64,000 nt of DNA from the NCBI GenBank assembly GCA_001508335.1, contig LGFX01000002.1, forward strand, positions 11,179 to 75,178, given 5' to 3'. The notes beneath the pieces are model-generated. The model was not told where the DNA came from. It worked only from the letters and a program-made list of their open reading frames with translations, and made no database searches. Source of the stretch: a candidate division TA06 bacterium 32_111 (GTDB lineage: Bacteria; Hydrothermota; 32-111). Numbering within the stretch: the first letter of the stretch is position 1; each line of letters starts with the position of its first letter. Of this stretch, positions 1 to 64,000 are shown in pieces. The position numbers were made by a program, and so were the translations under genes.

Positions 1-1211
1 TTTTGCTTGAGAGATACTCTTTGGCAACCAGATTCATTCCATCCCTTAAAGGTGTTATTAAGGCTATATCACTAATCTTATAGAGAGCAACCAATTCATG
101 AAAATCAAAAAACCTGTATTGATACAATACTGGTGTCCAATTAATACTGCCAAATTTTCCGTTGATTTTTCCTACAAATTCGTCTACCTGTTTTTTCATT
201 CTCTGGTAATGCTCAACTCCCGTTCGAGAAGGAACAACCACGAGTATAAGAATGATCTTTTCATGCCAATTAGGATTTTTTTGAAGGAACAGTTCATAAC
301 CTTGTAATCTATTCAGAATACCCTTTGTATAATCCAACCTATCGATTGAAAGTAACACTTTTAAATTTCTAAAACTGTTCTTTAGATTGTTAGATATCTG
401 TTTAACTTCCTTACTTTTTGAGGCATTGTTAAACTTCTTAAAATCTATTCCCATTGGAAAGGTATCTATTTTAATTGTTCTATTTTCAGTCGAAATTATA
501 CCCAAAGTGTGTTCGTATCCCAAAAAACGAAGAACAGAAATTAGAAAATGTTGCATATAATCATAAGTATGAAAACCAACAAGATCTGCTCCCAATATTC
601 CAAGTAGTATCTCTCTACGCCATTCTGCTGGTAATAATCTAAATACCTCAAATGATGGAAAAGGAATATGATGAAAATAACCTATCGATAAATCTTTTCT
701 CCTCTCTCTTAAAAGACCGGGTAATAGCATCAGTTGATAGTCGTGTACCCAGATTATATCACCTGGTTTTGAAATTTCCAAGATTTTATCACAGAAAATC
801 ATATTGACTTTTTGGTAATGTCTCCAATAATCTTCATCGTATACAACATAGGAAGGGAAGTAGTGAAAGAGTGGCCAAATAATCTTGTTACAAAACCCAT
901 TATAAAAATTGTTCACAACCCTATCTGATAAAAAAACTGGAAATGCATTAAATTCAGCCAACCTTTTTGTAAGTATTACTCTTTTATTTTCATCAAAGAT
1001 AGATGTGCCCGACCAGCCGATCCATAAATGTTCCAAATTGCTAAACGAAGTTTTTTTTAATGATTTGAGATAAGCGTCAACTCCAGTAACTAAACCACCG
1101 GCACTCTTCTGCAATTCAAACCTTCCTTTTTTTTCTGTAACGTTAAAAGGTAATCTGTTGGATACTATTAATAATCTTTGTGGTGGTTTTAACTCATATT
1201 TTTTTATCATG
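1..1211 (-). CDS. otsA: alpha,alpha-trehalose-phosphate synthase (GT20 family), N-terminal ~400 codons only; the gene continues beyond the window start
   Basis: Hand translation of the minus strand from the ATG at 1209-1211 gives MIKKYELKPPQRLLIVSNRLP...IIWVHDYQLMLLP...IGYFHHIPFPSFEVFRLLP, which are hallmark OtsA/GT20 motifs. Upstream SD is AAAGGAAAGGA. The frame is open down to coordinate 1. Confidence 0.8.
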
Positions 1212-1616
1212 TGCAATCCTTTCCTTTAAAACCAGTTGAGTAGACCCTATAAATTTTATCTCTATGCATCATCAGATAGTATAACAGGCTGTTTTATTTG
1301 TTTTCATCACAAAAATTCATTTTATTTCAACAACCTTGATTTTAATAACCTGTTTTTCTATTCTTTAAACACTCAAGATCTTTCTTTACTGATCTAATAC
1401 TTTTCAATAAATGGAAGCTCACTATCAAATGTTTTTAATTTAAAAATTGTTCTTTTTTTTAAAAATTTTTTAACGGTTATTGTTGATCTCATTACTTTTC
1501 CTTCCTCTCGTTCTCAAAAAATGTCTTTCTATATGTATTTTATCTCTTATACGAAAAATGTCAAATAATATTTCGGGGACGGTGCTTGACTTGTGACATT
1601 TTTTATACACAAAAAA

Positions 1617-2966
1617 CTATATCAAAATGAATAAAAATGTAAATATTAAGAAAAGGATAAAAAAAACTTTGCTTATATCTTTAAATTTCAAAGGTTTCTC
1701 TTCACTTAAAAAAGATTTGCCTTTTGTTAAAATCTCTTCCCTATATTCCAAAATATTTTTGTCGTAATCGAGATCACCTTTAGATAACCGATTGAGAAGA
1801 TAATCGAGAAGAGGCAGAAAACCTGGTGTTAATACAAAATTGGAAAGATTTGTATCGAGAGGTAAGGAAATATAAAATTTGTCTTTTGAATAAGAAAGGA
1901 GTTTGTTCCCTCCATCATCCAAAATCAAAGGCTCTCCCGGTATATCGGAAAGTTTTTTATAGTTAAGGCTTTCGAAACCATTCTTTAAAACCTCTTTCAA
2001 GTTAGCATCTTTGAAAATGATTTTTCTTTTGTTATGGTGAACCATTTTATAATCTTTAAAAAAAACTATTCCTTTTTTTATCGCATCGTTAGAGGAAATA
2101 GAAATTTCACCATCAGTAACTTCATATCCCAAAGTCTTTAAAGCTATTTGCAAAATCTTTTCCCCAACAAGATCCTTTATCCTTTTGTTTTTAATATAAA
2201 CAGTTTTTGGAAAACTTATAGAGTCTGTCAAAACCTTTATAAAACTTAAAGAATCAAAATCAGGTGAGAAAAAATTTATACCTCTTTTTAGAAAAATTTT
2301 TACCTCTTTTCCATCTGTTTTTAAAAGAGCAACTTTTTCATCTTTTGAAAATATTTTAAGTTCAGGTAGAATATCAACGATAAGGATATCGAAATCATTT
2401 TCCACCTTCACAAAATCAAAATCGTCCCTGAACCTATCATAGTTCCTATCTGAAATAAAAACTTTCTTCATAGATGGAGAATTTATCCTGTTAATCAAAC
2501 TAACAAAATTTCTTACAACTTCATCCTTTTCTAAAAGTTCTCCACTGAAAACTTTTTCCTTTTTAAAAGGGTATTCTATTCTTCCTTTGTTATCATAAAT
2601 AACGATATTATCGTAATTGAACTCTTTTTTGTATTCAAAAATCATACTGTCCAACTTTTCGGATTTGAGATTCAACAAGGGAGTGTTATCTATGAATATA
2701 AAAAGATATTCAACATTCTTTGAACCGATGTAAGGTTTTGATAAAAATAGTGTTAAAAAGGAAAATGATAAGACAAAAAAAATTATTTTTAAAATTTTAA
2801 GGATCAGGGTTGAACCCTTTTTTAAGGTTGATTTTTCACTCTCTTCGAAAAGATCGATGTAAGGATAAAATTTTACCTTTTTGAACTTTTTTGAAAAAAA
2901 TAGAATTAAAAGGAAAATTGGAAGAAGAAAAAAAAGGATCAAATTAAAATCTCTATAGAAAAACAT
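1617..2966 (-). CDS. hypothetical membrane protein (N-terminal TM helices), located downstream of the DUF58 gene
   Basis: ORF 1617..3017. The likely start is the internal Met at 2966 (MFFYRDFNLILFFLLPIFLLILFF), which is preceded by a good SD (AGGAGAAAGA-ATG). It overlaps the DUF58 stop by 14 nt, suggesting coupling. Confidence 0.5.
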   Translation of the reverse strand: MFFYRDFNLILFFLLPIFLLILFFSKKFKKVKFYPYIDLFEESEKSTLKKGSTLILKILKIIFFVLSFSFLTLFLSKPYIGSKNVEYLFIFIDNTPLLNLKSEKLDSMIFEYKKEFNYDNIVIYDNKGRIEYPFKKEKVFSGELLEKDEVVRNFVSLINRINSPSMKKVFISDRNYDRFRDDFDFVKVENDFDILIVDILPELKIFSKDEKVALLKTDGKEVKIFLKRGINFFSPDFDSLSFIKVLTDSISFPKTVYIKNKRIKDLVGEKILQIALKTLGYEVTDGEISISSNDAIKKGIVFFKDYKMVHHNKRKIIFKDANLKEVLKNGFESLNYKKLSDIPGEPLILDDGGNKLLSYSKDKFYISLPLDTNLSNFVLTPGFLPLLDYLLNRLSKGDLDYDKNILEYREEILTKGKSFLSEEKPLKFKDISKVFFILFLIFTFLFILI

Positions 2967-3813
2967 TCTTTCTCCTAAAAAAGAAGTTTGAAAGTGGTTT
3001 TTCAAAACCATCCTCAATCATTATGTGGTTGTAATCAATCCCGTTTTCATAGGAATACTTTTTTATACTCTCATTTCTATCTCTCAAAATTTTCATCCTA
3101 TCTGAAAACGAATCGAAATAAAGGGTCTTTCCACTTTCCATATCTTTCAAATAGACATTTTCAAAATTATTTTTTTCAAACTCCTGTTTACTTTGTAGAT
3201 GGAAAACTATTGAGTCATTTTTGAAAACTCTGTATATCGATAAAGTTTTCATCATATCTTCAAGATTTTCGCCAAAATCGGTTATAAATATAACAAAAGT
3301 AGATCTTTTAACCTTTGGTAAAATATCCAGTAAAACTTTTGCTCCTTTAGTTTCACCATCAGGTTTTATCGTTTCAAGATCCTTGTAAAGATGGGAAAGT
3401 AGGTTCTGCTTTTTTGAAGGTTTTTGAAAAACTTTTAACCTATCACTGTAAAAAACATAACCGAAAGAATCGTTCTGTTTTTTTGCAATAAGAGCGAAAA
3501 TGAAAACTAAAGTTTTTGCATATTCGAACTTGTTTGCAAATCGCATAGATTTTGAACAGTCAAGAAAAATATAAATATCAGTGTCCGACTCACCCTCATT
3601 TTCCCTTACAAAAAGTTTTTCACTCCTTAAAAAAACTTTCCAATCTATCCTTTTAAAATCGTCTCCCTGAATGTATTCCCTGTATTCTGAAAATTCAGAT
3701 GAAAAACCTTTGTATGGAGTTTTGTGTATACCTGAAAAGTACCCTTTCAAAATGTATTTTGATCTTAAAAAAAGATTTTCGATTTTAAAAATTTCTGAAT
3801 AATTTTTATCCAT
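2953..3813 (-). CDS. DUF58 family protein (vWA-like; usually a partner of MoxR AAA ATPases)
   Basis: The ORF has the motif EYREYIQGDDFKRIDWKVFLRSEKLFVRE, which matches the DUF58 signature (Y..GDD.R.IDWK..AR). Confidence 0.65.
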   Translation of the reverse strand: MDKNYSEIFKIENLFLRSKYILKGYFSGIHKTPYKGFSSEFSEYREYIQGDDFKRIDWKVFLRSEKLFVRENEGESDTDIYIFLDCSKSMRFANKFEYAKTLVFIFALIAKKQNDSFGYVFYSDRLKVFQKPSKKQNLLSHLYKDLETIKPDGETKGAKVLLDILPKVKRSTFVIFITDFGENLEDMMKTLSIYRVFKNDSIVFHLQSKQEFEKNNFENVYLKDMESGKTLYFDSFSDRMKILRDRNESIKKYSYENGIDYNHIMIEDGFEKPLSNFFFRRKNVFL

Positions 3814-3990
3814 CTACTCTGTAAACTTTTAAAATTTCATACTCTAAGAAACTGTTATAGATAAGATTTTTATCTTTTTCTTCAACTTTAATCAAAATTT
3901 TTGTTACCTTTCATTCCAACTTTTTTTATTCTCTATCTTCGTCCCATTCCTTCCGTCAAAATTCACAACATCTTCCCAGAATCATAAGGG

Positions 3991-4197
3991 TTATAATTCA
4001 ACTCTCTCTGTTAAAAAAGAACCTTGAGAAGAGTTCTTTACCGGAAGAATGTTATACTCTTTTTGTGGATCTTCTTTTTCTCTTATATCCTTAAAATTAA
4101 CTACCCGGTTAAACATTATATAATCTTTATATCTTTCAATTTGGTAGGAGAGAGTCAAATTCGAGATTCTTTCACTAATAAAAACACTTTTATCCAT
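3991..4197 (-). CDS. possible small protein (68 aa) in the 445-bp gap upstream of the DUF58 gene
   Basis: ORF with a plausible SD (AAGGAA-TATT-ATG). No recognisable domain. It could equally be non-coding leader sequence. Confidence 0.2.
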   Translation of the reverse strand: MDKSVFISERISNLTLSYQIERYKDYIMFNRVVNFKDIREKEDPQKEYNILPVKNSSQGSFLTERVEL

Positions 4198-4258
4198 AAT
4201 ATTCCTTGCTTTGAAAATGTGTGGGAATTATAACAAAGATATAAAAATAATTCAACCT

Positions 4259-6034
4259 TTACATTCTGAAGAATTTGTATGTTCTCAAAAGGTTATCGTT
4301 ATCTTTATATATCACAAAGAAAACACCTTTTTTTGAAATATCACCTATATAGTTCTCTCCATTTGAAAGAACTTTTATAGTGTTTCCAAGACAATCTATA
4401 AGTTTTGCAGAATTGGCATTTTCGATGTAAATTTTATCGTTAGAATACAAAATTCTTGTTCCCTTCTCAACCTCTTTCACCTCTACATTTTTTGTGTTGT
4501 TTTCAACAGTTCTCAAGGTTGTGAAAGTTAGATCATATTTAAAAAATTTTGTAAAAGTCACATTTATTAAGGCATTAAGATTTCTAGAATCCAGATATTC
4601 AAATGGAAATCCAAAAAATACTGATCTGTGTGTTGTGGCTATATTGTTAACACCAACTATTACTGATGCTTTGGGTAAACCAAGGTAATAGTTTACATTT
4701 ACAAAAGTGTCTCTTGGAAATGGATAAACTTCATCAACATTTGATTTAGTTTGTTCAATTTGTTCAATTACCGCAGTGTATTCATTCGAAGCATAGATTG
4801 AGAATTTATCTGCTGAAAAGGAAACATCATCGTAACTGCTTGATCTGTAATCAACCCACATATAGTAGGAGAGAAATGGAAATTCATCTTTCTGAGAATT
4901 TACTCCCGGGACTCCATAAGATTGGGCAAGGTTCTCTCCGGAAACTATAATATTCCCCCCAAAAGTAAGATACCTTTGAAGATTGAATGTATCATCTGGA
5001 AGTATAAAAGGTTCACCCATTTCTCCAGTATATAAAATAACTGTTGTGAACTTTGATAGAAAATCGTAATTTGGATAAGACTCTGTATTTTTCAAATTCA
5101 AGTAGGTATAATCGATTTTATTCTCATCGAGTACTTTTAAAAGATCAAGAGTTCCTTTTTCTTCAAGTCCGTTATCATCAAGAACAAGTGTTCTACCTAT
5201 ACCAAAGAATTTTAAAATATCCCTGAGGTAACTGGTTCTCATTAGAATATTTTTTGTTGAATCAGGTATAGATTTTATTCCTTGGAGTGGACAGGAGTAT
5301 GCACTGAAATCTGTTGTAGACATTACAGTTCTTCCGGGGAAATATAAAATTCCTTTACTTTCAGGAGGTGTATATGCTGTTGCTGTTGATCTGTAAAGTT
5401 TTCCTTTTTCTTCAAAAACAAAAAATGGGAAGTAGTAAGGCTCTCCAAGTCCGTGGAAGTTTCCAAGATTATCAATAGAATAATCTGGAGGAGTTCCAGC
5501 AGGATAAAGGAATTTGTATTGTCTGCAAAATGTGGAAAGTGTATCAGTGAAAATAGTCTCAATGTATGAGTACTGTGAACCACCATTGTAAAAAAGATAA
5601 TTGTTGAAATACTGGTTTAGAAATTCACTATCATAGTTATTCAAAAAATCAGCTATATTGTTCCCTTCGATGTAAACACATCCACCATAATCAAGATAGT
5701 TTTTCAAATTTTCTATATCCTCTGGAGATAAAATATTGGGAGAAACAGGTCTGTGTCCACAAACTATAAAAACAGCACCATATTCAAGAATATCTGGATA
5801 TGAAGGCAGTGGGTATCCAACTCTTAGATTGTTTGAATCAACTGAAAAACCAAGAAGAGAGAAAGATTGCAATAGGTTCTCTTCGTAACCTATTTGAACT
5901 TGAACATTATCTGGATCTGGAAGTTTAAGCCCACTATCATTATCTAAAACGAATATTTTTATTCCAACAAAATTTTGTGAAAATAATAGAAGACTAAACA
6001 GTAAAAATATAATCACTAAGAAGACTCTTTTCAT
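4259..6034 (-). CDS. secreted protein with a T9SS-type C-terminal sorting-domain-like tail
   Basis: ORF 4259..6130. The likely start is the Met at 6034 (MKRVFLVIIFLLFSLLLFSQ signal peptide) with SD GGGGGAGGT. The C-terminus (KLIDCLGNTIKVL...GVFFVIYKDNDNLLRTYKFFRM) resembles a Por_Secre_tail domain. Confidence 0.55.
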   Translation of the reverse strand: MKRVFLVIIFLLFSLLLFSQNFVGIKIFVLDNDSGLKLPDPDNVQVQIGYEENLLQSFSLLGFSVDSNNLRVGYPLPSYPDILEYGAVFIVCGHRPVSPNILSPEDIENLKNYLDYGGCVYIEGNNIADFLNNYDSEFLNQYFNNYLFYNGGSQYSYIETIFTDTLSTFCRQYKFLYPAGTPPDYSIDNLGNFHGLGEPYYFPFFVFEEKGKLYRSTATAYTPPESKGILYFPGRTVMSTTDFSAYSCPLQGIKSIPDSTKNILMRTSYLRDILKFFGIGRTLVLDDNGLEEKGTLDLLKVLDENKIDYTYLNLKNTESYPNYDFLSKFTTVILYTGEMGEPFILPDDTFNLQRYLTFGGNIIVSGENLAQSYGVPGVNSQKDEFPFLSYYMWVDYRSSSYDDVSFSADKFSIYASNEYTAVIEQIEQTKSNVDEVYPFPRDTFVNVNYYLGLPKASVIVGVNNIATTHRSVFFGFPFEYLDSRNLNALINVTFTKFFKYDLTFTTLRTVENNTKNVEVKEVEKGTRILYSNDKIYIENANSAKLIDCLGNTIKVLSNGENYIGDISKKGVFFVIYKDNDNLLRTYKFFRM

Positions 6035-6153
6035 GAAGACCTCCCCCTTTTTTTTAATTGTATAAAAAAATTTTCTTGTGTCAACCGAAAATTTAAAAAA
6101 TAGGTATTGACTTTTTGTAAAAAAATACATATAATTTTACAAAAGGAGGAAAT

Positions 6154-9100
6154 ATGAAAAAGGTTTTAAGTTTAACTTTTTTACTTTTCTTTCTTTCCAT
6201 CTTTCCATACAGGTTGAACCTTGAAAATGATAAAAAAAGTTTTGAAGTTCAGTTTAAACCTTTCGGTAAAAAGTTCATTTTCAACTATGATAAGAATTTT
6301 CTTTTGATACATCAAAAGGATATAGAAATTGAAAAGTTAAAGTTTTTAACACTATCTTTGGGATACCAATTCATAGATGTTGTAAACGATGATCCTTCCT
6401 GTGCTAAAGTAAAAAATATTATAGACTCCATTAAAAGTATAAAAAAAGTTACCGCTATAATACTTATAGGTGATGAAAATAGGATAAATCCATACAGAGG
6501 TTTTTTCAATCCTTACACTTTAAAAAGTTTCCCTTCAGATCTATACTTTTCAAATCCTTTTGTGGATTCCTCTTTTGTAATAATCTCAAGGATACCAGTT
6601 TCAAATCAGGAACAGTTTGACATTTTTGTTGAAAAGTTGAAAAATTTCCTTTCAGATAGTTCAAATTTTGAATTCGTTTTCACAGCACCTTTTTACGACA
6701 ACAACAAAGACTCCACTGAAGATTACCTATACTTTACATATCCATATTTTATAAACAGAGTTTTGAAAGGAAAAATTTATGGTGAGACCAACTCTCCCTT
6801 TCCAAAATACACATACACATACGAAAAATTACCTGACTCTTTACTCTTCCCCTATTACAACTGGATATACGAATTGAGCAGTTTAAACTTAAAGGACAAA
6901 AATTTTATATTCACATACAGGGGGCATGGGAATCCAATATCTTCCGTTATGCCTGATTTTTCTTTAAACAATATTCAATATTTGAATTTTTCAAAAAATG
7001 GGATATTTCTATTCTTCTCCTGTCTTATGGGAAATTTCGATAAACTGATATCAGGTTACGAAAGATCTTTTTCAGAATCACTTTTAGTTTCCGAAAAGAA
7101 CGCTATTCTCACCATTTCCTCATCATCAGAAACATTTTACCAGTACAACAACTATATGATGAACAAATTTTTCGATTTTTTAGATGACAACTCTTTCAAA
7201 CTTGAAACAACTGAAAAGGAAACATTATTTTTAGACCTTTACAGAAAACTTATTTTCTCTTTTATGAACTATGCCGGGTACAACGATTATTCAGTTTCAC
7301 AGGTTCTCTCATACAATATTTTCGGTTTTCCAATTTTGAATCTTAAAAAAAATCCATCTTCAAAACCTTTCTCTTTTAAAGAGAGTATAGACATATCTGA
7401 CTCTATTTTAACAATAGAAATTTTAAGACCCTGTAAAATCAATATCTTTTCAAAGGAGAGAATTATAGATACCTTCAATTTTAACAACGAAACAACATTC
7501 TATTACAAACTTTTCAACATAAAACCAAACTCTTTCTATTACATATCTTCATATTTAAATGGAGTTCTCTTCGTTGATTCGTTTTTTGTTAAAAACGATA
7601 TACTCTCTATTGACACTTTTTTCTTTTCAGATAACTCTGGTAACTCTAACCGACTTATAGAGGAGGGAGAACCTATCCAAATATTTTTTAAAACAAATAA
7701 AAACTCTTATTCCAATGTTGATATTTTTTCAACCGATTGTGAGATAGTTGAAGGGGTGATTCTCGATGGAGAGTTTTTTAAAACAACTGTAAAAACTTTA
7801 AAGGGTGCTTATAATTTAAAGTTAACAATTTCAATAGATTCTTCAAACTTCTATTTTGTTTTTCCTGTAAACAGGTTCAGAATTGTTATCGATTCTATGA
7901 ACTGTCAAGAAACATCGATATTTTACAAGGATGAGGATTATCAGTTTGGAGTATCTGTTTCCTCTTTCGGTATTTTTCCACAGGAAAAATTAAAGTTAAA
8001 ATTCATAGAGAAAAACTATTCTGTCAGTATTGATAGTATAATATTAAATACTCCCTTTGAACATAATATTTTATGGAACTACTTTAGATTTTTTGCCGAT
8101 ACAAACTTTATAAAAGTTGTATACTCGAATGGATTTATTTATGATACTATAACCTATAAAGTTTTTACAACAAAAAGACATTCACTCTTTTTATATGATC
8201 CTTTGAACAACTATCAGAATTCAGATTTTGTTTCATTTTTAAAAGATTCTTTGGATATATCTTTAACCTTATCAGATAAAATTGATTCAACCTTAACCTA
8301 TTCTTCCTACATTTTCTCCTTTGGTCTCTATCCAAAATTACACCATATAACCTCCGAAGAATCTAATTTAATAGAGAATTTAGCATCAAGAAATGTCCCC
8401 CTTCTTGTTGAGGGTGGAGATGTTTTTGGTTATGATAGAGAGGGAATAAGGATAATGGAATTATTCAATATTAACAAATCTTTCGATGGGAATACCCTTT
8501 ACAAAGGAACGGTTTTAAATCTAACTCCCCTTAACATTGATCTTCTTTACGATACAACCTCAAACTACATGGATTACTATGAGACTCCACAGCCTTTGCT
8601 TTCATTTTCAAACAGATATTATGGTTCAATAAAAAATAACAGGATAGCCCAATCTCCACTTCTTAAATATTTTAAACACATTGATTTGAATCTTTTGTAT
8701 TACTTCTACACTATCTTTCTTTTAGATTTTGAGGAAGGTGTATCCTTCAAGGAAACTATTGATATTTCAACGAATCAGAGTTTAGAAATTTTCTCAACAG
8801 TTAAAAATCCACAGATTCTTTTATGTGAATTTCCAGATAACCTTATAGATTCAGTAAAATTTGAAGATGGAAGGGCAATAAAAGGTTTAGGGAAAAAATT
8901 TGTTAAAATTTTTGTTAAAAGGAACTCCCCGCCTTTCCAGACGAAAATATTTTTTTCAACCGGTTTCAAAGAATACCCTTTATACTTAAAATACACTCCT
9001 TACATTCAGACAAAAAACAAGAAGTTTAAAAAGAAGGAAAACATCTCAGAGTTAAAAGATAAAATCTATTTTGACAAGATTGGAAGAAGGGTTTTCAAAA

Positions 9101-9165
9101 ATCAACTTAAAAGTTTAAACATCTATTTTACAGAGGATAAAAAACTTTTGATTTTAAAAAAATAG
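6154..9165 (+). CDS. large secreted gingipain-like (peptidase C25, clan CD) cysteine-peptidase candidate with a T9SS-type C-terminal domain
   Basis: Signal peptide MKKVLSLTFLLFFLSIFP. His-Gly and Cys motifs (FTYRGHGNPISS ... IFLFFSCLMGNFD) are spaced about 40 aa apart, as in caspase-fold C25/C11 peptidases. The C-terminal KIYFDKIGRRVFKNQ...LLILKK resembles a Por_Secre_tail. Confidence 0.5.
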   Translation: MKKVLSLTFLLFFLSIFPYRLNLENDKKSFEVQFKPFGKKFIFNYDKNFLLIHQKDIEIEKLKFLTLSLGYQFIDVVNDDPSCAKVKNIIDSIKSIKKVTAIILIGDENRINPYRGFFNPYTLKSFPSDLYFSNPFVDSSFVIISRIPVSNQEQFDIFVEKLKNFLSDSSNFEFVFTAPFYDNNKDSTEDYLYFTYPYFINRVLKGKIYGETNSPFPKYTYTYEKLPDSLLFPYYNWIYELSSLNLKDKNFIFTYRGHGNPISSVMPDFSLNNIQYLNFSKNGIFLFFSCLMGNFDKLISGYERSFSESLLVSEKNAILTISSSSETFYQYNNYMMNKFFDFLDDNSFKLETTEKETLFLDLYRKLIFSFMNYAGYNDYSVSQVLSYNIFGFPILNLKKNPSSKPFSFKESIDISDSILTIEILRPCKINIFSKERIIDTFNFNNETTFYYKLFNIKPNSFYYISSYLNGVLFVDSFFVKNDILSIDTFFFSDNSGNSNRLIEEGEPIQIFFKTNKNSYSNVDIFSTDCEIVEGVILDGEFFKTTVKTLKGAYNLKLTISIDSSNFYFVFPVNRFRIVIDSMNCQETSIFYKDEDYQFGVSVSSFGIFPQEKLKLKFIEKNYSVSIDSIILNTPFEHNILWNYFRFFADTNFIKVVYSNGFIYDTITYKVFTTKRHSLFLYDPLNNYQNSDFVSFLKDSLDISLTLSDKIDSTLTYSSYIFSFGLYPKLHHITSEESNLIENLASRNVPLLVEGGDVFGYDREGIRIMELFNINKSFDGNTLYKGTVLNLTPLNIDLLYDTTSNYMDYYETPQPLLSFSNRYYGSIKNNRIAQSPLLKYFKHIDLNLLYYFYTIFLLDFEEGVSFKETIDISTNQSLEIFSTVKNPQILLCEFPDNLIDSVKFEDGRAIKGLGKKFVKIFVKRNSPPFQTKIFFSTGFKEYPLYLKYTPYIQTKNKKFKKKENISELKDKIYFDKIGRRVFKNQLKSLNIYFTEDKKLLILKK

Positions 9166-9200
9166 TTTGACTTTAAACTTTCAATTTTTATAATTCTTTT

Positions 9201-10241
9201 ATGATGTTAATTTTTCTAATTCTTTTTTTTCTAACCTCTGAAAACATCTCAGGATACACTATAAAAAAAAGTGATCTTGTTACCTATTATGATACATTAT
9301 CCTTGGAAAGTAAAGTTTCACAACTTTTTATAGTTTACACAAACAACTTCAATTTTTCAAATTATTATCCTGGAGGGGTAATACCTTCAAAAAATCTTTT
9401 AAAGAGTATTTACTATAAAAAAATTCCTTTTGAGAACCTTTTAAAAGATTTTCCAATTCCACCTTTTGTTTGTATAGATCAGGAAGGAGGGAAAGTTGAT
9501 AGGTTATCATTTATAGAAAAAACTCCTTCTTTGAATTCGATATTCCATAACTATGAAAAAAGGGAGGAAATTTTAAAGATAATGGTTTTAAATGAGAAAA
9601 AACTTGGAATAAATTTAAACCTTTCACCTGTTCTCGATCTTTCATACCAGAAAAACTCGATGATGAGAAGAACGGATAGAAACATTCTTTCAACAACCGA
9701 TTCTATTAAAGATTTCATAGATACTTACATATCTTTACACAAAAGCAAAAAAATTCTAAACTGCATAAAACATTTCCCTGGTTATGGAGAAACATTTGAT
9801 AACTCCGATGTAGTGATACCAAAATATAAAGGAGATAAAAAACTTTTTGAAGAGAATTTGGATCTTTTTTACCATTTTTTTGATAAGGTTTCATTCGTTA
9901 TGGTTGCAAACATAGTTTACCCATTTCTCGATTCTGTTCCTGCGGTAAGGTCAAAAAATGTTGTAAAACTTGTTAGGGATAAAAATGAAAAGATTGTCAT
10001 TGTAGCGGATGATATAGCAGCAAAATCAAACAAAAACCCTTACTTGGTTCTGAAAGAATCTTTTAAAAGTGGGGTTGATATCTTTATACTTATGGATGAT
10101 ACACTTTTCGAATTTATGGTAGATTCACTTTCTTTCTGGATTTCAAAAGGAGAAATTGAAGAAAAGGAACTTAATGAAAAACTTTTCAGAATATTTCTTA
10201 AAAAAGAGTATCTTTTTAATACGCTCAAAAAGAAAAGTTAA
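9201..10241 (+). CDS. nagZ: glycoside hydrolase family 3 N-terminal domain protein (NagZ-like beta-N-acetylhexosaminidase), with N-terminal signal/TM
   Basis: Motifs PFVCIDQEGGKVDRL, NLNLSPVLDL and KHFPGYGETFDNSD match the GH3/NagZ catalytic region. Confidence 0.6.
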   Translation: MMLIFLILFFLTSENISGYTIKKSDLVTYYDTLSLESKVSQLFIVYTNNFNFSNYYPGGVIPSKNLLKSIYYKKIPFENLLKDFPIPPFVCIDQEGGKVDRLSFIEKTPSLNSIFHNYEKREEILKIMVLNEKKLGINLNLSPVLDLSYQKNSMMRRTDRNILSTTDSIKDFIDTYISLHKSKKILNCIKHFPGYGETFDNSDVVIPKYKGDKKLFEENLDLFYHFFDKVSFVMVANIVYPFLDSVPAVRSKNVVKLVRDKNEKIVIVADDIAAKSNKNPYLVLKESFKSGVDIFILMDDTLFEFMVDSLSFWISKGEIEEKELNEKLFRIFLKKEYLFNTLKKKS

Positions 10242-10939
10242 ATTCCAACTATTGAAACATCAGGAACAAACTGAGTCATTATATCTCTAAACTTTTTCAA
10301 CTCTTCAGGTTTGTAGGGAACTACACCGGTAAAATCATCATTCAAAGTTTTCCAATTCCTAAACTGCTGGATAACATACTTTTTTGCACCTGTTATCAAA
10401 ACACCTATCTCTCTAACATCCTCAAGAGTTACAAGTTGTGGAACTATAGTTGTTCTGAACTCATAATCAATCTTTGAGTTCAAAAGTATTTCAACAGAAC
10501 TTTTTATCCTTTCAAAATCAATATTTACTCCACATGCTACAACATACTTTGAAGGTGATGTTTTTATATCCATCGCTACGTAATCAATAAGATTTTCGGA
10601 AAGAAGTTTCTTTAGAATTTGTGGATTGTAACCGTTAGTATCAACTTTTACTGGAAGTTTAAATTTTTCTCTTAAGTTTGAAATGAAACCTATAATATCT
10701 TCACTTAAAAGTGGTTCACCACCTGTTATAGATATACCTTCGATGAAATTTTTTCTCTCATCAATAAGAGAAAATAACCTCTCCTCCGTTATAGTCTGTA
10801 AAGAGTCAAAATCATCAACAAGTTCTTTGTTATGACAGAAAGGACATCTGAAGTTACATCCAGCCAAAAAAATGGTTGATGAAACTTTGTCTGGATAATC
10901 AAGTGTGGTAATACCTTGAAAACCTTTTACTTGAACCAT
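10238..10939 (-). CDS. nrdG: anaerobic ribonucleoside-triphosphate reductase activating protein (radical SAM)
   Basis: CNFRCPFCHN radical-SAM cysteine motif; position immediately downstream of nrdD. Confidence 0.85.
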   Translation of the reverse strand: MVQVKGFQGITTLDYPDKVSSTIFLAGCNFRCPFCHNKELVDDFDSLQTITEERLFSLIDERKNFIEGISITGGEPLLSEDIIGFISNLREKFKLPVKVDTNGYNPQILKKLLSENLIDYVAMDIKTSPSKYVVACGVNIDFERIKSSVEILLNSKIDYEFRTTIVPQLVTLEDVREIGVLITGAKKYVIQQFRNWKTLNDDFTGVVPYKPEELKKFRDIMTQFVPDVSIVGI

Positions 10940-10966
10940 TTTAATTTTTAAAACGTTTAGAAAATT

Positions 10967-11140
10967 TTAAACTTTGAACTCTTTTCTATCCTTGAACTCT
11001 TCCCTTTTGCCTTCGTTCCAGTTGTTTACGGGTCTGAAATAACCAACAACCCTACTGTAGATCTCTGTTGGAACAACTTTAACCTTTTCGAGTTCTTCTT
11101 TTTTTTCACCATTCTTCAAAATTGTTTTTGCCTCTTCCAT
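10967..11140 (-). CDS. 57-aa ORF encoding the glycyl-radical domain of class III RNR (SRVVGYFRPV), separated from nrdD by an in-frame TAG
   Basis: Hand translation gives MEEAKTILKNGEKKEELEKVKVVPTEIYSRVVGYFRPVNNWNEGKREEFKDRKEFKV, resembling the NrdD C-terminal RVCGYLG...HGKQ.E...R glycyl radical motif. It has its own SD (AAGGGAGAA) and an ATG directly after the nrdD TAG, in the same frame. Confidence 0.6.
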   Translation of the reverse strand: MEEAKTILKNGEKKEELEKVKVVPTEIYSRVVGYFRPVNNWNEGKREEFKDRKEFKV

Positions 11141-13285
11141 CTATTCTCCTTTTTCAACATATATTTCAACGCCAAACTTTTCGAGTTCTTGGGGTGAATG
11201 ATCGTAAGGGCAGAATTTATGTTCTCCCGGGATATAACCATGAACAGGACATATTGAAAATGTTGGGGTTATTGTGAAATAAGGAAGATGAAAATTCTCA
11301 GCGATCTTCTTAACGAGTTTTTTACATGCACTGATAGAGTAAATCCTTTCTCCGATAAAACCATGTAAAACTGTTCCTCCGGTGTATTGACACTGAAGTT
11401 CATCCTGTAATTTCAGAGCCTCAAAAAGATCATCGGTGAAACCCACTGGAAGTTGAGTTGAGTTTGTATAGTAGGGAACATCTTTACCTGCTGTTATTAT
11501 ATCTGGATAACGTTTTTTATCCTCTTTAGCCAACCTGTAAGATGTTCCTTCTGCTGGTGATGCCTCAAGGTTGTAAAGATTTCCAGTTTCATCTGTGAAC
11601 TTTTCAAGTTTTTCTCTCATAAATTTTAAAGTTTCAAGAGCAAACTCTCTTCCATTTTTTTGCCCTATATTCTCTCCAACAAGCATCAGTGCTGCTTCAT
11701 TCATCCCCACAAGTCCAATAGTTGAAAAATGGTTTGCCCAATATTTCCCATTCATTTTTTTTACATCTTCAAGATAAACTTTGGAGTAAGGATAAAGGTT
11801 ATCCTCTGTAAACTTTTCAAGAATCTTTCTCTTTATTTCAAGTGATTCTTTAGCTAATTGCATCATCCTTTCAAGTTTTGTGAAAAATTCTGATTTGCTT
11901 TTACTGTTGTATGCGATCCTTGGAATATTTATGGTAACAACACCAACTGAACCTGTCATAGGATTTGCTCCAAAAAGACCACCACTCCTTTTTGGATGTT
12001 TATCGATTTTTTCTTCATTAACATTATTTTTGTTTGCGAGTAAGTTCAGTTGTATCTTTTCACTCCTTTTTTTCAACTCCCTGTTATCAAGTCTCAACCT
12101 ACAACACATACTCCTTGCATCTGAAGGATCCATATCAGAGTTTATAAAGTTACTGAAATATGGAATGCCATACTTCGCCGTCATCTCCCATATCTTTTCA
12201 AGGTTTGGATTGTTCCAATCGAAATTCTTTGTGATATTGTATGTCGGAATTGGAAATGTGAAAATTCTACCCTTAGCATCACCTTCCATCATCACCTCGG
12301 CAAAAGCCTTGTTGAACATATCCATTTCCTGCTGGAACTCTTTGTATGTCTCGTTCATCCTCTTTCCACCTATTATTACTCTTTCATCCTTCAAAGTTTC
12401 CGGACAAACAAGATCCATTGTAACATTGGTGAAAGGTGTTTGAAATCCAACCCTTGTTGGGACATTAACGTTGAAAACGAACTCCTGCATAGCCTGTTTA
12501 ACATCATCGTATGTTAACTCATCATACCTTATGAATGGGGAAAGGTATGTATCAAAATTTGAAAATGCCTGTGCCCCTGCTGCCTCTCCCTGTAATGTGT
12601 AAAAAAAGTTTACTATCTGTCCTAATGCTGTCCTGAAATGTTTCGCTGGTTTTGATTCTATCTTTCCAGTTACTCCACCAAGACCTTTTAAAAGTAAAAG
12701 TTCAAGGTCCCATCCACAACAGTAAACTGAAAGCATCCCAAGATCATGTATGTGTAGATCACCTTCCCTATGTGCATTTGCAACCTCTTTTGGATAAACT
12801 TTTTCAAGCCAATAGAGTGCCGATATCGTCGATGAAATATGGTTGTTCAAACCTTGCAAAGAGTAAGACATATTCGAATTCTCGTTAACCCTCCAGTCCA
12901 ATTTTTCAATGTATTCATCCATCAAATCTATACTATCCTTTATCAACTCTTTGCTTTTTCTTAACTGGTTATGCTGCTCTCTGTAAAGTATATAGGCTTT
13001 CGCAGTTTTTGCGTGCCCAGATTCTATGAGCATCTTTTCAACAAGATCCTGAACATTCTCAACAGTTGGTATCCTTCCATCCTTATACAAAACCTCAAGA
13101 ACAGCAACTATCTGGTTTGTAATCTTTTTTGCTGGTTGTATATCATCTCCACCAACAGCCTTTACAGCTTTAAAGATAGCTTCAGTTATCTTGTTTTCAT
13201 CGAATTTTTCTACTCTACCATCTCTTTTTCTTATATATTCGACTTTTGACACTCCTCCTCCATTTTTTTTAGAAAATATTATCAC
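11141..13285 (-). CDS. nrdD: anaerobic ribonucleoside-triphosphate reductase (class III), catalytic polypeptide ending at a TAG before the glycyl-radical domain
   Basis: 714-aa ORF with ATP-cone start (KVEYIRKRDGRVEKFDENKI) and the long NrdD core. The likely true start is the GTG at 13252, preceded by GGAGGAGGA. The C-terminus has a Zn-site-like CPVH...CPYDH and then stops at the TAG at 11141-11143. Confidence 0.9.
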   Translation of the reverse strand: MIIFSKKNGGGVSKVEYIRKRDGRVEKFDENKITEAIFKAVKAVGGDDIQPAKKITNQIVAVLEVLYKDGRIPTVENVQDLVEKMLIESGHAKTAKAYILYREQHNQLRKSKELIKDSIDLMDEYIEKLDWRVNENSNMSYSLQGLNNHISSTISALYWLEKVYPKEVANAHREGDLHIHDLGMLSVYCCGWDLELLLLKGLGGVTGKIESKPAKHFRTALGQIVNFFYTLQGEAAGAQAFSNFDTYLSPFIRYDELTYDDVKQAMQEFVFNVNVPTRVGFQTPFTNVTMDLVCPETLKDERVIIGGKRMNETYKEFQQEMDMFNKAFAEVMMEGDAKGRIFTFPIPTYNITKNFDWNNPNLEKIWEMTAKYGIPYFSNFINSDMDPSDARSMCCRLRLDNRELKKRSEKIQLNLLANKNNVNEEKIDKHPKRSGGLFGANPMTGSVGVVTINIPRIAYNSKSKSEFFTKLERMMQLAKESLEIKRKILEKFTEDNLYPYSKVYLEDVKKMNGKYWANHFSTIGLVGMNEAALMLVGENIGQKNGREFALETLKFMREKLEKFTDETGNLYNLEASPAEGTSYRLAKEDKKRYPDIITAGKDVPYYTNSTQLPVGFTDDLFEALKLQDELQCQYTGGTVLHGFIGERIYSISACKKLVKKIAENFHLPYFTITPTFSICPVHGYIPGEHKFCPYDHSPQELEKFGVEIYVEKGE

Positions 13286-13304
13286 TCAACTTTAAAATGT
13301 CAAT

Positions 13305-13330
13305 AGACTCCACTAAATATAGTGGAGTCT
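13305..13330. promoter_or_regulatory. perfect 11-bp inverted repeat AGACTCCACTA-AATA-TAGTGGAGTCT abutting the nrdD promoter (TTGACA-16-TAATAT); NrdR-box-like operator and/or hairpin terminator
   Basis: The palindrome is seen directly. The half-site cCACtAaA resembles the NrdR box consensus acaCwAtA. It sits immediately upstream of the -35 element of nrdD and about 50 nt downstream of the stop of the upstream lipoprotein gene. Confidence 0.4.
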
Positions 13331-13380
13331 TATTTTGTAAAATACAATATGTTGAAAAATAGTTGAACTTATACTTTCGA

Positions 13381-14334
13381 TTATTTTACAAACATTTCAG
13401 CAACCTTTAAAGGTATTTCGAAGTCTAAAGAATCAAGTGTTGTAAGTTCTAAAAAATCGATAAGATAGATTTTTCCAACATTTGTTGAGATTACAATTTT
13501 CCCTTTGAAGTATTCTATATCTGAAGGTGAGGGAATATTTAAGGTGTTGAGAATGTTTAAATCTTTATCAAGTATATAGAGTTTGCTGAAGATATCCAAC
13601 AAAAAAATTTTATCCTCAACAACTTTTACTTTTCCAAGATAGTTTTCAAAACTCAAAGAATCAAGTTCTACACCATTTTTTATCTTTTTTATTTTGCCTT
13701 TTATATCATCGTAGTTTCCAACAAGTGAAACATATATATTGTTTTCACCATCAATATCAAGGTAGGATGGATTTGAACCTTTTGCAAGATCGGTTTCAAC
13801 ATTTTTAAAATCTTCTGATATTTTGTATATATGTCCTGTCAGTGATGTGTTGTTTGAACCAACATACAGGAAGCCATCTTTATAAACTATCTCTTGTGGT
13901 GCGGTCAAAGTTAGGGAGTCAACTATAGAAAAAGTAGTTTTTTCAATCTTTAAAAGAGAGTTGGAAAGCCAATCCGTAACAAAAATGTAATCTTTACTAC
14001 CTGATATATAGGCAGGAGAACTCAAATCTCCCCTTTCTATCTGTGATATTCTTTTTCCACTAAGATCATACTTTTCAATAGATGGAACTCCACCAAAACC
14101 AGAATTGGTTATGTAAATATTACTTTCATCCACAAAAATATCTGTCGGTGCTGTTCCGGTTGTCAAAAGTGGAGTGGTTTCAAGATTGAATAGAGAATCA
14201 ACGATGTAAACCGCCTCCTTCTCCCAATCAAGGATGTAAACAGAGTTCTCAAAAGGCTCCTTTTTTAAAAGTGAACAGGAAATTGAAAAAATTAAAACAA
14301 ACAAAAGTGAAGAGATCAAAAAGTCTTTTTTCAT
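13381..14334 (-). CDS. lipoprotein (lipobox LIFSISC), beta-rich/propeller-like, translationally coupled to the BtuB-like receptor; candidate BtuG-like B12-binding surface lipoprotein
   Basis: Signal peptide MKKDFLISSLLFVLIFSISCS. Its start codon overlaps the stop of the upstream gene (TAATG). Repetitive beta-strand-like segments. The BtuG assignment is inference from context only. Confidence 0.5.
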   Translation of the reverse strand: MKKDFLISSLLFVLIFSISCSLLKKEPFENSVYILDWEKEAVYIVDSLFNLETTPLLTTGTAPTDIFVDESNIYITNSGFGGVPSIEKYDLSGKRISQIERGDLSSPAYISGSKDYIFVTDWLSNSLLKIEKTTFSIVDSLTLTAPQEIVYKDGFLYVGSNNTSLTGHIYKISEDFKNVETDLAKGSNPSYLDIDGENNIYVSLVGNYDDIKGKIKKIKNGVELDSLSFENYLGKVKVVEDKIFLLDIFSKLYILDKDLNILNTLNIPSPSDIEYFKGKIVISTNVGKIYLIDFLELTTLDSLDFEIPLKVAEMFVK

Positions 14335-16220
14335 TAAACCTCCATCTTCAGGTTAAAAGTTACTTTTCTTCCTTCCTTTATGTATCCTTTTACACTCTCA
14401 ATCCTCAGATCGAAAGGATTGATGATCGAAAATGTTAAGACAAAATTTTTCAAATTGTATTCAACACCTGTTTCATCTAAGGATATATAAAATGGCAAAT
14501 ACTTTGTGTTCTCATTGTTCAAAAATCTGATTGACCTGTACTCAAGGTAGAGAAAGAAATTGAAATTTTTAAATGTATAGAATGCAAAATAGTTTAGATT
14601 TAGAGGTGATGTGTAAAGAAGTAATTTGAACCTTTCAAGGATCATAGGAGAGATCGTTAAAGTTAAAGAGTTGTTTATATTAAAAAATTTTTTGTTATAC
14701 TCAAAACCTATGTATGGGTTATAAGTTTTCAAAATATTTTGAGGAGAGTAAACACCATTTATATTAATCCATCTTATGAGATCTTTATAATAGTTAAAAC
14801 CTGCAAAAAACTTTTTTTCTTCATCTGAAAAAGTTAAAGAGTATGAAAAAATCTTTTCGTTTAAAAGATTCTCATTACCTTTAGAAAATATATCACCAAC
14901 CCAGTACAACTCGTTGAATGTAGGTCTTCTCGTTGAGATTTTAATAGAGTTATAAAAAATATAATCTTTTAAGTAAAATTCTTTTGAAACGGTAAAACTG
15001 TAAACATAATTTTTTTTCAAAAAATCTTCATTAAAATTTGAAGAGAAGGAAAAAGAGTTTGAAAATTTTAAGGACCCTAAAATAAGGTTAGAAAACAAAC
15101 CGTAAAAGTATTCGTTGACATTTGAAACTTTTGTTGATTTTATAAAATTTTTCTGAAAGAATGTTCCAACTCCACTCTTATTCTTTTCAAATTTTATTAT
15201 GATATTATCTGAAAAAGTTTTTGAAGTATCGAAAACTCTTAAATCTTTGTTGTCATAAATATAGGTGTAAATGTTGTTAGAATAAAAAATTTTTAGAAAC
15301 TTTGAAAGATTAAAAGTTAAATTAAAAATTCTGTTGCCTTCAAATATTGTAGAGTTGAAAAATCTATGTCCCTGAATTCCCGGATCACCTGTTTGGCTCT
15401 TTCCATATATATATAGTATTGAAAAAAAATCTCTTTTAAAATAAAAGTAATTACTAAATCCATTTTGGTATGAGTTTTTTAGTTTTTCTCCATAAGGTAA
15501 AACCAAATCATTCTTGTCAAAATAAAATTTTCCAAATTTAAAACCTTTAAAAGATAGGGTCAAATCAATATCGTAAGATTTTTTATCATCAAAAGTTATA
15601 TTTATTTTTGTTTTATCACTTTTTTCAATCCGAAAATCTATTCCAGATGAAAAAAGGTTTTCTCCAAGAAAGTTGGATCTGTCATTTTTATAAAAATTTA
15701 AGGAAGAGAAAAGGTTTTTGGGAAATAAAGATATTGGAACCATTCTTGATTGCTGGTTTACAATTGGAACACCATCTATGGACAAAATGTTATCCTCATT
15801 TAAAAGTCCATCAACAGAAATAATATAACTCCTGTTGTACTCTCTCAAAGTTACCTGTGGTATTTTTTTTATTATGGAAAACAGATCTTTCTCTTCGATC
15901 TTAATATTTAAAATATCACTTTCTATCCTTTCATTCTCTACAACAAGTGGTTTATACATAAAAGGTTCAATTTCAAGATAGATACTCATCGTATCATCTG
16001 TAACCTTAAATCTTTTTTCCTTATAACCCAATGAGGATAAACTTATCTCTTTTCCCTTCTGGATTTCAAATGGTGTTTTAAGTTGGTAAGTTTTTCCATC
16101 ATAGGAAACTTTTACAAAAACAATACTATCATAGGTGGATTTATCGTAAACATATATATATGCTGAAAATATTTTCAGAAAAAGGGAAAAAATAAATAAA
16201 AATACTAATATTTTTTTCAT
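14334..16220 (-). CDS. TonB-dependent outer-membrane receptor-like protein (BtuB-like) under a cobalamin riboswitch
   Basis: ORF 14334..16250. The likely start is the Met at 16220 (MKKILVFLFIFSLFLKIFSA signal) with SD AAGGA. A plug-like motif (IPQVTLREYNRSYIISVDG...ILSIDGVPIVNQ) resembles the TonB-dependent receptor plug IRG...NRVLVLIDGVP. The C-terminal approximately 400 aa show beta-barrel-like alternating aromatics. Confidence 0.6.
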   Translation of the reverse strand: MKKILVFLFIFSLFLKIFSAYIYVYDKSTYDSIVFVKVSYDGKTYQLKTPFEIQKGKEISLSSLGYKEKRFKVTDDTMSIYLEIEPFMYKPLVVENERIESDILNIKIEEKDLFSIIKKIPQVTLREYNRSYIISVDGLLNEDNILSIDGVPIVNQQSRMVPISLFPKNLFSSLNFYKNDRSNFLGENLFSSGIDFRIEKSDKTKINITFDDKKSYDIDLTLSFKGFKFGKFYFDKNDLVLPYGEKLKNSYQNGFSNYFYFKRDFFSILYIYGKSQTGDPGIQGHRFFNSTIFEGNRIFNLTFNLSKFLKIFYSNNIYTYIYDNKDLRVFDTSKTFSDNIIIKFEKNKSGVGTFFQKNFIKSTKVSNVNEYFYGLFSNLILGSLKFSNSFSFSSNFNEDFLKKNYVYSFTVSKEFYLKDYIFYNSIKISTRRPTFNELYWVGDIFSKGNENLLNEKIFSYSLTFSDEEKKFFAGFNYYKDLIRWININGVYSPQNILKTYNPYIGFEYNKKFFNINNSLTLTISPMILERFKLLLYTSPLNLNYFAFYTFKNFNFFLYLEYRSIRFLNNENTKYLPFYISLDETGVEYNLKNFVLTFSIINPFDLRIESVKGYIKEGRKVTFNLKMEV

Positions 16221-16223
16221 ATC

Positions 16224-16409
16224 CATCCTTGTCAGGACGGACCCTGTCAAAGCAGGTTCCGTTATCAGGCAGGTTTCCTGGCTTGCGGCTTAAACCTCCT
16301 GCCACCTTCCCCTTTTACGGGTGGTATAAGGCATTCGTATCCGCTTACAGTTGCTTGACAGCAGTGGATTTTCACCACTTTCCCTTTTACCTCAAAAGAG
16401 CACCTGACA
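16224..16409 (-). promoter_or_regulatory. cobalamin (AdoCbl) riboswitch in the 5' leader of the BtuB-like gene
   Basis: The minus-strand RNA contains AAAAGGGAAAGUGGUGAAAAUCCACUGCUGUCAAGCAACUGUAAGCGG. This matches the conserved cobalamin riboswitch core AAaGGGAA..GGUGaAAauCC..GCuG.C..GCAACuGUAAgcGG. It also contains the B12 box AAGCCAGGAAACCUGCC. The element is a GC-rich island in AT-rich DNA. A promoter (TTGATT-15-TATAAT) lies at 16415-16441. The 3' end overlaps the SD of the downstream gene. Confidence 0.85.
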
Positions 16410-16474
16410 CATTCATTATATACAAATTAAAAAAAAATCAAGAAATTTTCAAATTCTTTAAAAGAAGTTTAATA

Positions 16475-16503
16475 TTGACAATTTCTCTATTCTTTATATA
16501 CTA
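16475..16503 (+). promoter_or_regulatory. candidate sigma-70-type promoter for the rpsP operon (TTGACA, 16-17 nt spacer, TATACT), divergent from the riboswitch promoter
   Basis: TTGACA is at 16475-16480 and a -10-like hexamer at about 16497-16503, 30 nt upstream of the rpsP SD GGAGGT. Confidence 0.4.
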
Positions 16504-16536
16504 TAAAATTCTAAAAATACAAACCATGGAGGTATA

Positions 16537-16812
16537 ATGGTTAATATACATTTGAAAAGGATAGGAAAAAAGAAAACTCTATGTTATAGGGTTGTTGTTG
16601 CTGATTCAAGGTTTCCAAGAGATGGTAGATTCATCGACAGTATTGGTTCATACGACCCAAAGGGCAAAAATTTAACAAAGCTCGATCTTATGAAGTACGA
16701 TGCATGGATAAAAAAGGGAGCAAAACCTACAAAAAGAGTTGAATCTATAATAAAACTTTACAGAGAAAATAAATTGGAAGGAAAGGTAGAAAAAGATGAA
16801 ATCACTTCTTGA
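16537..16812 (+). CDS. rpsP: 30S ribosomal protein S16
   Basis: MVNIHLKRIGKKKTLCYRVVVADSRFPRDGRFIDSIGSYDP is the canonical S16 N-terminus. Confidence 0.95.
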   Translation: MVNIHLKRIGKKKTLCYRVVVADSRFPRDGRFIDSIGSYDPKGKNLTKLDLMKYDAWIKKGAKPTKRVESIIKLYRENKLEGKVEKDEITS

Positions 16813-17026
16813 ATACATAGTAAAGTCACTCGTAGATAATCCAGAAAAGGTGAAAATACATGTTTGTGAAGGGAAAAAGACAACACTCTATGAGATAGAG
16901 ATTGATAAGGAAGATATTGGAAAAGTTATCGGCAAAGATGGAACTACACTTGATGCAATAAACACACTCCTTTCCGTATCTTCTGTTAAAAATAACAGAA
17001 AATCCGTTCTGGAAATAATTGACTGA
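16796..17026 (+). CDS. KH-domain RNA-binding protein (UPF0109/YlqC family)
   Basis: 76 aa with the KH motif IGKVIGKDGTTL; conserved position between rpsP and rimM. Confidence 0.85.
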   Translation: MKSLLEYIVKSLVDNPEKVKIHVCEGKKTTLYEIEIDKEDIGKVIGKDGTTLDAINTLLSVSSVKNNRKSVLEIID

Positions 17027-17516
17027 TATGTTTTTTAAAGTTGGAAAGATATTGAAACCACACGGTCTTAAGGGAAATCTAAAAGTCCATCTATATGATA
17101 AGGATAGAGAAAATCAGATCCCTGAATTTTTTTTTATAAATGGTGAAAAAATCTTTGTTGAGAATTTTGGTCGTATAGGTTCAAACTTCGTTATAAAGTT
17201 TAAAGGTGTAGACAACAGAACCGATGCTGAAAAGTTGAAAGATCTTTATCTTGAGGTTGAGGAAAAAGATCTGGTTAAACTCAAAGATAACCAATACCAT
17301 TCACATAAAATTGTAGGCTCAAAAATTATTTCTAAAGATGGAAAAGAGATCGGAAAAGTTGTAAATATAATTTTCCTTGAAAATGGAGATGTTTTAGAAG
17401 TAGATATTAAAGGCAAAAAGGAGACAATTCTTTTCAAAAAGGATTTTTTTTCTAAGATAGATCCTGATAGTAAAATCTTACAGTTAAAATACGAAGAAGA
17501 ATTCTATGCGTTTTAG
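17019..17516 (+). CDS. rimM: ribosome maturation factor RimM
   Basis: The VGKILKPHGLKGNLKV start is typical of RimM; operon context. Confidence 0.85.
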   Translation: MTDMFFKVGKILKPHGLKGNLKVHLYDKDRENQIPEFFFINGEKIFVENFGRIGSNFVIKFKGVDNRTDAEKLKDLYLEVEEKDLVKLKDNQYHSHKIVGSKIISKDGKEIGKVVNIIFLENGDVLEVDIKGKKETILFKKDFFSKIDPDSKILQLKYEEEFYAF

Positions 17517-18249
17517 TATAATAACTCTTTTTAGGGAGTTGATAGAACCGTTCTTTGAAACTTCTCTTTTAAAGAGAGCGATAGAGAAAAAACTGATCTC
17601 TGTTGAAATAATAAACCTTAGGGATTTTGGTGTTGGGAAACATAGAAAGGTTGATGATTACCCTTACGGTCTTTCATCTGGAATGATACTGATGTGCGAA
17701 CCTCTAAAAAAAGCTTTGGATTCTATAGAAGGTGAAAACAAATACGTTGTTTTAACCTCACCTTCAGGTGTTCTTTTAAAACAGGATCTCGTTGAAACCA
17801 ATCTATCAAAAAAAGAACATATTGTGATAATAGCAGGAAGGTACAAAGGTATAGATCAGAGGTTTATTGATAAATATGTTGATCTTGAAATCTCCATAGG
17901 TGATTTCATCTTACAGGGTGGAGAGATTCCAGCACTAATAATAGTAGAAACTGTTAGTAGATTTGTAAAAGGAGTTTTACATTCTATAGATTCTGCTGAA
18001 AATGATTCCTTTTCAAAAGGTTTTTTAGATTCACCTAAATACACGAGACCAAAAGTTTTTGAAGGAATGGAGGTGCCTGAAATTTTACTTTCAGGTAACC
18101 ATAAAAAGATTGAAGAGTATGAGGAGTACCAATCTTTAAAGATCACATACAAAAGAAGACCTGATCTCTTGAAAAATAAGGACTTGACAAAAAGACAAAA
18201 AGAAATTATAAATAAAATAAAATCGGAGGAAAAGAATGGCAAAACTTAA
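17506..18249 (+). CDS. trmD: tRNA (guanine37-N1)-methyltransferase
   Basis: MRFSIITLFRELIEPFF...SLLKRAIEKKL and the SPOUT fold motifs (ISIGDFILQGGEIPALII); operon context. Confidence 0.9.
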   Translation: MRFSIITLFRELIEPFFETSLLKRAIEKKLISVEIINLRDFGVGKHRKVDDYPYGLSSGMILMCEPLKKALDSIEGENKYVVLTSPSGVLLKQDLVETNLSKKEHIVIIAGRYKGIDQRFIDKYVDLEISIGDFILQGGEIPALIIVETVSRFVKGVLHSIDSAENDSFSKGFLDSPKYTRPKVFEGMEVPEILLSGNHKKIEEYEEYQSLKITYKRRPDLLKNKDLTKRQKEIINKIKSEEKNGKT

Positions 18250-18589
18250 TATCGACAGAATAAAAAAAGATTTTGAGAAGTCTTTTGATAAAAGTGAAAA
18301 ATACGATTTCAATATCGGAGATACTGTTGATGTATCTGTAAAGATAGAAGAGAGTGGAAAAACGAGAACACAAAAGTTCAGAGGTATAGTTATTGCAAGA
18401 AGGGGAACGTCTGTAGGACAGACCGTAACGGTTAGAAAAATTTCTCAGGGAATAGGTGTTGAAAGAATTTTCCCGATAAACTCTCCAAATGTTTCCGATA
18501 TAAAAGTTGTAAAGAAAAGCAAAGTCAGAAGAGCAAAATTAAACTATATGAGAGGTAGAACAGGAAAGGCTGCCACAAAAGTAGAATGA
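18236..18589 (+). CDS. rplS: 50S ribosomal protein L19
   Basis: Sequence (GDTVDVSVKIEESGKTRTQKFRGIVIARRG...) is typical of L19. Confidence 0.95.
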   Translation: MAKLNIDRIKKDFEKSFDKSEKYDFNIGDTVDVSVKIEESGKTRTQKFRGIVIARRGTSVGQTVTVRKISQGIGVERIFPINSPNVSDIKVVKKSKVRRAKLNYMRGRTGKAATKVE

Positions 18590-19218
18590 AAAAGAATTTT
18601 CGAAGTTTCGAAGAAAAATGGTGGAGTAAAAACCATTACTTAATCGCTGGAGTTGATGAGGCAGGAAGAGGCCCTGTTGCTGGACCTGTTGTTTCAGCAG
18701 CAGTAATCTTTCCCGATAATATTTCTATAGATGGAATCGATGATTCCAAAGAACTCACTCCAGAGGAAAGAGAGGAGTTGTTCCAGATCATTATGGAAAA
18801 AGCACTCGCTGTTGGAGTTGCATATACAGACAATGTCGTTATTGATAAGATAAATATACTTCAGGCAACTTACCTTACAATGAAAAGAGCTTTAGCAAAA
18901 TTGAAAATATTACCAGATGTTGTTCTCGTTGACGGATATCCTATACCTGATCTTGTTTTAAAACAGGAATCTATAATAAAAGGTGATTCAAAATCTATAT
19001 CTATTGCAGCAGCATCCATAGTTGCAAAGGTTCATAGAGATAGAATAATGGAATTTTATGGGATGGAATACCCTGAGTACAATTTTGAAACAAACAAAGG
19101 TTATGCAACCCCGAAACATATTGAGATTATCATTAAAAAAGGTCCCTGTGAAATTCATAGAAAAACCTTTGCACCCGTAAAAGAGATAATCAAAAAAGTT
19201 TTCGGTGATAAGATCTGA
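18586..19218 (+). CDS. rnhB: ribonuclease HII
   Basis: The IAGVDEAGRGPVAGPVV motif and DDSKELT are characteristic of RNase HII. Confidence 0.9.
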   Translation: MKKNFRSFEEKWWSKNHYLIAGVDEAGRGPVAGPVVSAAVIFPDNISIDGIDDSKELTPEEREELFQIIMEKALAVGVAYTDNVVIDKINILQATYLTMKRALAKLKILPDVVLVDGYPIPDLVLKQESIIKGDSKSISIAAASIVAKVHRDRIMEFYGMEYPEYNFETNKGYATPKHIEIIIKKGPCEIHRKTFAPVKEIIKKVFGDKI

Positions 19219-19594
19219 AAATATTTCTAAAGGAAAATCTGGAGAGGATTTAGCCTCAAAATACCTTTTAAAACAAGGGTTTCAAATAGTTGAAAAAAAT
19301 TTTAGATCTGGAAGATTTGGGGAAATAGATATTGTGTGTAAAAAGGATGATCTTCTTGTCTTTGTCGAGGTTAGATCAAAAACTAATCTTAACAGGGGAA
19401 CTCCTGCAGAATCAATAAACAACTTAAAAAGAGAAAGAATTTTAAAAAGTGCGAAATACTTTTTGATGAAATACCCTAAATATTCTAACTTTAACTTAAG
19501 GTTTGATTTTATAGGTATCAAAGTAAAAGGTAAATTTTTTAGAAAAACGGAAATAGAACATATAGAAAATGTTTTTTCCTGTGATGAATTTTAA
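19205..19594 (+). CDS. yraN: YraN family (UPF0102) predicted endonuclease
   Basis: GEDLASKYLLKQGFQIVEKNFRSGRFGEIDIVCKKDDLLVFVEVRSK matches the YraN pattern. Confidence 0.8.
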   Translation: MIRSENISKGKSGEDLASKYLLKQGFQIVEKNFRSGRFGEIDIVCKKDDLLVFVEVRSKTNLNRGTPAESINNLKRERILKSAKYFLMKYPKYSNFNLRFDFIGIKVKGKFFRKTEIEHIENVFSCDEF

Positions 19595-19998
19595 AAACCT
19601 TCCCTTTTGAATATCTCTTCTACAAGTTTATGACATTCTTTATTTTCTTCCCTTGGTATATGTTCTATCTTGAAAGATTTTACCTGTGAGAGTATTTCAT
19701 TCACTTCATTAAAAATTTTTTTAAGTTCTAAATCTTTAACTCTGTAGATTCTTTTTAACTGTTTTACAACAAGTTCACTATCAGAATAAATCTCTATTTC
19801 AAGATCTTTTAAAGTAAACCTATTCTGCACTTCCCTTAAAGCGTAAAGTAAACCAGACCATTCTGCACGGTTGTTGGTTGAATTTTTGAAAAAACCTCCA
19901 CCGGTAAAAAACTCCTCTTTGAAACTTATTTTAAAAGCAAAAGCAGCTGGTCCAGGATTATTTTTACACCCGCCGTCAAAATTTATTACTATTTTCAT
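19591..19998 (-). CDS. rnhA: ribonuclease HI
   Basis: FDGGCKNNPGPAAFAF...NSTNNRAEWSGLLYALREV...IYSDSELVVKQL...H resembles the RNase H type 1 catalytic motifs. Confidence 0.75.
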   Translation of the reverse strand: MKIVINFDGGCKNNPGPAAFAFKISFKEEFFTGGGFFKNSTNNRAEWSGLLYALREVQNRFTLKDLEIEIYSDSELVVKQLKRIYRVKDLELKKIFNEVNEILSQVKSFKIEHIPREENKECHKLVEEIFKREGF

Positions 19999-20710
19999 CT
20001 TTTTTGAAAAGGATTATCCTTCCACAGTTTATACAGTATTCTATAGTTTTCATAGATTTTATTCTGTCAAAAAGTTGTGCTGGTATCGAGGAATAACATC
20101 CAAGACAGTAAGGCTCCCTTACAAGTATAACTGCCCTTTTCTTTCTCCTATCGTAAATCCTTTGATATTTCTTCTGATACTCTTCAGGTAAAGAGGAAAC
20201 AAGTTTTTCCCTTTCAACATCAAGTTTTTTATTTTCCTCCTCTATATCCTTTAAAATTGTGTTTATCTCCTCAATCTCCTTTTTTATACTTTCCATTGTT
20301 GAGTTTTCCTCTTCAAGTTTTTTTATTTGGTTTTCTATCTTTTCGATCTCCGATAGATTCTTCAAAATCTTGTCTTCACTTTCAGAAATGGTATCCTTTT
20401 TATGTTTTATACCTTCAGATATCATCATATACTCATCGTTTGATTTCACATTCGAAAGGTATTTTTTATCCTCCTCTATCTTATCCCTTAAAACTATTAT
20501 TTTTTGTTCAGACTCTTTATTTTCGGAAACGATTTTTTCTTTCTCTTTTTTTAAATTTTCAATTTTACCTATAATAGAATCGAGTTGTTCTTTTAACTCT
20601 TTCCTTTTCAAAGGCTTGTCTCCCATCTTTATCCTGTTCTCCTCGATCTTCTCCTCTATTTCACCAATCTTTTGAAATATTTCATAAATCTGCTCCATTA
20701 TAACCTCCAT
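19976..20710 (-). CDS. coiled-coil zinc-ribbon protein (COG1579/DUF164-like)
   Basis: Long K/E-rich coiled coil followed by CLGCYSSIPAQ...YCINCGRIIL, a C4 zinc ribbon. The likely true start is the Met at 20698 (SD GGAGGT). The 3' end overlaps the rnhA start by 23 nt. Confidence 0.6.
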   Translation of the reverse strand: MEVIMEQIYEIFQKIGEIEEKIEENRIKMGDKPLKRKELKEQLDSIIGKIENLKKEKEKIVSENKESEQKIIVLRDKIEEDKKYLSNVKSNDEYMMISEGIKHKKDTISESEDKILKNLSEIEKIENQIKKLEEENSTMESIKKEIEEINTILKDIEEENKKLDVEREKLVSSLPEEYQKKYQRIYDRRKKRAVILVREPYCLGCYSSIPAQLFDRIKSMKTIEYCINCGRIILFKKDENSNKF

Positions 20711-20748
20711 AAAAAAAGGGAGTGTTTGAGCACTCCCTTTTTATTTTT
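20711..20748. terminator. bidirectional intrinsic terminator (AAAAAAAGGGAGTG-TTTGA-GCACTCCCTTTTTATTTTT)
   Basis: A 7-bp GC-rich stem is flanked by an A-run and a T-run. On the minus strand it lies 86 nt downstream of tRNA-Val. Confidence 0.6.
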
Positions 20749-20833
20749 AAAAATTTAAAGAATATATTTTTACTCTTCACTGAAATTTCCTTTTTTATTT
20801 TTTCTTACATTTTCCATAAAAACCCCTTTCATC

Positions 20834-20907
20834 TGGGCGAAACAGGAGTCGAACCTGTGATCTCCGGTATGTGAGACCGGCGCTCTTACCAACTGAGCCA
20901 TTCGCCC
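20834..20907 (-). tRNA. tRNA-Val (anticodon CAC)
   Basis: Reverse complement GGGCGAATGGCTCAGTTGGTAAGAGCGCCGGTCTCACATACCGGAGATCACAGGTTCGACTCCTGTTTCGCCCA folds as a cloverleaf. The anticodon loop is CTCACAT. CCA is not encoded. Confidence 0.9.
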
Positions 20908-20916
20908 TAAAAAAAT

Positions 20917-20992
20917 TATTATAAATTTAATAATTGTAAAGTCAAGGGAATTTTATAAAGTTCTTGACTTTTTAAAATTTTAAATGTAGTAT
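20917..20992. promoter_or_regulatory. divergent promoters sharing an inverted repeat GTCAAG...CTTGAC: minus TTGACT-16-TATAAT for tRNA-Val, plus TTGACT-17-TAGTAT for the lipoprotein gene
   Basis: Hexamers seen directly. The -35 elements are at 20940-20945 (minus) and 20964-20969 (plus). Confidence 0.5.
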
Positions 20993-21010
20993 TTTAAAAA
21001 AGGAGGAACC

Positions 21011-22026
21011 ATGATAAAAAAGATACTATTTTTGGGGGTAATATTTTCCCTGATTTTAACCTCATGTTTTCTATTACCACAAGAGGTTAGCGTTGATGAT
21101 ACAAAAACATTCTTGAACGTTTTGAAAATTCCATCAACGATCCAACCTCCCAGTACAATGGAGAAAATACAACTATGACTATGGCTGCTACACAAGATTT
21201 CTTCAACAAAGGTGGGACATCAAAAGGCACTCTCCTCTTCCCATCCCTATCTTTCAGGAATCTATTCAAACCTGAAGTTAAAACACCAAAACTTCTTTTC
21301 GATTTCAATTATGGAACCTATGAGTACGATTCCACAGCTTATGACTTCATCCTGACAGATGATTCCTCTCCAGCAAACGGTTATCTTTTCAAATGGGTTT
21401 TTGTTGATTCTCTTGGAACAGATTACAACATGGAATTGTTGTTCGATTCTTTACAGTACTATTCAGGTGATCCGTACCAGTCTACCCCAACAAAGTTGTA
21501 TGTAGCACTTAAAGCCAACAGCTCAAATCTCATGTGGCTTAAAATTAACGCTATCTACACAACAATTTCAGGATATGACTATGACGAATATCAACCAACT
21601 TCTCTACAAACTCATTTTGAAGTTTCAAACGAAGTTGCTTTTGAACTGGATTACGTTGGACATGAGAGTGGTGATACAATAGTCATTATAGATTCTTTGA
21701 GAGCAAAAGTTGAAGACATTTTAAACGATGATTGGAACGAATACACAGTCAGAATGAATAGCGATACCACGGTTGATTTCACAATGGAAAACAAAGAGGG
21801 ATGGTTTATGGCAATCAACGCTCAGCAACCTGTTCAGGTAGATTCTACATATTCAAAACTTGATTTTACAGGTGAACTTAAATACAAAGATGTTCATGCT
21901 GCTGATCTCTCAGGTTATATATGGGAACCAGAAGATGTAAACCATCTTTCCATAATGGTAGCAACTTTTCCTGATGGCAGTTCAGATACTTTGATTTTGA
22001 ATCCTCAGATTCCACAGACAAAATAG
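21011..22026 (+). CDS. lipoprotein, apparently frameshifted: signal peptide plus lipobox in one frame (21011..21175) and a 283-aa body in another frame (open from 21100, ATG at 21175, to 22026)
   Basis: Strong SD AAGGAGG 5 nt before ATG 21011. Classic lipobox MIKKILFLGVIFSLILTSC. The frames overlap at 21100-21175, with an A5 run at 21103-21107. Confidence 0.5.
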
Positions 22027-22040
22027 TAAAATTGAAATAA

Positions 22041-22064
22041 AAGGGGAGTAATTTTACTCCCCTT
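22041..22064 (+). terminator. hairpin terminator GGGGAGTA-ATTT-TACTCCCC after the lipoprotein gene
   Basis: An 8-bp perfect stem 15 nt after the stop codon; the downstream T-tract is weak (TTACTCTT). Confidence 0.45.
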
Positions 22065-22070
22065 ACTCTT

Positions 22071-25000
22071 ATGAGAAATTTAATACCTTCATTTATAGTT
22101 GAGAAGATAAATCTAAACCTAACGAAAGGTAATTTTTTTGGTTATGTGATAAGTGGGGATATTGAGAATTTTACTCCCATGGTTGAAAACCTTATGGAGA
22201 AGGAGAAAGAGGGAGCTGAAATATTAGGAACCATTTTAAACAAAACTCTTGGAAATGTTACAGATACAATCTATAAGAATGATGGATTCATAACTACATT
22301 CTCTGGTGATGCTTTCACCGCTATCTTTTTTGAAGATAAATCTCCAACAGAGATCCTTCAGGTTTCAAAACAGATACTTGAAATTTTTTCAAACTTAAAC
22401 AAAAAAAGTAACATAAAACTCAACATCAGGCTTGGGATCTCTTCAGGATTTATAGAATGGCGAATATTCAACAACGATAAATCAATATACTATTTTAAAG
22501 GGAACGGAATAAATTCCGCGATAAGAATACAACATACAGATGAATCGTCGGTGATAAAAGTTGATGTTTCACTTATAGATAAAATTGATAGGAATCTTGT
22601 TAAAAAGATAAAAGGGGGATATTTTATTGTTGATGAGAGTAAGATAGAGATTCCAAAAAATAATTGTGAGAAGAGCCAGATAATCCCATTCAAAAGTTTA
22701 AATTCAAAATTTTTTCCTGAAATTATATCCGATTTAAAGATAGAGGGAGAGTTTAGAAAGGTTATACCAATCTTTATAAATTTTCCCTTTGATCTTGAAG
22801 ATGAAAAGTTAAATATTCTATTAAAAACTCTTTGTGAAAATACAAAAAAATATAACGCCTATCTGAATAAAGTAGAATTTGGTGATAAGGGCGGAATGAT
22901 ACTTTTGATCTTTGGAGCCCCATACACTCAGGAAGATATGGTTGAGAGGGCTATACTATGTTCAACAGATATATTTAACCATTTGAATGAGAATCATATA
23001 AAAGTATCGGTTGGGCTTGATTACGGAACAACATACTCAGGCTTTATCGGTAGTTCATTTTGGAAAGAGTATACTGTTATAGGAGATATAGTTAACACCT
23101 CAGCAAGAATTGCAACAACAAACAGTTGCAAGGTGATGGTTTCAGAGAGATTAGCATGCGAAACAAAAAGGGTCATTTTCTCTGATCAGGTTGAGTTATC
23201 TTTGAAAGGAAAGGATAAAAAGATAAAAGTGCTTTCCGTAAAGGGAATAACACAGAAAAAAAGTTTCGATTTTATCTCCCCTTTCATCGAAAGAAAAAGT
23301 GTTAGTGAAAAAATTGAAAAATTTTTAAAAACTTTAGAGGATAAAAAAGTTGCTGGTTTAGTTAATATCTTTGGCGAAAGCGGAACAGGAAAGACAAGAA
23401 TCTCTTTCGAGTTATTTTCAAAGTTAGGTTATGAAATTTTTTATACAACTGCAGACCCAATCCTGAAAGAACCTTTGATGGCTATCAAAAATCTCTTTTC
23501 CAACATAGTTGGTTTTAACACTTACGATAAAGAATCGAAAAGAAGAGAGAGCATAGAGAAGTTTTCAAAATCTTTTGAAAAATTTTACGATATTGAGTAT
23601 GAGAGATTGTATTCTTTTCTTTTATACTTTTTCAACCATGAGGAAACATATCTTATAAAAAACCTTCCAGCGAGAGAAAAACTTGAGGGGACTTTTTTTA
23701 CATTAAAAAACATTCTATTAAAAAATATCGAGAACAAAAAAGCGGTTTTTATTTTCGACGATTTCATGTGGGTGGATCAGGAAACTGTCGATTTCGTAAA
23801 TTACCTTTTAAGAGACCAGTATGAATTTAAGAGTGTTCCGTTCATTTTTTTATACAGGGAAGAAAATGATAATATAAGAAGGTTGAAAAAGTTAGGATGT
23901 GAGTTGATAGTTACAAAACTTGAAAATTTCACATTTGAAAATGTAAGAACTTTTCTTCAGAATTTTTTCAAAACAGATGTTTCAAAGGAACTTCTCAATA
24001 CTCTATGGCAAAAGAGTGAAGGTAACCCTTTGTTCCTTGAACAACTATCAGTCCACCTTGTCAACAATGGACTTCTTACAAACAGAAATGGAGTGATCAG
24101 TTTAAAAGAATCCAACTATGAGATACCTTCAAACATAGATAGGTTGATACTTTCAAGACTCGATTCACTTTCAGCAATCACAAGGGATGGAGTTCAAAAG
24201 GCATCCGTAATCGGAAAAGAGTTTGAAATACTTTTACTTTCATTCCTTGTCGAAAAAAAAGATTTAGATAGAATACTTTCAGAATCTGAAAAAAATAAAA
24301 TAATAACTCTCCTTTCCGAAAAGAGTGCATCTTTCAGACATATTCTTCTCTATGAGATAACTTACAGGATGCAGTTCAAAAAAAATGTTGAAAGGTTACA
24401 TAAAAAAATAGGGGAACTCTATGAATCCCTTTTCAAAGATAACCTTATAAATTACTATGAAACACTTTACTACCATTTTTCAAAAGGTAATGTTAAAAAT
24501 AAAGCCATTTTCTATCTGAAAAAATCTATTGAAAAGGATATCTCATCCTTCTCAAATGAAAACGCCATAAAACTTATAGAAAAATATCTTGAATACAGGA
24601 TAAACAAAGATGAAAGAATATATTTTACCATTAAAAAGGCTGAAATCCTTTCACATATAGGGAGGTATAAAGATTCAATAAAAGAGTATAAAAAAATTCT
24701 CAAAGAGAAAAAACTTAAATTAAAAACCAAATCTTTAGTTTTAAAGGGAATAGGCAACTCATTATGGGCTATGGGTGAATACAAAAAAGCTTTAAATCAA
24801 TACAAAGAGAGTTTAAAAATAGTTAAAAATTTGAGAGATCAAAAGGAGATTTCAGAGATATACGAAAAAATTGGTTTAGTTTATTACAACAAGGGGGATT
24901 ATTCAAAATCTAAAGAGATGTTTAACACAGCGTTGAAATTCGCAAAGAGAGATGTTGAAAAGAGATTTTCAATATACTCCAATCTTGGACTTTTACTATA

Positions 25001-25739
25001 CAGACAGGGTAACTATAAAAAAGCTATGGAATATTACACAAGATCACTCGATTATGCAAAGAAAAACAATAACCTTTCAGATCAGGCACTCTTCAATTTA
25101 AGAATAGGTTTAATACATTATGAAAAACAGGAATACGAAAAAGCCTTAAAAAACTATTTCGTCTCTTTAGATCTTAACAGAAAAACAGGAAACAGAAGAA
25201 ATGAGGCGGTAACTCTGGGTAACATTGGAACAGTTTACAACGAGATGGGTGAAACTGAGAAAGCTTTAAATTATCTTTTTAAAGCTTTACAGATAGATAA
25301 AGAGATCAACAATCTTGAAAATGAATCTATAATTTTAGGAAATATCGCAAACATATATGGTGCTAAAAATGATTGGGAATCATCCTTGAAATATTATAAA
25401 GAGGCATTGGATGTTGATAGAAAAATAGGAAGTAAATGGTCAGAAGCGATAGATCTTGGAAATATAGGACAACTTTTCAAATTACAAAAAAAATATAAGG
25501 ATGCTGACGAGTATTTTAAAAAATGTATAAAGATAATCAGGGAGATGAATGCGAGATACCCTTTAAGTCATTTTTTGTATCACAGAGCACTCCTTCTTTT
25601 TGAAATGAAAAATTTTCCTCTGTCTTTAAAACTCACCAAAGAATCTTTAAAAATTGCAAAGGAGTTAAAAAAGGAAAACTTGATAAAAAGTTGTGAAGAA
25701 CTGATAAAAAAAATGGAGGATAAGAATGTCAAAATGTGA
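22071..25739 (+). CDS. multidomain signalling protein: two class III nucleotidyl-cyclase-homology domains, a P-loop STAND/AAA NTPase (GESGTGKT), and C-terminal TPR repeats
   Basis: Cyclase-like motifs FSGDAFTAIFF and GLDYGTTYSGFIGS...VIGDIVNTSARI. Walker A NIFGESGTGKTRISF. About 10 TPR-like repeats in the C-terminal 450 aa. The start is uncertain because no SD precedes the first ATG. Confidence 0.6.
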   Translation: MRNLIPSFIVEKINLNLTKGNFFGYVISGDIENFTPMVENLMEKEKEGAEILGTILNKTLGNVTDTIYKNDGFITTFSGDAFTAIFFEDKSPTEILQVSKQILEIFSNLNKKSNIKLNIRLGISSGFIEWRIFNNDKSIYYFKGNGINSAIRIQHTDESSVIKVDVSLIDKIDRNLVKKIKGGYFIVDESKIEIPKNNCEKSQIIPFKSLNSKFFPEIISDLKIEGEFRKVIPIFINFPFDLEDEKLNILLKTLCENTKKYNAYLNKVEFGDKGGMILLIFGAPYTQEDMVERAILCSTDIFNHLNENHIKVSVGLDYGTTYSGFIGSSFWKEYTVIGDIVNTSARIATTNSCKVMVSERLACETKRVIFSDQVELSLKGKDKKIKVLSVKGITQKKSFDFISPFIERKSVSEKIEKFLKTLEDKKVAGLVNIFGESGTGKTRISFELFSKLGYEIFYTTADPILKEPLMAIKNLFSNIVGFNTYDKESKRRESIEKFSKSFEKFYDIEYERLYSFLLYFFNHEETYLIKNLPAREKLEGTFFTLKNILLKNIENKKAVFIFDDFMWVDQETVDFVNYLLRDQYEFKSVPFIFLYREENDNIRRLKKLGCELIVTKLENFTFENVRTFLQNFFKTDVSKELLNTLWQKSEGNPLFLEQLSVHLVNNGLLTNRNGVISLKESNYEIPSNIDRLILSRLDSLSAITRDGVQKASVIGKEFEILLLSFLVEKKDLDRILSESEKNKIITLLSEKSASFRHILLYEITYRMQFKKNVERLHKKIGELYESLFKDNLINYYETLYYHFSKGNVKNKAIFYLKKSIEKDISSFSNENAIKLIEKYLEYRINKDERIYFTIKKAEILSHIGRYKDSIKEYKKILKEKKLKLKTKSLVLKGIGNSLWAMGEYKKALNQYKESLKIVKNLRDQKEISEIYEKIGLVYYNKGDYSKSKEMFNTALKFAKRDVEKRFSIYSNLGLLLYRQGNYKKAMEYYTRSLDYAKKNNNLSDQALFNLRIGLIHYEKQEYEKALKNYFVSLDLNRKTGNRRNEAVTLGNIGTVYNEMGETEKALNYLFKALQIDKEINNLENESIILGNIANIYGAKNDWESSLKYYKEALDVDRKIGSKWSEAIDLGNIGQLFKLQKKYKDADEYFKKCIKIIREMNARYPLSHFLYHRALLLFEMKNFPLSLKLTKESLKIAKELKKENLIKSCEELIKKMEDKNVKM

Positions 25740-25914
25740 CAACAAAAATGAGTGCCCTTGCACATATCCTGGATGCGAAAGACACGGAAAATGCTGTGAG
25801 TGTGTTGCATACCATAGGAAATACGGAGAATTCCCTGCTTGCTTTTTTTCAAAAGATGGTGAAAAGAGTTATGATAGATCTTTTGAAAATTTAATAAATG
25901 ATAGAAGAAGATAA
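25726..25914 (+). CDS. 62-aa cysteine-rich (8 Cys) putative metal-binding protein, translationally coupled to the cyclase-STAND-TPR gene
   Basis: MSKCDNKNECPCTYPGCERHGKCCECVAYH. SD GGAGGA is 5 nt upstream of the ATG, inside the end of the upstream gene. Confidence 0.5.
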   Translation: MSKCDNKNECPCTYPGCERHGKCCECVAYHRKYGEFPACFFSKDGEKSYDRSFENLINDRRR

Positions 25915-25926
25915 AAATTCTTGTCT

Positions 25927-25948
25927 TTTTATCAATTGACAATATAAT
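25927..25948 (+). promoter_or_regulatory. candidate promoter (TTGTCT-16-TATAAT) for tRNA-Ala and pfkA
   Basis: Hexamers seen 11 nt upstream of the tRNA 5' end. Confidence 0.35.
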
Positions 25949-25959
25949 ATTACAAAAAG

Positions 25960-26032
25960 GGGCCAGTGGCTCAGTTGGGAGAGCGCATCCTTCGCAAGGA
26001 TGAGGTCGGCGGTTCGACTCCGCTCTGGTCCA
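25960..26032 (+). tRNA. tRNA-Ala (anticodon CGC) with the G3-U70 identity pair
   Basis: GGGCCAGTGGCTCAGTTGGGAGAGCGCATCCTTCGCAAGGATGAGGTCGGCGGTTCGACTCCGCTCTGGTCCA forms a cloverleaf. The anticodon loop is TTCGCAA. CCA is not encoded. Confidence 0.9.
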
Positions 26033-26047
26033 TTAAAAAGGAGAAAA

Positions 26048-27136
26048 ATGATTAAAAGGATTGGCATTTTAACAGGTGGTGGTGACTGTCCGGGATTGAA
26101 CGCTGTTATCAGAGCATCTGTAAAGACAGCAATTTCCCATTATGGATGGGAAGTTCTTGGAATAACTGATGGATTTGATGGTTTGATAATTCCAGATAGA
26201 ATTTTTAAAATGGATTTGAACTCTGTAAAAGGAATACTTCCAAAAGGTGGAACAATCCTTGGGACATCCAACAGAGGTAACCCTTTCAAATATCCTGTAA
26301 AAAAAGATGGGAAAATTGTAACCGAGGATAAATCAGATGAGATTTTAAAAAATATTTTAAAATTAGAGATCGATGGTCTTATTGTTATAGGTGGAGATGG
26401 GACTTTAAATATAGCATATCAACTATATAAAAAAGGAGCAAACATTGTAGGTGTTCCCAAAACGATAGATAACGACCTTGCAAAGACTGATTATACCTTT
26501 GGATTCTTTACCGCTGTAAACACCGCTACTGATGCTATAGATAAACTCCATACTACCGCAGAATCACACCATAGAATTATGATAGTTGAAGTTATGGGAA
26601 GAGATGCTGGATGGATAGCACTAAATTCAGGTATAGCTGGCGGTGCTGATATTATACTAATTCCTGAAATTCCTTTCAATATAGAAAAGATAATTGAAAA
26701 GATTAACGAAAGAAATTTAAAAGGTTCACATTTCTCCATTATAGTTGTTGCTGAAGGTGCATATGAAAAAGGAAAAGATAAGCATTACGTAGAAAAGGCA
26801 AAGAATGAGGGAACTCTTCCAAGGTATGGGGGAATAAGTAATTATATAGCTTCAGTTCTGAGTGAAAAAACGGATATGGAGATAAGAACAACGATTTTAG
26901 GACATATACAGAGAGGAGGTTCGCCAACGCCATATGATAGGATTCTGGCTTCAAGATTCGGTGTTGAAGTCTGTGACCTTATAGCACAGAAAAAGTTTGG
27001 ATATATGGTAAATCTTGTGGGCACTCAAATAATTTCAAGACCTATAGAGGAAAGCATAAGTAAACAAAAACTTATCGACCCATATGGACAACTTGTAGAA
27101 ACTGCAAGAAGATTGCAGATATCTTTGGGGGACTGA
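26048..27136 (+). CDS. pfkA: ATP-dependent 6-phosphofructokinase
   Basis: MIKRIGILTGGGDCPGLNAVI...GGDGT...MGR motifs. The start lies 15 nt after tRNA-Ala, with SD AAAGGAG. The ORF-track N-terminal extension overlaps the tRNA and is not real. Confidence 0.9.
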   Translation: MIKRIGILTGGGDCPGLNAVIRASVKTAISHYGWEVLGITDGFDGLIIPDRIFKMDLNSVKGILPKGGTILGTSNRGNPFKYPVKKDGKIVTEDKSDEILKNILKLEIDGLIVIGGDGTLNIAYQLYKKGANIVGVPKTIDNDLAKTDYTFGFFTAVNTATDAIDKLHTTAESHHRIMIVEVMGRDAGWIALNSGIAGGADIILIPEIPFNIEKIIEKINERNLKGSHFSIIVVAEGAYEKGKDKHYVEKAKNEGTLPRYGGISNYIASVLSEKTDMEIRTTILGHIQRGGSPTPYDRILASRFGVEVCDLIAQKKFGYMVNLVGTQIISRPIEESISKQKLIDPYGQLVETARRLQISLGD

Positions 27137-28326
27137 TGAGAGTTTTAATTGTTACTCCCTTTCCACTTGTCGCTTCCCAGAGTGGTATTTATTCCAAAGA
27201 TATTGCAACATACCTTTCAAATGAAGGTGATGAGGTTCTTGTTGTAAATTTTGATAACGAGAATACACAGTACAATGAAAATTTCAAAATAACAACACTC
27301 TTTTTTGGAAACAATAAAATACCTTTCAAATTCCCATGTTTCACGACACATCCACATACAGACAAAAATTTTTATCAGATGACATTACAGGAAATTGATC
27401 TGTATCAAAAATATCTCAATATAACTTTTTCAAAAATTATAGACTATTTCAATCCAGACATTATACACTCACAGTACCTCTGGATTAACACAAAGGTTAT
27501 CGGAGATATTAAAAAGGATATTCCACTTGTTTCAACAAGTTACGGTAACGAGATACAAACAGCATTTGAGGATATAAGGTATGAGGATTATCTAAACAAG
27601 GCTGTTGAAAATTCAAGGTTTATAATAGCCCCTTCAAAACAGATAGAGTTGATTCTCAGAGAGAAATTTAAACTAGATGCTGTAAAATTGAAACTCATCT
27701 ATAAAGGTTATGATGACGATCAGTTCAAATTCATTGATGATAATTTTGATGTTTACAGGGATTATTTTGGAATAAGCGATGAGATAAAACATATAGTTCT
27801 TTTCCCTGAAAGTTTAAACTATATGAAAGGTGCTGATATCTCAATAGGTTGTGCAAAAAAAATTCTTGAGTTGAGAAATGATATATGTTTCATTTTTATG
27901 GGAAAAGGTGATTTTAGAAAAGAGGTAGAAAGTTTAGTAAAAAGTGATCATAAACATTACCTCTACTTCCCCGATCTTACATACGAGGAAAAACCTACAA
28001 TCTTTCATCTCGCAGACCTTGTTGTTTTACCTTTAAGATTTGAACAGTTTGGAACTACCGTTTTACAATCTTTTGCTATGGGAACACCAGTTTTATCATC
28101 CGAGGTTGGGGAGTTGAAATTTTTTGTTAACAATGAAAATGGTAAGGTCATAAAAGATATTAATGTTGAAAATTTTTATAAAGGAATAATTGAGATGGTG
28201 GAAAATAATTTTAAAGAGAAATGCTCCCTCTTCTGCCATCAGTACGCTTTTAGAAATTTTTCCAAGAATTCTGGACTCGCATTGATAAAAAAGTTGTATG
28301 AATATGCTATCAATGAAAAATTTTAG
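27136..28326 (+). CDS. glycosyltransferase family 4 (GT-B, group 1)
   Basis: C-terminal EQFGTTVLQSFAMGTPVLSSEVGEL is the GT4 E-x7-E region. The start overlaps the pfkA stop (TGATG). Confidence 0.65.
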   Translation: MRVLIVTPFPLVASQSGIYSKDIATYLSNEGDEVLVVNFDNENTQYNENFKITTLFFGNNKIPFKFPCFTTHPHTDKNFYQMTLQEIDLYQKYLNITFSKIIDYFNPDIIHSQYLWINTKVIGDIKKDIPLVSTSYGNEIQTAFEDIRYEDYLNKAVENSRFIIAPSKQIELILREKFKLDAVKLKLIYKGYDDDQFKFIDDNFDVYRDYFGISDEIKHIVLFPESLNYMKGADISIGCAKKILELRNDICFIFMGKGDFRKEVESLVKSDHKHYLYFPDLTYEEKPTIFHLADLVVLPLRFEQFGTTVLQSFAMGTPVLSSEVGELKFFVNNENGKVIKDINVENFYKGIIEMVENNFKEKCSLFCHQYAFRNFSKNSGLALIKKLYEYAINEKF

Positions 28327-28334
28327 GAGGCATA

Positions 28335-29507
28335 ATGGAGATAAGAAAAGAATCCTACTGTGGTTCCGAAAATCCTTTCGATATACATGTAAAAATAGAA
28401 CCCGCGGGAAATGGTATAGATATCGAGGTTTTCTCAACTTTGGGAGAAGAACAGTTTAAAAAAATAAAGGAACTTGTTGAAGATATACTCAATTTTTATG
28501 GTATAGTTAATGCTAAAATAACTTTAAAAGATTTTGGAGCACCAGATTTTGTTATAAGAGCGAGGATGGAAACGGTTATAAGAAGAGCTTCACAGGAAAT
28601 TGAAAAAAAAGTTTACTTGGAGAAGATGGATCTGAGATACATCCCTTTAAGATCGATTTTTAGAATAAATATTAACAACCCCAAATACCTAAACGATTCT
28701 TTCAAACTTAAACCTGATGCTTTTCTTCTCGATCTTTACAAAGGTGTTTCGATAAATGAAAAGGACAGTGCAAGGATACTTGTTGGTAACTTTCTTAATG
28801 AAAAATTGGATGAAAGAATCTTTAGAATGATAAAGATAAATCCCCTTGATTTAGGTGGAAACGATGATATTGATTATTTAACTCAGTTCTCTCCAGATTT
28901 TTTTGTTCTTTCAAAATGTGAAACAGAATATGATGTAAAAAAGAGTTTAGAACTGGTTGAAAAAGCTGAAAAGAAGTATAAAATCAACAGAATATTTCTA
29001 ATTCCATCCATAGAATCTGTTAAAGGTTTAATAAATCTATACGAAATATCTTCAGTTTCAGACAGAGTTTTTGGTGCTATTTTGAACATAAAAGAGTATC
29101 TGACATCCTTATCGTTAAGCTCAGAAAATGTTACAGATCACATTTACTTTGCCAAACTTGAATTCATTACTAAAGTTAAGGCAGCAAACATAATGGCATT
29201 TGAAACTACGACATCAAAAATAGATAATCCAGATGAGGTCAAAGAAGAGTTAAAACTCTCCTACGATTTAGGTTTTGATGGAAAAATAATAACACATCCA
29301 AAACTAATTGAAATCACACATTCTATTTTTAAACCCGAAGGAAACATCGATAAATATGAAAATATAGTTTCATTGTACAATAAAGCATACGATATGGGTT
29401 CAGGTCTTGTTGTAAACAACTCTTTCCTTGTTGATAGATACGAAATAGCAAGATCTTTAAAATTCGTTCATCTTTTAAAAATGGACAAAAAAGAGCAAAA
29501 GGAGTAA
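28335..29507 (+). CDS. fusion of a citrate lyase acyl-carrier-protein-like domain (CitD) with a CitE/HpcH-HpaI-family beta-subunit-like lyase domain
   Basis: The N-terminal 90 aa align with CitD (DIHVKIEP...IDIEV...EEQFKK...ILNFYGI..AKITLKDFGAPDFVIRARMETVIRRAS versus E. coli DVMIRIAP...IDLQI...EKQFGD...[27 protein letters not shown]). The C-terminal domain ends with the GFDGKIITHPKLIEI motif of CitE-like lyases. Confidence 0.5.
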   Translation: MEIRKESYCGSENPFDIHVKIEPAGNGIDIEVFSTLGEEQFKKIKELVEDILNFYGIVNAKITLKDFGAPDFVIRARMETVIRRASQEIEKKVYLEKMDLRYIPLRSIFRININNPKYLNDSFKLKPDAFLLDLYKGVSINEKDSARILVGNFLNEKLDERIFRMIKINPLDLGGNDDIDYLTQFSPDFFVLSKCETEYDVKKSLELVEKAEKKYKINRIFLIPSIESVKGLINLYEISSVSDRVFGAILNIKEYLTSLSLSSENVTDHIYFAKLEFITKVKAANIMAFETTTSKIDNPDEVKEELKLSYDLGFDGKIITHPKLIEITHSIFKPEGNIDKYENIVSLYNKAYDMGSGLVVNNSFLVDRYEIARSLKFVHLLKMDKKEQKE

Positions 29508-29509
29508 AG

Positions 29510-30574
29510 ATGTTCAAAATACTCGCTATAAATCCAGGTGCAACCTCAACAAAAATAGGTTACTATGAGGATGACAAAGAAATTTTTACAGAATCAATAA
29601 GACATCATAACGAAGAGATTCAAAAGTTTAAAAACACTATCGACCAACTCGATATGAGAGTTCAAACGGTGAAAGATTTTCTCAAAGAAAAAAATATCGA
29701 TCTCAAAGATATAGATGTCTTTGTTGCAAGGGGTGGACCTTTCAAACCTTTAAAATCTGGAACATATTCCATAAACAAAAAAATGATAGATGACGTTCTC
29801 TCTGGAAATGTTCTTGCCGATCATGTTTCAAACCTTGCCTGTCTTATTGCTGAAAAACTTTCAGTGAAGGCTGACCAAAAAAAATTCATAGTTGATCCTG
29901 TTTCTGTTGATGAGTTTGACGATATAGCAAGAATATCTGGACTTGAAGGCATAGAAAGAAAATCCCTATCACATGCTTTGAATATGAAAATGATAGCCAA
30001 AAGATGGGCTAAAGAGAATAAAAAAGATTATTTCAAATCATCTCTCATAGTTGTCCATCTTGGTACCGGGATATCCGTTTCTGCACATAAAAATGGAAGA
30101 ATGATAGATGTAAACAACGCAAATGATGAGGGACCATTCTCTCCACAGAGAACAGGAACATTACCTGTAACACAGTTATCAAAACTTATAACCTCAAAAA
30201 GGATGGAGTATGAGGAAGTAAAAAAGATGTTAACCAGCCGAGGTGGAGTTTACTCATACCTTAACAATGATAATATAACTGAACTTGTCAAACTTATGGA
30301 AGAGGGAGACGAAAAGGTAAAACTCATTCTATCCGCAATGATGTACCAGGTATCAAAAGAGATAGGTGCGATGGCAACAGTTCTTTACGGAAATGTTGAT
30401 TGTATAATAGTTACAGGTGGAATAGCGTACAACAAATGTTTGACTGACATTGTAGTTGAGAGAACCAAATTCATAGCACCTGTGGTAATATATCCGGGTG
30501 AGGATGAAATACTTGCACTTGTTCTTGGTGCGTTAAGGGTTATGAAAGGTGAAGAGAAAGAAATGGAATATTAA
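29510..30574 (+). CDS. buk: butyrate kinase (ASKHA family)
   Basis: MFKILAINPGATSTKIGYYED start; length 354 aa. Confidence 0.8.
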   Translation: MFKILAINPGATSTKIGYYEDDKEIFTESIRHHNEEIQKFKNTIDQLDMRVQTVKDFLKEKNIDLKDIDVFVARGGPFKPLKSGTYSINKKMIDDVLSGNVLADHVSNLACLIAEKLSVKADQKKFIVDPVSVDEFDDIARISGLEGIERKSLSHALNMKMIAKRWAKENKKDYFKSSLIVVHLGTGISVSAHKNGRMIDVNNANDEGPFSPQRTGTLPVTQLSKLITSKRMEYEEVKKMLTSRGGVYSYLNNDNITELVKLMEEGDEKVKLILSAMMYQVSKEIGAMATVLYGNVDCIIVTGGIAYNKCLTDIVVERTKFIAPVVIYPGEDEILALVLGALRVMKGEEKEMEY

Positions 30575-30576
30575 AA

Positions 30577-31641
30577 ATGAATAAAAAAATTTTTCAACTA
30601 TCTTTTATTTTGATTACATTTTCCCTGATGTTTTCAGACAAAATTCCAATATCAACAGACTATCCAACTATCTTCCCCTCAGCAAGGATTAGAGGTCTTG
30701 GTGGAAATGGAACTTCTATAATGGGAGATATAAGTTCAACCTTCTACAATCCTGCAACACTTTCAGGTTTAAACTCTGGAGGTATATCTATATCCTTTGA
30801 GACAGATCACTACTCTTCCTATGCTGAATTCCTCGAGAAGGATCAATCGGTTTACGGGAAGAATGTTACATTTTTAACGATTTCAACCTATCAGGGTGGT
30901 TTGAGTTATATGCCACTTTTCAAAATCTCTTACAGGGATTCATTCTTTGATTCCTTAAACCTGGAAAGAGACTTTGAGATGAAACTCGACCAATACTGGC
31001 TCTCAGTTACAAGTTATGCTGGTTCCGATGAGAAATTCACATCTTTTATTTATTTTGGTTTTAACCTGAAGTACCTCAACGGAAAAATAGCTGAAACAAA
31101 ATTGATCTATGACACGTTAGGTGATTTGAAGGATGGCTTTGCCGAAATATCTTATGGAAACGGTTATGGCCTTGATTGTGGAATGGTTCTTTCTCTTTCG
31201 AATTTTTTTGCTTCACTTATGTTTAGAGATATTTTCACACATGTTTACTGGGACTCTTATGATAAACAGATAATACCAATGAATGGGAATTTGGGACTCT
31301 CATATGTTCCTTTGAATAATCTGCTTTTCAATTTCAACATTTCAAAATTTTTAAGAAAGGAAACACCTTTTGTTTATACTCTTGGAGGCGAGTACACTTT
31401 TTTTGAACTTTCAGAAAAGACGAATTCTTTTTTGGATGATCTTAAGAAAGGTTCTCCCAGTATAAGAGTTGGGACATCTTTCAAAGAGATCCCAAATTTG
31501 AGTACAGCGATAATAGATATAGGAGTTGGATACAATTCAAACTCTGTAAGATTTGACCTTTGTTTCGAATCAACGCTGTCAAAATACTATGTTGGGAAAT
31601 TTGATTATTATTTAACTTTAACGATACCTATAACAATTTAG
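30577..31641 (+). CDS. outer-membrane beta-barrel-like protein with signal peptide (PorV/FadL-like?)
   Basis: Signal peptide followed by ARIRGLGGNGTSIMGDISSTFYNPATLSGL and alternating aromatic beta-strand-like segments. Confidence 0.35.
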   Translation: MNKKIFQLSFILITFSLMFSDKIPISTDYPTIFPSARIRGLGGNGTSIMGDISSTFYNPATLSGLNSGGISISFETDHYSSYAEFLEKDQSVYGKNVTFLTISTYQGGLSYMPLFKISYRDSFFDSLNLERDFEMKLDQYWLSVTSYAGSDEKFTSFIYFGFNLKYLNGKIAETKLIYDTLGDLKDGFAEISYGNGYGLDCGMVLSLSNFFASLMFRDIFTHVYWDSYDKQIIPMNGNLGLSYVPLNNLLFNFNISKFLRKETPFVYTLGGEYTFFELSEKTNSFLDDLKKGSPSIRVGTSFKEIPNLSTAIIDIGVGYNSNSVRFDLCFESTLSKYYVGKFDYYLTLTIPITI

Positions 31642-31649
31642 GAGGAAAA

Positions 31650-32120
31650 ATGTTGATATCACACTTTTTAAAAAAAGAAAATGTGATTTTCGATTTAAAG
31701 AGTAAAACTAAGGATAAAGCACTCGAAGAGATGGTCGATAAGATAAAACTTTCAAAAGAAAAGAAGGAACTTGTCCTTCTATCACTAAAACAGAGAGAAG
31801 TCTTAGGAACAACAGGAATCGGTAACGGTATAGCGATACCACATGCTAGATCTGTTGTTCTTGATAAACTCTGTCTCTATATAGGTATATCACCTAAAGG
31901 TATCGAGTATGAAGCACTTGATGGAAAAAATGTTAATATAATCTTTTTGATAATTGCTCCACCACTCGATTCTTCAAACCAGTATCTTATACTACTCGGG
32001 AAAATTGCGGCACTCTCAAAAAAATTGATAAAGAAAAAAGATTATCTAAAAATAGATAAGTATGAGGATTTCATAGCCCTCATAAAAAAAATGGAAGAAA
32101 GTATGGAGGATGAAATATGA
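31650..32120 (+). CDS. ptsN: PTS EIIA(Ntr)-type nitrogen regulatory protein
   Basis: GIGNGIAIPHAR contains the EIIA type 2 phosphorylation-site histidine motif. Confidence 0.75.
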   Translation: MLISHFLKKENVIFDLKSKTKDKALEEMVDKIKLSKEKKELVLLSLKQREVLGTTGIGNGIAIPHARSVVLDKLCLYIGISPKGIEYEALDGKNVNIIFLIIAPPLDSSNQYLILLGKIAALSKKLIKKKDYLKIDKYEDFIALIKKMEESMEDEI

Positions 32121-32473
32121 ACATACAGTTGCATTACCTGATACAACTCAGCGATCTTGATACGCAACTTGAAGAGTTAAAAAGTGAGAGGATAAGGAGT
32201 AAAGAAGAATCTATAGGTTTCAGAGTTCAGGCTAAAGAGAATGAGATAATCAAATTGAGAGAGAACATTAGAAATAAAATAGATCCTGAACTTTTAAACA
32301 AATACGATAAAATACAGAAAAGATATAAAATGAGAGCCGTGGCACAGGTAAACGAAGGCGTCTGCTATGGATGTTTCACAGCCTTGCCAACAAGTTATGT
32401 TGCCGAATCCGATAAAAACAATAAAATAATTACCTGTCCAAACTGTGGGAGGATACTATTTTGGATAGAATAG
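32117..32473 (+). CDS. coiled-coil zinc-ribbon protein (short COG1579-like paralog)
   Basis: CYGCFTALPTSY...ITCPNCGRILF is a C4 ribbon preceded by a coiled coil. Confidence 0.5.
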   Translation: MNIQLHYLIQLSDLDTQLEELKSERIRSKEESIGFRVQAKENEIIKLRENIRNKIDPELLNKYDKIQKRYKMRAVAQVNEGVCYGCFTALPTSYVAESDKNNKIITCPNCGRILFWIE

Positions 32474-33075
32474 TTGAAAAAACAATAAAAAATCTGGAAA
32501 AGCATCATTTTGAAGTTTTCTATTTTGAAGATTTAGAAAAATTGAAGGAAAAGGTTAAAGATTACTTGAAAATCTATGATAGTTTCTCTTTTGGAGGATC
32601 AACAACTCTGGTTCAAACAAAATTAAAAGATTTAATAATAGAGAATGGGAAAAAATATATTGAAAGAATAGCAGGCGATGATGAGGAAAAGAAGATAGAG
32701 TCTGAAAGAGCAGCACTTCTTTCAGACATCTATTTTATGTCCACTAACGCCGTATCATCTACGGGTGCACTTATAAATATAGATAAAAGGGGAAATAGGA
32801 TTGGGGCTTTGATTTTTGGTCCAAAAAAGGTTGTTGTTATAGCATCGACCAATAAAATTACAAAAGATATAGACTCTGGTATAGAAAGAGCAAAAAATAT
32901 AGCAGCGGTTTCAAACTGCAAAAGATTCAATCTCCATACCCCTTGTGTTAATCTTCAAAGATGTGTTGATTGTGAGCATGAGGAGAATATTTGTTACACT
33001 ACCGTAATAACAAAAAGATCCTTTCCTCATAAAAGGATAGCAGTACTTCTCTTTGAAGGAAACTATGGATTCTAA
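32461..33075 (+). CDS. LUD-domain (YkgG/LutC-like) protein with C-terminal Cys cluster
   Basis: The pattern resembles a lactate-utilisation LUD domain. CKRFNLHTPCVNLQRCVDCEHEENIC is a Cys cluster. Confidence 0.35.
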   Translation: MDRIVEKTIKNLEKHHFEVFYFEDLEKLKEKVKDYLKIYDSFSFGGSTTLVQTKLKDLIIENGKKYIERIAGDDEEKKIESERAALLSDIYFMSTNAVSSTGALINIDKRGNRIGALIFGPKKVVVIASTNKITKDIDSGIERAKNIAAVSNCKRFNLHTPCVNLQRCVDCEHEENICYTTVITKRSFPHKRIAVLLFEGNYGF

Positions 33076-34327
33076 ATATATTCCCTATGCCCAGAGATTT
33101 AGACCTGAAAATCTTGAAAGTTTCGTTGGTCAGAAACATCTTGTCGGTGAGAATGGAATAATAAGAAAATTTATCTATAATAACATATTCATCTCTATGA
33201 TCTTTGTTGGTCCACCAGGGGTTGGAAAAACAACGTTAGCAAACATTATAATCAAAAAGTCAAAACTCCCAAAACTTTATATAAATGGGATAAACTTTTC
33301 AACAACGAATCTGAAAAAAATTATTGAAGAATCTAAATCTTCCACTCTAATAATTCTGATAGATGAGATACACAGAATGAATAGGATACAGCAGGATGCA
33401 CTTTTGCCTTACGTAGAGGATGGAAACATAATAATCATAGGAACCACAACCGAAAACCCTTCATATGAACTCATTCCCGCTCTACTCTCAAGAGTTACAG
33501 TTTTTCGTTTCAACCGTTTAGAGGAGGATGATTTAAAAAAAATTGCAAAAAATGTTTTTAAAGAACTAAAGATTGAAGTTAATGATGAGAGTATATATAA
33601 AACTCTGATATCCTTTTCAAACTATGATGCAAGACAACTTATAAATTTAATACAGAATTTTTCAGAAGAGATAAAAAATATTAAAGATTCTAAAGAGTTT
33701 GAAAAACTCCTCATCTCAAAAAAACTTATACAGTATGACAAAAAGGGGGATAACCATTATCACCTAATATCAGCATTCCATAAATCCGTAAGGGGAAGTG
33801 ATGTTAACGCTTCGATATACTATTTTGCAAGGATGATTGTTGGCGGTGAAGATCCTTTATATATTGGAAGAAGGATGATAAGGATAGCATCAGAGGATAT
33901 AGGTAACGCTGATCCTCAAGCAATCGTAATAGCGAACACCACCTATGAAGTTTATGAAAAGTTAGGTTCTCCAGAAGGGGAACTCGCTCTTTTGCAATGT
34001 GCTATATATCTTGCTCTATCTCCAAAATCTGTTTCCGTTTACAGAGCGTATTCAACCTCTATTGAATATGCAAAAAAAACTACACATAAAGATGTTCCTT
34101 TCAAATTGAGAAATCCTGTTACAGAGTTTGACCGAAAGGAAGGTTATGGAAAAGATTACAAATACCCTCCAGAATTTGAAAACAGTTTTGTTTTTGAAAA
34201 TTATTTCCCTGATGGTGTTGAAGAGAAAAACTTTTATTTTCCAGTTGAAAGAGGTTTTGAAAGAGAGATGATAAAAAGAATAGAGTATTATAAACATTTA
34301 AAGGAGAAGTTAAAAAATGAAAAATAA
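33053..34327 (+). CDS. rarA: replication-associated recombination protein A (AAA+ ATPase)
   Basis: GPPGVGKTTLANII Walker A, DEIHRMN Walker B, and the RarA-specific HKSVRGSD motif. Confidence 0.85.
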   Translation: MKETMDSKYIPYAQRFRPENLESFVGQKHLVGENGIIRKFIYNNIFISMIFVGPPGVGKTTLANIIIKKSKLPKLYINGINFSTTNLKKIIEESKSSTLIILIDEIHRMNRIQQDALLPYVEDGNIIIIGTTTENPSYELIPALLSRVTVFRFNRLEEDDLKKIAKNVFKELKIEVNDESIYKTLISFSNYDARQLINLIQNFSEEIKNIKDSKEFEKLLISKKLIQYDKKGDNHYHLISAFHKSVRGSDVNASIYYFARMIVGGEDPLYIGRRMIRIASEDIGNADPQAIVIANTTYEVYEKLGSPEGELALLQCAIYLALSPKSVSVYRAYSTSIEYAKKTTHKDVPFKLRNPVTEFDRKEGYGKDYKYPPEFENSFVFENYFPDGVEEKNFYFPVERGFEREMIKRIEYYKHLKEKLKNEK

Positions 34328-35144
34328 AATTTTGATCCTTTCAATTTTATTTTTTATTCTTCTAAACTTCTACTCATGTAAAGATACAAATGGGAATAAA
34401 AAAGTTTCTGTAGTATCAACCATCTATCCTGTTAAAGCTTTTCTTGAGTCAATTCTTGATACGAGCATTCAAAATTCGAGCGTTCTTGACAAAAATATTG
34501 ATCCCCACATAGCAGAAATTACACCCTCGAGTTTTAAAAAAATCTCTCAATCAAAAATTTTTATCTCTCTCGGTTCCGGGATAGAATTTGAAGAGAAAAA
34601 TAAAAATCAGTTTTTAATTGAAGCAAAAAATTCTATAAAGATAGACCTCGCAAAAACTCTCGAAGAAATAGAGGATCCTCACATTTGGATATCGCTTAAA
34701 AATCTAAAAATTTTTTCAAAGATCCTGTATGACACATTATCGAACTATAACATATTAGATAAAACTACTCTTGATCAAAGGATAGATATTTTAAACAGAA
34801 AAATAAATGCTTTAGAGGATTCTATAAAAAGAATGATAAAAGAAAAAGGAATAAGAAAAATATTTACCGATCATAACGCTTTTTTCTATTTTGGAAAAGA
34901 ATTCAATTTAGAGTTGAGAACGATATCAGATAACGAGGATGAAGTTTCAGTAAAGGATCTCAAAAATGTTCAGGATGAGATCTCAAAAGAAATGGTAAAG
35001 ATTTTTTTCTATACCAACCCATCATCAGAAAACTATGCCAAAAATTTTGAAAGTGAAATTAAAGTAAAAAGTTTGTATATAAATCCACTTGAAGACCCTG
35101 TAAAAAATTTTGAAAAGATTTTAACTTTTTTTAAAAATTTATGA
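34317..35144 (+). CDS. metal (Zn/Mn) ABC transporter substrate-binding lipoprotein, ZnuA/TroA-like
   Basis: Lipobox LLNFYSC; periplasmic metal-binding fold pattern; followed by ABC ATPase and permease genes. Confidence 0.6.
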   Translation: MKNKILILSILFFILLNFYSCKDTNGNKKVSVVSTIYPVKAFLESILDTSIQNSSVLDKNIDPHIAEITPSSFKKISQSKIFISLGSGIEFEEKNKNQFLIEAKNSIKIDLAKTLEEIEDPHIWISLKNLKIFSKILYDTLSNYNILDKTTLDQRIDILNRKINALEDSIKRMIKEKGIRKIFTDHNAFFYFGKEFNLELRTISDNEDEVSVKDLKNVQDEISKEMVKIFFYTNPSSENYAKNFESEIKVKSLYINPLEDPVKNFEKILTFFKNL

Positions 35145-35866
35145 GTTCAAAAACTATTCTTGAAATTGAAAATTTGAGTTTCGTTTTAAACGGAGCAACC
35201 ATTCTTGAAAATATAAGTTTTAGAATAAATGAGAATGAACTCTTATCTATAATAGGTCCAAATGGTGGTGGTAAAACAACACTTTTGAAACTCATACTCG
35301 GATTATACAAACCAACAAAAGGTAGAATAAAATTTTTAGATAAAAATTTATCTATAGGTTATCTTCCACAGAAGAAGAGTGAATTTTTTGATTTTCCGAT
35401 TTCAATTTACCACTTTATACTCCTTGGACGGTATAAAAAACCCTTCACCAATTTCAACGATGATGATCACAAAAAAACAAAAGAGGTAATCCAAAGATTG
35501 GGGATAGAAAATCTGTTAAAAAAAAGGCTATCAAACCTATCAGGTGGAGAGTTTCAAAAGGTTCTTTTAGCAAGATCTATAGTAAAAGACCCTAAACTAC
35601 TTATACTTGATGAACCCACATCCTTTATCGATATAAAATCACAAAACGAATTCTATAATCTCTTGTTTGAACTTAAAGAGAGAATGTCTATTATACTTGT
35701 AACCCATGATTTAGGGGCTATTTCAACAAAAATAAAAAGGATAATATGTTTAAACAGAAAAATAAATTTTGATGGTGATATTACAACCAACAGAGATTAT
35801 GTTATGAACAATCTTTATGGACATGAAGTTAGCATAATAGACCATAAGGAACATAAAAAATTATGA
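35141..35866 (+). CDS. metal ABC transporter ATP-binding protein (ZnuC-like)
   Basis: GPNGGGKTTLLK Walker A, LSGGEFQKVLLARS signature, ILDEPTS Walker B. Confidence 0.8.
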   Translation: MSSKTILEIENLSFVLNGATILENISFRINENELLSIIGPNGGGKTTLLKLILGLYKPTKGRIKFLDKNLSIGYLPQKKSEFFDFPISIYHFILLGRYKKPFTNFNDDDHKKTKEVIQRLGIENLLKKRLSNLSGGEFQKVLLARSIVKDPKLLILDEPTSFIDIKSQNEFYNLLFELKERMSIILVTHDLGAISTKIKRIICLNRKINFDGDITTNRDYVMNNLYGHEVSIIDHKEHKKL

Positions 35867-36672
35867 TTCTACAATACAAATTTTTACAGTTATCGATATT
35901 CTCATTGTTTCTTTATTCAATTTTAGCTTCAATAATTGGAAGTTTCGTTGTCTTGAGAAAGATGACATACATCTCAGGAGGTATTTCACATGCAGCTTTT
36001 GGAGGACTCGGACTTGGAGTTTTTTTATCACTGAATCCAATACTTACCGCAATTCCTTTCACATTAATTTTCACATCTTTTCTATTTTTTCTTGGAAAAA
36101 AGTTTAAAATAGAAAACGATTCGATAGTTTCAATAATTTGGAGTTTGGGAATGTCTATAGGTATCATACTTTTAAATTTCAAAAAAGGTTATACTGGTTA
36201 TTTACTTGGATACCTTTTTGGTAATGTGTTGTCTATAAATACTTTTGATATATCTTTACTTTTTGCTATACTCGTTTTAACACTAACAATATTTTTGATT
36301 TTCATAAAAGAATTTCTATTTCTTTCTCTTGACTATGAATATGCTAAAATTGTAGGAATAAAAACTAATCTATTCGATACCATATTTTACCTTTTGATAA
36401 CTCTTGGAATAGTTGTAATGATAAAAATTTCAGGGGTTATAGTCAATATAATATTTTTGACCATAGCCCCTTTGATAACAAAAGAGATCTTTACAAATAT
36501 TTACAAAATGATTCTCTTTAATTTTATTTTAAACCTTTTCTTCTCTCTAACAGGACTCTTCATCTCGTACCAGTTCGATCTTCCTTCAGGACCTTCCATC
36601 GTTTTGGTTTCGATAACCACCTTTTTAATATTTAAAATATACTCTTATTTTACGAAAGTTTATGCACGATAA
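35863..36672 (+). CDS. metal ABC transporter permease (ABC-3/ZnuB-like)
   Basis: Polytopic membrane protein immediately after the ATPase gene. Confidence 0.7.
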   Translation: MILQYKFLQLSIFSLFLYSILASIIGSFVVLRKMTYISGGISHAAFGGLGLGVFLSLNPILTAIPFTLIFTSFLFFLGKKFKIENDSIVSIIWSLGMSIGIILLNFKKGYTGYLLGYLFGNVLSINTFDISLLFAILVLTLTIFLIFIKEFLFLSLDYEYAKIVGIKTNLFDTIFYLLITLGIVVMIKISGVIVNIIFLTIAPLITKEIFTNIYKMILFNFILNLFFSLTGLFISYQFDLPSGPSIVLVSITTFLIFKIYSYFTKVYAR

Positions 36673-37894
36673 GTCCACTTCTAAGTTTTGGCTCAAACCA
36701 TGTTGATTTTGGAGGCATAACATTTCCAGAGTCTGCAACAGTCATCAACTGCTCCATACTTGTCGGATACATAGCAAAAGCTACCATATACTCTTTTGAA
36801 TCAACAAGTTTCTGCAACTCCTCGATTCCTCTTATCCCGCCAACGAAATTTATCCTTTTATCGGTTCTCGGTTCCTTTATTCCCAAAATTGGATCCAAAA
36901 CATTTTCCTGCAAAATGGAGACATCAAGAGATTTTATTGGATCGGTTCTAAATATTATCTCTTCGTTTGCTTCCAATCTGTACCATTTTTTATCAAGATA
37001 CATTGTGAAAGAATGTATCTTTTCAGGCTTCTGGGACTTTTTCAATTCTATAACATTGAATTTCTTTTTCAAAAGTTTCAAGAATTTTTCTTTCGAAAGA
37101 CCATTCAGATCTTTAACTACCCTGTTGTAATCCATAATCTTTAACTGGTCATCAGGATAAATAACGGAAAGGAAAAAGTTGAACTCTTCTTTTCCGGTAT
37201 ACTTTTTAAGATTCTCTCTCCTTTTTTTGGCAACTCTGACAGCTGCAGCTGACCTATGATGTCCATCTGCTACATAAAGGTTTTCAATCTTTGCAAAAAG
37301 TTTTACCAACCTTTCTATAACCTTTTCATCCTTGACAATATAAAATATATGCCTTACATCGAGTTCATCTTTAAAATCGTATTCAGGTTTATTTTTCTCT
37401 ATAAAATCTTTAACAATATCATCTATCTCTTTTTCCTTCCTGTATGTAAGGAAAACAGGACCAGTGTTAGCATCAATTATGTCAACATGCATAGCCCTTT
37501 CTATCTCTTTATCCTCCCTAGTATGTTCATGTTTTTTTATAACATCTTTTATATAGTCATCAACAGATGCACAAGCAACTATTCCTGTCTGTTCATGTTT
37601 ACCCATTATCTGTTTATAGATGTAAAGGTAATCATCCTTATCCTGAAATAAAACTTTATCTTTTAAAAATTTTTCAAAATTTTCTTTACCTTTTACAAAA
37701 ATCCTTTCGTCGTGAACATTCCAATCATCTGGGCATTCTATTTCAGATTTCTCAATTCTTAAGAAAGAGTACTTTTTATCTTTAACATACTCTCTCGCTT
37801 CCTTTACCGAAACAACATCGTATGGTGGTGCTGCAACTTCGCTAACCAAATTTTTAACCGGTCTTATACCTTTAAATGGATGAATCACTGCCAT
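36650..37894 (-). CDS. DUF1015 family protein
   Basis: The MAVIHPFKGIRP N-terminus is typical of DUF1015. Convergent with, and overlapping, the permease gene end. Confidence 0.5.
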   Translation of the reverse strand: MAVIHPFKGIRPVKNLVSEVAAPPYDVVSVKEAREYVKDKKYSFLRIEKSEIECPDDWNVHDERIFVKGKENFEKFLKDKVLFQDKDDYLYIYKQIMGKHEQTGIVACASVDDYIKDVIKKHEHTREDKEIERAMHVDIIDANTGPVFLTYRKEKEIDDIVKDFIEKNKPEYDFKDELDVRHIFYIVKDEKVIERLVKLFAKIENLYVADGHHRSAAAVRVAKKRRENLKKYTGKEEFNFFLSVIYPDDQLKIMDYNRVVKDLNGLSKEKFLKLLKKKFNVIELKKSQKPEKIHSFTMYLDKKWYRLEANEEIIFRTDPIKSLDVSILQENVLDPILGIKEPRTDKRINFVGGIRGIEELQKLVDSKEYMVAFAMYPTSMEQLMTVADSGNVMPPKSTWFEPKLRSGLIVHKLS

Positions 37895-37907
37895 ATATTT
37901 CTCCTTC

Positions 37908-39158
37908 TTACCATGCGAAAAGTTTAAACTGTGAAGTAAACTCTTTTACCTCTTCTCTGACTTTATTTATCTCTTCCTCATTCTCAATATTTGAAAGTAC
38001 CCTATCTATGAATGTTGCTATTTTTTTCATATCATCCTCTTTCATCCCCCTCGTTGTCATGGCTGGTGTCCCAACCCTTATACCACTGGTAACGAAAGGT
38101 TTCTCTGGATCGAATGGAATAGTATTTTTATTCACGGTTATTCCAGCTCTATCCAAAGCTTTCTCTGCAACTTTTCCGGTCAACTTTTTGCTCCTAAGAT
38201 CAACAAGCATAAGATGTGTATCCGTTCCACCTGAAACCAATCTGTAACCTTTCTCCTTCAAGGATTCAGCCAACTGTTTTGCATTCTTTAGAACCTGTTT
38301 TTGATATTCAACGAAAGATGGGGAGAGAGCTTCTTTGAATGCTACAGCCTTCGCAGCTATAACATGCATCAAAGGTCCACCTTGAATTCCTGGGAAGAGC
38401 GTCTTATCTATCAAGGCAGCATGTTCCTCCTTACATAAAACCAAACCACCTCTCGGTCCCCTTAAAGTTTTGTGTGTTGTTGAAGTAACAACATCAGCAT
38501 AGGGAACTGGAGATGGGTGTAAACCTGCTGCAACGAGTCCTGCGATATGTGCTATATCTACAACAAGTTTTGCACCAACCTCATCCGCTATCTCTCTGAA
38601 TTTAGGAAAATCAAAAAATCTCGGATAGGCACTCGCACCTGTTATTATCATTTTAGGTTTTACCTCTTTTGCGAGTTCCTTAAGTTTAGAGTAATCTATA
38701 ACTTCAGTATCCTTTTCAACTCCATAATGAACAGCGTTGTACAAGATACCAGAAAAACTTATCGGGTGTCCATGTGTAAGGTGTCCACCATGTGAAAGAT
38801 TAAGCCCCATAAAAGTATCATGTGGCTTCAAAAAAGCAAGGTAAGCAACCATATTTGCCTGTGAACCACAGTGAGGTTGAACGTTAGCATGATCGGATTT
38901 AAAAAGTTGTTTGGCTCTTTCCCTAGCGAGATTTTCAGCAACATCAACAAACTCGCAACCACCATAATATCTTTTACCAGGATACCCTTCAGCATACTTG
39001 TTCGTCATTACACTTCCTAAAGCCTCAAGAACAGCATCCGAAACAAAGTTTTCTGATGCTATAAGTTCTATCTTTTCGTTCTGTCTTCTCTTTTCGTTCT
39101 CTATAGCTTCGAAAATTTCAAGATCAACCCTTTTTAAATTTTCCTTTTCCATAATCAC
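37908..39158 (-). CDS. glyA: serine hydroxymethyltransferase
   Basis: The motif [12 protein letters not shown] contains the PLP-binding lysine. Length 416 aa. Confidence 0.95.
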
Positions 39159-39161
39159 TCC

Positions 39162-40172
39162 TTATTTTTTCAGTTCAACTGTTTGTGTTGGGAAAGCAAA
39201 ATTTATTCCTTCCCTGTCAAAATTGTATTTAACGAGATAATGAAAATCCTCTTTTATCGCACCTATATCCCTGTTTTTGTTTACCGCAAAATTAACATAA
39301 AGATTTAAAGAGTACTGATCGAATTTATAGAAACCAACATTTATAGAATTCTTCTCCTTAATCCTTTCATCATCGTTTAAAATTTTTGTAACTATGTCCG
39401 CTGCTTTTTTGATGGTTTCAACTGGAGTTTTATATTCAAGTTGCAAAACATATGAGATTTTGACTATATCGTTTTCCATATGGTTTATTATCTTACTTTT
39501 CGCAACTATACTGTTAGGAAAAACAACTATCTTGTTATCGTACCTTTTCAACTTCGTTGTTCTTAGACCTATACTGACTATATATCCCACTTCACCATTT
39601 ATCTCGACAAGATCTCCAACATTTAGAATTTTTGAAAAGAAAATCGTCATCCCACCTATAAGGTTCGATAAAAGGTCCTGAGCAGTAAGAGCTATAGCTG
39701 CACTCCCTATTCCAAGACCTGTTATGAGGGAGATAACGTTTACACCAAGGATGCTCAAAGTAACAGTTAGTGCAACTATAAGAGAAAAGATCAATACTGT
39801 TTTTTTAAGAAGTGACTCTATCTGTAGGGAGAGATTGACTCGCTGTTTCAAAAGTTCGTCCCTGTAAATCCTTTCTATCAAAAAATTCATTAAAGAAACG
39901 AATAGGAAAGTAAAGGTAAAAACATATAATATTTTTGTAAGATTAAGAACAATATTGTAAACCTGAGTATATTTTGTAAAGAATATTAGAGATATATGAA
40001 AAGATATTGAATAGATTAGTAATATGTAAAAGAGAAAAAATCTTCTAATTGTATTCGATTTTTTTCCTTTAAAAAAAATAAGTAAAAAGAGGGTTATTGA
40101 AGTTGAGATAAGTATAAAAAGTAAAAATAAAAGGTAAGAACTCAATTTGTTATCAAATATAATTTTATCCAC
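39162..40172 (-). CDS. mechanosensitive ion channel (MscS family)
   Basis: N-terminal TM helices then the MscS beta domain (VGDLVEINGEVGYIVSIGLRTTKLKRYDNKIVVFPNS). Confidence 0.8.
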   Translation of the reverse strand: MDKIIFDNKLSSYLLFLLFILISTSITLFLLIFFKGKKSNTIRRFFLFYILLIYSISFHISLIFFTKYTQVYNIVLNLTKILYVFTFTFLFVSLMNFLIERIYRDELLKQRVNLSLQIESLLKKTVLIFSLIVALTVTLSILGVNVISLITGLGIGSAAIALTAQDLLSNLIGGMTIFFSKILNVGDLVEINGEVGYIVSIGLRTTKLKRYDNKIVVFPNSIVAKSKIINHMENDIVKISYVLQLEYKTPVETIKKAADIVTKILNDDERIKEKNSINVGFYKFDQYSLNLYVNFAVNKNRDIGAIKEDFHYLVKYNFDREGINFAFPTQTVELKK

Positions 40173-41368
40173 TATCTTTTCCTTTTATTGTACTCTTTTA
40201 TCCCAAGAGATAATATCTTTATAGCATCTTCGAGTTCTACTGTATTTAAAACATAGGCTATCCTCACCTCATCCTTCCCCTTATCAGGTGAAGCATAAAA
40301 TCCGTTCGCTGGAGCAACCATAACAGTCTTTCCATCAACTTCAAAATCCGTTAACATCCATTTTGCAAAATTATCAGCATCATCCACAGGTAGTTTTACA
40401 ACAACATAGAAAGCACCTTCAGGTTTTCTTGTAAAAACACCTTCAACATTTTTTAGGTTTTCGTAAACAACATCTCTTCTCTTTTGATATTCCGTTATCA
40501 TCTCCTTCATAAAACTCTTCATATTTTTATAACCTTCAATCATACCTATCTGTTCTATAGTTGGAGGACATAATCTCGCCTGTCCAAGTTTTAAAATACC
40601 GTTTAAAGCATTTCTATTTTTTGTTACAAGGTATCCTATCCTCGCCCCACAAGCTGAGAACCTTTTAGATATAGAATCGAGCATTATGGAGTTCTCTTCA
40701 GAACCTTCTACTTCAAGAACCGAAGTATGTTTTTTGTTATCAAAAACAAACTCCCTGTAAACCTCATCTGAAAGAACAAAAATTTTGTGTTTTTTTGCGA
40801 TGTTAACAACCATCTCCATCTCATCTTTCGTAAATATAGTTCCCGTTGGATTGTTTGGAGTACAAACAAGGATTGCTCTCGTTTTTGATGTTATAAGTTT
40901 TTCAAACTCCTTTTCATCTGGAAGATGAAAACCTGTTTCCACTTTTGTAAGAAGTGGAACTACCTTCAAACCAGCCATAGATGCGAAACCGTTATAGTTA
41001 GTATAGAAAGGTTCTGGAATTATTATCTCATCCCCAGGATCGGCAACAGCCATCATAGCAAAAATTATTGCTTCAGATCCACCTGTTGTAATAAAAACTT
41101 CGTTAGGATTAACACCGTATCCAAGTCCATTAAGATAGTCAGCAACAGTCTCTCTTGCGACCTTTAATCCCTGCGAAGGTCCATAAGCGAGAACACGTTC
41201 AGAATAGTTTTTTATCGCATCATAAATATAGTTTGGTGTTGGAATATCAGGCTGTCCAATATTAAGATGATACACCTTTATCCCTCTACTTTTAGCATCA
41301 TCTGAATATGATAAAAGTTTTCTTATTGGTGATTCCTGCATACTATTTACTCTTTCTGATATCTTCAT
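40172..41368 (-). CDS. class I/II pyridoxal-phosphate-dependent aminotransferase (aspartate aminotransferase-like)
   Basis: SPIRKL start region, SISKRFSACGARIGY with the PLP lysine, NPTG motif. Confidence 0.85.
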   Translation of the reverse strand: MKISERVNSMQESPIRKLLSYSDDAKSRGIKVYHLNIGQPDIPTPNYIYDAIKNYSERVLAYGPSQGLKVARETVADYLNGLGYGVNPNEVFITTGGSEAIIFAMMAVADPGDEIIIPEPFYTNYNGFASMAGLKVVPLLTKVETGFHLPDEKEFEKLITSKTRAILVCTPNNPTGTIFTKDEMEMVVNIAKKHKIFVLSDEVYREFVFDNKKHTSVLEVEGSEENSIMLDSISKRFSACGARIGYLVTKNRNALNGILKLGQARLCPPTIEQIGMIEGYKNMKSFMKEMITEYQKRRDVVYENLKNVEGVFTRKPEGAFYVVVKLPVDDADNFAKWMLTDFEVDGKTVMVAPANGFYASPDKGKDEVRIAYVLNTVELEDAIKILSLGIKEYNKRKR

Positions 41369-41567
41369 TTAATTCCTCCATTTTATCTTTTCTTTCCTTT
41401 CCCAACCTTTTTATCTCATTTAAGACTTCCTCTTTCTTTAAAATATTCTTACTTTCAAGAACATTCACAAGTGCCTCTATAGAGAGTGCATTAGTATAAA
41501 ACATCTCCGCAGGAGATAATTTTACTTTCAAAAGTTTACTATCTTTTTTCTTTTTAAATAGTTTCAT
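41343..41567 (-). CDS. small K/E-rich hypothetical protein (74 aa)
   Basis: ORF only; overlaps the neighbouring small ORF by 4 nt. Confidence 0.3.
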   Translation of the reverse strand: MKLFKKKKDSKLLKVKLSPAEMFYTNALSIEALVNVLESKNILKKEEVLNEIKRLGKERKDKMEELNEDIRKSK

Positions 41568-41881
41568 CTTAACCTCACTATCGCATACCCTAAACCTATA
41601 CCCATAAAATCGTATATAAGATCCTTATAAGAAACAGTTCCATCAGTAAAATTATCATAAACCTCTTTTCCAAACGAAAAGAGAACCGGAATACTTACAG
41701 AAAATGTTAAATTCAGCGTTTCATCTTTATCTTTAACTAAACTTTTAACAAAGAGAGATGTTGATGCCGTTATAGCGAAAGTTGTGAAGAGATGATCTAT
41801 CTTATCTTTTGAAAAGAAGGGATCGGAAAAAACATTTTGAATGAAAAGAATGATAAAAAAGAGAATCAAAAATTTACGCAT
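41564..41881 (-). CDS. small secreted/membrane hypothetical protein (105 aa)
   Basis: Signal peptide MRKFLILFFIILFIQNVFS. Confidence 0.35.
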   Translation of the reverse strand: MRKFLILFFIILFIQNVFSDPFFSKDKIDHLFTTFAITASTSLFVKSLVKDKDETLNLTFSVSIPVLFSFGKEVYDNFTDGTVSYKDLIYDFMGIGLGYAIVRLR

Positions 41882-42807
41882 TTTTCAGGTCTCCTTTTTT
41901 CAATAAGAACCTCAACTACAGATCTAACACATATCTTTGCCATCTTTTCTCTTGTTTCTTCAGTTGCACTTCCTATGTGAGGAAGCAAAACAACATTCTT
42001 CATTTTAAGTAGTTCTTCTTCTATAAGAGGTTCATTCTCATAAACATCAAGCCCTGCACCTGATATGATATTGTTTTTTAAAGCATAAACAAGATCTTTT
42101 TCCTTGATTATCTTTCCTCTCGCTGTATTTATTATAATAACATTTTTTTTCATCTTTTTAAAGACTTCAATATCGAACCTGTAGAGAGTGGTTTCATTCA
42201 AAGGAGCGTTAATTGATATGAAATCAGATTGTTTTATAAGTTTTTCAAAATCTACCTTTCTTGCTAAAGTTTCATCTTTTACATTTTCATCGGTAAAGAT
42301 AATATCCATCCCGAAACCTTTCGCTCTTCTTGCAACAGCCTTTCCAATTCTTCCAAATCCATATATTCCTAAAGTTTTTCCAAAAAGATCTTTTCCAAGA
42401 AGAAGATCTGGTTTCCATCCTTTAAACTCACCTTTTCTAACAAACTCATCACTTTCAACAATTCTCCTTGTTACAGAAAGGAGTAAAGCGAAAGCTACAT
42501 CTGCGGTTGCTTCCGTTAGAACATCGGGAGTGTTTGTTACAAAAATATTTTTTTCTTTTGCATAAGAAGTATCAATGTTATCATATCCAACAGCGTAGTT
42601 GGCTACAACTTTCAAGTTCTTACCTTTTTCTAAAATATTCCTATCTATCCTGTTGCTCAAAAGGGATATTATCCCATCATACTTTTCAACTATTTGAAGA
42701 ATTTCTTCATAGGAAATGCCAGTTTCAAAGATATCAACTTCGATTCCATTTTCGTTAAGATACCTTTTTGTGTCAAAAGGTAAACTGTAAGTTTGTAAAA
42801 CCTTCAT
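41866..42807 (-). CDS. D-isomer-specific 2-hydroxyacid dehydrogenase (glyoxylate/hydroxypyruvate reductase-like)
   Basis: GIYGFGRIGKAVARRA NAD-binding motif and catalytic region. The likely start is the Met at 42807 (SD AGGAGA) rather than at 42849. Confidence 0.8.
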   Translation of the reverse strand: MKVLQTYSLPFDTKRYLNENGIEVDIFETGISYEEILQIVEKYDGIISLLSNRIDRNILEKGKNLKVVANYAVGYDNIDTSYAKEKNIFVTNTPDVLTEATADVAFALLLSVTRRIVESDEFVRKGEFKGWKPDLLLGKDLFGKTLGIYGFGRIGKAVARRAKGFGMDIIFTDENVKDETLARKVDFEKLIKQSDFISINAPLNETTLYRFDIEVFKKMKKNVIIINTARGKIIKEKDLVYALKNNIISGAGLDVYENEPLIEEELLKMKNVVLLPHIGSATEETREKMAKICVRSVVEVLIEKRRPEKCVNF

Positions 42808-43352
42808 AAGCCTAAATCTCCTGCTATTGATTTCATAGAATCGAGACATATTTGAATGAAATCTTCAAGTTTTAAACCTGTTTCCTCAATCATCTGTATC
42901 TGTTCTCTGTTGGCACCAGCTGCGAACCTTTTTTCTTTAAATCTTCTTAAAATAAAATCTAAATCGATTTTTTCTATCTTTTTCTCAGGATGCATCAAAG
43001 TGGCAGCAACTATTAGCCCAGTAAGAGGATCAACTGAGTACAAAACTTTTTCAATAAGTTTTTTTCTTTCCTTATGACCGGGATGAGCGAGAATAGCATC
43101 AAGAATATCTTCAGTAACATCACACCCTTTTAAAATTTCCAGAGTTATATACCCATGTTTTTGGGGTTCTTTCGCTGTTTCCCTATAATCGAGATCATGT
43201 AAAAGTCCAGCGAGAGCCCATTCCTCTTCGTTCTGGTTAAAATGTTTTGCCAAACCTCTCATACATGATTCACAAGCGAGCATATGTTTTATAAGGTTAA
43301 CATTATCAACATTCTTTTTTACAAGTTCTAAAGCTTCATCCCTCTTTATCAT
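42804..43352 (-). CDS. HD-domain phosphohydrolase
   Basis: LLHDLDY HD motif. The likely start is 43352 (MIKRDEALELVKK) with strong SD AAGGAG. Confidence 0.6.
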   Translation of the reverse strand: MIKRDEALELVKKNVDNVNLIKHMLACESCMRGLAKHFNQNEEEWALAGLLHDLDYRETAKEPQKHGYITLEILKGCDVTEDILDAILAHPGHKERKKLIEKVLYSVDPLTGLIVAATLMHPEKKIEKIDLDFILRRFKEKRFAAGANREQIQMIEETGLKLEDFIQICLDSMKSIAGDLGL

Positions 43353-43365
43353 TTGGACTCCTTTC

Positions 43366-44172
43366 TCATTTCTCTTTAGTTTTTCTTTTCGCAATATTTT
43401 CATAAAGATTCAGATACTTGAAGATCGAATCGGTCAGTCCAACCTTATAATAATATTTAACAAGTCTATCGTAAGCATCAAAATATGTTGAATCGATTGA
43501 AATTACTTTTTTTATAATTTCAATACCATTCTTTTCATTTTTTGTTTTCATGTTAAGTTCAGCATAATTCATCAAAAGTTGACAGTCGGAAGAATCAACT
43601 GAAATCCCTTTCTCATAATAATTTTTTGCTTTTTCAAAATTGCCCTGTAAAAATTCGATGTTCCCAAGAAACTTATAAGATTCAATATTATTTCCCTCCA
43701 ATTCAATCGATTTCAACAAAAATTTTTTAGCATTTTCAAAATCATTCCTTTTAACATATAATTTACCGAAAAGGAGACAAATCTTATAATTTTCGGGTGA
43801 AAAGTGTTCAGCCTTCTTCAAATAGTACTCTGAAGAATCGTTTTCCCCTTTTTTATAAAATGATAGCGAGTAATTATAGAAAAGTGTTCCTACAATGTTT
43901 TCTATTCCTGAAAAATCACCTCTTATATTCTCATATCTCTTCGTATGTAAAACAGCTCTCTTCGTGTCGTACAACTTTTCATCTGAAAGATAGATAATAT
44001 CAGCGAGAACTTTCTTTTCAGGATTGGTTTTAAATTTTTCTTCAGCAATTTTTAAAGCTTTCTCATACTCTCCTTTTTCCATATATTTTCTATAATCGTT
44101 CTGAGAACATGAAATAAAAAATATTAAAGAAAATAAAAGTATTTCATAGAATCTTTTCATAACCTTTCCCAT
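43366..44172 (-). CDS. TPR-repeat lipoprotein
   Basis: Signal peptide FISCSQ lipobox and repeated TPR-like YxxxGxxxxxxxxYxxAxxYY units. Confidence 0.5.
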   Translation of the reverse strand: MGKVMKRFYEILLFSLIFFISCSQNDYRKYMEKGEYEKALKIAEEKFKTNPEKKVLADIIYLSDEKLYDTKRAVLHTKRYENIRGDFSGIENIVGTLFYNYSLSFYKKGENDSSEYYLKKAEHFSPENYKICLLFGKLYVKRNDFENAKKFLLKSIELEGNNIESYKFLGNIEFLQGNFEKAKNYYEKGISVDSSDCQLLMNYAELNMKTKNEKNGIEIIKKVISIDSTYFDAYDRLVKYYYKVGLTDSIFKYLNLYENIAKRKTKEK

Positions 44173-45181
44173 TTTTGATAATCAAACTTTCAAATCTAAC
44201 ACCATATTTTGAAGGTAAGAAAATTGAGGATGTCAGTTTAAAAATTTCTCCATTTTTAACGGTTCTTTCAGTTATAAATGTGTTCACTTCACCTGTTCCT
44301 GCACATGACACATAGGAGAATCCGTATTCAATTGACATTTTCTCAAGTTTGTGACTTTTTAAATACTCTCTATAGCCCATCTCACATTCCTTTATTCTGT
44401 TATTTTTTAAAAGTGAAGCGAGAAGGACATCTATACCATCTTTTGCAATATTTAGGATTTTCTCCTTATTCTTTGATAACTTTCCAAATGGAAAACTTTT
44501 AGAGAAGGAAAAACCAACACCACTTTTCATAATACCAATATCCAAGACTACTATTCTGTTATTTTTCAAAATATCACCGTTCAATGTTGGATAGATTGTT
44601 TTTGGATCAAAACCAACATAAGTAGGTAGATACCTTTTAAAACCATCCTCATATATTAAAAGATCAACAGCATTTCTTAAGTGAACATCTTTGATCCCCA
44701 CTTTAAGCATTTCTTCAACTTTTCCAAAAATCTTTTCCATCCTTTGGGCAATTTTTATAATCTTTGAAATCTCATTTTTACTTTTATAACTACCCAAAGT
44801 TTTAGAAGGGGAAATAAACTTGAAAGTAACAAAATCCTTGAAATACAAAGAGAAGGATGAGTTTAAAAGTCCAACTCTGGTGATTCCATTTCCCTTTAAA
44901 ATTTCAAGCCACTCTTTTAAAAACAGTTTTCCATTTTTAAGGTATTCGAGCGTATCACCCTTTACAAGTTCAACGTTACCAATATTTTTGACCTCAGGAT
45001 ATAAAAGATAATCAACTATAAGATAAACTTTTCTTTTCCCGATAAAGAGATTGGCATCATACTCACCATAGTTGAAAGATAGATCCTTTTCAAGAAGATC
45101 AAAAACCTGTTCTGGATCATCAATAAATATCATCTCTTTCTCTTTCAGAAGTTTTTGAATTATTTTAATTTTATTTTCCAT
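44144..45181 (-). CDS. M24-family (creatinase/prolidase pita-bread fold)-like protein, possibly with degenerate metal ligands
   Basis: C-terminal GEIFKLTSSIFLPSKYGVRFESLIIKNGKGYEKIL resembles the M24 GMVFTIEPGIY...GVRIED.V motif, but several metal-binding residues are not obvious. Confidence 0.35.
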   Translation of the reverse strand: MENKIKIIQKLLKEKEMIFIDDPEQVFDLLEKDLSFNYGEYDANLFIGKRKVYLIVDYLLYPEVKNIGNVELVKGDTLEYLKNGKLFLKEWLEILKGNGITRVGLLNSSFSLYFKDFVTFKFISPSKTLGSYKSKNEISKIIKIAQRMEKIFGKVEEMLKVGIKDVHLRNAVDLLIYEDGFKRYLPTYVGFDPKTIYPTLNGDILKNNRIVVLDIGIMKSGVGFSFSKSFPFGKLSKNKEKILNIAKDGIDVLLASLLKNNRIKECEMGYREYLKSHKLEKMSIEYGFSYVSCAGTGEVNTFITERTVKNGEIFKLTSSIFLPSKYGVRFESLIIKNGKGYEKIL

Positions 45182-46214
45182 ATTTTCTCAACTCTTCGTA
45201 AAAATTTTTCAACACCTTATCAATAGGTCCTTTTTGAACTATCTCACCTTTTTTAAAAAGAACCCCAATATCCTTTCCTCCAGTTATACCTATATCTGCA
45301 TCTTTTGCTTCACCAGGCCCATTAACAACACACCCCATAACCGCTACCTTAACATTACTCTTTACATTTTCAAGTATATTTTCAACCTCTTTCTGAACGG
45401 AAACAACATCGAAAGTTGTCCTGCTACATGTTGGGCACGCTATAACATCTGGTACATTAGAAGACATATGAATGGAAGAGAGAATTATCTTTGCAGTGTC
45501 GATCTCATATACAGGTGAATCTGAAAGTGATACCCTTATAGTATCGCCAACTCCATTAAGAAGAAGGTATGAAATACCTATAGAGTTCTTTATAGATCCC
45601 CTTAAAATTCCACCAGCCTCGGTTACTCCAAGATGGACAGGGAAATCTAACTCTTTCAATTTTAAATTAGCTTTTATCATCTCTATAACATCTGAAGATT
45701 TAACCGATAAAATGAGTTTATCGAATCCTTTATCTAAAAAAAATTCAACAGATTTTTTTATTGATTCAAAAAGAGCATCAGAACTTGGATAATTATACTT
45801 CTTTAAAATTTCTTTTTCAAGAGAGCCACCGTTGACACCAATTCTTATGGGAACATCTTTTTCCTTTGCAACCTTTATAATTTCTGAAAGATTTCTTTTT
45901 GAGATATTTCCCGGATTTATTCTTATCTTGGCACATCCTATATCAATTGCCGAAATTGCGAGTTTATAATCAAAATGTATATCCGCTATTATAGGACATG
46001 GTGAATCTTTAACTATCTTTTTCAAAGAGTCCTTACATTTTATATCAGGGTATGAAACTCTAACAATTTGTGCACCCCTTTCATATAATTGGTTTATCTG
46101 ATCTAAAGTACTTTTATAATCCTCAGTTTTTGTGTTGGTCATCGATTGTATAACAACCGGATGTTTCCCTCCGATTGGTATATTCCCAACGTAAACTGTT
46201 TTTTTAGAATTCAT
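45171..46214 (-). CDS. ispG: 4-hydroxy-3-methylbut-2-en-1-yl diphosphate synthase
   Basis: YVGNIPIGGKHPVVIQSMTNT start and the C-terminal Cys triad (ACPTCSR...GCVVNG). Confidence 0.9.
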   Translation of the reverse strand: MNSKKTVYVGNIPIGGKHPVVIQSMTNTKTEDYKSTLDQINQLYERGAQIVRVSYPDIKCKDSLKKIVKDSPCPIIADIHFDYKLAISAIDIGCAKIRINPGNISKRNLSEIIKVAKEKDVPIRIGVNGGSLEKEILKKYNYPSSDALFESIKKSVEFFLDKGFDKLILSVKSSDVIEMIKANLKLKELDFPVHLGVTEAGGILRGSIKNSIGISYLLLNGVGDTIRVSLSDSPVYEIDTAKIILSSIHMSSNVPDVIACPTCSRTTFDVVSVQKEVENILENVKSNVKVAVMGCVVNGPGEAKDADIGITGGKDIGVLFKKGEIVQKGPIDKVLKNFYEELRKYGK

Positions 46215-47473
46215 TCTTCAACCCTTTTAATTTTAGCACCCAACTTCCTTAACTTCTTCTCTATAGATTCGTATCCCCTATCTATATGATATATCCTTTT
46301 TATCTCACTCTCCCCTTCAGCTGCGAGTGCTGCTAAAACAAGAGCAGCCGATGCCCTGAGATCTGAAGCCATAACAGGTGCACCTAAAAGTTTTTTTACA
46401 CCTTTTATTATAGCTTTGTTTGAATCTATTGTAATATTCGCACCCATCCTTAAAAGTTCGGGAACATGCATAAACCTTTTCTCAAAAATATTTTCAGAAA
46501 CAATTGATATTCCATCAACAAGGGAAAGTAAGGAGACAAACTGTGCCTGCATATCAGTTGGAAAAAATGGATAGGGTAGAACATCTATATTTACAGGTTT
46601 CAAAATTCTCGATGACTTGATGTATATTTCATTTTCACCTATTGATAATTTAAACCCTATCTCCTTCAACTTGTTCAAAACTGCATCCATATGGCCGGGG
46701 TTACATTTTTTTAAAAGTAACTCCCCACCTGTTATCGCTGCGGATACAAGTAAAGTCCCTGCTTCTATCCTATCAGGAATCACACTGTATTCAGCAGGAA
46801 AAAGTTTTTCAACACCATCTATAGTTAAAACTGGAGAATCTATGCCCGTTATCTTTGCTCCCATACTGTTAAGGAATCTCGCCACATCTGAAACTTCTGG
46901 TTCTACAGCTGCACCTTTTATTATGGTTTTCCCTTCAGCTTTAACTGCGGCCATCATAACATTTATAGTTGCACCAACAGATGTTCCTTTACTTCCCTCC
47001 AGAAACATCTCCTTCCCTTTCAACTTCTTGCATCTTGCCTTTACATAACCTTTTTCCAACTTTATATCACATCCAAGTTCCTTAAAACCTTTCAAATGTA
47101 GATCTATAGGCCTTTCACCTATAGCACAACCTCCAGGTAAAGATGCATCAACTTTTCCCTTCCTTCCTATCAAAGAGCCCATAACATAATATGAAGCCCT
47201 CATCTTTCTAACAAAATCGTAGGGAGCAACATATCCAACTTTTGAAGGCACATCTATTAAAAGAGTATTTCTTTTAAACGTTACCTTTGCTCCCAAATAC
47301 TCCAAAACCTTTATCATATGTTTCACATCATCAACATCGGGAACATTTTTTATAACACTTCTTCCAGTTGTCAGTAAGGTTGCTACCATTATAGGCAGAA
47401 CAGAATTCTTTGAACCGGATGCGTTCAATTCACCTGAAAGTTTTACTCCACCTTTTATTATAAATTTATCCAT
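46211..47473 (-). CDS. murA: UDP-N-acetylglucosamine 1-carboxyvinyltransferase
   Basis: MDKFIIKGGVKLSGEL start, catalytic Cys in the LPGGCAIG loop, 420 aa. Confidence 0.9.
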   Translation of the reverse strand: MDKFIIKGGVKLSGELNASGSKNSVLPIMVATLLTTGRSVIKNVPDVDDVKHMIKVLEYLGAKVTFKRNTLLIDVPSKVGYVAPYDFVRKMRASYYVMGSLIGRKGKVDASLPGGCAIGERPIDLHLKGFKELGCDIKLEKGYVKARCKKLKGKEMFLEGSKGTSVGATINVMMAAVKAEGKTIIKGAAVEPEVSDVARFLNSMGAKITGIDSPVLTIDGVEKLFPAEYSVIPDRIEAGTLLVSAAITGGELLLKKCNPGHMDAVLNKLKEIGFKLSIGENEIYIKSSRILKPVNIDVLPYPFFPTDMQAQFVSLLSLVDGISIVSENIFEKRFMHVPELLRMGANITIDSNKAIIKGVKKLLGAPVMASDLRASAALVLAALAAEGESEIKRIYHIDRGYESIEKKLRKLGAKIKRVEE

Positions 47474-47474
47474 A

Positions 47475-48722
47475 TCAATCCCTTTTTAGAAATGGATCAA
47501 AATTCGAATAGAATTGAACATAACCTTTATCATAGAAGAAATATCTCCCACCTGCCTGTATATCCCTGTAATCAGTTTCAAAACCTTTCCTTGCAATAAG
47601 ATAGGAGTTCTTGCCCAGTTTCAATTTTAAACTCAAGATAAACCTCGTTTGGAAGGAAGAGTATGATGTGGAATCCGTATCTTCCCTTGTTAGATTCGAT
47701 ATTGCCTCTCCACCACTAATATTAAAAATACTTTTTGAAAATGTGTAACCAATATAGAAAAGATCCGTATTTTTTTCAAATCTACCTTCAACCTTTCTGT
47801 AACCTTTTTCATAAAAGAGATCCATCCAGTTAACCCCCTTCCTATAAGAAAGAGAATAGGAAAGTTTTATCCTGGAATCTTTTTCTTCAGTTGTATCGTT
47901 TAAATCAAAAAAAGAACTGCTTAAATCCATAAGAGTTAACCTAAAACCTGTCGATAAAAAGTTTGCTCCTTTATCTTTGGTATAAAAAATTTGAGAGTAA
48001 AGATAATCGTAACTTGTATCAATGGTAAAATCGTAGAGGAAAGAATCCAAAAAGTCATCGTAGATGTAATGTTTTTCTCTTGTAAAAAACTTTTTTCTAT
48101 AAAATGTTAAAAATTCAACATCTTTGATGTTTCCAGAAGAGTGCAAAGTAAAAATGTAAGGATTAGTTTCATAGATTCTAGGATAGGGTAAAAATTTTTC
48201 ATTCCAGTTTTTATGTGAATAGTTGTTATCAAAATTTTCGAGTGTAAAGGAAATTCTGTTTTTCGTGTTGAAACCATTGAAATCTAAATGGAATGTTAAA
48301 TCTGAGTCCTTTTTATAGAATGTCGGATTTGCTAAAAATCCTAAACCAAAAAAATCCTTAAATCTGTATGTTAAACCATATTCAAATATTTTACTGTGAA
48401 ATTCGAAATCATCGTAGTAAAAATTTTGAAGTTCAAAATCCAAAGATTTAAAAAGAGGAATTTTTAGTTTCAAAAAAGATTTTATAGATAGTTGCTCAAC
48501 ATTGTAACATCCACCAGAAATCATAACTAAATTTTCTTTTTTAACAAAATCGTTAAAGATGTTGATATCGAAATCTGAGCAGAATTGATCAACTATATAC
48601 TCTGAATCATAATTTTCAGGTAAAATGTATGAGAAAACAAATAGAGGTAAAAATAAAAAGAATAATAAAATATTTTTTTTACTCAACTTTAAAATCCTCA
48701 GATTTTCCATAAACAGAATCAA
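47475..48722 (-). CDS. hypothetical outer-membrane beta-barrel-like protein with signal peptide
   Basis: Signal peptide; aromatic-rich alternating pattern; C-terminal F. Confidence 0.35.
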   Translation of the reverse strand: MILFMENLRILKLSKKNILLFFLFLPLFVFSYILPENYDSEYIVDQFCSDFDINIFNDFVKKENLVMISGGCYNVEQLSIKSFLKLKIPLFKSLDFELQNFYYDDFEFHSKIFEYGLTYRFKDFFGLGFLANPTFYKKDSDLTFHLDFNGFNTKNRISFTLENFDNNYSHKNWNEKFLPYPRIYETNPYIFTLHSSGNIKDVEFLTFYRKKFFTREKHYIYDDFLDSFLYDFTIDTSYDYLYSQIFYTKDKGANFLSTGFRLTLMDLSSSFFDLNDTTEEKDSRIKLSYSLSYRKGVNWMDLFYEKGYRKVEGRFEKNTDLFYIGYTFSKSIFNISGGEAISNLTREDTDSTSYSSFQTRFILSLKLKLGKNSYLIARKGFETDYRDIQAGGRYFFYDKGYVQFYSNFDPFLKRD

Positions 48723-49026
48723 TATTAAGAAGGTAGATTCTTAAAGTATCGTTTTTCTCCGGATCTATTTTTATGTCTTTTAAAATTTTTATCAAAGTTT
48801 CAACCTGTTCTTTACTATCAACAGTTGAAAAAATTATTTTGGAGTATTTATCTTTATCGTTCAGTTTATACTTTAGACCAGAAAAAATGGGTATATTTAT
48901 GTTTACCGCTTGATTTATCGTCTGTCCCTCAACAACGAAAGAATCGTTTATTCCAGTTTCTACAAGAGAGTTTAAAACATCCTCGTAGAATTCATCTCTG
49001 TATAAAAGAATTATCATAAAAAACAT
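48679..49026 (-). CDS. small hypothetical protein, possibly P-II-like (DUF190-like), next to the antiporter
   Basis: The pattern YRDEFYEDVLNSLVETGINDSFVVEGQ resembles P-II-like small regulators. Weak call. Confidence 0.25.
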   Translation of the reverse strand: MFFMIILLYRDEFYEDVLNSLVETGINDSFVVEGQTINQAVNINIPIFSGLKYKLNDKDKYSKIIFSTVDSKEQVETLIKILKDIKIDPEKNDTLRIYLLNIDSVYGKSEDFKVE

Positions 49027-49040
49027 ATATTTTCTCCTTT

Positions 49041-50162
49041 TTATTTTCTGTAAAGATAGTTTAGCCAGAAAGGAGTTATCAATGTTGTTAAAAGAATCAT
49101 TATAACAAACCCATTGTATACAACCTGATCAACAAAACCTCTTGAAAGTGCAATGGATGCTATAACGAGTCCAACCTCTCCTCTCGGTATCATTCCAACT
49201 CCAACTTTCAAAGATTCATCCAAAGTTAAACCATTTAAATAACTCGCTAAACCACATCCAATAACCTTTGAAATAATAGCCAAAATCGTCAAAACGAATG
49301 TGAAAAGAAAGTTAAGATCATGCAAATTTATCGATGTTTTTACACCTACAACGAAAAAGAAAAATGAGATGAAGAGTGTATCCACTATGATATGAGTATT
49401 TTCCAAGACTCTTTTAGAGAATCTCGTTTTTGATATTGAAACACCAGCAACATATGCACCAGTTATTCCAGCTATACCCATCTCCTCGGAAAAATATGAG
49501 AGAAAGAGCATAAGTATTACAGCAAGACTTAAAACCATATCATGGGACTTAAAATTTGAAACGAAATGAAAAGCCCTATTGATAATGTAAACATAAAGTA
49601 TGTATAGAAAAACCATCAAAAGCACAAGTTTCAAAATCACTATATAAAAGTTCCCTGAATGGAATAGAAAAACAAAAGAGATTGACATAAAAAGTATTCC
49701 AATAACATCATCCATAACAGCAGATCCAAGAATTGTAATACCACTTCGTGTGTTCAGTTTCCCAATCTCAAGGAGTGTCATAACCGTTATAGAAACTGAT
49801 GTAGCAGTAAGAGTAAGACCAATTATATAACTTGAGTTGAAGCTGAATTTCATAAACAGGAAAATGAATGAAAGAAAAAATGGAACAAAAACTCCAGAGA
49901 GAGCTATTGCAAGGGATGCCTTCCCTTGTTTTTTAACACTTTCAAGATCAGTTTCAAGCCCGGCAAGAAACATTAAAAAAAGGATGCTTATATCTGAAAA
50001 AAATTCTATGGTGTTATCAACTCTTATTATTTTCAAAACCGGCCCACAAAGTATTCCAAGTAATATTATACCAATTACAGAGGGTAATTTTAACCTAACG
50101 AAAATTTCATTTACTATTTTTGTTGAAATAAGTATGAATACGAAAATAAAAATTTCATTCAT
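49041..50162 (-). CDS. cation:proton antiporter (CPA2/Na+-H+ exchanger family)
   Basis: About 12 predicted TM helices with a typical CPA2 layout. Confidence 0.7.
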   Translation of the reverse strand: MNEIFIFVFILISTKIVNEIFVRLKLPSVIGIILLGILCGPVLKIIRVDNTIEFFSDISILFLMFLAGLETDLESVKKQGKASLAIALSGVFVPFFLSFIFLFMKFSFNSSYIIGLTLTATSVSITVMTLLEIGKLNTRSGITILGSAVMDDVIGILFMSISFVFLFHSGNFYIVILKLVLLMVFLYILYVYIINRAFHFVSNFKSHDMVLSLAVILMLFLSYFSEEMGIAGITGAYVAGVSISKTRFSKRVLENTHIIVDTLFISFFFFVVGVKTSINLHDLNFLFTFVLTILAIISKVIGCGLASYLNGLTLDESLKVGVGMIPRGEVGLVIASIALSRGFVDQVVYNGFVIMILLTTLITPFWLNYLYRK

Positions 50163-51096
50163 TTTCTAAAACCTTGTAATAGAATTCTCCATCAAATTTA
50201 TCTATTTTTAAACCATCATCTAATTCTTTTTCAAGATCTTCGAGAATTTTTTTCAAATTTTCGCCATCTATCCCTAAAGAGTTAGATATCTGTTCAAAGG
50301 TACATGGTCTCCTCTTCAAGAGTTCTTTAACTTCCTCTTTTCCAATATTTGAACGGTTATCCTTTTTCGCTGAAAATGCCAAATCTATCTGAACGAAATC
50401 TCCAAGAAGATTTTTTATCCTTTCTTTATCTTCTTCCTCAATAGGTTTTGCTTCTTTGTAAGATGGAGGCCTTATAACAGTGTTTATCTGAACTTTATCT
50501 ACATTCATCCTCTCTATTATCTTTCTTAAACTTATAAGATCACTATCTGAATCGTTTATTCCTTTAACAAGCAAAATTTCAAGGAAGAGTTTACCTTTAT
50601 ACTCTTTTGAAAATTTTATCAAACCTTCTATTATTAAGGAAAGTTGTAAATCTTTATGAGGTTTGTTAACTTTAAAAAAAGACTCCTCACAAACAGAATC
50701 CAAAGAAGGAACAACTATATCAAAGCCCATCGATTCGATTCTTACATCCTCTCTGAAAAACAAAGAACCATTTGTTAAAAGGGTTAAAGGTAAATCAGTT
50801 AACCTTCTTATCTCATTTAAAATTTCTCCCATCTTTATATTTAAGGTAGGTTCCCCGGAACCGGTGAAAGTTATACAATCTATCTTTCCAGTATAAGTTG
50901 TTAGGAAATCTTTTACCTGCAAAATTATCTCTTTATCATTATGAAAATCTATTCTTTCTATTATTTTATTTGTGGTTTTTCCAACTTCACAGTAGATGCA
51001 ATCGTAGGAACAGAATTTTCTTTCAACAAGATCTATTCCGAGAGAATAGCCTAACCTTCTTGATGGTACAGGTCCAAATATATATTTTTTACTCAT
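50155..51096 (-). CDS. radical SAM protein
   Basis: CSYDCIYCEVG CxxxCxxC motif near the N-terminus, after FGPVPSRRLGYSLGIDL. Confidence 0.75.
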   Translation of the reverse strand: MSKKYIFGPVPSRRLGYSLGIDLVERKFCSYDCIYCEVGKTTNKIIERIDFHNDKEIILQVKDFLTTYTGKIDCITFTGSGEPTLNIKMGEILNEIRRLTDLPLTLLTNGSLFFREDVRIESMGFDIVVPSLDSVCEESFFKVNKPHKDLQLSLIIEGLIKFSKEYKGKLFLEILLVKGINDSDSDLISLRKIIERMNVDKVQINTVIRPPSYKEAKPIEEEDKERIKNLLGDFVQIDLAFSAKKDNRSNIGKEEVKELLKRRPCTFEQISNSLGIDGENLKKILEDLEKELDDGLKIDKFDGEFYYKVLENE

Positions 51097-51138
51097 AGGT
51101 AGTAATTATAACAAAACTGCTATAAAAGTCAAATTTAG

Positions 51139-51534
51139 TTACTGAAGTATATTTGAACTTTTTATATACCAGTTACTTTCCCTTTTTAGAAGAAAATGTT
51201 CCATATTCGATATCTTTTCATCTTCTCCGTTTGTTTTAAAATACATTCTTACAAAAACTCTGGCTGTATCATCCGCAAATGAAATGATAGAAAAACTATC
51301 TATCTTAACTTCAATATCCATATTCTTAAATATGAATTCAATCATCTGTCTTGTTGTGTTGTATTCGAGTGTATCCTCTTTATCTATTGTCTCCATATAA
51401 GTTTCAACATCTTTCTTGTTCATAGCATCCACATTTCTGTAAATAACATCCTTAATTTTTGCAGAATCGTTGTTTGAGTTACAGGAAATAAAAATTAACA
51501 AAAGAATAAGAAGAGGTAAAAATTTTTTTAACAT
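51139..51534 (-). CDS. hypothetical lipoprotein (131 aa)
   Basis: Signal peptide with FISC lipobox. Confidence 0.4.
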   Translation of the reverse strand: MLKKFLPLLILLLIFISCNSNNDSAKIKDVIYRNVDAMNKKDVETYMETIDKEDTLEYNTTRQMIEFIFKNMDIEVKIDSFSIISFADDTARVFVRMYFKTNGEDEKISNMEHFLLKRESNWYIKSSNILQ

Positions 51535-51547
51535 TTTAAAACTCCTT

Positions 51548-52756
51548 TTATAATATTAAATCAACCAAAAGAGGTATCAAAAGTATAGGTAAGGTTGATG
51601 GGAAAAGAATCCTATAAACCTTTGACCAATCTGCCTTAAAATATTCTCTCGTCAAAGACAAACACAGATGAACAGGTGAAATTAGAACACCAAAAAATCC
51701 AGAAGCGTAGAAAAGTGTTAGTTTTATAAAATCTACAGATCCATTTTCTTTTAAAATTATTGTAGAAACTATAGGAAGAAGTATTCCAACATACGCCTGG
51801 TTAACACCTGTGAATATTCCGATAAGAACTGGAATGAAAATTAGAAGAATATAGTATGTTGCCTTATAGTTCTGGAAAAGTAGGAAATTGTTTTTTATGA
51901 CTTCAGAATTTGAAAAGAAATCTTTAAAAACCATCACACCAACTATTAAAAGAATCATATCCAATGAAATTGATTTAATAAAAATTTTAACCTTTTTTTT
52001 GATTCCAACCTTCAAAATTATAAGAAAAAAGAATGAAACAGAGAATACGATTATCTCCTCTCTAAATTTAGAAAAAAGGATCAGAACAACTATTAAAAGA
52101 ACAGGTAAAAAACCTAAAAAAACGTTTAGTAGACTTTTGGATAATGGTATTTTTCTTTCCACTTTAACATTTTTCAACTTTTTGATAAAAAATATACCTA
52201 TCAAAAATGCAACAATAGTTAAATAGAATTGGTGTTTCATAACCTCTTTAATGGGAACACTCAAAATGTTCGAAGTTAATATCAATCCCGGATACAATGG
52301 CCAGAAATATTCCCAGATATGTCTGAACCAATAGTTGACAAAAGTTTTTTCTTCAGGTTTCATATCTATTTTATCACCCAGTTCGTTAACTATCTCCGAT
52401 GGGACCAAAGCCCCACCAGGCATTGGAAGAAGTCCAATGAACATGGGAGGGAAAATTATAGCATACTTTACATCTTTGAATATCTCAAGTAAACTTTCAG
52501 TTATAACTTTTATCCCTTTCTCTTTAATTACATTTGTAAGAAGTAAAACTGAGTATATTATTATAACAGTTTTAACCGTTGTATAAGAAGTTATAGACTT
52601 AACAAAAACATCACTTATCTGTTTGAATCCGGAATAAAAGAATAAACCAATAAAAAGAGAGGAGATAAGTAAAGATATCCCTATATTTATTTTAAACCTT
52701 AAAGAAACAACAAAAATTACAATTATGAAAAAAATTTTTACCCAGAACAACATCAT
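51548..52756 (-). CDS. polytopic membrane protein, unknown function
   Basis: 402 aa with about 10 hydrophobic segments. Confidence 0.5.
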   Translation of the reverse strand: MMLFWVKIFFIIVIFVVSLRFKINIGISLLISSLFIGLFFYSGFKQISDVFVKSITSYTTVKTVIIIYSVLLLTNVIKEKGIKVITESLLEIFKDVKYAIIFPPMFIGLLPMPGGALVPSEIVNELGDKIDMKPEEKTFVNYWFRHIWEYFWPLYPGLILTSNILSVPIKEVMKHQFYLTIVAFLIGIFFIKKLKNVKVERKIPLSKSLLNVFLGFLPVLLIVVLILFSKFREEIIVFSVSFFFLIILKVGIKKKVKIFIKSISLDMILLIVGVMVFKDFFSNSEVIKNNFLLFQNYKATYYILLIFIPVLIGIFTGVNQAYVGILLPIVSTIILKENGSVDFIKLTLFYASGFFGVLISPVHLCLSLTREYFKADWSKVYRILFPSTLPILLIPLLVDLIL

Positions 52757-53667
52757 TCACCTAAATTTAAAAGTGGAACGAGGTTTTTATCGAAAGGAAG
52801 TATAATTATCTTGGAGTTCTGTGTATTCAAAAGTTCTTTAAGATTCTGTATGTAAAACCATTGTAAATACTGTCTGTTCAATGATTCCGATATCTTCCTC
52901 TGAGCCTTTGCAATACCTTCCGCTTCTATAAGTTTTCTCTCCTTTTCCTTCTTCTCCTTTTCAAGTATATAAACCATCTTCTGAGATTCCTGTTCAGCAG
53001 CTATCTTTTCATCTATAGCGTTTTTTACTTTCATGGGAAGATCAATATTTCTAAGTAAAATTTTATCACATATTATACCCTTTTCATAAAGGTTTGTATA
53101 AAGTTCATCGAATATCTTTTTTGATAACTCTTCCCTTTTTTCAGAAAAGATTTCTGAAACATTGTATAAAACGGTTGCATTTCTTATTGAAGTTCTTATC
53201 GCTGGTCTTACTATCTTCTCAACATAGTTTATTCCAATGTTTTGATAAACATCAGCAGCTTTTTGTGGATCGAGTTTATACCATACACTTATATCAAGGG
53301 ATATTGTTAAACCGTCTTTCGTTAATGAGGTTATAGCATCATCTCCCTTTCTTATTCCTTCCTCTTTGGCAACAGACATAGTGTAATCCTGTGTTCTAAC
53401 ATCCATCATTACTACCTGAACAAAAGGAAAGACGAAATGTAATCCGTTCTTTAAAACTTTTTTGTTGAGATTACCAAAAAGTATCTGCACTCCAACATAG
53501 CCTGGCTGAACTATTCTTATAGAACTAATAAGTATCATAAAAACAAGTAAGACTGAAACGATTATTATAATATTCCTTCTGCTAATAAATCTAATTTTCA
53601 ATCCAGCATTTGTTGCAATAAAATATCCTATTATCAGGATAAAAATTAAAAAAATTATAAATGGCAT
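52753..53667 (-). CDS. SPFH/band-7 (stomatin/prohibitin-like) membrane protein
   Basis: N-terminal TM then SPFH-like core and a C-terminal coiled coil (EAEGIAKAQRKISESL). Confidence 0.75.
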   Translation of the reverse strand: MPFIIFLIFILIIGYFIATNAGLKIRFISRRNIIIIVSVLLVFMILISSIRIVQPGYVGVQILFGNLNKKVLKNGLHFVFPFVQVVMMDVRTQDYTMSVAKEEGIRKGDDAITSLTKDGLTISLDISVWYKLDPQKAADVYQNIGINYVEKIVRPAIRTSIRNATVLYNVSEIFSEKREELSKKIFDELYTNLYEKGIICDKILLRNIDLPMKVKNAIDEKIAAEQESQKMVYILEKEKKEKERKLIEAEGIAKAQRKISESLNRQYLQWFYIQNLKELLNTQNSKIIILPFDKNLVPLLNLGE

Positions 53668-54266
53668 TTATCCCCCTTTTTTAAAGATTTTAATATTTCC
53701 ATTAAGGTCTCGTAATCGAAACCTTTTCTATAATACCTTTGAATAACCTTTTCATCGATATTCTTTTCTTTTTGCAACAATTTTTGTAGGACTTCTTTTT
53801 CATTATAGGAGTCAAGAAATTCTTTAACATAATTTTTATCAAAATTCCATTTGAACTTTGAAAAAATTTTACTTTCTATTTCTTTTTTAGAATATCTCTT
53901 TTGAGACGAGAGGTATTCGAGATAATCTGAAAGATAGGAATGGTCATCTATCAAACCATTATTTTTAAATTCCAAGATTAATTTTTCTATGATCTCTTTA
54001 TCAACCTTTCGAATAAGAAGTTTTTCTCTCAACCTTTGCTCAGTGTATCTTTTTCTTGATATTATATTGTAAAGGTATCTTTTAGATTCATATATTCGTG
54101 TCTCTTTTTTTAAATTCTCAATAAAGTTCTCATCCACCTCTTTACCAGAAAACAGATCGAACTTTAACAAAAGTTGGTCATAGGTTGAGAAGTAGAACTT
54201 TTCATCAATAAAAATATTCACTTTCTCTCTATTTCTCTTTGCTCTCTCTATTTTTGTTATCTTCAA
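53655..54266 (-). CDS. recX: regulatory protein RecX
   Basis: Immediately downstream of recA; the helical repeat pattern [22 protein letters not shown] is typical of RecX. Confidence 0.7.
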
Positions 54267-55254
54267 CTATCATCCCCAAGGCTTTTCTTATTTTGGTTTC
54301 TATCTCATCAGCCACTTTCTTGTTTTCCTTTAAAAACTGCCTCACATTCTCTTTTCCCTGTCCTAATTTTATATCTCCATAAGAAAACCATGCTCCTGTT
54401 TTCTCTATTATGTTTAAACTTGTCCCAAGATCGATCAACTCTCCATACTTTGATATCCCTTCTCCGAAATATATCGAAACATAAGCTTTTTTAAATGGTG
54501 GTGCAACTTTATTTTTTACCACTTTAACCTCAATGTTGTTTCCCACATCCTCATCTCCAACTTTTATAGAACTTATCCTTCTCACTTCAAGCCTTACAGA
54601 AGCATGAAACTTTAGAGCAAGTCCTCCCGGTGTAGTCATAGGATTACCAAACATAACACCAATTTTGTATCTTACCTGATTTATAAATATAACAGCGGTC
54701 TTTGATCTATTTATAACAGCGGTAAGTTTTCTCAAAGCCTGAGACATCAGTCTTGCCTGTAATCCCATATGGGAATCCCCCATATCTCCTTCTATCTCAG
54801 CCTTAGGAACAAGTGCTGCAACCGAATCGATAACAACAACATCTATGCTTCCGCTGCTAACGAGTTTTTCGGTTATCTCAAGAGCCTGTTCACCTGTATC
54901 AGGTTGTGATACGAGAAGGTTATCTATATCAACTCCAAGTTTCGTTGCGTAAGAGGGATCGAGGGCATGTTCGGCATCAATGTAAGCAGCCATTCCTCCA
55001 TTTTTTTGTGCTTGAGCAACAACCTGTAAAGCGAGTGTAGTTTTACCACTCGATTCGGCACCATAAATTTCAACTATCCTTCCCCTCGGAATACCTCCAA
55101 CTCCCAAAGCAGCGTCTATAGCAATAGAACCTGTTGAAATTATATCTCCTGCAACCATAGCCCTATCACCAAGACGCATTATTGAACCTTTTCCAAAATC
55201 TTTCTCTATCTGTTTTAATGTCATCTCAAGCGATTTCATTTTATTACTATCCAT
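54229..55254 (-). CDS. recA: recombinase A
   Basis: [19 protein letters not shown] Walker A plus the conserved RecA core; ends with a TAG stop. Confidence 0.95.
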
Positions 55255-55256
55255 AT

Positions 55257-55823
55257 CTATACCTCCTTATTTATTTCATGTAGCGAAATGTAGGTTGGTT
55301 GATTGTCAATGAATCTTGATTCAAAAAGAACTAAAGAATTTATACTATATCTCTTTGATTCAAAAAAAGTTTTCTTTTGATTTACAAATTTAAAAAGCAA
55401 TTTACCTTCGAATTCATCCTTTATTCTCGCTATAGTTACATGAGCGTTGAAATTTTTTCTATCAAAATCTATCCCATTTTTAATAAGAGTTTCCCTTATT
55501 CTTCCAACAGTATCCTTCAATTCATCTGTAATTTCAAGTGAATAAAAGAATATCGCTGGATAATTGTTTTTATTAAAGAATTTTAAGCCTTCTCCTTTTA
55601 CCTGAACTGGATTAAAATTAGCAGAATCCATTATGTTTACAATCTGTGGAACAGATTTTTCATCTATCTGACCCAAAAAAGCAATAGTAATATGCATATT
55701 ATCAGGTTTAACCCAGTTAACACCTTTCAAATCAAGATTGTTTTTAATCTTATGTTGAACAAGTAAAAGTTCATTTTTTAAATCGGATGGAATTTTGAAA
55801 GCGATAAATAATCTTTTACTCAT
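55257..55823 (-). CDS. thpR: RNA 2',3'-cyclic phosphodiesterase (2H family, LigT/ThpR)
   Basis: Two H-x-T-x motifs (HITIAFLG and HVTIARI). Confidence 0.8.
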
Positions 55824-56997
55824 CCTGTATCCTCCTTAAAATTGAAAAAATTGAAAGATTAACAGATTTTTGTCTTATAATATCTCTACTTCCGCTAAAC
55901 AAATATTTTTTACTTTTTAACCTATCTTTGTAAAATGTTGATATAAAAACGGTTCCAACAGGTTTTTCTATACTCCCTCCTGAAGGACCAGCAATACCTG
56001 TTATTGAAACTGATATATCGGATTCGAAAATTTTAGAACAACTTTTTGCCATCATCTCTCCAACTTCTGAAGAAACAGCACCATACTTTTCCAAAAGTCT
56101 TCTATCAATTTTCAGGATTTTATTTTTTGAACTATTGGAGTAAACAACTACTCCCCCAAGAAAAAATTTACTGGATCCCTTAATATCTGTAAGGTATTTT
56201 GACAAAAAACCTCCAGTGCATGATTCTGCAACGGAGAGTGTTAAATTTTTCTTCTCCAACTCTCCTTTTAGATAAAGGTTTAACTCTTTACCATAACTTT
56301 GTAGACATTTCTCTTTAAATTTATTTTTCAAAAACGTTAAAACTCCCTTTTTTGAAAAGTATAAATCTATAAAACCAAAGGTTGGATAGAAATGTATATT
56401 TGAAAGAGTCTCTATATCAAAATTTTCTTTTAGTACCTGATATACTTGTATTTCAGTAGTATCAAAAATTTTAATATTGTATTCTTTTTTAACTTCCCGT
56501 TTTGAAATAACCTTATCAAGAATATTATCTGTTATCCATCTTACCTCTCTTGTTACACCCGGTAATAGAAATATTCTTATACCTTTATAAACAACAAGAT
56601 GGCAGAAAGCGATTCCAGCCCCATTTTCAAACACTTTTGAACCATTTATAGTTAGTGATTGTTTTTTTAGAATTTCAGAATTCGCTTTCATCTTTTTGGA
56701 GATTTTATCGTATATCTCTTCAGAAAAAATAATTCTCCTTTTTAAAGATCTGCCAACAGCCCTTAATGTTATATCATCAACTGTTGGTCCCAAACCACCT
56801 GTTATAACGATAAGATTTGAGACTTTTAATGACATCTGTAAAACTCTATCGATATTTTTAAAATTGTCTCCAACAATAAATTTCCCTGTTATTTCATATC
56901 CTTTTCTTAAAAGTAAACTCGAAATTATGGTTGAATTGTCTTCTAATACTCTGTTTTTTAAAATTTCATCTCCAACTATTATTATTGATGCTTTCAT
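55816..56997 (-). CDS. cinA: competence/damage-inducible protein CinA (MocF-like N-domain plus PncC-like C-domain)
   Basis: MKASIIIVGDEIL start and C-terminal SCTGGFLSKYLTDIKGSSKFFLGG. Confidence 0.85.
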   Translation of the reverse strand: MKASIIIVGDEILKNRVLEDNSTIISSLLLRKGYEITGKFIVGDNFKNIDRVLQMSLKVSNLIVITGGLGPTVDDITLRAVGRSLKRRIIFSEEIYDKISKKMKANSEILKKQSLTINGSKVFENGAGIAFCHLVVYKGIRIFLLPGVTREVRWITDNILDKVISKREVKKEYNIKIFDTTEIQVYQVLKENFDIETLSNIHFYPTFGFIDLYFSKKGVLTFLKNKFKEKCLQSYGKELNLYLKGELEKKNLTLSVAESCTGGFLSKYLTDIKGSSKFFLGGVVVYSNSSKNKILKIDRRLLEKYGAVSSEVGEMMAKSCSKIFESDISVSITGIAGPSGGSIEKPVGTVFISTFYKDRLKSKKYLFSGSRDIIRQKSVNLSIFSILRRIQDE

Positions 56998-57434
56998 AAA
57001 ACAAAAATGATAAAATTTGTTATGAGGTTGGCTAACATTCCAGCAACTATATCATCGAGAAGTATTCCAGTTGGACCTTTGATTTTTTCAAATCTATCGA
57101 GAAAAAAAATTTTTGAAATATCTAAATATCTAAAGATTACAATCGAAATGAAGTAAACAAGAAAATTGTTCGGTAAAAACATTATCGATAGGGTTGCCCC
57201 GAGAAGTTCATCAACAACTATTCTTTTATCGTCACCAATAAATTTTTTTGAGTTAGATATCGTAATATACGAAAGAAAAAGAACTGTGCAGAAGAAATTG
57301 AACAGAAAGATGAACCCACCTTTAATAGAAAAGAACCATAAAAAAAGAAAAAGAAAAGAAACTATTGTCCCACCACCTTTAATGTTTCCTATAAAAAAAA
57401 CTGTACTAATAATATAATAAAAGAGTTCGATCAT
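56994..57434 (-). CDS. pgpA: phosphatidylglycerophosphatase A
   Basis: VVDELLGATLSIMFLP and FRYLDISK...GILLDDIVAGM match the PgpA conserved blocks. Confidence 0.75.
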   Translation of the reverse strand: MIELFYYIISTVFFIGNIKGGGTIVSFLFLFLWFFSIKGGFIFLFNFFCTVLFLSYITISNSKKFIGDDKRIVVDELLGATLSIMFLPNNFLVYFISIVIFRYLDISKIFFLDRFEKIKGPTGILLDDIVAGMLANLITNFIIFVL

Positions 57435-58171
57435 CTGTAAATTTCTGGAATCTTTTTAAGTTCTTTTATCTCTTCCTGAGATAGAAGAGAAAGGTAGTTC
57501 AAAATTATTATAATTCTTTTCTCATTTTTAAAAACTCCAATTCCTTCTATGTATCCCAATCTATCCTCAGGAAGAAAAGGGGGAATACTCTTTATATCTG
57601 AACTGTTAAGTTTAACTATCCCAATAAGTTTATCAACATAAAAACCGATCCTCAGTTCATCCAGTTTCATTATCACTATAGAACCGTTTTCACTCCTTTT
57701 GTTCACTTTCAGACCAAACTTTTCTCTTAGATCAAAAAGTGGAAGAAAACCTTCTTTGTCATTCAAAACTCCAAAAAAACTTCTATTTTTTATTCCAATA
57801 TCCAAAGGATCCTTATATTTAATTATCTGCCTTACAAGGTCAGAGTCCAGACCATACTCCTCATCGTTCAACTTAAAGGAAACATACTCTTTTTCTTCCT
57901 CGAAAGATTCTTCTCCTTTTAAAAACTTTTCATCTATAGAAAAATCTTTATCTTCAACCATCCGTTCAAGATTTTCTCCCTCTTTTGAAAAATCTCCTTT
58001 TAAAGTTTTTTCATCAATCTTCATATCTTTTATCTCTTCTTTTTCAACAATCTTTTTTTCTCCATTTCTTTTTAAATCCTTTCTTTTTTCGACTTTTTCT
58101 TTTTCATTATTATTTTTACCTTTTGCTTTACCGCTACTGAAAAGAGATGAAAGATCAATTTTCTTTTTCAT
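57431..58171 (-). CDS. cheW: CheW-like chemotaxis coupling protein with a disordered K/E-rich N-terminal extension
   Basis: The C-terminal 140 aa (EYVSFKLNDEEYGLDSDLVRQIIKY...RIGFYVDKLIGIVKL...IEGIGVF) have the CheW fold pattern. Confidence 0.7.
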   Translation of the reverse strand: MKKKIDLSSLFSSGKAKGKNNNEKEKVEKRKDLKRNGEKKIVEKEEIKDMKIDEKTLKGDFSKEGENLERMVEDKDFSIDEKFLKGEESFEEEKEYVSFKLNDEEYGLDSDLVRQIIKYKDPLDIGIKNRSFFGVLNDKEGFLPLFDLREKFGLKVNKRSENGSIVIMKLDELRIGFYVDKLIGIVKLNSSDIKSIPPFLPEDRLGYIEGIGVFKNEKRIIIILNYLSLLSQEEIKELKKIPEIYR

Positions 58172-59000
58172 ATTTTTCCCCCAGAATCTCTTTTAATTTT
58201 ATTTCTGATTTTTGAGCCCATTTACTGAATCTATTTTTTTTGATAAGGTCTTTCAAAGTATTAATACCCCTTTTTTCCATTCCAGATTGTATATAAACCA
58301 GTCCCAAATAATAATACGCTTCAAGCAAATTTGGACCTATCTTTATGGCTTCCTTTAAAAAATTAATAGAATCATCATACATTTCCCTTTCCATGTATAT
58401 AAGCCCAAGATAAAAGTTTGCATACATTAAGGCAACCTTGTCTTTTGATTGTTTTAAAACGTATGTTAAATGTTCTATTGCTTCACCATAGATACCTTTT
58501 TTAAAACAAACAAAACCAAGGTTGTTTTTCGCTATCGAGTTTTCAGGATCAATTTGTAGAACTTTTTGAAAAACTATCATAGCGTCATCATACCTCTCCT
58601 TGTTTATATAAGCCCATCCTAAAAGATCGAGAGTTTTAACATCGTTTGGAGCGAGAGAACTCGCTTTTTCCAAGACACGAATAGCATCATCATACTGTTC
58701 TTCAACTAAAAAATTCCAGCCCTTGTCTATATAAGTTGTCAGATCAACTTTCGATATCCTCATGTTCTGAACAAATTTTTCAAAAGAACTTTTTTCACTC
58801 TTTTTTCCTTTAATCTTTTTGGCTAGTTCTCTTAACTTTAAATTGGACTGAACCAAAAACTCGTTAAGTTCTACTATCTCTTTATAGAAATTTACTATGT
58901 GATCTTTAACTGTTTTTTCATCGAACTTATTTGAATCTATCTGAGCGGTAAGAATATCTATCTCTTTTTCAATTTCCTTTTTGAATTCTTTAAATTTCAT
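58155..59000 (-). CDS. TPR-repeat protein in the chemotaxis operon
   Basis: Six or more TPR units (AxxNLGxxYxxxGxYxxAIExY). Confidence 0.6.
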   Translation of the reverse strand: MKFKEFKKEIEKEIDILTAQIDSNKFDEKTVKDHIVNFYKEIVELNEFLVQSNLKLRELAKKIKGKKSEKSSFEKFVQNMRISKVDLTTYIDKGWNFLVEEQYDDAIRVLEKASSLAPNDVKTLDLLGWAYINKERYDDAMIVFQKVLQIDPENSIAKNNLGFVCFKKGIYGEAIEHLTYVLKQSKDKVALMYANFYLGLIYMEREMYDDSINFLKEAIKIGPNLLEAYYYLGLVYIQSGMEKRGINTLKDLIKKNRFSKWAQKSEIKLKEILGEKYEKEN

Positions 59001-60021
59001 TTAGAAGTTCCTCTATTTTTTCCGCTATATTTTTTCTATCAAGAACGAAATCAACAGCTCCAGTTTCTTTTGCAGCTTTAGGCATTCCATATATCAAAGC
59101 ACTCTCCTGTGATTCCGCTATATTTCTCCCATTCATCTTTTTTATTATACTAACTCCCTCACTTCCATCTTTGCCCATACCTGTTAGAACAACACCTATG
59201 ATTTTGTTTTTAAAATGTTTTACAGCGGAGATCATCATTATATCCGCGGAAGGTTTCACAGAGTGGTATGGGGGATCATCGGTATGAATTATATATCCCT
59301 TCTCATCAAAAACCATATGCTTGCCACCCTGAGCTATAACGCAATCTCCATTCATAAGTTTACAGTTATCATAAGACTCAAAAACATTCAAATGCGAAAG
59401 GGAATCCAACCTTTCTGCAAAAGATCTTGTAAAACCTGCAGGCATATGTTGAACTATTGCAATAGCACCATCGATGTTACCATTAATTTTGGGAATTATA
59501 TCCATCAAAGATTTTGGTCCACCTGTAGATGATGCTATCGCTACAAGTTTTGTTGCTTCGATTCTGGTTATTTTAATAAACTTTTTACTTTTTTCTATCT
59601 CAAGAAGTGAGTGTCTAACTTCCTTCAGGTTAGCATTCAAGCCCGCTCTCAGTTTTATCAGGATCTCATTTTTTTTATCTTTGTAGTCCAAAGAGGAAGG
59701 TTTTTCAACAACATCTATCGCCCCAAGTTCAAGTGCCTTTAATGCAATTTTTGAACCTGTTTTGGTATATGAACTCACAATCAAAATAGGTATATTTTTT
59801 ATCTTTAAGATGTGTTGCAATGCTATTAGTCCATTTACCTTTGGCATTTCTATATCTAAGGTGATTATGTCTGGATCAACTTCCTTTATTTTATCTATTG
59901 CCTGGAGTCCATCCTTCGCTTCATCAACAACGGTAAATTCTTCATCAGAATTTATAATATCTTTTAAAATCCTCCTGATCAAAGCTGAATCATCAACAAT
60001 AAGTACTTTAAATTTTTTCAA
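58990..60021 (-). CDS. cheB: chemotaxis response regulator protein-glutamate methylesterase
   Basis: REC domain (LIVDDSALIRRIL...DIEMP) plus methylesterase domain (GASTGGP...VQHMPAGFT). Confidence 0.9.
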   Translation of the reverse strand: MKKFKVLIVDDSALIRRILKDIINSDEEFTVVDEAKDGLQAIDKIKEVDPDIITLDIEMPKVNGLIALQHILKIKNIPILIVSSYTKTGSKIALKALELGAIDVVEKPSSLDYKDKKNEILIKLRAGLNANLKEVRHSLLEIEKSKKFIKITRIEATKLVAIASSTGGPKSLMDIIPKINGNIDGAIAIVQHMPAGFTRSFAERLDSLSHLNVFESYDNCKLMNGDCVIAQGGKHMVFDEKGYIIHTDDPPYHSVKPSADIMMISAVKHFKNKIIGVVLTGMGKDGSEGVSIIKKMNGRNIAESQESALIYGMPKAAKETGAVDFVLDRKNIAEKIEELLNEI

Positions 60022-60497
60022 ATATAAATTTCTCCATTTTTTACCGAAACAACTCTTAAGACACCATTTTTAACATTAAACTCAACAGATCTACTGTAAT
60101 CACTTCCCACATCCTCAGCAACAACAGGTATCCTGAGTTCTTTAAGCATTTTTCTAGCAATTTCAACATTTCTGTACCCTATAGAATCTTCCAGACTTTT
60201 TATAAATGTAGCAAACATGTTGGCACCACCAACCAGTTTTGACTCCATCCTATACTTTTTTGCACCAAGTTGTTCCATTTCCAGAATAAGGTTTGGTAGA
60301 CCTGTATCACAGTATTTATAAGGATTGAAAATAACATTGGAATAGGTTCTTGAAGGTAACATATAATGTATCATACCACCTATCTTTTTTTCCCTATCAT
60401 AAAGAGTTAAAGCAACACAGGACCCAAGCCCAATTGTCTTTAAAATGTCCTCTTCAAACCCGATATTAGCATCAGCTATTTTTATGTTGATTATCAA
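60018..60497 (-). CDS. cheD: chemoreceptor glutamine deamidase CheD
   Basis: GLGSCVALTLYD...GGMIHYMLP contains the CheD catalytic Cys region. Confidence 0.85.
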   Translation of the reverse strand: MIINIKIADANIGFEEDILKTIGLGSCVALTLYDREKKIGGMIHYMLPSRTYSNVIFNPYKYCDTGLPNLILEMEQLGAKKYRMESKLVGGANMFATFIKSLEDSIGYRNVEIARKMLKELRIPVVAEDVGSDYSRSVEFNVKNGVLRVVSVKNGEIYI

Positions 60498-61291
60498 TTT
60501 TTTTTAAAAACCCTCTCTTTAACATTTATCGGCTTATAAAGTTTTTTTACGTTACCAGTCAAGATCTCTACTTTGCCAAGCACGAGTATTCCTTCAGGAA
60601 GTAAAAGATCATAGAAGACATAAAAAATTTTCTCCTGAAACTCCTTTGAAAAATATATTAGAACATTCCTACATATTATAAAATCAAATTTGCCAAGAGT
60701 AAAGAGTATATTTTCTTCCTTTATATTTACGATTTTAAAATATACATTTTGCTTTAATGACTCATCCAGATAGTAGTAATCTCCAATTTTTTTGAAATAT
60801 TTTTTTTTCTCTTCTTCTTTAAGTTCCATAAGAGAATAATCCCTATACATTCCAATATGTGCTTTTTTCACCGCATCCTCATCAACATCTATCCCAACTA
60901 TTTCATAGTTTAATTCTCTTTTTAAACTCAATCTCTTCATAATTATGTTTAGGGAGTAAACCTCTTCACCTGTCGAACATCCTACACTTAAAATCCTTAT
61001 CCTTTCCTTTTTATTTATAACTTCAGGGAAAACAAACCGCTCAAGAAAATCGAAAGTTTCCCTATTTCTAAAAAACCTTGTGACATTTATTGTCAAGGTT
61101 TCTTTTAATTTATCTATTTCCTCTCCATCACTTTTCAAAAATTGTAAATATTCCAAAAAAGTTTTCTTCCCTGTAGCTCTCATCCTTACCATAAGTCTTC
61201 TTTTGAAAGGTCTCTCTTTATAGAGGTTTCCATCTATTCCTATCTTTTGACTTATGTAATCCACAAGGATCTTGTAGTCTATCTCATTCAT
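60494..61291 (-). CDS. cheR: chemotaxis protein methyltransferase CheR
   Basis: TINVTRFFRN...ILSVGCSTGEE...DIDEDAV SAM-binding motifs. Confidence 0.85.
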   Translation of the reverse strand: MNEIDYKILVDYISQKIGIDGNLYKERPFKRRLMVRMRATGKKTFLEYLQFLKSDGEEIDKLKETLTINVTRFFRNRETFDFLERFVFPEVINKKERIRILSVGCSTGEEVYSLNIIMKRLSLKRELNYEIVGIDVDEDAVKKAHIGMYRDYSLMELKEEEKKKYFKKIGDYYYLDESLKQNVYFKIVNIKEENILFTLGKFDFIICRNVLIYFSKEFQEKIFYVFYDLLLPEGILVLGKVEILTGNVKKLYKPINVKERVFKKN

Positions 61292-62888
61292 TTTTTACAG
61301 TTTTTATAGTCTTTTTAAGTATCTCGTTGTCAGGCTGTAATTTCAAGGCTTCTTCCCAAAATTTCAAAGCCTCTTCTTTTTTGCCTTTTCGGTATTTTAT
61401 GTTACCCAACCTATAAAAAACATCGAAATCACTTCTGTTAAGGTTTATTATCTGTTCAAGCACTATTTCGGCTGCCTCAAAATTTTTCTCAAGGAAATAA
61501 AAGTCTACCAAAGATTTGTAAGGTAGAATCTCATCCCCACACGTTTCAACACTTTTTTTCAAAAAGTTTTCTGCACTTTCATATTTACCAATAGAGAGGT
61601 AGATCTGTCCAATATTAAAATAGTACTGCCAGACGGATGGATCACTTTTGGATAGTTCAAACAGTATTTCTGTAGCCTGGTCCACCATTCCATATTCAAA
61701 GTTTATTAGAGCCAAAAAGAATTTCGCATATTTTAGTCCTCTATCTATATTCAAAGCCATTCTCAATTTCTCTTCAGCCTCGGCAAAAAGATTCTCTTTG
61801 AAAAGTAGTATTCCATAGTTGGCAAGAATTTTTGAATTCTCCGGTTCCAATTTTACAGCCCTTTCATAAAACTCTTCGGCTCTTTCAAACATACCCAACC
61901 TTTCGTATGTAAGAGCTATATTGTTAAAAAGTGAAACATTTATTATACCCAGTTTTAAAATTTCCTCAAAATATTTTAAGGACTCATTATAGTTACCCGT
62001 TCTGAAATATATCAAACCAAGATAAAAGTAGGATTTCGCATCAGTTTTGTCTAACTGAATTATATGTTTGAATTCTCTTATAGCCTCCTCATACATCTCC
62101 GTTAAAAGGAATGCAATTCCAAGGTTGTAATGCTCTGCAATCTTGTTATGAGAATCTACAACAATCTCTGAATTCTTCTCCTCTCCAGAATAAATATACC
62201 CAAGTTTTAAAAGCGTGTAAACTTCTTTACCTGTTTCATATTTCCCTATCTTAGAGTGTTCAAAAATATCTTTCAATGTTCTATGACCATCAACAAGAGA
62301 AAAAACATACCTTGTTGACTGGTTTTCAATATCTTCTTCCTTTTTAATACCAGTTTTAACAAGAACTGTTTTTTCTGAAGGTAACTCTTTTTCGATAATT
62401 GACCATTCATCTACTTTTCTTGCTTCTTCAAGTAAAATATCATCAGCATCTATCTCAACGGTTATGGATTCAGTTATAGGTTCAATGTTAGGTTCAAAAT
62501 TAAAAAATCCACTCTTCCATGTCAGAAGAGTAAAGATACTATCCGTTATCTGCTGTTTTATCCTTTCTTCAAGAACCTCTTTCGAAACAAAATTCATATC
62601 AACAAGGATATCACCCAACCTTTTAGATGATTTTATCTCCTCCTGATACTCTAATGCCTTTTCAAGTTGTTCCTTCGTTATATCGTTAGATTTCAAAAGA
62701 AGGTTACCGATCCTCTCTTCTCGATTGACTATTGAGCAATAGATTATTTTACCATCTTTGAAAAAAATGTCTCCGAAGTTCTTTTTGTCTGATACACTCA
62801 AAACACCTGTTTTCCTTCCAAGTGAAAGTAACTGTATTATGTCAGGTAAAGATGCTTCCTGAAGGTTTCCTCTTATTGCCATTATCAA
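61284..62888 (-). CDS. DUF4388-domain plus TPR-repeat protein, chemotaxis-associated
   Basis: The N-terminal GNLQEASLPDIIQLLSLGRKTGVL is the DUF4388 signature. The C-terminal half is TPR-rich. Confidence 0.55.
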   Translation of the reverse strand: MIMAIRGNLQEASLPDIIQLLSLGRKTGVLSVSDKKNFGDIFFKDGKIIYCSIVNREERIGNLLLKSNDITKEQLEKALEYQEEIKSSKRLGDILVDMNFVSKEVLEERIKQQITDSIFTLLTWKSGFFNFEPNIEPITESITVEIDADDILLEEARKVDEWSIIEKELPSEKTVLVKTGIKKEEDIENQSTRYVFSLVDGHRTLKDIFEHSKIGKYETGKEVYTLLKLGYIYSGEEKNSEIVVDSHNKIAEHYNLGIAFLLTEMYEEAIREFKHIIQLDKTDAKSYFYLGLIYFRTGNYNESLKYFEEILKLGIINVSLFNNIALTYERLGMFERAEEFYERAVKLEPENSKILANYGILLFKENLFAEAEEKLRMALNIDRGLKYAKFFLALINFEYGMVDQATEILFELSKSDPSVWQYYFNIGQIYLSIGKYESAENFLKKSVETCGDEILPYKSLVDFYFLEKNFEAAEIVLEQIINLNRSDFDVFYRLGNIKYRKGKKEEALKFWEEALKLQPDNEILKKTIKTVKNE

Positions 62889-64000
62889 ACCTCAAACTCT
62901 ACATACAATCTATCTGTATCGTTGATCCATTCTTTTATCAACTTAGAAGAATCGAATTCTCCTTTTTTAACAACCTCTCTTTTTTTAACCATTCCAGTTG
63001 GAAATACCTTTTTTATAATCTCTTCAGTTATGTTGTTCTGATATTTTTTCAATTCAACGAAATACCTATCAATTTCGGATAATGGAAGTGAAACATAGTC
63101 GAGCAAAAAATTGAATAACAGATCGTTTAATTTAATACCATACTTTTGCAAAATATTTTTATAATAGTTTTTTCTGATATAAAAAGTTGTTGGCTGTATA
63201 TTGAAAGAAGTGTACTTGTTAAAAAGATCGAGAATCTCTCTATCATCTATACTGAATTTTCTCTGAAGTGTTATAACTTTTACAATGTTTGCGGAAAGTA
63301 TATTTTTAACAACTGGAAGAAATTCTTTTTTTTCATAAATTCCATCAAGATCATCTATAAGAACCATGTCGGATTCGTTTAAAAATTTCATCACATAAAA
63401 ATTGTCCGATGCTTGCTGTATATTATTCTTGTTAATAAATATTACCCTTTTTTCTGTTAGTTTGTTAAAAAGGGCGTTCAGCAGGTGTGTTTTACCGGTC
63501 CCAGAGCCTCCAGTTATAAGAACTATCTTATCAATGTTTACACCATTTATTATTTCGTTAATTTTGTTAACAACATGCCTGTTGGAAGAATCTATTATAA
63601 AATTGTCCATATTCATCAGAATACTCGTTTCCTTTTCAAAAAAGGAAAAATAATTCAATTTCTCTTTCAAAAGATTGATCTTTTCTCGTAGAATTTCAAC
63701 TTTATCTGGATCGAATAGCATTGTTTCAATCTCTTTAGATTCTTCTTTAAATTTCTTTACATTTAAAAGACCATACTCCTTATGTAGGTCAATTAGTTTT
63801 CTAACATTATCTGTAAACTTTTCAAATTCCCTTCTTACATAACCTAAATCCTTTGAGTTTATAATATTTTTAAGAGTCTCCACATTGAAACCTTTCATCT
63901 CCCAAACATAAAGTTTTTCGATAAACTCTTCCCTGTTTTCCTCTTCCTCTAGTTTTTCTTCTACCCCAGCCTCTTTTTTAACCTGACTTATGAAATCTAC
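62885..64000 (-). CDS. DnaA/Hda-like AAA+ ATPase; the ORF continues in frame past the window end (true start outside the window)
   Basis: LITGGSGTGKTHLLNA Walker A, VLIDDLD Walker B. The reading frame upstream of the first ATG (63898) stays open to coordinate 64000. No DnaA domain IV. Confidence 0.5.
   Translation of the reverse strand, partial: VDFISQVKKEAGVEEKLEEEENREEFIEKLYVWEMKGFNVETLKNIINSKDLGYVRREFEKFTDNVRKLIDLHKEYGLLNVKKFKEESKEIETMLFDPDKVEILREKINLLKEKLNYFSFFEKETSILMNMDNFIIDSSNRHVVNKINEIINGVNIDKIVLITGGSGTGKTHLLNALFNKLTEKRVIFINKNNIQQASDNFYVMKFLNESDMVLIDDLDGIYEKKEFLPVVKNILSANIVKVITLQRKFSIDDREILDLFNKYTSFNIQPTTFYIRKNYYKNILQKYGIKLNDLLFNFLLDYVSLPLSEIDRYFVELKKYQNNITEEIIKKVFPTGMVKKREVVKKGEFDSSKLIKEWINDTDRLYVEFEV

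What the first reader, a model, noticed from the sequence alone, without database searches (positions are those of the whole stretch)
4259..9165. Divergent pair of large secreted proteins with T9SS-type C-terminal domains, one a gingipain-like clan-CD peptidase
Both proteins have classic signal peptides and share a 118-bp divergent promoter region (6035-6153). The 1003-aa protein has His-Gly and Cys motifs (RGHGNPISS and FLFFSCLMG) with caspase/gingipain-like spacing. Both C-termini resemble the Por_Secre_tail sorting domain (for example KIYFDKIGRRVFKNQLKSLNIYFTEDKKLLILKK). Type IX secretion cargo with C25 peptidase domains is a Bacteroidota/FCB trait. This contrasts with the otherwise Thermotogae-like gene content, so it suggests either an unusual lineage or horizontal acquisition of a protease virulence-like module.
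Basis: partly seen in the sequence, partly recalled or inferred. Interest (0 to 1): 0.6.

Follow-up and report, generated by a model that had tools for sequence, protein, structure and literature searches.

The report
Gingipain-type protease gene pair, WOR-3
Two back-to-back genes in an uncultured WOR-3/TA06 bacterium encode exported proteins, a gingipain-family (C25) cysteine protease homologue and a protein with a type IX secretion tail. Both fit this lineage, show no sign of foreign acquisition, and the protease is already auto-annotated as C25 in public databases.

Summary
Both ORFs, the quoted motifs and the 119-bp divergent spacer are real.

**The 1003-aa protein** is a Peptidase_C25 homologue (64 bits against a cut-off of 23). 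Its His258/Cys290 pair is invariant in 15 homologues and aligns with the catalytic pair of Kgp. It is 100% identical to XD76_0260 of 'candidate division TA06 bacterium 32_111'. Cluster members and relatives are already named 'C25 family cysteine peptidase' or 'Gingipain domain-containing protein'. It has no C25 prodomain and gives no Por_Secre_tail or PorU HMM hit. Only a conserved 34-aa tail carries CTD-like motifs (D-x-x-G-R, I-Y-F, terminal Lys). More distant homologues have about 70 extra residues before this tail.

**The 591-aa protein** has two tandem class-I-glutamine-amidotransferase-like (DUF4159/ThuA/GIFT-like) domains. It ends in a seven-strand C-terminal sandwich that aligns with HMM-positive T9SS CTDs of paralogues, one of them from the same organism.

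The two proteins share one unannotated α/β 'EGGD' domain that recurs in many CTD-bearing secreted proteases.

Relatives are WOR-3, not Thermotogae. GC3 and synteny argue against horizontal transfer. Related genomes carry a porU/porV-like operon, but I could not show T9SS machinery in this genome.

Verdict: an ordinary new member of a known kind, with two small curiosities.

The parts
6154..9165 (+). Gene for the 1003-aa exported multidomain C25-family cysteine peptidase homologue (= XD76_0260 of TA06 bacterium 32_111)
   Evidence: ORF. Peptidase_C25 64.1 bits against GA 23. 100% identical to P0145. Full-length family of about 8 50%-identity clusters.
6154..6213 (+). Putative Sec signal peptide (MKKVLSLTFLLFFLSIFPYR); cleavage site uncertain
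   Evidence: Sequence. Predicted helix 2-14 followed by a low-confidence stretch. No predictor was run.
6292..7353 (+). C25 (gingipain-type) catalytic domain, residues ~47-400, with no N-terminal prodomain
   Evidence: Pfam stretch 95-348 matches model positions 62-329 of 374. No Propeptide_C25 hit in any family member. The AF2 model is alpha/beta here but has low to moderate confidence.
6925..6927 (+). His258 codon (CAT), putative catalytic His in YRGHGN
   Evidence: Invariant in 15 sequences. Aligns with the His of Kgp 'TAHGS' and of other C25 and PorU-like proteins.
7021..7023 (+). Cys290 codon (TGT), putative catalytic Cys in FFSCL
   Evidence: Invariant in 15 sequences. Aligns with the second Cys of Kgp 'NCCIT' and the Cys of 'YACLTG'/'YSCITG' in other C25 and PorU-like proteins.
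7354..8181 (+). Array of Ig-like beta-sandwich domains, residues ~401-676
   Evidence: AF2 gives all-beta structure with pLDDT about 75-90. Foldseek matches only tandem-Ig proteins such as titin, alpha-2-macroglobulin and S-layer proteins.
8182..8733 (+). Unannotated alpha/beta accessory domain ('EGGD' domain, ...LVEGGDVFGYD...), residues 677-860, homologous to both halves of the 591-aa protein
   Evidence: AF2 beta-alpha-beta pattern, pLDDT 80-90. No Pfam, NCBIfam or PDB-sequence hit. Found in at least 19 other secreted proteins, and 7 of 9 scanned carry a T9SS CTD. hhalign against the 591-aa domains gives E 3e-9 and 2e-6; reversed controls give E 0.1-0.4.
8734..9003 (+). Seven-strand beta-sandwich domain, residues ~861-950
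   Evidence: AF2 strands 868-947, pLDDT 81-88.
9004..9060 (+). Lys-rich, predicted disordered linker (residues 951-969). It occupies the position where distant homologues have about 70 extra residues
   Evidence: pLDDT about 30. Alignment of C-termini.
9061..9162 (+). Conserved 34-aa C-terminal tail KIYFDKIGRRVFKNQLKSLNIYFTEDKKLLILKK: a possible remnant of a T9SS CTD
   Evidence: Y972, G977, F992 (and Y991, K997 in at least 90%) are conserved across 15 sequences. Three short predicted strands. hhalign to the 591-family CTD gives P 3e-5 to 1e-3. No CTD HMM hit, and the shuffle test is not significant.
6035..6153 (.). 119-bp divergent intergenic region with back-to-back sigma-70-type promoter-like sites (+ 6107-6135; - 6084-6057) and a Shine-Dalgarno sequence for each gene
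   Evidence: Both sites match 11 of 12 and rank in the top 3 for the region. AAGGAGG precedes the ATG at 6154 and GGGGGAGG precedes the ATG at 6034.
4259..6034 (-). Gene for the 591-aa exported protein: signal peptide, two class-I-GATase-like (DUF4159/ThuA/GIFT-like) domains and a T9SS-type CTD
   Evidence: ORF. Homologues and alignment. DUF4159 hit in 12 of 12 members, all weak. AF2 pTM 0.73. Foldseek matches ThuA-like proteins, GATases, IFT52 N-terminal domain and OST48.
5975..6034 (-). Putative signal peptide MKRVFLVIIFLLFSLLLFS followed by Gln20, which is nearly invariant
   Evidence: Sequence. Q20 is conserved in at least 90% of 12 homologues.
5195..5971 (-). GATase-like domain 1 (residues 22-280), with invariant GGCxYxEG
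   Evidence: Invariant columns G117, G118, C119, Y121, E123, G124. hhalign domain 1 against domain 2: probability 97%, E 9e-11. Foldseek.
4535..5194 (-). GATase-like domain 2 (residues 281-500)
   Evidence: hhalign. AF2 and Foldseek.
4262..4471 (-). C-terminal seven-strand beta-sandwich (residues 522-591), a T9SS type-A-CTD homologue
   Evidence: Seven predicted strands 527-590, pLDDT 82-89. D547, G550 and G570 are invariant, and the region aligns with CTDs of P0021-P0023, which hit PF18962 (best 4.5e-9). P0023 scores 38.2 bits on TIGR04183 against a cut-off of 23. Against an HMM of those 3 CTDs, 6 of 2000 shuffles reach the real score. It gives no HMM hit of its own.
9201..10241 (+). Neighbouring GH3 (NagZ-like) gene with its own promoter-like site at 9167-9194. 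Conserved next to the C25 gene in the closer relatives only
   Evidence: Glyco_hydro_3 95.8 bits. Promoter site matches 11 of 12. Synteny in L005 and L002, absent in L008 and L009.

Best explanation
These are two separately transcribed genes of a WOR-3/TA06 bacterium, each encoding a Sec-exported cell-envelope or surface protein. They were inherited vertically.

Gene 1 (6154-9165) encodes a multidomain C25-family (gingipain-type, clan CD) cysteine peptidase homologue. Its order of domains is: signal peptide, catalytic domain with an intact His258/Cys290 dyad and no prodomain, a stalk of Ig-like sandwiches, one alpha/beta 'EGGD' accessory domain, one more sandwich, a Lys-rich linker, and a conserved 34-aa tail. 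I infer that it is an active endopeptidase displayed outside the cytoplasmic membrane. I also infer that its tail is what remains of a T9SS C-terminal sorting domain after loss of about 70 residues. Whether the tail still targets the protein to a T9SS is unknown.

Gene 2 (6034-4259) encodes two tandem copies of the same accessory-domain superfamily (class-I-glutamine-amidotransferase-like fold, DUF4159/ThuA/GIFT-like) followed by a complete seven-strand T9SS-type CTD. It is most likely a T9SS cargo that ends up on the cell surface or outside the cell.

Shown: the ORFs, domain homologies, residue conservation, lineage, synteny and promoter-like sites. Inferred: export, peptidase activity, T9SS dependence and surface location.
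For: C25 membership and the catalytic dyad.

Identity and lineage:
- 100% identity to XD76_0260 of TA06 bacterium 32_111.
- Relatives are labelled WOR-3.
- Taxonomy of these labels.

Vertical inheritance:
- Orthologues at 78-33% identity lie in the same neighbourhood: C25, GH3, NrdG, NrdD, a 315-aa gene and a 628-aa gene.
- GC3 is 0.23-0.29, against 0.23-0.32 for housekeeping genes.
- The best hits outside the family have E about 1e-13 or weaker.

The 591-aa protein:
- The fold model matches ThuA-like proteins, GATases, IFT52 and OST48.
- It contains an internal duplication.
- Its CTD aligns with HMM-positive paralogue CTDs, including XD76_0555 from the same organism.

Shared accessory domain:
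- hhalign links the domain to both halves of the 591-aa protein, with negative reversed controls.
- It occurs in other CTD-bearing C25, C11 and S8 peptidases.

T9SS components in related genomes:
- A PorU-like protein scores 181-216 bits on NF033707.
- It is flanked by a TIGR04183-positive protein and a PorV/PorQ-like protein.
- It lies on the same contig as the orthologous gene pair in two lineages.

Promoters.
Against: - Neither window protein gives any T9SS-CTD HMM hit of its own.
- The 1003-aa tail is too short for the seven-strand sandwich. Deletion and replacement mutants show that an intact CTD fold is needed for secretion (PMC11285876).
- The tail's similarity to CTDs is not significant against shuffles.
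- The window holds no T9SS core gene.
- A PorU-like gene could not be found for this organism.
- The PorU-like and PorV-like hits in relatives are below NCBIfam's curated cut-offs.
- The C25 region of the structure model has low confidence, so the active-site geometry is not verified.
- The gene pairing is not ancient. Distant family members (22-28% identity) have neither the 591-family gene nor GH3 beside them.
Confidence: 0.65

Rival explanations
1. Horizontally acquired Bacteroidota-type protease/virulence module in a non-FCB (Thermotogae-like) genome.
For: C25 domains and T9SS CTDs are best known from Bacteroidota. Reviews describe T9SS as restricted to Bacteroidota or the FCB superphylum (abstracts listed).
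Against: - The organism is TA06 bacterium 32_111, with WOR-3 relatives.
- The full-length family is confined to these lineages, and the best outside hits have E about 1e-13.
- Synteny is conserved down to 33% identity.
- GC and GC3 are the same as housekeeping genes.
- No mobile-element genes flank the pair.
Confidence: 0.04
2. The 1003-aa protein is a PorU-type T9SS sortase (a machine component) rather than a cargo protease.
For: PorU is itself a C25-family protein with a retained, uncleaved CTD (PMC11285876). I could not find a separate PorU-like gene for this organism.
Against: - No hit to NF033707 (PorU) or NF052324 (PorU2) at E<=1 for this protein, or at E<=0.1 for five homologues.
- Relatives that carry the orthologue also carry a distinct 1497-1500-aa PorU-like protein, on the same contig in L002.
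- The catalytic domain is N-terminal here, whereas it sits at residues 504-856 in the PorU-like proteins.
Confidence: 0.06
3. Both proteins are exported by Sec and stay in the periplasm or outer membrane, or are released, without any T9SS. The C-terminal similarities would then be degenerate relics or a different kind of anchor, and the C25 domain may act on envelope proteins. The conserved GH3/NagZ-like neighbour hints at cell-wall turnover.
For: - Neither protein gives a CTD HMM hit.
- The window has no T9SS core gene.
- The 1003-aa tail is only 34 aa.
- GH3 adjacency is conserved in the closer relatives.
Against: - The 591-aa CTD is a well-predicted seven-strand sandwich homologous to HMM-positive CTDs, one of them in the same organism.
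- The accessory domain travels with CTDs in other proteins.
- porU/porV-like operons occur in relatives.
- GH3 has its own promoter-like site and is absent next to distant family members.
Confidence: 0.2
4. The C25-like domain is a catalytically dead scaffold, and the protein is an Ig-rich surface adhesin or S-layer-like protein.
For: - The Pfam score is modest (64 bits) and the domain model has low confidence.
- Most of the chain is Ig-like sandwiches that match S-layer and adhesion proteins.
- There is no prodomain to keep a protease latent.
Against: His258, Cys290, the flanking G257 and N260, and E308 downstream are invariant across sequences down to 22% identity. They align with catalytic residues of Kgp and other C25 proteins. 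Such conservation is not expected in a dead enzyme.
Confidence: 0.05

Closest known systems
Gingipains RgpB/Kgp of Porphyromonas gingivalis (MEROPS family C25, clan CD; Pfam PF01364)
   Same: - The catalytic-domain family is the same, above Pfam's threshold.
- The His...Cys dyad is in the same order with 32-residue spacing and aligns with Kgp's H and C.
- Beta-sandwich domains follow the catalytic domain.
- The protein is exported.
   Different: - No ~200-aa N-terminal prodomain: no PF08126 hit.
- No PF03785 hit.
- A much longer Ig stalk plus an alpha/beta accessory domain.
- No full CTD.
- Very low sequence similarity: a family profile against the PDB gives Kgp at E 0.18 only.
- Specificity is unknown.
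PorU, the T9SS C-terminal signal peptidase/sortase (NCBIfam NF033707)
   Same: It is a C25-family domain with the same dyad motif. It occurs in lineages that also have CTD cargo.
   Different: - No NF033707 or NF052324 hit.
- Different domain order.
- Relatives have a separate 1500-aa PorU-like protein in a porU/porV-like operon.
T9SS type A C-terminal sorting domain (TIGR04183 / PF18962 Por_Secre_tail)
   Same: 591-aa protein:
- About 70 aa with seven predicted strands.
- It has the conserved D-x-x-G, G-x-(Y/F)-F and penultimate Lys pattern.
- It is homologous to HMM-positive CTDs of paralogues.

1003-aa protein:
- It has the same three motifs in the same order.
   Different: - Neither protein reaches a reportable HMM score.
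- The 1003-aa tail is only 34 aa with three strands, so it cannot form the 3+4 sandwich described for CTDs (PMC11285876).
DUF4159 (PF13709), ThuA-like and GIFT (GldG/IFT52) domains of the class I glutamine amidotransferase-like fold
   Same: - All 12 members of the 591-aa family hit DUF4159 weakly, and 2 hit IFT52_GIFT.
- Foldseek matches ThuA-like proteins (4jqs, 4e5v), GATase subunits, the IFT52 N-terminal domain (5fms) and OST48, which has tandem domains.
   Different: - The window protein scores below Pfam's threshold (19.6 against 25.9 bits).
- No Cys-His-Glu GATase triad is evident. Only C119 in GGCxYxEG is invariant.
- The 'EGGD' variant in the 1003-aa protein has no Pfam or PDB sequence match at all.

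Membership tests
Peptidase family C25 (Pfam PF01364 / MEROPS C25) | Sequence match above the curated gathering threshold | tested here: met
   64.1 bits against a cut-off of 23, E 1.8e-17, residues 95-348. All 10 members of A1 hit the family. Four of five more distant members also hit it; P0028 does not.
Peptidase family C25 (Pfam PF01364 / MEROPS C25) | Catalytic His then Cys dyad, conserved and aligned with that of gingipains | tested here: met
   H258 and C290 are invariant in 15 sequences. They align with Kgp 'AHG' and the second C of 'NCCIT', and with 'GHG'/'ACLTG' of strong C25 proteins. Spacing is 32 residues.
Peptidase family C25 (Pfam PF01364 / MEROPS C25) | N-terminal prodomain (Propeptide_C25, PF08126), as in gingipains | tested here: not met
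   No PF08126 hit in any family member, although P0037 and P0044 have it. The catalytic domain starts about 25 residues after the signal peptide. This is a feature of gingipains, not of every C25 member.
Peptidase family C25 (Pfam PF01364 / MEROPS C25) | Caspase/gingipain-like alpha/beta fold of the catalytic domain | tested here: inconclusive
Peptidase family C25 (Pfam PF01364 / MEROPS C25) | Arg-X or Lys-X endopeptidase activity | not testable with these tools
   Needs enzyme assays.
T9SS type A CTD cargo (TIGR04183 / PF18962): 1003-aa protein | CTD HMM match at the C-terminus | tested here: not met
   No hit at E<=1, at E<=10 for 10 homologues, or at E<=0.1 for 5 distant homologues.
T9SS type A CTD cargo (TIGR04183 / PF18962): 1003-aa protein | C-terminal 3+4 beta-sandwich of about 60-90 aa with seven strands | tested here: not met
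   After a disordered Lys-rich linker only 34 residues remain, with three short strands. Distant homologues have about 70 more residues here.
T9SS type A CTD cargo (TIGR04183 / PF18962): 1003-aa protein | Conserved motifs: Gly at the beta3-beta4 loop and Lys in the last strand (PMC11285876) | tested here: inconclusive
   D-K-I-G-R, I-Y-F and K997 are conserved. hhalign to the 591-family CTD gives P 3e-5 to 1e-3 over 24-25 columns. HMM against shuffles gives 43-140 of 2000, which is not significant.
T9SS type A CTD cargo (TIGR04183 / PF18962): 591-aa protein | CTD HMM match at the C-terminus | tested here: not met
   The window protein itself gives no hit. Three of 12 homologues hit PF18962 (best 4.5e-9). 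The paralogue P0023 from the same organism scores 38.2 bits on TIGR04183 against a cut-off of 23.
T9SS type A CTD cargo (TIGR04183 / PF18962): 591-aa protein | Seven-strand C-terminal beta-sandwich homologous to recognised CTDs | tested here: met
   Seven predicted strands at 527-590, pLDDT 82-89. The region aligns collinearly with HMM-positive CTDs, with D547, G550 and G570 invariant. Only 6 of 2000 shuffles reach its score against those CTDs. There are weak PDB matches to the C-terminus of endo-beta-N-acetylglucosaminidase HS, 9x1i.
T9SS (machinery present in the genome) | Core genes: sprA/sov, porV, porU, gldK/L/M/N | tested here: inconclusive
   - None in the 64-kb window.
- Relatives have a PorU-like protein (181-216 bits against a cut-off of 420) and a PorV/PorQ-like protein (36 bits against 325), next to a TIGR04183-positive protein.
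- None was recovered for this organism.
- The whole genome could not be scanned.
PorU sortase (NF033707) | Match to the PorU equivalog-domain model | tested here: not met
   No hit at E<=1 for the window protein or at E<=0.1 for 5 homologues. The true PorU-like proteins of relatives score 181-216 bits.
DUF4159 (PF13709) / class I GATase-like fold: 591-aa protein | Pfam gathering threshold | tested here: not met
   19.6 bits against 25.9. All 12 homologues hit weakly, best 1.6e-5.
DUF4159 (PF13709) / class I GATase-like fold: 591-aa protein | Fold similarity to ThuA-like/GATase1/GIFT domains | tested here: met
   Foldseek hits: 4jqs (E 1.6e-6, TMt 0.55), 8rp0 (TMt 0.66), 1i1q, 5fms (IFT52) and 6s7t_G (OST48, tandem domains). 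Model pTM is 0.73.

The most novel reading that the evidence does not exclude
WOR-3/TA06 bacteria may run a divergent T9SS that the literature library I searched does not discuss. Within it, this C25 family would have shrunk its sorting domain to a 34-residue remnant that is still conserved. The remnant keeps the beta3-beta4 loop Gly motif and the last two strands. It would be either a minimal T9SS signal or a repurposed anchor. In addition, the unannotated alpha/beta 'EGGD' domain may be a new cargo-associated module. It is shared by the two divergent genes and by many CTD-bearing C25, C11 and S8 proteases, and it is remotely related to DUF4159/GIFT domains. It might serve surface attachment, glycan binding or control of prodomain-less proteases.
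Probability: 0.2. Interest if true: 0.5.

Novelty: new member of a known kind. Interest (0 to 1): 0.3.

Why it matters
- The finding corrects the lineage call: the window is WOR-3/TA06, not Thermotogae-like. That removes the horizontal-transfer story.
- It adds a small, phylum-restricted subfamily of prodomain-less C25 peptidase homologues.
- It gives sequence-level evidence that WOR-3/TA06 genomes encode T9SS-type cargo and porU/porV-like operons. A 2025 survey of 181 WOR-3 genomes does not contain the words secretion, peptidase, protease or gingipain.
- The unannotated 'EGGD' accessory domain and the truncated tail are modest leads for people who curate protein families or study T9SS signals.
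- Nothing here changes current understanding of C25 peptidases or of T9SS.

Tried and rejected
- Foldseek of the whole 1003-aa model against the PDB returned only tandem-Ig proteins and said nothing about the catalytic or accessory domains.
- A first profile-profile comparison of the two protein families found nothing, and so did BLASTP. Homology of the accessory domain appeared only after the profile was enriched with outside members.
- The accessory domain is not a second C25-like domain: hhalign E 0.2-0.5.
- HMM tests of the 1003-aa tail against CTD profiles were not significant.
- The PDB sequence search with the accessory-domain profile found nothing credible. The PorV-like 319-aa protein had no PDB sequence match.
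- Attempts to find a PorU-like gene of TA06 bacterium 32_111 all failed, so absence or presence remains open. I tried a word-index search, a genome-contig scan, a cluster look-up of the closest low-GC candidate L014 and a metagenome scan.
- Literature searches for WOR-3, TA06 or Caldifarciminota together with T9SS returned nothing relevant.
- I considered a functional link of the pair to the DUF58/BatA-like genes downstream of the 591-aa gene but did not adopt it. The arrangement differs in L005 and is absent in L002.
- I considered the divergent pair as an ancient module and rejected it. Distant orthologues lack both the 591-family and GH3 neighbours.

Full report
**Observation**

The window has a 1003-codon ORF at 6154..9165 (+) and a divergent ORF at 4259..6130 (-).

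The minus-strand gene really starts at the ATG at 6034, giving 591 aa (MKRVF...). Three things show this. All 11 homologues begin there. A GGAGG lies 5 nt upstream. The gene's best promoter-like site falls inside the longer reading frame.

The spacer 6035-6153 is 119 bp. It contains two of the three best sigma-70-type matches in 3700-10400, each matching 11 of 12 positions. One is on the + strand at 6107-6135 (TTGACT-17-TATAAT). The other is on the - strand at 6084-6057 (TTGACA-16-TACAAT). The third best match, at 9167-9194, precedes the next gene, a GH3 gene.

The quoted motifs are present. His258 is codon 6925-6927 and Cys290 is codon 7021-7023, 32 residues apart. The quoted C-terminal string is the last 34 residues of the 1003-aa protein.

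Both N-termini look like Sec signal peptides on inspection: a Lys/Arg-containing start, a 14-17-residue hydrophobic stretch and no lipobox Cys. No predictor was available.

**Which organism**

The 1003-aa protein is 100% identical to P0145, which is XD76_0260 of 'candidate division TA06 bacterium 32_111' (KUK51458.1). That MAG comes from the Schrader Bluff oil-reservoir metagenomes (PMC4725000).

A 99%-identical copy lies on a 721-kb contig of GCA_030017465.1, with the same gene order as the window.

Orthologues at 78-61% identity are labelled candidate division WOR-3. NCBI now lists that label (taxid 2052148) under the phylum Caldifarciminota.

A 2025 survey treats 'B3-TA06' as a genus of WOR-3 (PMC12542636).

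The rest of the window is ordinary housekeeping and holds no T9SS core gene. It includes:
- NrdD/NrdG, RimM, TrmD, RNase HII and PFK.
- ZnuABC, SHMT, IspG, MurA-like and RecA/RecX.
- A che cluster and an MglA-like GTPase.

The 'Thermotogae-like' reading is therefore not supported.

**The 1003-aa protein**

*C25 membership.* Pfam gives Peptidase_C25 at 64.1 bits against a cut-off of 23, over residues 95-348. All 10 close and mid-distance homologues hit the family. Four of five distant ones also hit it.

*Catalytic residues.* In a 15-sequence alignment reaching 22% identity, G257, H258, N260, F288, C290, L291, E308 and S309 are invariant. A family profile aligns 'YRGHGN' with Kgp 'YTAHGS', and 'FSCL' with the second Cys of Kgp 'NCCIT'; that PDB match is weak (E 0.18). 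A MAFFT alignment puts the same residues in column with 'GHG/ACLTG' of strong C25 proteins and 'AHG/YSCITG' of PorU-like proteins.

*What is missing.* There is no Propeptide_C25 hit and no Peptidase_C25_C hit. No NCBIfam model matches, including PorU and PorU2.

*Family size.* The full-length family is tiny: about eight full-length 50%-identity clusters plus fragments among 1.84 billion representatives. The next hits are only generic C25 domains at E about 1e-13 or weaker.

*Structure model.* AlphaFold2 on 15 sequences gave pLDDT 70 and pTM 0.47. It shows these regions:

| Residues | Predicted feature | Confidence |
|---|---|---|
| 47-400 | Alpha/beta region (C25 domain) | Low to moderate |
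| ~401-676 | Run of beta-sandwiches | Good |
| 677-860 | Alpha/beta domain | Good |
| 861-950 | Seven-strand sandwich | Good |
| 951-969 | Disordered Lys-rich linker | Very low |
| 970-1000 | Three short strands | Moderate |

Foldseek with the whole model found only tandem-Ig proteins.

**The tail of the 1003-aa protein**

No CTD model matches this protein or any homologue.

The last 34 residues are nevertheless conserved: Y972, G977 and F992 in all 15 sequences, and Y991 and K997 in at least 90%. They carry D-x-x-G-R, then I-Y-F, then a terminal Lys-rich strand.

This is the order of the beta3-beta4 loop Gly motif and the C-terminal motif described for T9SS CTDs (PMC11285876).

Evidence on homology is mixed:
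- Profile-profile alignment to the CTD of the 591-aa family gives P between 3e-5 and 1e-3 over 24-25 columns.
- An HMM test against shuffled tails is not significant, at 43-140 of 2000.

More distant homologues (P0009, P0010, P0024, P0026, P0028, P0029) have about 70 extra residues just before the same tail. In the window's clade a Lys-rich linker sits there instead.

My reading, which is an inference, is that an ancestral full CTD-like domain was truncated in this clade. I cannot tell whether the remnant still works as a signal. Published work indicates that an intact sandwich is needed, although the HBP35 signal was mapped to the last 22 residues (PMC11285876).

**The 591-aa protein**

*Sequence hits.* Pfam gives only a sub-threshold DUF4159 hit, 19.6 bits against 25.9. 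All 12 family members hit DUF4159 weakly, two hit IFT52_GIFT, and three hit Por_Secre_tail (best 4.5e-9).

*A paralogue in the same organism.* One of those three is P0023, XD76_0555 of the same organism as the window. It is a 34%-identical paralogue that scores 38.2 bits on TIGR04183 against a cut-off of 23. So this genome does encode at least one HMM-positive T9SS type A CTD protein.

*The CTD.* The window protein aligns collinearly with these CTDs, with D547, G550 and G570 invariant. Against an HMM built from only the three positive CTDs, 6 of 2000 shuffles reach its score. The structure model (pLDDT 71, pTM 0.73) shows seven strands at residues 527-590 with pLDDT 82-89.

*The two main domains.* Foldseek matches the body of the protein to ThuA-like proteins, GATase subunits, the IFT52 N-terminal GIFT domain and OST48, which has tandem domains. 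The two halves are homologous to each other (hhalign probability 97%, E 9e-11).

*Gln after the signal peptide.* Gln20, right after the signal peptide, is nearly invariant. From my own knowledge, this recalls the Bacteroidetes 'Q-rule' for signal peptidase I substrates. I did not test it.

**A link between the two genes**

The alpha/beta domain at residues 677-860 of the C25 protein has no Pfam, NCBIfam or PDB-sequence match.

The family profile picked the same domain up in at least 19 other large secreted proteins. Its conserved motif is roughly Y.a.F.clGiYp.Nh.Ls..Ea..l..Yl..GG.lYmEGGD.W.YD.

Nine of those proteins were scanned. They include C25, C11 and S8 peptidases and BNR, CARDB and laminin-G proteins. 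Seven of the nine end in Por_Secre_tail or FlgD_ig CTDs.

Once the profile was enriched with these outside members, it matched both halves of the 591-aa protein:
- Domain 1: probability 96%, E 3e-9, 167 columns.
- Domain 2: probability 90%, E 2e-6, 178 columns.
- A profile of outside members only: E 2e-10.
- Reversed-sequence controls: E 0.1-0.4.

So the divergent genes share one domain superfamily, with one copy in the C25 protein and two in its neighbour. That domain typically travels with T9SS CTDs.

**Is the pair a module?**

Only within a narrow clade.

| Relative | Identity to window C25 protein | Arrangement |
|---|---|---|
| L005 | 50% | Same divergent arrangement, followed by GH3 |
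| L002 | 33% | C25(+), GH3(+), then the 589-aa homologue (-), inside the same wider synteny (NrdG, NrdD, 315-aa, 628-aa genes) |
| L009, L008 | 28%, 22% | C25 gene next to TPR, PolyA_pol and Rce1-like genes; no 591-family gene and no GH3 |

**T9SS machinery**

None is in the window.

In L002 a 1497-aa protein lies 5 kb from the orthologous C25 gene. It scores 155 bits on Peptidase_C25 and 181 bits on NF033707 (PorU; cut-off 420), and has a weak Por_Secre_tail.

Its WOR-3 orthologues score 216 bits on NF033707. They sit in an operon between a 472-aa protein that passes TIGR04183 (28.4 bits against 23) and a 319-aa PorV/PorQ-like protein (PorV2 36 bits, E 3e-9; below cut-off).

The PorU-like protein is widespread in WOR-3 MAGs.

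I could not recover one for TA06 bacterium 32_111. These searches are incomplete, so this is not evidence of absence.

**Horizontal transfer**

- GC of the two genes is 0.29-0.32, against 0.315 for the window.
- GC3 is 0.23-0.29, against 0.23-0.32 for NrdD, PFK, RecA and IspG.
- No mobile-element genes flank the pair.
- Orthologues track the lineage.

**Verdict**

It is wrong on lineage and horizontal transfer. The CTD on the protease itself is at best a remnant.

The protein is already in public databases, where members of its 90% cluster and its relatives are named 'Gingipain domain-containing protein' and 'C25 family cysteine peptidase'.

It is a new member of a known kind. The side interest is modest: the truncated tail, the unannotated accessory domain, and T9SS-like genes in WOR-3. 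The last topic was absent from the literature I could search.

Noticed in passing
window 8182-8733 (residues 677-860 of the 1003-aa protein); also window 4535-5971 (-): An alpha/beta domain with the motif ...GiYp.Nh.Ls..Ea..l..Yl..GG.lYmEGGD.W.YD. It has no Pfam, NCBIfam or PDB-sequence match. It recurs in at least 19 other secreted proteins, including C25, C11 and S8 peptidases, and most of those scanned have T9SS CTDs. It is remotely homologous to both halves of the neighbouring 591-aa protein.
   Followed up: yes
window 9201-10241 (+): A GH3/NagZ-like beta-N-acetylhexosaminidase gene with a hydrophobic N-terminus. It follows the C25 gene after 35 bp and has its own 11-of-12 promoter-like site (9167-9194). 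It stays adjacent to the C25 gene in relatives down to 33% identity but not in the most distant ones.
   Followed up: partly
window 1617-3813 (-): A DUF58 (VWA-like) gene and a BatA-like N-terminal transmembrane protein lie downstream of the 591-aa gene. This is a Bat/MoxR-type pair with no MoxR ATPase next to it. DUF4159 domains are often found with such genes, but the arrangement is not conserved in L002.
   Followed up: partly
L010 6613-13456; L002 1-6297; L014 4568-11465: WOR-3 relatives carry an operon with three genes in order. First is a 472-aa T9SS type A CTD protein. Second is a 1500-aa PorU-like C25 protein (181-216 bits on NF033707, below the 420 cut-off). Third is a 319-aa PorV/PorQ-like protein. 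Glycosyltransferase and Wzy_C-like genes lie nearby. This suggests a divergent T9SS attachment complex in this phylum.
   Followed up: partly
window 5975-5977 (-), residue Gln20 of the 591-aa protein: A Gln immediately after the predicted signal peptide is nearly invariant in the family. It also occurs in unrelated carriers of the accessory domain (P0063 and P0075: ...LSAQNVFVWDG). This is reminiscent of the Bacteroidetes 'Q-rule' (pyroglutamate N-termini).
   Followed up: no
window 55257-64000 (-): A cluster of cheW, cheB, cheD and cheR with TPR proteins, an Arf/MglA-like small GTPase, a STAND/AAA protein and a T2SSE-type ATPase. This suggests chemosensory control of a pilus or gliding-type motility system rather than flagella.
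   Followed up: no
window 11141-13285 (-); L002 16972-19252; L005 14784-17061: The anaerobic ribonucleotide reductase NrdD is a single 714-aa ORF in the window. In two relatives it is called as a 702-703-aa protein plus a separate 55-aa C-terminal NRDD fragment.
   Followed up: no
window 22071-25739 (+): A 1222-aa protein that combines an adenylate/guanylate cyclase domain, an AAA_16 (STAND-like) ATPase domain and a long TPR array.
   Followed up: no
L014 (DYMB01000007.1): A 28% GC MAG contig labelled 'Acetofilamentum sp.', a Bacteroidaceae genus. It carries the WOR-3-type PorU-like operon at 63% identity to WOR-3 sequences, so the taxonomic label is probably wrong.
   Followed up: no

Follow-up and report, generated by a model that had tools for sequence, protein, structure and literature searches.

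A class III ribonucleotide reductase that probably carries its glycyl radical on a separate small subunit

A 64,000-nucleotide stretch of DNA from a candidate division TA06 bacterium (the window) very probably encodes a class III (anaerobic) ribonucleotide reductase (RNR) that is natively composed of two subunits, with the radical-bearing subunit made as a separate protein. The initial annotation had noticed that nrdD ends with TAG and that the glycyl-radical domain (GRD) resides on the next in-frame ORF, which specifies 57 amino acids including RVVGYFRP. Coordinates and Pfam matches confirm this organization and place it on the minus strand (Table 1). A genuinely two-piece NrdD, the first of three options originally offered for the break, is supported by comparative evidence.

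The genes for the large subunit, the small subunit and the NrdG activase follow one another in this order on the minus strand and form one operon. The large ORF ends in ...CPVHGYIPGEHKFCPYDHSPQELEKFGVEIYVEKGE before its TAG codon, and the small ORF is translated as MEEAKTILKNGEKKEELEKVKVVPTEIYSRVVGYFRPVNNWNEGKREEFKDRKEFKV. The 562 positions of the Pfam NRDD model (PF13597) are divided between the two products. Positions 1-526 match residues 135-694 of the large ORF (E=1e-185, 619 bits versus a cut-off of 26.2), and positions 533-562 match the small ORF (E=1.8e-9, 37.3 bits versus 26.2), a score above the cut-off, so that the second match is not due to chance. The large ORF thus ends at position 526 of 562, and the GRD (RVxGY) is found not on the barrel polypeptide but on the next ORF. 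The large ORF also exceeds the cut-offs of TIGR02487 (537 bits versus 326) and NF006126 (1061.7 bits versus 548). A class II (B12-dependent) identity can be rejected, as the corresponding score is 73 bits versus a cut-off of 1125 and arises through the ATP-cone only. The nrdG product matches TIGR02495 (NrdG2; 208.7 bits versus 131.15) as well as PF04055. Pfam searches with seven other ORFs of the window, including all four longer than 500 aa, found no second RNR; these ORFs have TPR/cyclase, DUF4388/TPR or glycosyl hydrolase 3 domains, or no match.

Table 1. Window positions of the features of the split nrdD locus; residue numbers of the large subunit follow the 714-aa longest ORF
Feature	Position	Strand	Description
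nrdG	10238..10939	-	233-aa radical-SAM activase; follows the small ORF after 27 nt
Small glycyl-radical subunit	10967..11140	-	57 aa; ATG 11140..11138; TAA 10969..10967
Glycyl-radical motif R-V-V-G-Y-F-R-P	11030..11053	-	read from sequence; radical Gly33 codon GGT 11044..11042
nrdD large subunit	11141..13252	-	703 aa from GTG 13252; TAG stop 11143..11141
TAG stop of large subunit	11141..11143	-	abuts the small-ORF ATG directly (0-nt gap)
Split-specific C-terminal tail S-P-Q-E-L-E-K-F-G-V-E-I-Y-V-E-K-G-E	11144..11197	-	conserved among GRD-less large subunits
Shine-Dalgarno AAGGAG for small ORF	11146..11151	-	within AAAGGAGAA, 5 nt before ATG
Presumed zinc site C679-x2-H682 ... C692-P-Y-D-H696	11198..11251	-	wholly on the large subunit
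Lys/Glu/Asn-rich insertion, ~27 aa	11990..12073	-	RSEKIQLNLLANKNNVNEEKIDKHPK; just after the finger loop
Finger-loop motif M393-C394-C395-R396	12098..12109	-	double-cysteine MCCR type; invariant in 51 aligned homologues
ATP-cone domain, aa 17-106	12968..13237	-	PF03477, E=5.8e-24
Promoter-like site TTGACA, 16 nt, TG-n-TAATAT	13276..13303	-	10/12 matches, extended -10 TG
Perfect palindrome AGACTCCACTATATTTAGTGGAGTCT	13305..13330		inverted repeat in the sequence, upstream of nrdD

Translation of nrdD most likely starts at the tabulated GTG, which has GGAGGAGG upstream. The start of the longest ORF, at 13285, falls within a -10-like hexamer. The tabulated promoter-like site is a consensus match only, and sites of this kind are as frequent in the region as expected from shuffled sequence. 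The core of the upstream palindrome, CCACTATATTTAGTGG, appears to resemble an NrdR operator box, and the palindrome is therefore a possible operator of the nrd operon.

The large subunit has the ATP-cone, the barrel, the finger loop and a presumed zinc site of a class III enzyme, but no GRD. C189 (the beta-A cysteine), C679, H682 and C692 are invariant in the same 51 homologues as the finger-loop motif. Finger loops fall into motif classes that include MGCR and MCCR (PMC9669993), and the presumed thiyl-radical cysteine sits in the MCCR loop here. The Lys/Glu/Asn-rich insertion is present in the WOR-3/TA06-like subclade, but is missing from spirochaete and fused relatives, and pLDDT falls below 50 at residues 407-444 in this region of the predicted structure. 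Metal binding by C679, H682, C692 and H696 would be expected by analogy to the zinc site of T4 NrdD. The fourth ligand differs between the two kinds of protein. Fused relatives have Cys (CPxCG), whereas all 94 GRD-less homologues have a His (H696 in the window) at position +3 from CP, and none of their tails contains Cys.

Among the 120 proteins nearest to the large subunit, 94 are without a GRD, and these share a C-terminal tail that is specific to the split state. Its consensus is CP-[YH]-[DE]-H-[ST]-x-E-E-L-x-[KR]-[YF]-G-[IV]-E, with the His and Gly conserved in 94/94 and the Leu in 93/94, where fused relatives read CPxCGxxCEVYSRV. Together with the leader of the small subunit, this tail forms a junction sequence of ~40 residues that is missing from fused relatives and is conserved in parts. 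The resemblance of 'GVEIYVEKGE' in the tail to the GRD strand might suggest a decayed copy of that strand. This idea is unsupported because EIY occurs there only in the window subclade; other members read GIEIEISE, GVVVED or GIKADK at this site. The EKGE codons are constrained by the Shine-Dalgarno sequence for the small ORF that is embedded in them.

The small subunit consists of a Lys/Glu-rich leader (aa 1-22) and the GRD core PTEIYSRVVGYFRPVNNWNEGKREEFKDRKEFKV, and is devoid of Cys. Across 64 aligned small ORFs, S29, R30, G33, Y34 and P37 never vary, and conservation is at least 90% at V31, V32 and R36. Some clades have small subunits that terminate in a CxC motif. One related locus (L039) contains three identical tandem small ORFs and another (L007) contains two, which hints at dosage.

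The small ORF also has translation signals of its own. The initial annotation gave its Shine-Dalgarno sequence as AAGGGAGAA; the actual one is AAGGAG (11151..11146). This site lies within the final codons of the large gene (E-K-G-E), an arrangement that recurs in L001 and L002. Because the Shine-Dalgarno sequence lies inside the end of the large gene and the ATG abuts the TAG, the two genes are probably coupled by termination and reinitiation. Nearly all small ORFs of relatives start with ATG and have AGGAGG, AGGAG or GGAG upstream.

Splitting of nrdD is not peculiar to this bacterium. Orthologous loci were compared, as had been proposed at the outset, and all of the closest relatives carry a stop at the junction rather than a fused gene with a sense codon. 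Among species-representative loci, at least 36 of 80 are split, five of them confirmed by eye in addition to 31 scored GTDB loci. The carriers belong to Thermodesulfobacteriota (including the cultured Thermodesulfatator autotrophicus), Aquificales, Spirochaetota, PVC bacteria, WOR-3/TA06 and, in one case, the DPANN archaea. The count of independent fission events is only indicative, as it comes from an NJ tree without support values. The nearest fused relatives are the NrdD proteins of Caldicellulosiruptor and Thermoanaerobacterium, which are ~695 aa long and ~63% identical. A profile search found 5,201 hits in 1.84 billion cluster representatives. The best 150 of these include 141 newly returned proteins; 138 of the 141 have fewer than 120 residues, and 139 begin with Met.

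Free-standing copies of the small domain raise the question of whether the small ORF is instead a GrcA-like spare part for a fused NrdD encoded elsewhere, with the GRD-less protein being inactive or having another role, such as a regulatory or nucleotide-binding one. Extra small GRD ORFs do occur beside fused nrdD in the CPR loci L012 and L019, and orphans without nrdD within 3.5 kb are found in L004, L045, L050, L054, L072 and L081. A phage collection searched with an orphan small GRD gave only four hits and no free-standing phage GRD. Three of these hits lie in annotated NrdD genes, and the best hit, which is unannotated, is an 802-aa fused NrdD. For the window, however, a role solely as a spare part is improbable. 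The GRD-less large subunit retains every catalytic and presumed zinc-site residue, and dN/dS is 0.03 over its C-terminal 240 codons. In related loci, the GRD-less large gene is always directly followed by the small ORF and usually by nrdG as well. The invariant tail is specific to the split state, and coupling in the window clade would link production of the two proteins.

Another alternative is that stop-codon readthrough or recoding joins the ORFs to give a single-chain NrdD, with the TAG acting as a regulatory leaky stop. The ORFs are in frame and without a gap in the window and in L001, and their concatenate is compatible with an NrdD fold according to structure prediction (see below). TAG is nevertheless a normal stop in the window, where, in agreement with the first reading of the sequence, it ends 11 of 52 long ORFs. 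L001 has TAA-ATG where the window has TAG-ATG. In the next relatives, L002 and L003 (large subunit 81% identical), a 1-nt spacer shifts the frame; in L002, this nucleotide lies between TAA and ATG. The gap is 2 nt in a Diapherotrites archaeon and 46 nt in Victivallales, which have two small ORFs. In the 31 scored loci, gaps range from -32 to +174 nt, 23 of the small ORFs are in another frame, and the stop codon of the large ORF is TAA (17 loci), TAG (9) or TGA (5). Programmed readthrough therefore does not serve as a general mechanism. The small ORFs have, almost without exception, a Shine-Dalgarno sequence and ATG of their own, and the large subunits end in a conserved module specific to the split state. 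A single chain made in this way is very unlikely, but some readthrough product may be formed in the sublineage of the window and L001, since both have in-frame ORFs without a gap.

A lone in-frame stop in a seemingly single gene is the usual signature of an artefact, and the source is a metagenome-assembled genome, so that two further readings have to be weighed: an error in sequencing or assembly, and a pseudogene left by recent inactivation. Both carry next to no probability. An error is excluded by the TAG-ATG junction being identical in seven independent assemblies (six sequencing runs and GCA_001507835.1) and by the stops in every closest relative. Inactivation is incompatible with strong purifying selection on both parts (the small-ORF core has dN/dS of 0.10 and 0.06 at dS of 0.6-1.3), with a partly conserved junction sequence that fused relatives lack, and with conservation of the split across phyla, in species-level genomes that include a cultured isolate. 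Joining after translation into one covalent chain, by split-intein-like trans-splicing or another ligation, is equally implausible, even though RNR genes often host inteins and some related large ORFs of 1,040-1,150 codons suggest inteins elsewhere in the gene, because the junction (..EKGE / MEEAK..) has no Cys, Ser or Thr nucleophile and no Asn/His intein blocks, its flanking pieces are short and highly charged, its sequence is very variable between clades, and no intein family appears among Pfam matches at E up to 1.

Structure prediction is consistent with two proteins that together make up one enzyme. AF2 predicts an NrdD fold for the concatenated large and small subunits, and the best PDB matches of the model are class III RNRs. 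In a first run (alignment A2), the GRD had a pLDDT below 50. MAFFT alignment of the same sequences (A3) stacked GRD-less tails (..GIEIYVEKGE) onto the GRD strand (..PTEIYSRVVGY), and the consensus of A2 is similar. A second run used an alignment (A4) of truncated large rows and core-only small rows, and gave a better but still moderate result. The GRD (concatenate aa 731-771) is then modelled at pLDDT 68-82, which with the large tail amounts to moderate to good confidence. A helix (698-704) and a beta-strand (706-711) are predicted in the tail at pLDDT ~83, and junction residues 714-729 are predicted to be disordered.

In the proposed two-subunit enzyme, the 703-aa protein would provide the ATP-cone, the barrel with its MCCR finger loop and a self-contained Cys-His-Cys-His zinc site, and the 57-aa protein would supply the glycyl-radical loop. 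NrdG and S-adenosylmethionine would first abstract hydrogen from Gly33 of a small subunit that is free or loosely tethered. The small subunit would then dock non-covalently, placing its Gly loop inside the barrel across from the finger-loop Cys, in the geometry of the covalent GRD in T4, T. maritima and P. copri NrdD. Two elements may aid docking: the large subunit's split-specific tail and the basic beta-strand leader of the small one. O2 cleaves the polypeptide where the glycyl radical sits. If a separate protein of ~50 aa bears the radical, only this small piece would have to be replaced after O2 damage, and not an enzyme of ~760 aa. This advantage of a 'consumable subunit' is hypothesized from the analogy to GrcA and from the multi-copy and orphan small genes. 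The enzyme would be an obligatory version of the GrcA/YfiD spare-part principle.

Canonical NrdD/NrdG systems (phage T4, Thermotoga maritima, Prevotella copri, Streptococcus thermophilus) belong to the same family and have the same operon partner. They share with the window proteins the ATP-cone, the barrel, the MCCR finger loop, the motif SRVVGY[FY]RPV..WN.GK and an activase of the NrdG2 type, and their zinc site just before the Gly loop has a presumed counterpart in the window. In contrast to these systems, the window has a break in the chain after the third presumed zinc ligand and before the Gly-loop strand, and the radical Gly is on a separate protein. A conserved tail of 15-31 aa and a leader of ~22 aa stand in place of the CPxCGxxC knuckle.

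GrcA/YfiD of E. coli and Y06I of phage T4 are autonomous glycyl-radical spare parts for pyruvate formate-lyase (PMC8683613, PMC13450708). The likeness to GrcA drawn in the initial annotation is apt as an analogy. Both are small free-standing proteins with a flexible N-terminal part and a GRD, and both are presumably activated by a cognate radical-SAM activase and inserted non-covalently into a barrel that has no working GRD. The likeness does not amount to family membership, as the only Pfam match of the small ORF is PF13597, with no Gly_radical (PF01228) match at E up to 1. By homology, GrcA belongs with the C-terminus of pyruvate formate-lyase, and the small ORF with that of NrdD. GrcA backs up an enzyme with its own GRD, whereas the adjacent partner of the small ORF has none, which would make the small protein obligatory. 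Unlike GrcA, the small ORF is located inside the nrd operon, where it is probably translationally coupled.

Other divided enzymes are less similar. Split class II RNRs (NrdJa/NrdJb of Pseudomonas aeruginosa and Thermus phage phiYS40) also derive their catalytic chain from two consecutive ORFs with a short or absent gap, and their parts assemble non-covalently (PMC4520616, PMC3653736, PMC9669993), but they represent a different RNR class with a different break point. Phage nrdD genes that contain group I introns, inteins or homing-endonuclease genes, such as T4 nrdD/sunY and that of Aeromonas phage phiAS4 (PMC3653736), are likewise annotated as two or more coding pieces. Those genes are broken by mobile elements and most are mended by splicing, whereas no element intervenes here, the split occurs at a single conserved site and each piece has translation signals of its own. 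An intron, endonuclease gene or intein between the pieces can be rejected, since the gap is 0 nt in the window and too short in relatives. HPAD gamma, BSS beta/gamma and MASS beta/gamma/delta are small polypeptides that bind the catalytic subunits of glycyl-radical enzymes (PMC13450708). However, these are Fe-S or rubredoxin-like proteins without a radical Gly, and the GRD stays on the catalytic chain. According to a June 2026 review, formate lyases are the only enzymes known to have spare-part GRDs, and other glycyl-radical enzymes are undetermined in this respect (PMC13450708). No description of a GRD-split class III RNR was found in the literature searched, a coverage that leaves out most subscription journals, so that absence is not proof.

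Glycyl-radical enzymes face a general problem. Their activase has to gain access to a radical Gly that lies deep in the barrel, and O2 also destroys the whole enzyme through chain cleavage at this residue. A radical loop on its own ~6-kDa protein would be a minimal physiological substrate for an activase. The split system would let experiments separate activation from catalysis and would offer a cheap repair route. Split loci in cultured organisms bear directly on whether glycyl-radical enzymes other than formate lyases have spare parts. At present, the small ORFs are unnamed or named as whole reductases and the large subunits are treated as complete NrdD, and phylogenetic surveys filtered by length will have counted the GRD-less proteins as normal class III enzymes.

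A broader picture can be offered tentatively, with slightly more doubt than conviction. In the class III RNR of many anaerobes, the GRD may be a free, exchangeable 'radical cartridge' that is activated by NrdG in solution, docks in a barrel without a GRD, and is discarded in favour of a fresh copy once O2 has damaged it. The same family might also include true spare parts, represented by the extra copies beside fused nrdD in CPR, the orphans and a copy in a phage-like element, and the CxC end found in some clades could shuttle reducing equivalents as do the C-terminal tails of class I and II RNRs. If true, it would be the first glycyl-radical enzyme from nature to store its radical on one polypeptide and perform catalysis on another.

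The nrdD gene is followed on the minus strand by a small ORF and by a gene for an NrdG2-type activase. The large and small genes are separately initiated and conserved together, in the order large, small, nrdG. The initial annotation had described an NrdD split by a stop codon, with the glycyl-radical motif on a 57-aa ORF, and this is confirmed by the ORF layout and by a clean division of the Pfam NrdD model. Profile positions 1-526 of 562 fall to the large ORF (E=1e-185) and positions 533-562 to the small ORF (E=1.8e-9, over the curated cut-off). The likeliest start of the large gene is GTG 13252 (703 aa), which has GGAGGAGG ahead of it and matches gene calls in other assemblies; residue numbers used here refer to the 714-aa longest ORF. 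The Shine-Dalgarno sequence of the small gene, previously given as AAGGGAGAA, is instead AAGGAG. It is embedded in the final codons of the large gene (E-K-G-E), and stop and start codons abut, an arrangement that suggests coupled translation. The small protein, of 6.7 kDa, has an identical counterpart at NCBI under candidate division TA06 bacterium 32_111.

Coordinates of features in the window, in the predicted structure of the joined large and small proteins (AF2, concatenate numbering) and at related loci. GRD, glycyl-radical domain.
Feature	Position	Strand	Basis or remark
Large nrdD ORF, 3' end, ...FSICPVHGYIPGEHKFCPYDHSPQELEKFGVEIYVEKGE then TAG	11143..11141	minus	sequence
Small ORF, 57 aa, with RVVGYFRP	ATG 11140, to 10967	minus	sequence
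nrdG, 27 nt downstream of small ORF	10939..10238	minus	sequence
Shine-Dalgarno of small ORF, AAGGAG	11151..11146	minus	sequence
Insertion behind finger loop	11990-12073		large aa ~405-432
Perfect 26-bp palindrome AGACTCCACTATATTTAGTGGAGTCT	13305-13330		upstream of nrdD (minus strand)
Weaker palindrome TTGTATTTTACAA	about 13341-13353		~30 bp upstream of 26-bp palindrome
Peptidase and glycosyl hydrolase genes	6154-10241		downstream of nrdG
Two Pfam-less ORFs	13381-16250		upstream of operon
Large tail, helix	698-704		AF2, pLDDT about 83
Large tail, strand	706-711		AF2, pLDDT about 83
Junction, disordered	714-729		AF2, pLDDT below 50
Small leader, strand	731-736		AF2, pLDDT 68-82
GRD, strands	740-745 and 748-751		AF2, pLDDT 68-82
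GRD, helix	757-765		AF2, pLDDT 68-82
Three small GRD copies, L039	3274-3811		CP091727.1
Two small GRD copies, L007	3501-3888		Victivallales
Long GRD ORF, L012	3640-3918		CPR
Long GRD ORF, L019	3653-3937		CPR
Long GRD ORF, L072	3282-3605
Long GRD ORF, L081	3438-3650
Orphan GRD ORF, L004	3501-3701		ERZ25042269:ctg13247c
Extended GRD ORF, L080	3477-3944		chromosome of L039

A two-piece NrdD was the preferred option of the initial annotation, and comparison supports it and speaks against each of its competitors. A pseudogene is ruled out by low dN/dS. For the small-ORF core the ratio is 0.10 between the window and L001, a relative whose large subunit is 93% identical, and 0.06 between L001 and the WOR-3-like L002 (dS 0.6-1.3); over the final 240 codons of the large gene it is 0.03. 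Readthrough of the stop is ruled out as the general mechanism, and is improbable here, because relatives retain both genes while the junction varies. That TAG is a real stop holds true: it terminates 11 of the 52 long ORFs in the window, and the genetic code is therefore standard. In L001 the junction is TAA followed directly by ATG. In WOR-3-like genomes (81% identity) one base separates TAA from ATG, so that the frames of the two ORFs differ. The gap is 2 nt in a Diapherotrites archaeon and 46 nt in a Victivallales genome, which has two small ORFs with AGGAGG ahead of each. In the 31 split loci that automatic scoring picked out among species-representative genomes, gaps range from -32 to +174 nt, 23 junctions are out of frame, and the large ORF ends in TAA (17), TAG (9) or TGA (5). 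Nearly every small ORF has an ATG start with a recognisable Shine-Dalgarno sequence ahead. Sequencing error is ruled out by a TAG/ATG junction shared base for base by seven independent assemblies, namely GCA_001507835.1 and those of six sequencing runs.

Two palindromes lie directly ahead of a TTGACA/TAATAT promoter-like site upstream of nrdD. The core of the 26-bp palindrome resembles an NrdR operator box, and together these elements suggest that the split operon may be under NrdR control. Synteny with L001 extends downstream of nrdG to genes for a glycosyl hydrolase 3 and for a Peptidase_C25-family protein of ~1000 aa, and upstream to two ORFs, one of about 317 aa and one of 630-640 aa, that are also present in L002. 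None of these conserved neighbours has an obvious link to ribonucleotide reductase (RNR) function.

Scanning one genome per GTDB species with a profile of the small ORF matched more than 597 places. Among the best 80, which were examined, automatic scoring identified 31 split loci, and five more were confirmed by eye. About 31 are fused, two are fused with an extra small GRD ORF, five are orphan small ORFs with no nrdD within 3.5 kb, and the remainder are cut by contig ends. The split arrangement is found in Thermodesulfobacteriota, Aquificales, Hippea, Spirochaetota, Leptospirales, Desulfuromonadales, Victivallales, Lentisphaeria, Verrucomicrobia, Thermoguttaceae, WOR-3, TA06, Aegiribacteria and one Patescibacteria genome. 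Among the Thermodesulfobacteriota is the cultured Thermodesulfatator autotrophicus S606 (NZ_LSFI01000031.1), whose small ORF lies at about 28604-28777; Victivallis vadensis is another cultured carrier. In a neighbour-joining tree of the barrels, which carries no support values, split forms fall into at least three groups. One is a large mixed clade that includes the window and another is a PVC clade; the third is the DPANN archaeon, amid fused archaeal sequences. When 1.84 billion cluster representatives were searched exhaustively with a profile, 5,201 matched. The best 150 include 141 newly returned proteins, 138 of them under 120 aa in length and 139 with Met as first residue.

By sequence the large subunit belongs with class III RNRs, except that its chain has no GRD and that the fourth ligand of its presumed zinc site differs. 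Its catalytic residues, C189 and the MCCR finger loop (motif classes from PMC9669993), are all invariant. Of the 120 homologues that best match the joined large and small proteins, 94 lack the GRD, including every match at 64% identity or more. The 26 fused homologues, mostly from Caldicellulosiruptor, Thermoanaerobacterium and relatives, are 62-64% identical and read ...GEHFSCPTCGKECEVYSRVVGYYRPV at the place where all 94 GRD-less proteins, after a shared Cys-Pro, have [YH]-[DE]-H-[ST]-x-E-E-L-x-[KR]-[YF]-G-[IV]-E and end 15-31 residues after that Cys-Pro. The His and Gly of this tail are present in 94/94 and the Leu in 93/94, and Cys is found in none of the 94 tails. The canonical fourth zinc-ligand Cys thus appears to be replaced by a His on the large subunit, which should let this subunit fold its zinc site alone. 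In PVC and DPANN forms the chain is simply cut after the third ligand and before the fourth: the large subunit ends ..CPLE.. and the small one begins MAKCGEKTE.. or MDETKCNKETE..., so the zinc site may be shared across the two subunits.

The large subunit of the window has a ~27-aa Lys/Glu/Asn-rich insertion right behind the finger loop (MCCRLRLDNRELKKR-[insert]-SGGLFG). This insertion, found only in the WOR-3/TA06-like subclade, is disordered in the AF2 prediction. The nrdD reading frames of L009, L068 and L084 span 1,043-1,146 codons, 350-450 above the usual length, which suggests inteins or other insertions in the barrel region. L016 has a 100-N masked stretch exactly across the zinc-site region.

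The AF2 model of the joined proteins, built from a corrected alignment, has a mean pLDDT of 73.5 and a pTM of 0.71, and its top structural matches are solved class III RNRs. The Gly loop would presumably dock into the barrel, and the strands of the large tail and small leader may pair.

Small subunits of the window clade have no Cys and carry a Lys/Val-alternating leader (..KVKVVP..) immediately ahead of the GRD strand. Among the related loci L009-L088, many small subunits outside this clade have Cys-rich C-termini (..GCGCG, ..GCCR, ..CACSK, ..SCDCAKK, ..ECECKK, ..CSCEYQG, ..VCDCE, ..KKDCC), reminiscent of the redox Cys pair at the C-terminus of class I/II RNRs. Examples come from Thermodesulfobacteriota/Aquificales (L014, L017, L025, L027, L022, L038, L052), PVC (L034, L042, L048, L015), Leptospiraceae (L020, L033), L076 and L081. 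In two Desulfuromonadales (L023, L067) the motif is SRVCGFFRP, with Phe for the otherwise invariant Tyr following the radical Gly.

Some loci carry additional or enlarged GRD ORFs. Between a GRD-less nrdD and nrdG, a Lentisphaeria chromosome (L039) has three identical 41-aa copies in tandem and a Victivallales locus (L007) has two diverged copies of 50 and 51 aa, each with its own Shine-Dalgarno sequence. GRD ORFs of 70-107 aa occur at L012, L019, L072 and L081 and in the protein P0056; an N-terminal CxxC...CxxC zinc ribbon is fused to the GRD in all of these except L081, which has a single CxxC. In the CPR loci L012 and L019 such an ORF is flanked by an ordinary fused nrdD on one side and nrdG on the other, which would make it a genuine candidate spare part of class III RNR; elsewhere these ORFs are orphans. 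L004, on a 5-Mb contig, is an orphan 66-aa NrdD-type GRD ORF. The phage-like replication module around it encodes a DNA polymerase exonuclease subunit, a topoisomerase-like protein, a DnaC-like loader and an integrase, and neither nrdD nor nrdG is close by. This ORF recalls Y06I of phage T4, which serves pyruvate formate-lyase (PFL). In L080 and P0255 (174 aa) the GRD core is followed by a 110-130-aa C-terminal extension whose first part is hydrophobic and resembles a lipobox (..LLAALVLPALTGC.. / ..LAAFGLAFLPGC..). These are either odd fusions or cases of a stop codon missed before a lipoprotein gene.

The small GRD subunit would work like GrcA/YfiD, the spare part of PFL, but lies outside the GrcA family. 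It is homologous to the C-terminus of NrdD, whereas GrcA/YfiD is homologous to that of PFL, and its partner, unlike that of GrcA/YfiD, has no GRD of its own. The split class II enzyme NrdJa/NrdJb is analogous but differs in RNR class and break point. Phage nrdD genes interrupted by an intron, intein or endonuclease are unlike split nrdD because here nothing intervenes between the pieces. No dedicated model for the small protein exists in NCBIfam or Pfam, and no description of a GRD-split class III RNR was found in the literature searched, whose coverage was incomplete. A 2021 paper treats spare parts for other glycyl-radical enzymes merely as a possibility (PMC8683613). According to a June 2026 review, proteins of the spare-part kind are known for formate lyases and for no other class, and their existence for other classes is yet to be determined (PMC13450708).

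The locus most likely encodes an obligate two-subunit class III RNR. NrdG and SAM would convert Gly33 to its radical form in the small protein, which would bind the barrel non-covalently such that the glycyl radical faces the finger-loop Cys. After O2 cleavage at the glycine, the small protein alone would need replacing. This idea has some indirect support from the tandem copies in L039 and L007, the extra copies beside fused nrdD in L012 and L019, and the orphans, including L004.

Follow-up and report, generated by a model that had tools for sequence, protein, structure and literature searches.

A cobalamin riboswitch upstream of a BtuB/BtuG-like gene pair in candidate division WOR-3

The mechanism of the BtuB-BtuG pair is established in Bacteroides (PMC6143338, PMC10404256), and a search of only 313 human-gut genomes found BtuG exclusively in Bacteroidetes (PMC6143338). 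In a 64-kb stretch of DNA (the window) a cobalamin riboswitch precedes overlapping genes for a TonB-dependent-transporter-like protein and a lipoprotein (Table 1), raising the question of whether a comparable system exists outside the Bacteroidota. We consider it probable that the two genes form a riboswitch-repressed operon that brings corrinoids (vitamin B12) across the outer membrane, with the propeller of the lipoprotein acting as a lid.

Close homologues come exclusively from metagenome-assembled genomes of candidate division WOR-3, now the NCBI phylum Caldifarciminota. This rules out a Thermotogae origin; the initial annotation had called the genome core Thermotogae-like or deep-branching, citing a rpsP, KH, rimM, trmD, rplS gene order that is indeed present (+ strand, 16537-18589). 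A cultured WOR-3 strain has both inner and outer membranes (PMC12285271).

Table 1 Features of the locus, with positions counted from the first nucleotide of the window
Feature	Position	Strand	Details
Promoter-like site, TTGATT-15 nt-TATAAT	16415..16441	-	Read from sequence; predicted
Cobalamin riboswitch aptamer (RF00174), with peripheral P6 extension and B12 box	16251..16422	-	Rfam match
Conserved small hairpin, CCUG-N6-CAGG	16243..16256	-	Between aptamer and Shine-Dalgarno hairpin
Shine-Dalgarno-sequestering hairpin, GUCCGUCCU / loop / AGGAUGGAU	16221..16242	-	9 bp
BtuB-like TonB-dependent transporter, 628 aa	14334..16220	-	ATG 16220, stop 14334; predicted layout: signal peptide 1-19, N-terminal β-sandwich ~19-82, disordered linker 84-105, plug, barrel
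BtuG-like lipoprotein, 317 aa	13381..14334	-	Lipobox Cys20; predicted seven-bladed YVTN/YncE-type β-propeller

The riboswitch upstream of the operon is real. The leader matches the full RF00174 covariance model (positions 1-189) on the minus strand with 96.2 bits (E=1e-22), against a gathering score of 31.5 bits, and the aptamer core AAAAGGGAAAGUGGUGAAAAUCCACUGCUGUCAAGCAACUGUAAGCGG and B12 box AAGCCAGGAAACCUGCC from which it had initially been recognised lie at 16341-16388 and 16268-16284, respectively. An RNAalifold consensus structure of nine aligned leaders contains compensatory two-sided changes in 6 pairs. The leader (16222-16422) is also the GC-rich island that had been described, with 48% G+C compared with 28% in the two coding regions and 31.5% in the whole window. 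The proposed promoter sequence is present as well; its 15-nt spacer explains its absence from our consensus promoter scan, which requires 16-18 nt, and when the leaders of related loci are aligned, TATAAT and a TTGAC-type -35 element stay in place.

The expression platform differs from that first proposed, in which the 3′ end of the aptamer overlapped the Shine-Dalgarno sequence. The aptamer match ends at 16251, and the Shine-Dalgarno sequence AAGGAUGG (16223-16230) sits within the 3′ arm of a separate hairpin that stops one base before the AUG. The minimum-free-energy structure and the centroid structure both contain this hairpin (z=-3.5 against shuffled sequences for the 71-nt region), and its 9 pairs are all identical across the 9 leaders, while the loop differs in length. 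On the minus strand, a scan of the leader for terminator-like sites came back empty, which together with the invariant hairpin points to translational control. No anti-sequestering alternative structure of the leader was identified. The small hairpin that precedes the Shine-Dalgarno hairpin shows a compensatory change in one pair (UA to CG) and a variable loop sequence; inspection for a kissing-loop partner showed neither covariation by eye nor any complementarity between this loop and the aptamer, and so gave no sign of a kissing loop.

We infer that B12 represses the operon. When B12 is scarce the leader would leave the ribosome-binding site open, allowing translation of the BtuB-like transporter and, via the overlapping stop and start codons, of the lipoprotein. 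Binding of B12 to the aptamer would favour the hairpin that buries the Shine-Dalgarno sequence beside the AUG, and translation would stop.

Sequence comparisons and structure prediction support assigning the 628-aa protein a plug and barrel of the TonB-dependent transporter type, closest to BtuB. The plug-like motif noted initially, ISVDG...SIDGVPIV, falls inside a weak match to the Pfam Plug domain (PF07715; aa 112-182, 13.2 bits, E=0.13; cut-off 23.9), and Plug is matched by all 11 of 11 transporter family members (best E=6e-8). The barrel domain PF00593 has no match in the window protein, although it is passed by two distant relatives (L009 and L012); the window protein itself reaches neither the Plug nor the barrel threshold of Pfam. 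An AlphaFold2 model (pLDDT 73, pTM 0.71) nevertheless bears out the proposed barrel-like C-terminal region, with ~22-23 long strands after the plug, and aligns over the plug of BtuB. Foldseek searches of the PDB with this model return BtuB for all of the top 16 matches, among them B. thetaiotaomicron BtuB1-3, with E. coli BtuB (1nqe) the best (E=4e-23); superposition on BtuB gives TM-scores of 0.65-0.74 at 14% sequence identity. The transporter family profile first matches B. thetaiotaomicron BtuB in the PDB (6e-13, 3.5e-12), then the plug region of E. coli BtuB (3e-6); only BtuB is matched at E<0.01, and the colicin I receptor Cir lies beyond that limit (E=0.03). Profile and model thus relate the protein specifically to B12 transporters and not to other TonB-dependent transporters, and B12 is its likely substrate.

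Ahead of the plug the protein has a predicted extra β-sandwich of ~65 aa resembling CarboxypepD_reg, and weak matches to CarbopepD_reg_2 occur in 4 of the 11 family members. The linker that follows contains a TonB-box-like sequence, PLVVENER (KPLVVENER is aa 91-99), and the pattern hydrophobic-V-V-E-x-E-R is kept among the transporter relatives.

The stop codon of the transporter gene and the start codon of the lipoprotein gene share one base (TAATG, 14334), as the initial annotation stated, and GGAGG lies 5 nt upstream of the lipoprotein start. Its identification of a lipobox also holds: the sequence MKKDFLISSLLFVLIFSIS-C20, ending in FSIS-C20, fits the PROSITE lipobox pattern, and Cys20 is invariant in all relatives. 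The protein had been thought to lack any recognisable named domain, but it belongs with the YncE/YVTN-type propellers and is a remote relative of the BtuG family. It is modelled with the standard seven blades of that fold, which rules out an undescribed fold, and Bacteroides BtuG gives the highest TM-scores in Foldseek. Its sole Pfam match is to YNCE (20.2 bits, cut-off 27.1; E=4e-4). DUF5074 (PF16819) has no match at E<=1 in the window protein, scores 21.1 bits in the WOR-3 relative L006 (cut-off 27.2), and passes with 40.6 bits in the Bacteroidales protein L013. An alignment shows that the E-G-x-F loop of BtuG is missing from the WOR-3, Hydrothermota and Fermentibacteria lipoproteins. The proposed likeness to BtuG therefore stands for blade number and best structural matches and falls for the DUF5074 threshold and the loop; these two shortfalls mean that, as judged from alignment and model, the protein is justifiably called BtuG-like but not a BtuG.

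The corrinoid contacts of BtuG2 are Glu55, Gly56 and Phe58 (the E-G-x-F loop), Gln93, Asn107, Ser131, Trp149, Trp194, Ser195 and Gln219 (bioRxiv 10.1101/2024.02.16.580637). Aligning these residues, with parts of BtuG3 and BtuG1 rebuilt from HMMER printouts, gave a mixed outcome. Ser131 corresponds to Ser106 of the window lipoprotein, Gln219 to Asn188, Gln93 to Thr64, Asn107 to Ser78 (beside the invariant Asn77) and Trp194 to Asn161, and the positions that match are generic to YVTN blades. Trp122 lies one column off Trp149 in the full-length alignment, and equating it with Trp194 is probably one blade off. A second insertion of 6 aa occurs in the Bacteroidales proteins only and is absent here. 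Binding of B12 by the window lipoprotein is presumed.

The riboswitch, transporter and lipoprotein occur in the same order in 15 of 15 related loci whose 5′ end is intact. The loci belong to WOR-3/Hydrothermota, Fermentibacteria and one Bacteroidales genome, and thus to three phylum-level lineages (Caldifarciminota, Fermentibacterota and Bacteroidota). Each intact homologue of the transporter gene has an RF00174-family riboswitch upstream, and the lipoprotein gene adjoins or overlaps the BtuB-like gene throughout (15/15). Because this adjacency persists while both proteins diverge to ~20-25% identity (down to 23% among the transporters of the related loci), we suggest that the two form a functional pair under selection. 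The earlier comparison with BtuB-BtuG pairs is accordingly sound as regards the three-part order and incomplete as regards the lipoprotein, which fails two tests for BtuG. A divergent BtuB/BtuG-like system outside the Bacteroidota is largely supported. A profile was run exhaustively against 1.84 billion representative proteins to gauge the size of the family, but generic YVTN repeats swamped the outcome: of 19,815 matches at E<=0.001, only 36 fell below 1e-30.

In the arrangement that we favour, the lipid-anchored propeller would cover the barrel's extracellular opening in the manner of Bacteroides BtuG, where it would contact the transporter, capture corrinoids and pass them on; TonB would then pull the plug, letting the corrinoid into the periplasm. 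Surface exposure is uncertain because the segment that follows the lipidated residue, CSLLKKEPFE, contains no clear Bacteroidota-type export signal, a signal defined for Bacteroidota only (PMC6143338). The corresponding segments of the WOR-3 proteins are of mixed charge (CSL(L/F)K(K/N)E), whereas those of L009 (CSEKEE) and L013 (CDEPE) are acidic. The lipoprotein might instead face the periplasm, anchored either in the inner membrane or in the outer membrane's inner leaflet, and receive corrinoid beneath the transporter as a BtuF-like shuttle within a B12 uptake pair. This would fit the lack of a clear acidic signal in the WOR-3 proteins, the absence of the loop found in surface BtuG, and the finding of no btuF in the operon, within 6 kb in any related locus or among the window ORFs examined. 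We regard it as unlikely, given that surface lids are both the best structural matches and the closest relatives to have been characterised, and that the Bacteroidales locus has the same gene order with a DUF5074-member lipoprotein carrying the acidic CDEPE. We also know of no seven-bladed propeller that acts as a periplasmic B12-binding protein.

Somewhat less likely still is a lipoprotein that is no more than a generic YncE/YVTN propeller, binding no corrinoid and serving as a stabilising or assembly partner, or having an unrelated co-transcribed function. YncE of E. coli is soluble, resides in the periplasm and has no known role in B12. The window lipoprotein has the fold and repeat motifs of such propellers (PF21783; PDB 3VGZ, 1L0Q), but unlike them it is encoded beside a riboswitch-controlled BtuB-like gene, an association constant across the 15 loci and three lineages, and BtuG3 is the top match when PDB sequences are searched with a WOR-3-only profile.

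It is very improbable that the transporter imports something other than a complete corrinoid, such as cobalt, a cobalt chelate feeding B12 synthesis or a different tetrapyrrole, with the riboswitch tuning precursor supply. In its favour, B12 producers also place cobalt transporters under cobalamin riboswitches, comparative genomics has predicted Ni/Co transporters that depend on TonB, and 14% identity to BtuB leaves the substrate pocket unreadable from sequence. Against it, the best structural and sequence matches are BtuB rather than metal or siderophore transporters, the partner resembles the B12-binding BtuG, and the window ORFs, read by eye and in part checked against Pfam, showed no genes of cobalamin biosynthesis.

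The closest characterised parallels to a corrinoid uptake operon of this kind are loci 1-3 of Bacteroides thetaiotaomicron (PDB 8BLW, 8BMX, 8P97/8P98; Wexler 2018 PMC6143338; Abellon-Ruiz 2023 PMC10404256). They likewise have a cobalamin riboswitch upstream of the operon and a BtuB-type gene followed by one for a seven-bladed propeller lipoprotein of ~320-350 aa, and it is their BtuBs that best match the transporter family in PDB sequence and their BtuGs that give the best TM-scores for the lipoprotein. Unlike them, the window operon belongs to a WOR-3/Caldifarciminota host and comprises two genes, without btuFCD, btuH or btuJ; its lipoprotein falls below the DUF5074 threshold and has neither the E-G-x-F loop nor a clear export signal; and its transporter has the additional N-terminal β-sandwich. 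The plug starts near residue 32 in B. thetaiotaomicron BtuB3 and near the N terminus in E. coli BtuB, so neither has space for such a domain. In E. coli btuB (PDB 1NQE and others) a cobalamin riboswitch controls translation of a TonB-dependent B12 transporter, as proposed for the window operon, and its product is the best overall Foldseek match, but it has neither a partner lipoprotein nor an N-terminal extension, and identity is just 14%. SusC/SusD systems of the Bacteroidota resemble the locus in having a carboxypeptidase-regulatory-like domain before the TonB box, or here before the TonB-box-like sequence, and a lipoprotein gene directly 3′ of the transporter gene. In contrast to SusC/SusD, in which the lipoprotein is helical and the transporter has ~1000 aa, the partner is a β-propeller, the transporter has the size of BtuB (628 aa), and there is riboswitch control.

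A BtuB/BtuG-like pairing in WOR-3 is previously undescribed, such pairs having so far been reported only from Bacteroidetes; our literature search found nothing on BtuG outside Bacteroidota, nor on B12 uptake in WOR-3. The principle is not new, as the riboswitch, the transporter type and the pairing logic are all known. Conservation of the pair in WOR-3/Caldifarciminota and Fermentibacterota, where many of the genomes are from hot-spring and sediment samples, would move the origin of such B12 capture outside the gut Bacteroidota. We tentatively raise the possibility that the WOR-3, Hydrothermota and Fermentibacteria propeller lipoproteins represent either an older form of BtuG or a sister to it, one that caps the transporter on the cell surface without the E-G-x-F loop. 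Were this so, lipoprotein-capped TonB-dependent transporters would not be exclusive to Bacteroidetes, contrary to what has been suggested, and these phyla would have a way of displaying lipoproteins at the cell surface that does without the Bacteroidota signal. Corrinoids would also be held differently, with no Phe to stack on their lower ligand, which might change the selectivity among cobamides. If confirmed, the system would offer a minimal two-gene unit for biochemical study, divergent and possibly thermostable B12-binding scaffolds, and evidence of corrinoid scavenging within the communities in which these little-studied organisms live.

Elsewhere in the 64-kb window no tonB, exbBD or btuFCD was seen (ORFs read by eye; a subset against Pfam), and an ABC transporter at 34317-36672, considered as BtuFCD, was identified by Pfam as ZnuABC. 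Membership of nrdDG in the riboswitch regulon is unlikely because nrdD possesses a separate conserved promoter together with NrdR-like boxes. A palindrome at 13305-13330 was considered as an intrinsic terminator ending the operon, but the scan reports it on the + strand only. Just a 16-bp core of this palindrome is kept in distant loci, and that core fits an NrdR operator.

The proposed cobalamin riboswitch is beyond reasonable doubt: the leader matches the whole of the RF00174 model, at a score well clear of the gathering score of 31.5, and six compensatory pairs in an alignment of nine WOR-3 leaders support the aptamer fold. The two sequence strings quoted in the initial annotation lie at 16341-16388 and 16268-16284, its putative TTGATT-15-TATAAT promoter reads at 16415-16441, and the leader is the GC-rich island described (48% G+C versus 31.5% for the window). 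The 3' end of the aptamer does not, as had been thought, overlap the Shine-Dalgarno sequence, which is instead the 3' strand of a distinct hairpin. All nine pairs of this hairpin are identical across the nine WOR-3 leaders while its loop varies in length, and it appears in both the minimum-free-energy and centroid folds (z=-3.5). A scan of the minus strand of the leader returned no terminator-like sites. We infer that B12 binding would sequester the Shine-Dalgarno sequence and so repress translation, the mode of control also used by E. coli btuB. A 102-aa ORF antisense to the riboswitch and promoter region (16229-16537, plus strand) is almost certainly spurious, and a divergent rpsP promoter, TTGACA-16-TATACT, is present at 16475-16502 (plus strand).

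Features of the riboswitch-controlled operon and of the nrdDG region downstream of it (window coordinates)
Feature	Position	Strand	Remarks
Cobalamin riboswitch aptamer	16251-16422	-	RF00174, 96.2 bits, E=1e-22, full model
Small hairpin	16243-16256	-	3' of the aptamer, before the Shine-Dalgarno hairpin
Shine-Dalgarno hairpin GUCCGUCCU/AGGAUGGAU	16221-16242	-	9 bp; ends one base before the AUG
628-aa ORF	ATG at 16220	-	Signal peptide; downstream of the riboswitch
317-aa ORF	ATG on base 14334, stop at 13381	-	TAATG overlap with the TAA of the 628-aa ORF
Palindromic box TCAACATATTGTAT	13342-13355	-	Conserved; between the lipoprotein stop and nrdD
Palindromic box CCACTATATTTAGTGG	13310-13325	-	Conserved 16-bp core; ACACTAAATATAGTGT in distant loci
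Promoter TTGACA-16-TAATAT	13276-13303	-	Conserved; both boxes just upstream
nrdD, anaerobic B12-independent ribonucleotide reductase	11141-13252	-	Pfam NRDD, E=1e-185; downstream of the operon
Radical-SAM activase gene (nrdG)	10238-10939	-	Downstream of the operon, beside nrdD

The 628-aa protein is secreted, as claimed, with a signal peptide at its N terminus. The plug and barrel attributed to it are borne out by modelling and fall short in Pfam, where its Plug match is below threshold (E=0.13). All 11 members of the transporter family touch Plug (best E=6e-8), four of them also weakly touch CarbopepD_reg_2, and a Fermentibacteria homologue carries a CarboxypepD_reg domain. In an AlphaFold2 model built from the family alignment (pLDDT 73, pTM 0.71), the signal peptide is followed by a small β-sandwich (approximately residues 19-82), a disordered linker (84-105) with a conserved, TonB-box-like KPLVVENER motif, and then a plug and a barrel of about 22 strands. 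The first 16 PDB matches to this model in Foldseek are all BtuB, among them the E. coli protein (1nqe, E=4e-23) and BtuB1, BtuB2 and BtuB3 of Bacteroides thetaiotaomicron. Likewise, the family profile retrieves B. thetaiotaomicron BtuB first (6e-13 and 3.5e-12) and then E. coli BtuB (3e-6), with no non-BtuB TonB-dependent transporter better than E=0.03. From these profile and model comparisons we conclude that the 628-aa protein is very probably a divergent BtuB-type corrinoid transporter. It differs from E. coli BtuB and B. thetaiotaomicron BtuB3, in both of which the plug starts near the N terminus of the chain, in possessing an extra N-terminal domain.

Close homologues of either operon protein all come from WOR-3 metagenome-assembled genomes, and the genome is therefore not Thermotogae-like, as had been suggested. 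The gene order rpsP, KH, rimM, trmD, rplS is present as noted and does not identify the lineage. WOR-3 and 'Candidatus Hydrothermota' are now placed together in the phylum Caldifarciminota in the NCBI taxonomy. Since both an inner and an outer membrane are present in a cultured WOR-3 strain (PMC12285271), an outer-membrane transporter is plausible.

The start codon of the lipoprotein gene overlaps the transporter stop codon exactly as first described, with GGAGG 5 nt upstream of the ATG, and the predicted lipobox is present, its Cys20 invariant in all relatives. Against Pfam the protein has a single, sub-threshold match, to the YNCE propeller (E=4e-4). Nevertheless it does not lack a recognizable domain, as the initial annotation had it: in a confident AlphaFold2 model (pLDDT 85.8, pTM 0.83) it folds into a propeller of seven blades, which the N-terminal and C-terminal strands close. 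BtuG1, BtuG2 and BtuG3, the surface B12-binding lipoproteins of B. thetaiotaomicron, and the BtuG homologue 3DSM give the best Foldseek TM-scores (0.72-0.75), with the archaeal YVTN propeller 1l0q tied at 0.74. Sequence profiles are similarly divided. One built from WOR-3 lipoproteins only has BtuG3 as its top PDB match (E=0.0065) and BtuG chains as 9 of its 22 weak matches, 1l0q not being listed, whereas a broader profile that includes distant relatives favours 1l0q (9.5e-31) over BtuG1 (7e-20). The fold is the generic YVTN/YncE propeller, which is also the fold class of BtuG itself. Structure by itself does not prove a B12-related role.

The related loci provide what we regard as the strongest argument. 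Fourteen loci encoding relatives of the transporter were recovered from a scan of species-representative genomes and two more from contig look-ups; they come from WOR-3 (L001-L008), Hydrothermota (L009), Fermentibacteria (L010, L012 and L014-L016) and Bacteroidales (L013), and L011 was excluded from the intact set because the 5' end of its transporter gene is cut off. RF00174 lies directly upstream of the transporter gene in 15 of the 15 loci intact there, and on every contig that continues downstream, the gene that follows either overlaps the transporter gene or adjoins it; its product is a lipobox propeller of 312-349 aa. Across the loci the transporter falls to approximately 23-27% identity to its counterpart in the window, and the lipoprotein to 17-24%. 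Retention of the pair under the same riboswitch despite this divergence makes it very likely that the two proteins form a functional unit in corrinoid uptake; for the lipoprotein individually, a partner role in that process is likely. The Bacteroidales lipoprotein passes Pfam DUF5074, the BtuG family (40.6 bits), and in a 13-sequence database it matches the lipoproteins of three WOR-3 loci (L005, L006 and L008) at 4e-5 to 6e-6 and that of the window at only 0.04.

Several of these loci have individual features. In the Fermentibacteria-type loci L010, L012, L015 and L016 the Rfam match covers only RF00174 model positions 45-169, and the lipoprotein gene is followed by one for a conserved protein of ~780 aa whose C-terminal half contains GT4 glycosyltransferase domains and whose N-terminal region has no Pfam assignment. 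In the Bacteroidales locus a radical-SAM/SPASM protein gene (7900-8865, plus strand) follows the riboswitch, BtuB and BtuG genes. L005 (DYMB01000001.1) was deposited as 'Acetofilamentum sp.', a Bacteroidaceae genus, yet its gene order (tRNA, riboswitch, transporter, lipoprotein, then nrdD) is that of WOR-3 and its NrdD shares 87.5% identity with that of the window, so the label is probably a misclassification.

Whether the lipoprotein binds B12 as BtuG does was considered at the residue level. From HMMER printouts we rebuilt BtuG3 over residues 1-269, and BtuG1 in part, and aligned them with the lipoprotein family; the BtuG2 contact residues listed in bioRxiv 10.1101/2024.02.16.580637 were transferred by subtracting 11 to give BtuG3 numbering, which holds for 10 of the 11. 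The E-G-x-F loop (Glu55, Gly56 and Phe58, with Phe58 stacking on the lower ligand) and an insertion of six residues ahead of a 'GD' motif occur in the Bacteroidales proteins only; both are missing from the aligned WOR-3, Hydrothermota, Fermentibacteria and other metagenomic relatives. The position of BtuG2 Gln219 is an invariant Asn188 in the lipoprotein family, Ser131 aligns to Ser106 and Gln93 to Thr64 of the lipoprotein, and Trp194 is not conserved in the family and is missing from BtuG1 too; the agreeing positions are mostly generic blade positions. The proposed likeness to BtuB-BtuG pairs holds for the conserved riboswitch-transporter-propeller arrangement and fails for the contact loop and the DUF5074 threshold. 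Because the lipoprotein departs from BtuG on these two points, we call it BtuG-like rather than BtuG, and consider the odds even to slightly in favour of its being a surface lid that binds B12 in the BtuG manner. A profile search also returned many lipobox single-propeller proteins of 325-350 aa (among them P0062, P0068, P0070, P0075, P0094 and P0158 of the representative library) that match DUF5074 or YNCE weakly and share with the WOR-3 proteins the absence of an E-G-x-F loop.

Wexler et al. described BtuG as exclusive to Bacteroidetes on the basis of 313 gut genomes (PMC6143338). In the literature searched we found no account of BtuG from other phyla or of B12 uptake by WOR-3. The operon would extend a known BtuB/BtuG-type system to new phyla in divergent form, with no new principle. 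Compared with the Bacteroidetes systems it lacks the E-G-x-F loop, its transporter is extended at the N terminus, and the operon has two genes.

The operon contains these two genes only. No tonB, exbBD, btuFCD or cobalamin biosynthesis genes were seen among the window ORFs, inspected by eye and in part against Pfam, and an ABC system at 34317-36672 considered as BtuFCD is ZnuABC. nrdD and its activase gene follow the operon in all eight WOR-3 loci, where NrdD is 79-96% identical compared with 31-86% for the transporter; the true nrdD start is likely the GTG at 13252 (703 aa) rather than that of the 714-aa mechanical ORF. The palindrome before nrdD was rejected as a terminator of the operon: of it, only the 16-bp core is conserved (as ACACTAAATATAGTGT in distant loci), along with the second box and the promoter, and it looks like an operator in the DNA, not a terminator in the RNA. 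The centres of the two boxes are 31 bp apart, and paired boxes with a promoter before nrdD-nrdG form what we take to be an NrdR operator pattern, so that nrdDG appears from sequence to be controlled separately from the operon. Elsewhere the window encodes a secreted protein of 1003 aa that contains a gingipain-family domain, Peptidase_C25 (6154-9165, plus strand), and a 1222-aa protein combining adenylate/guanylate cyclase and AAA_16 ATPase domains with many TPR repeats (22071-25739, plus strand).
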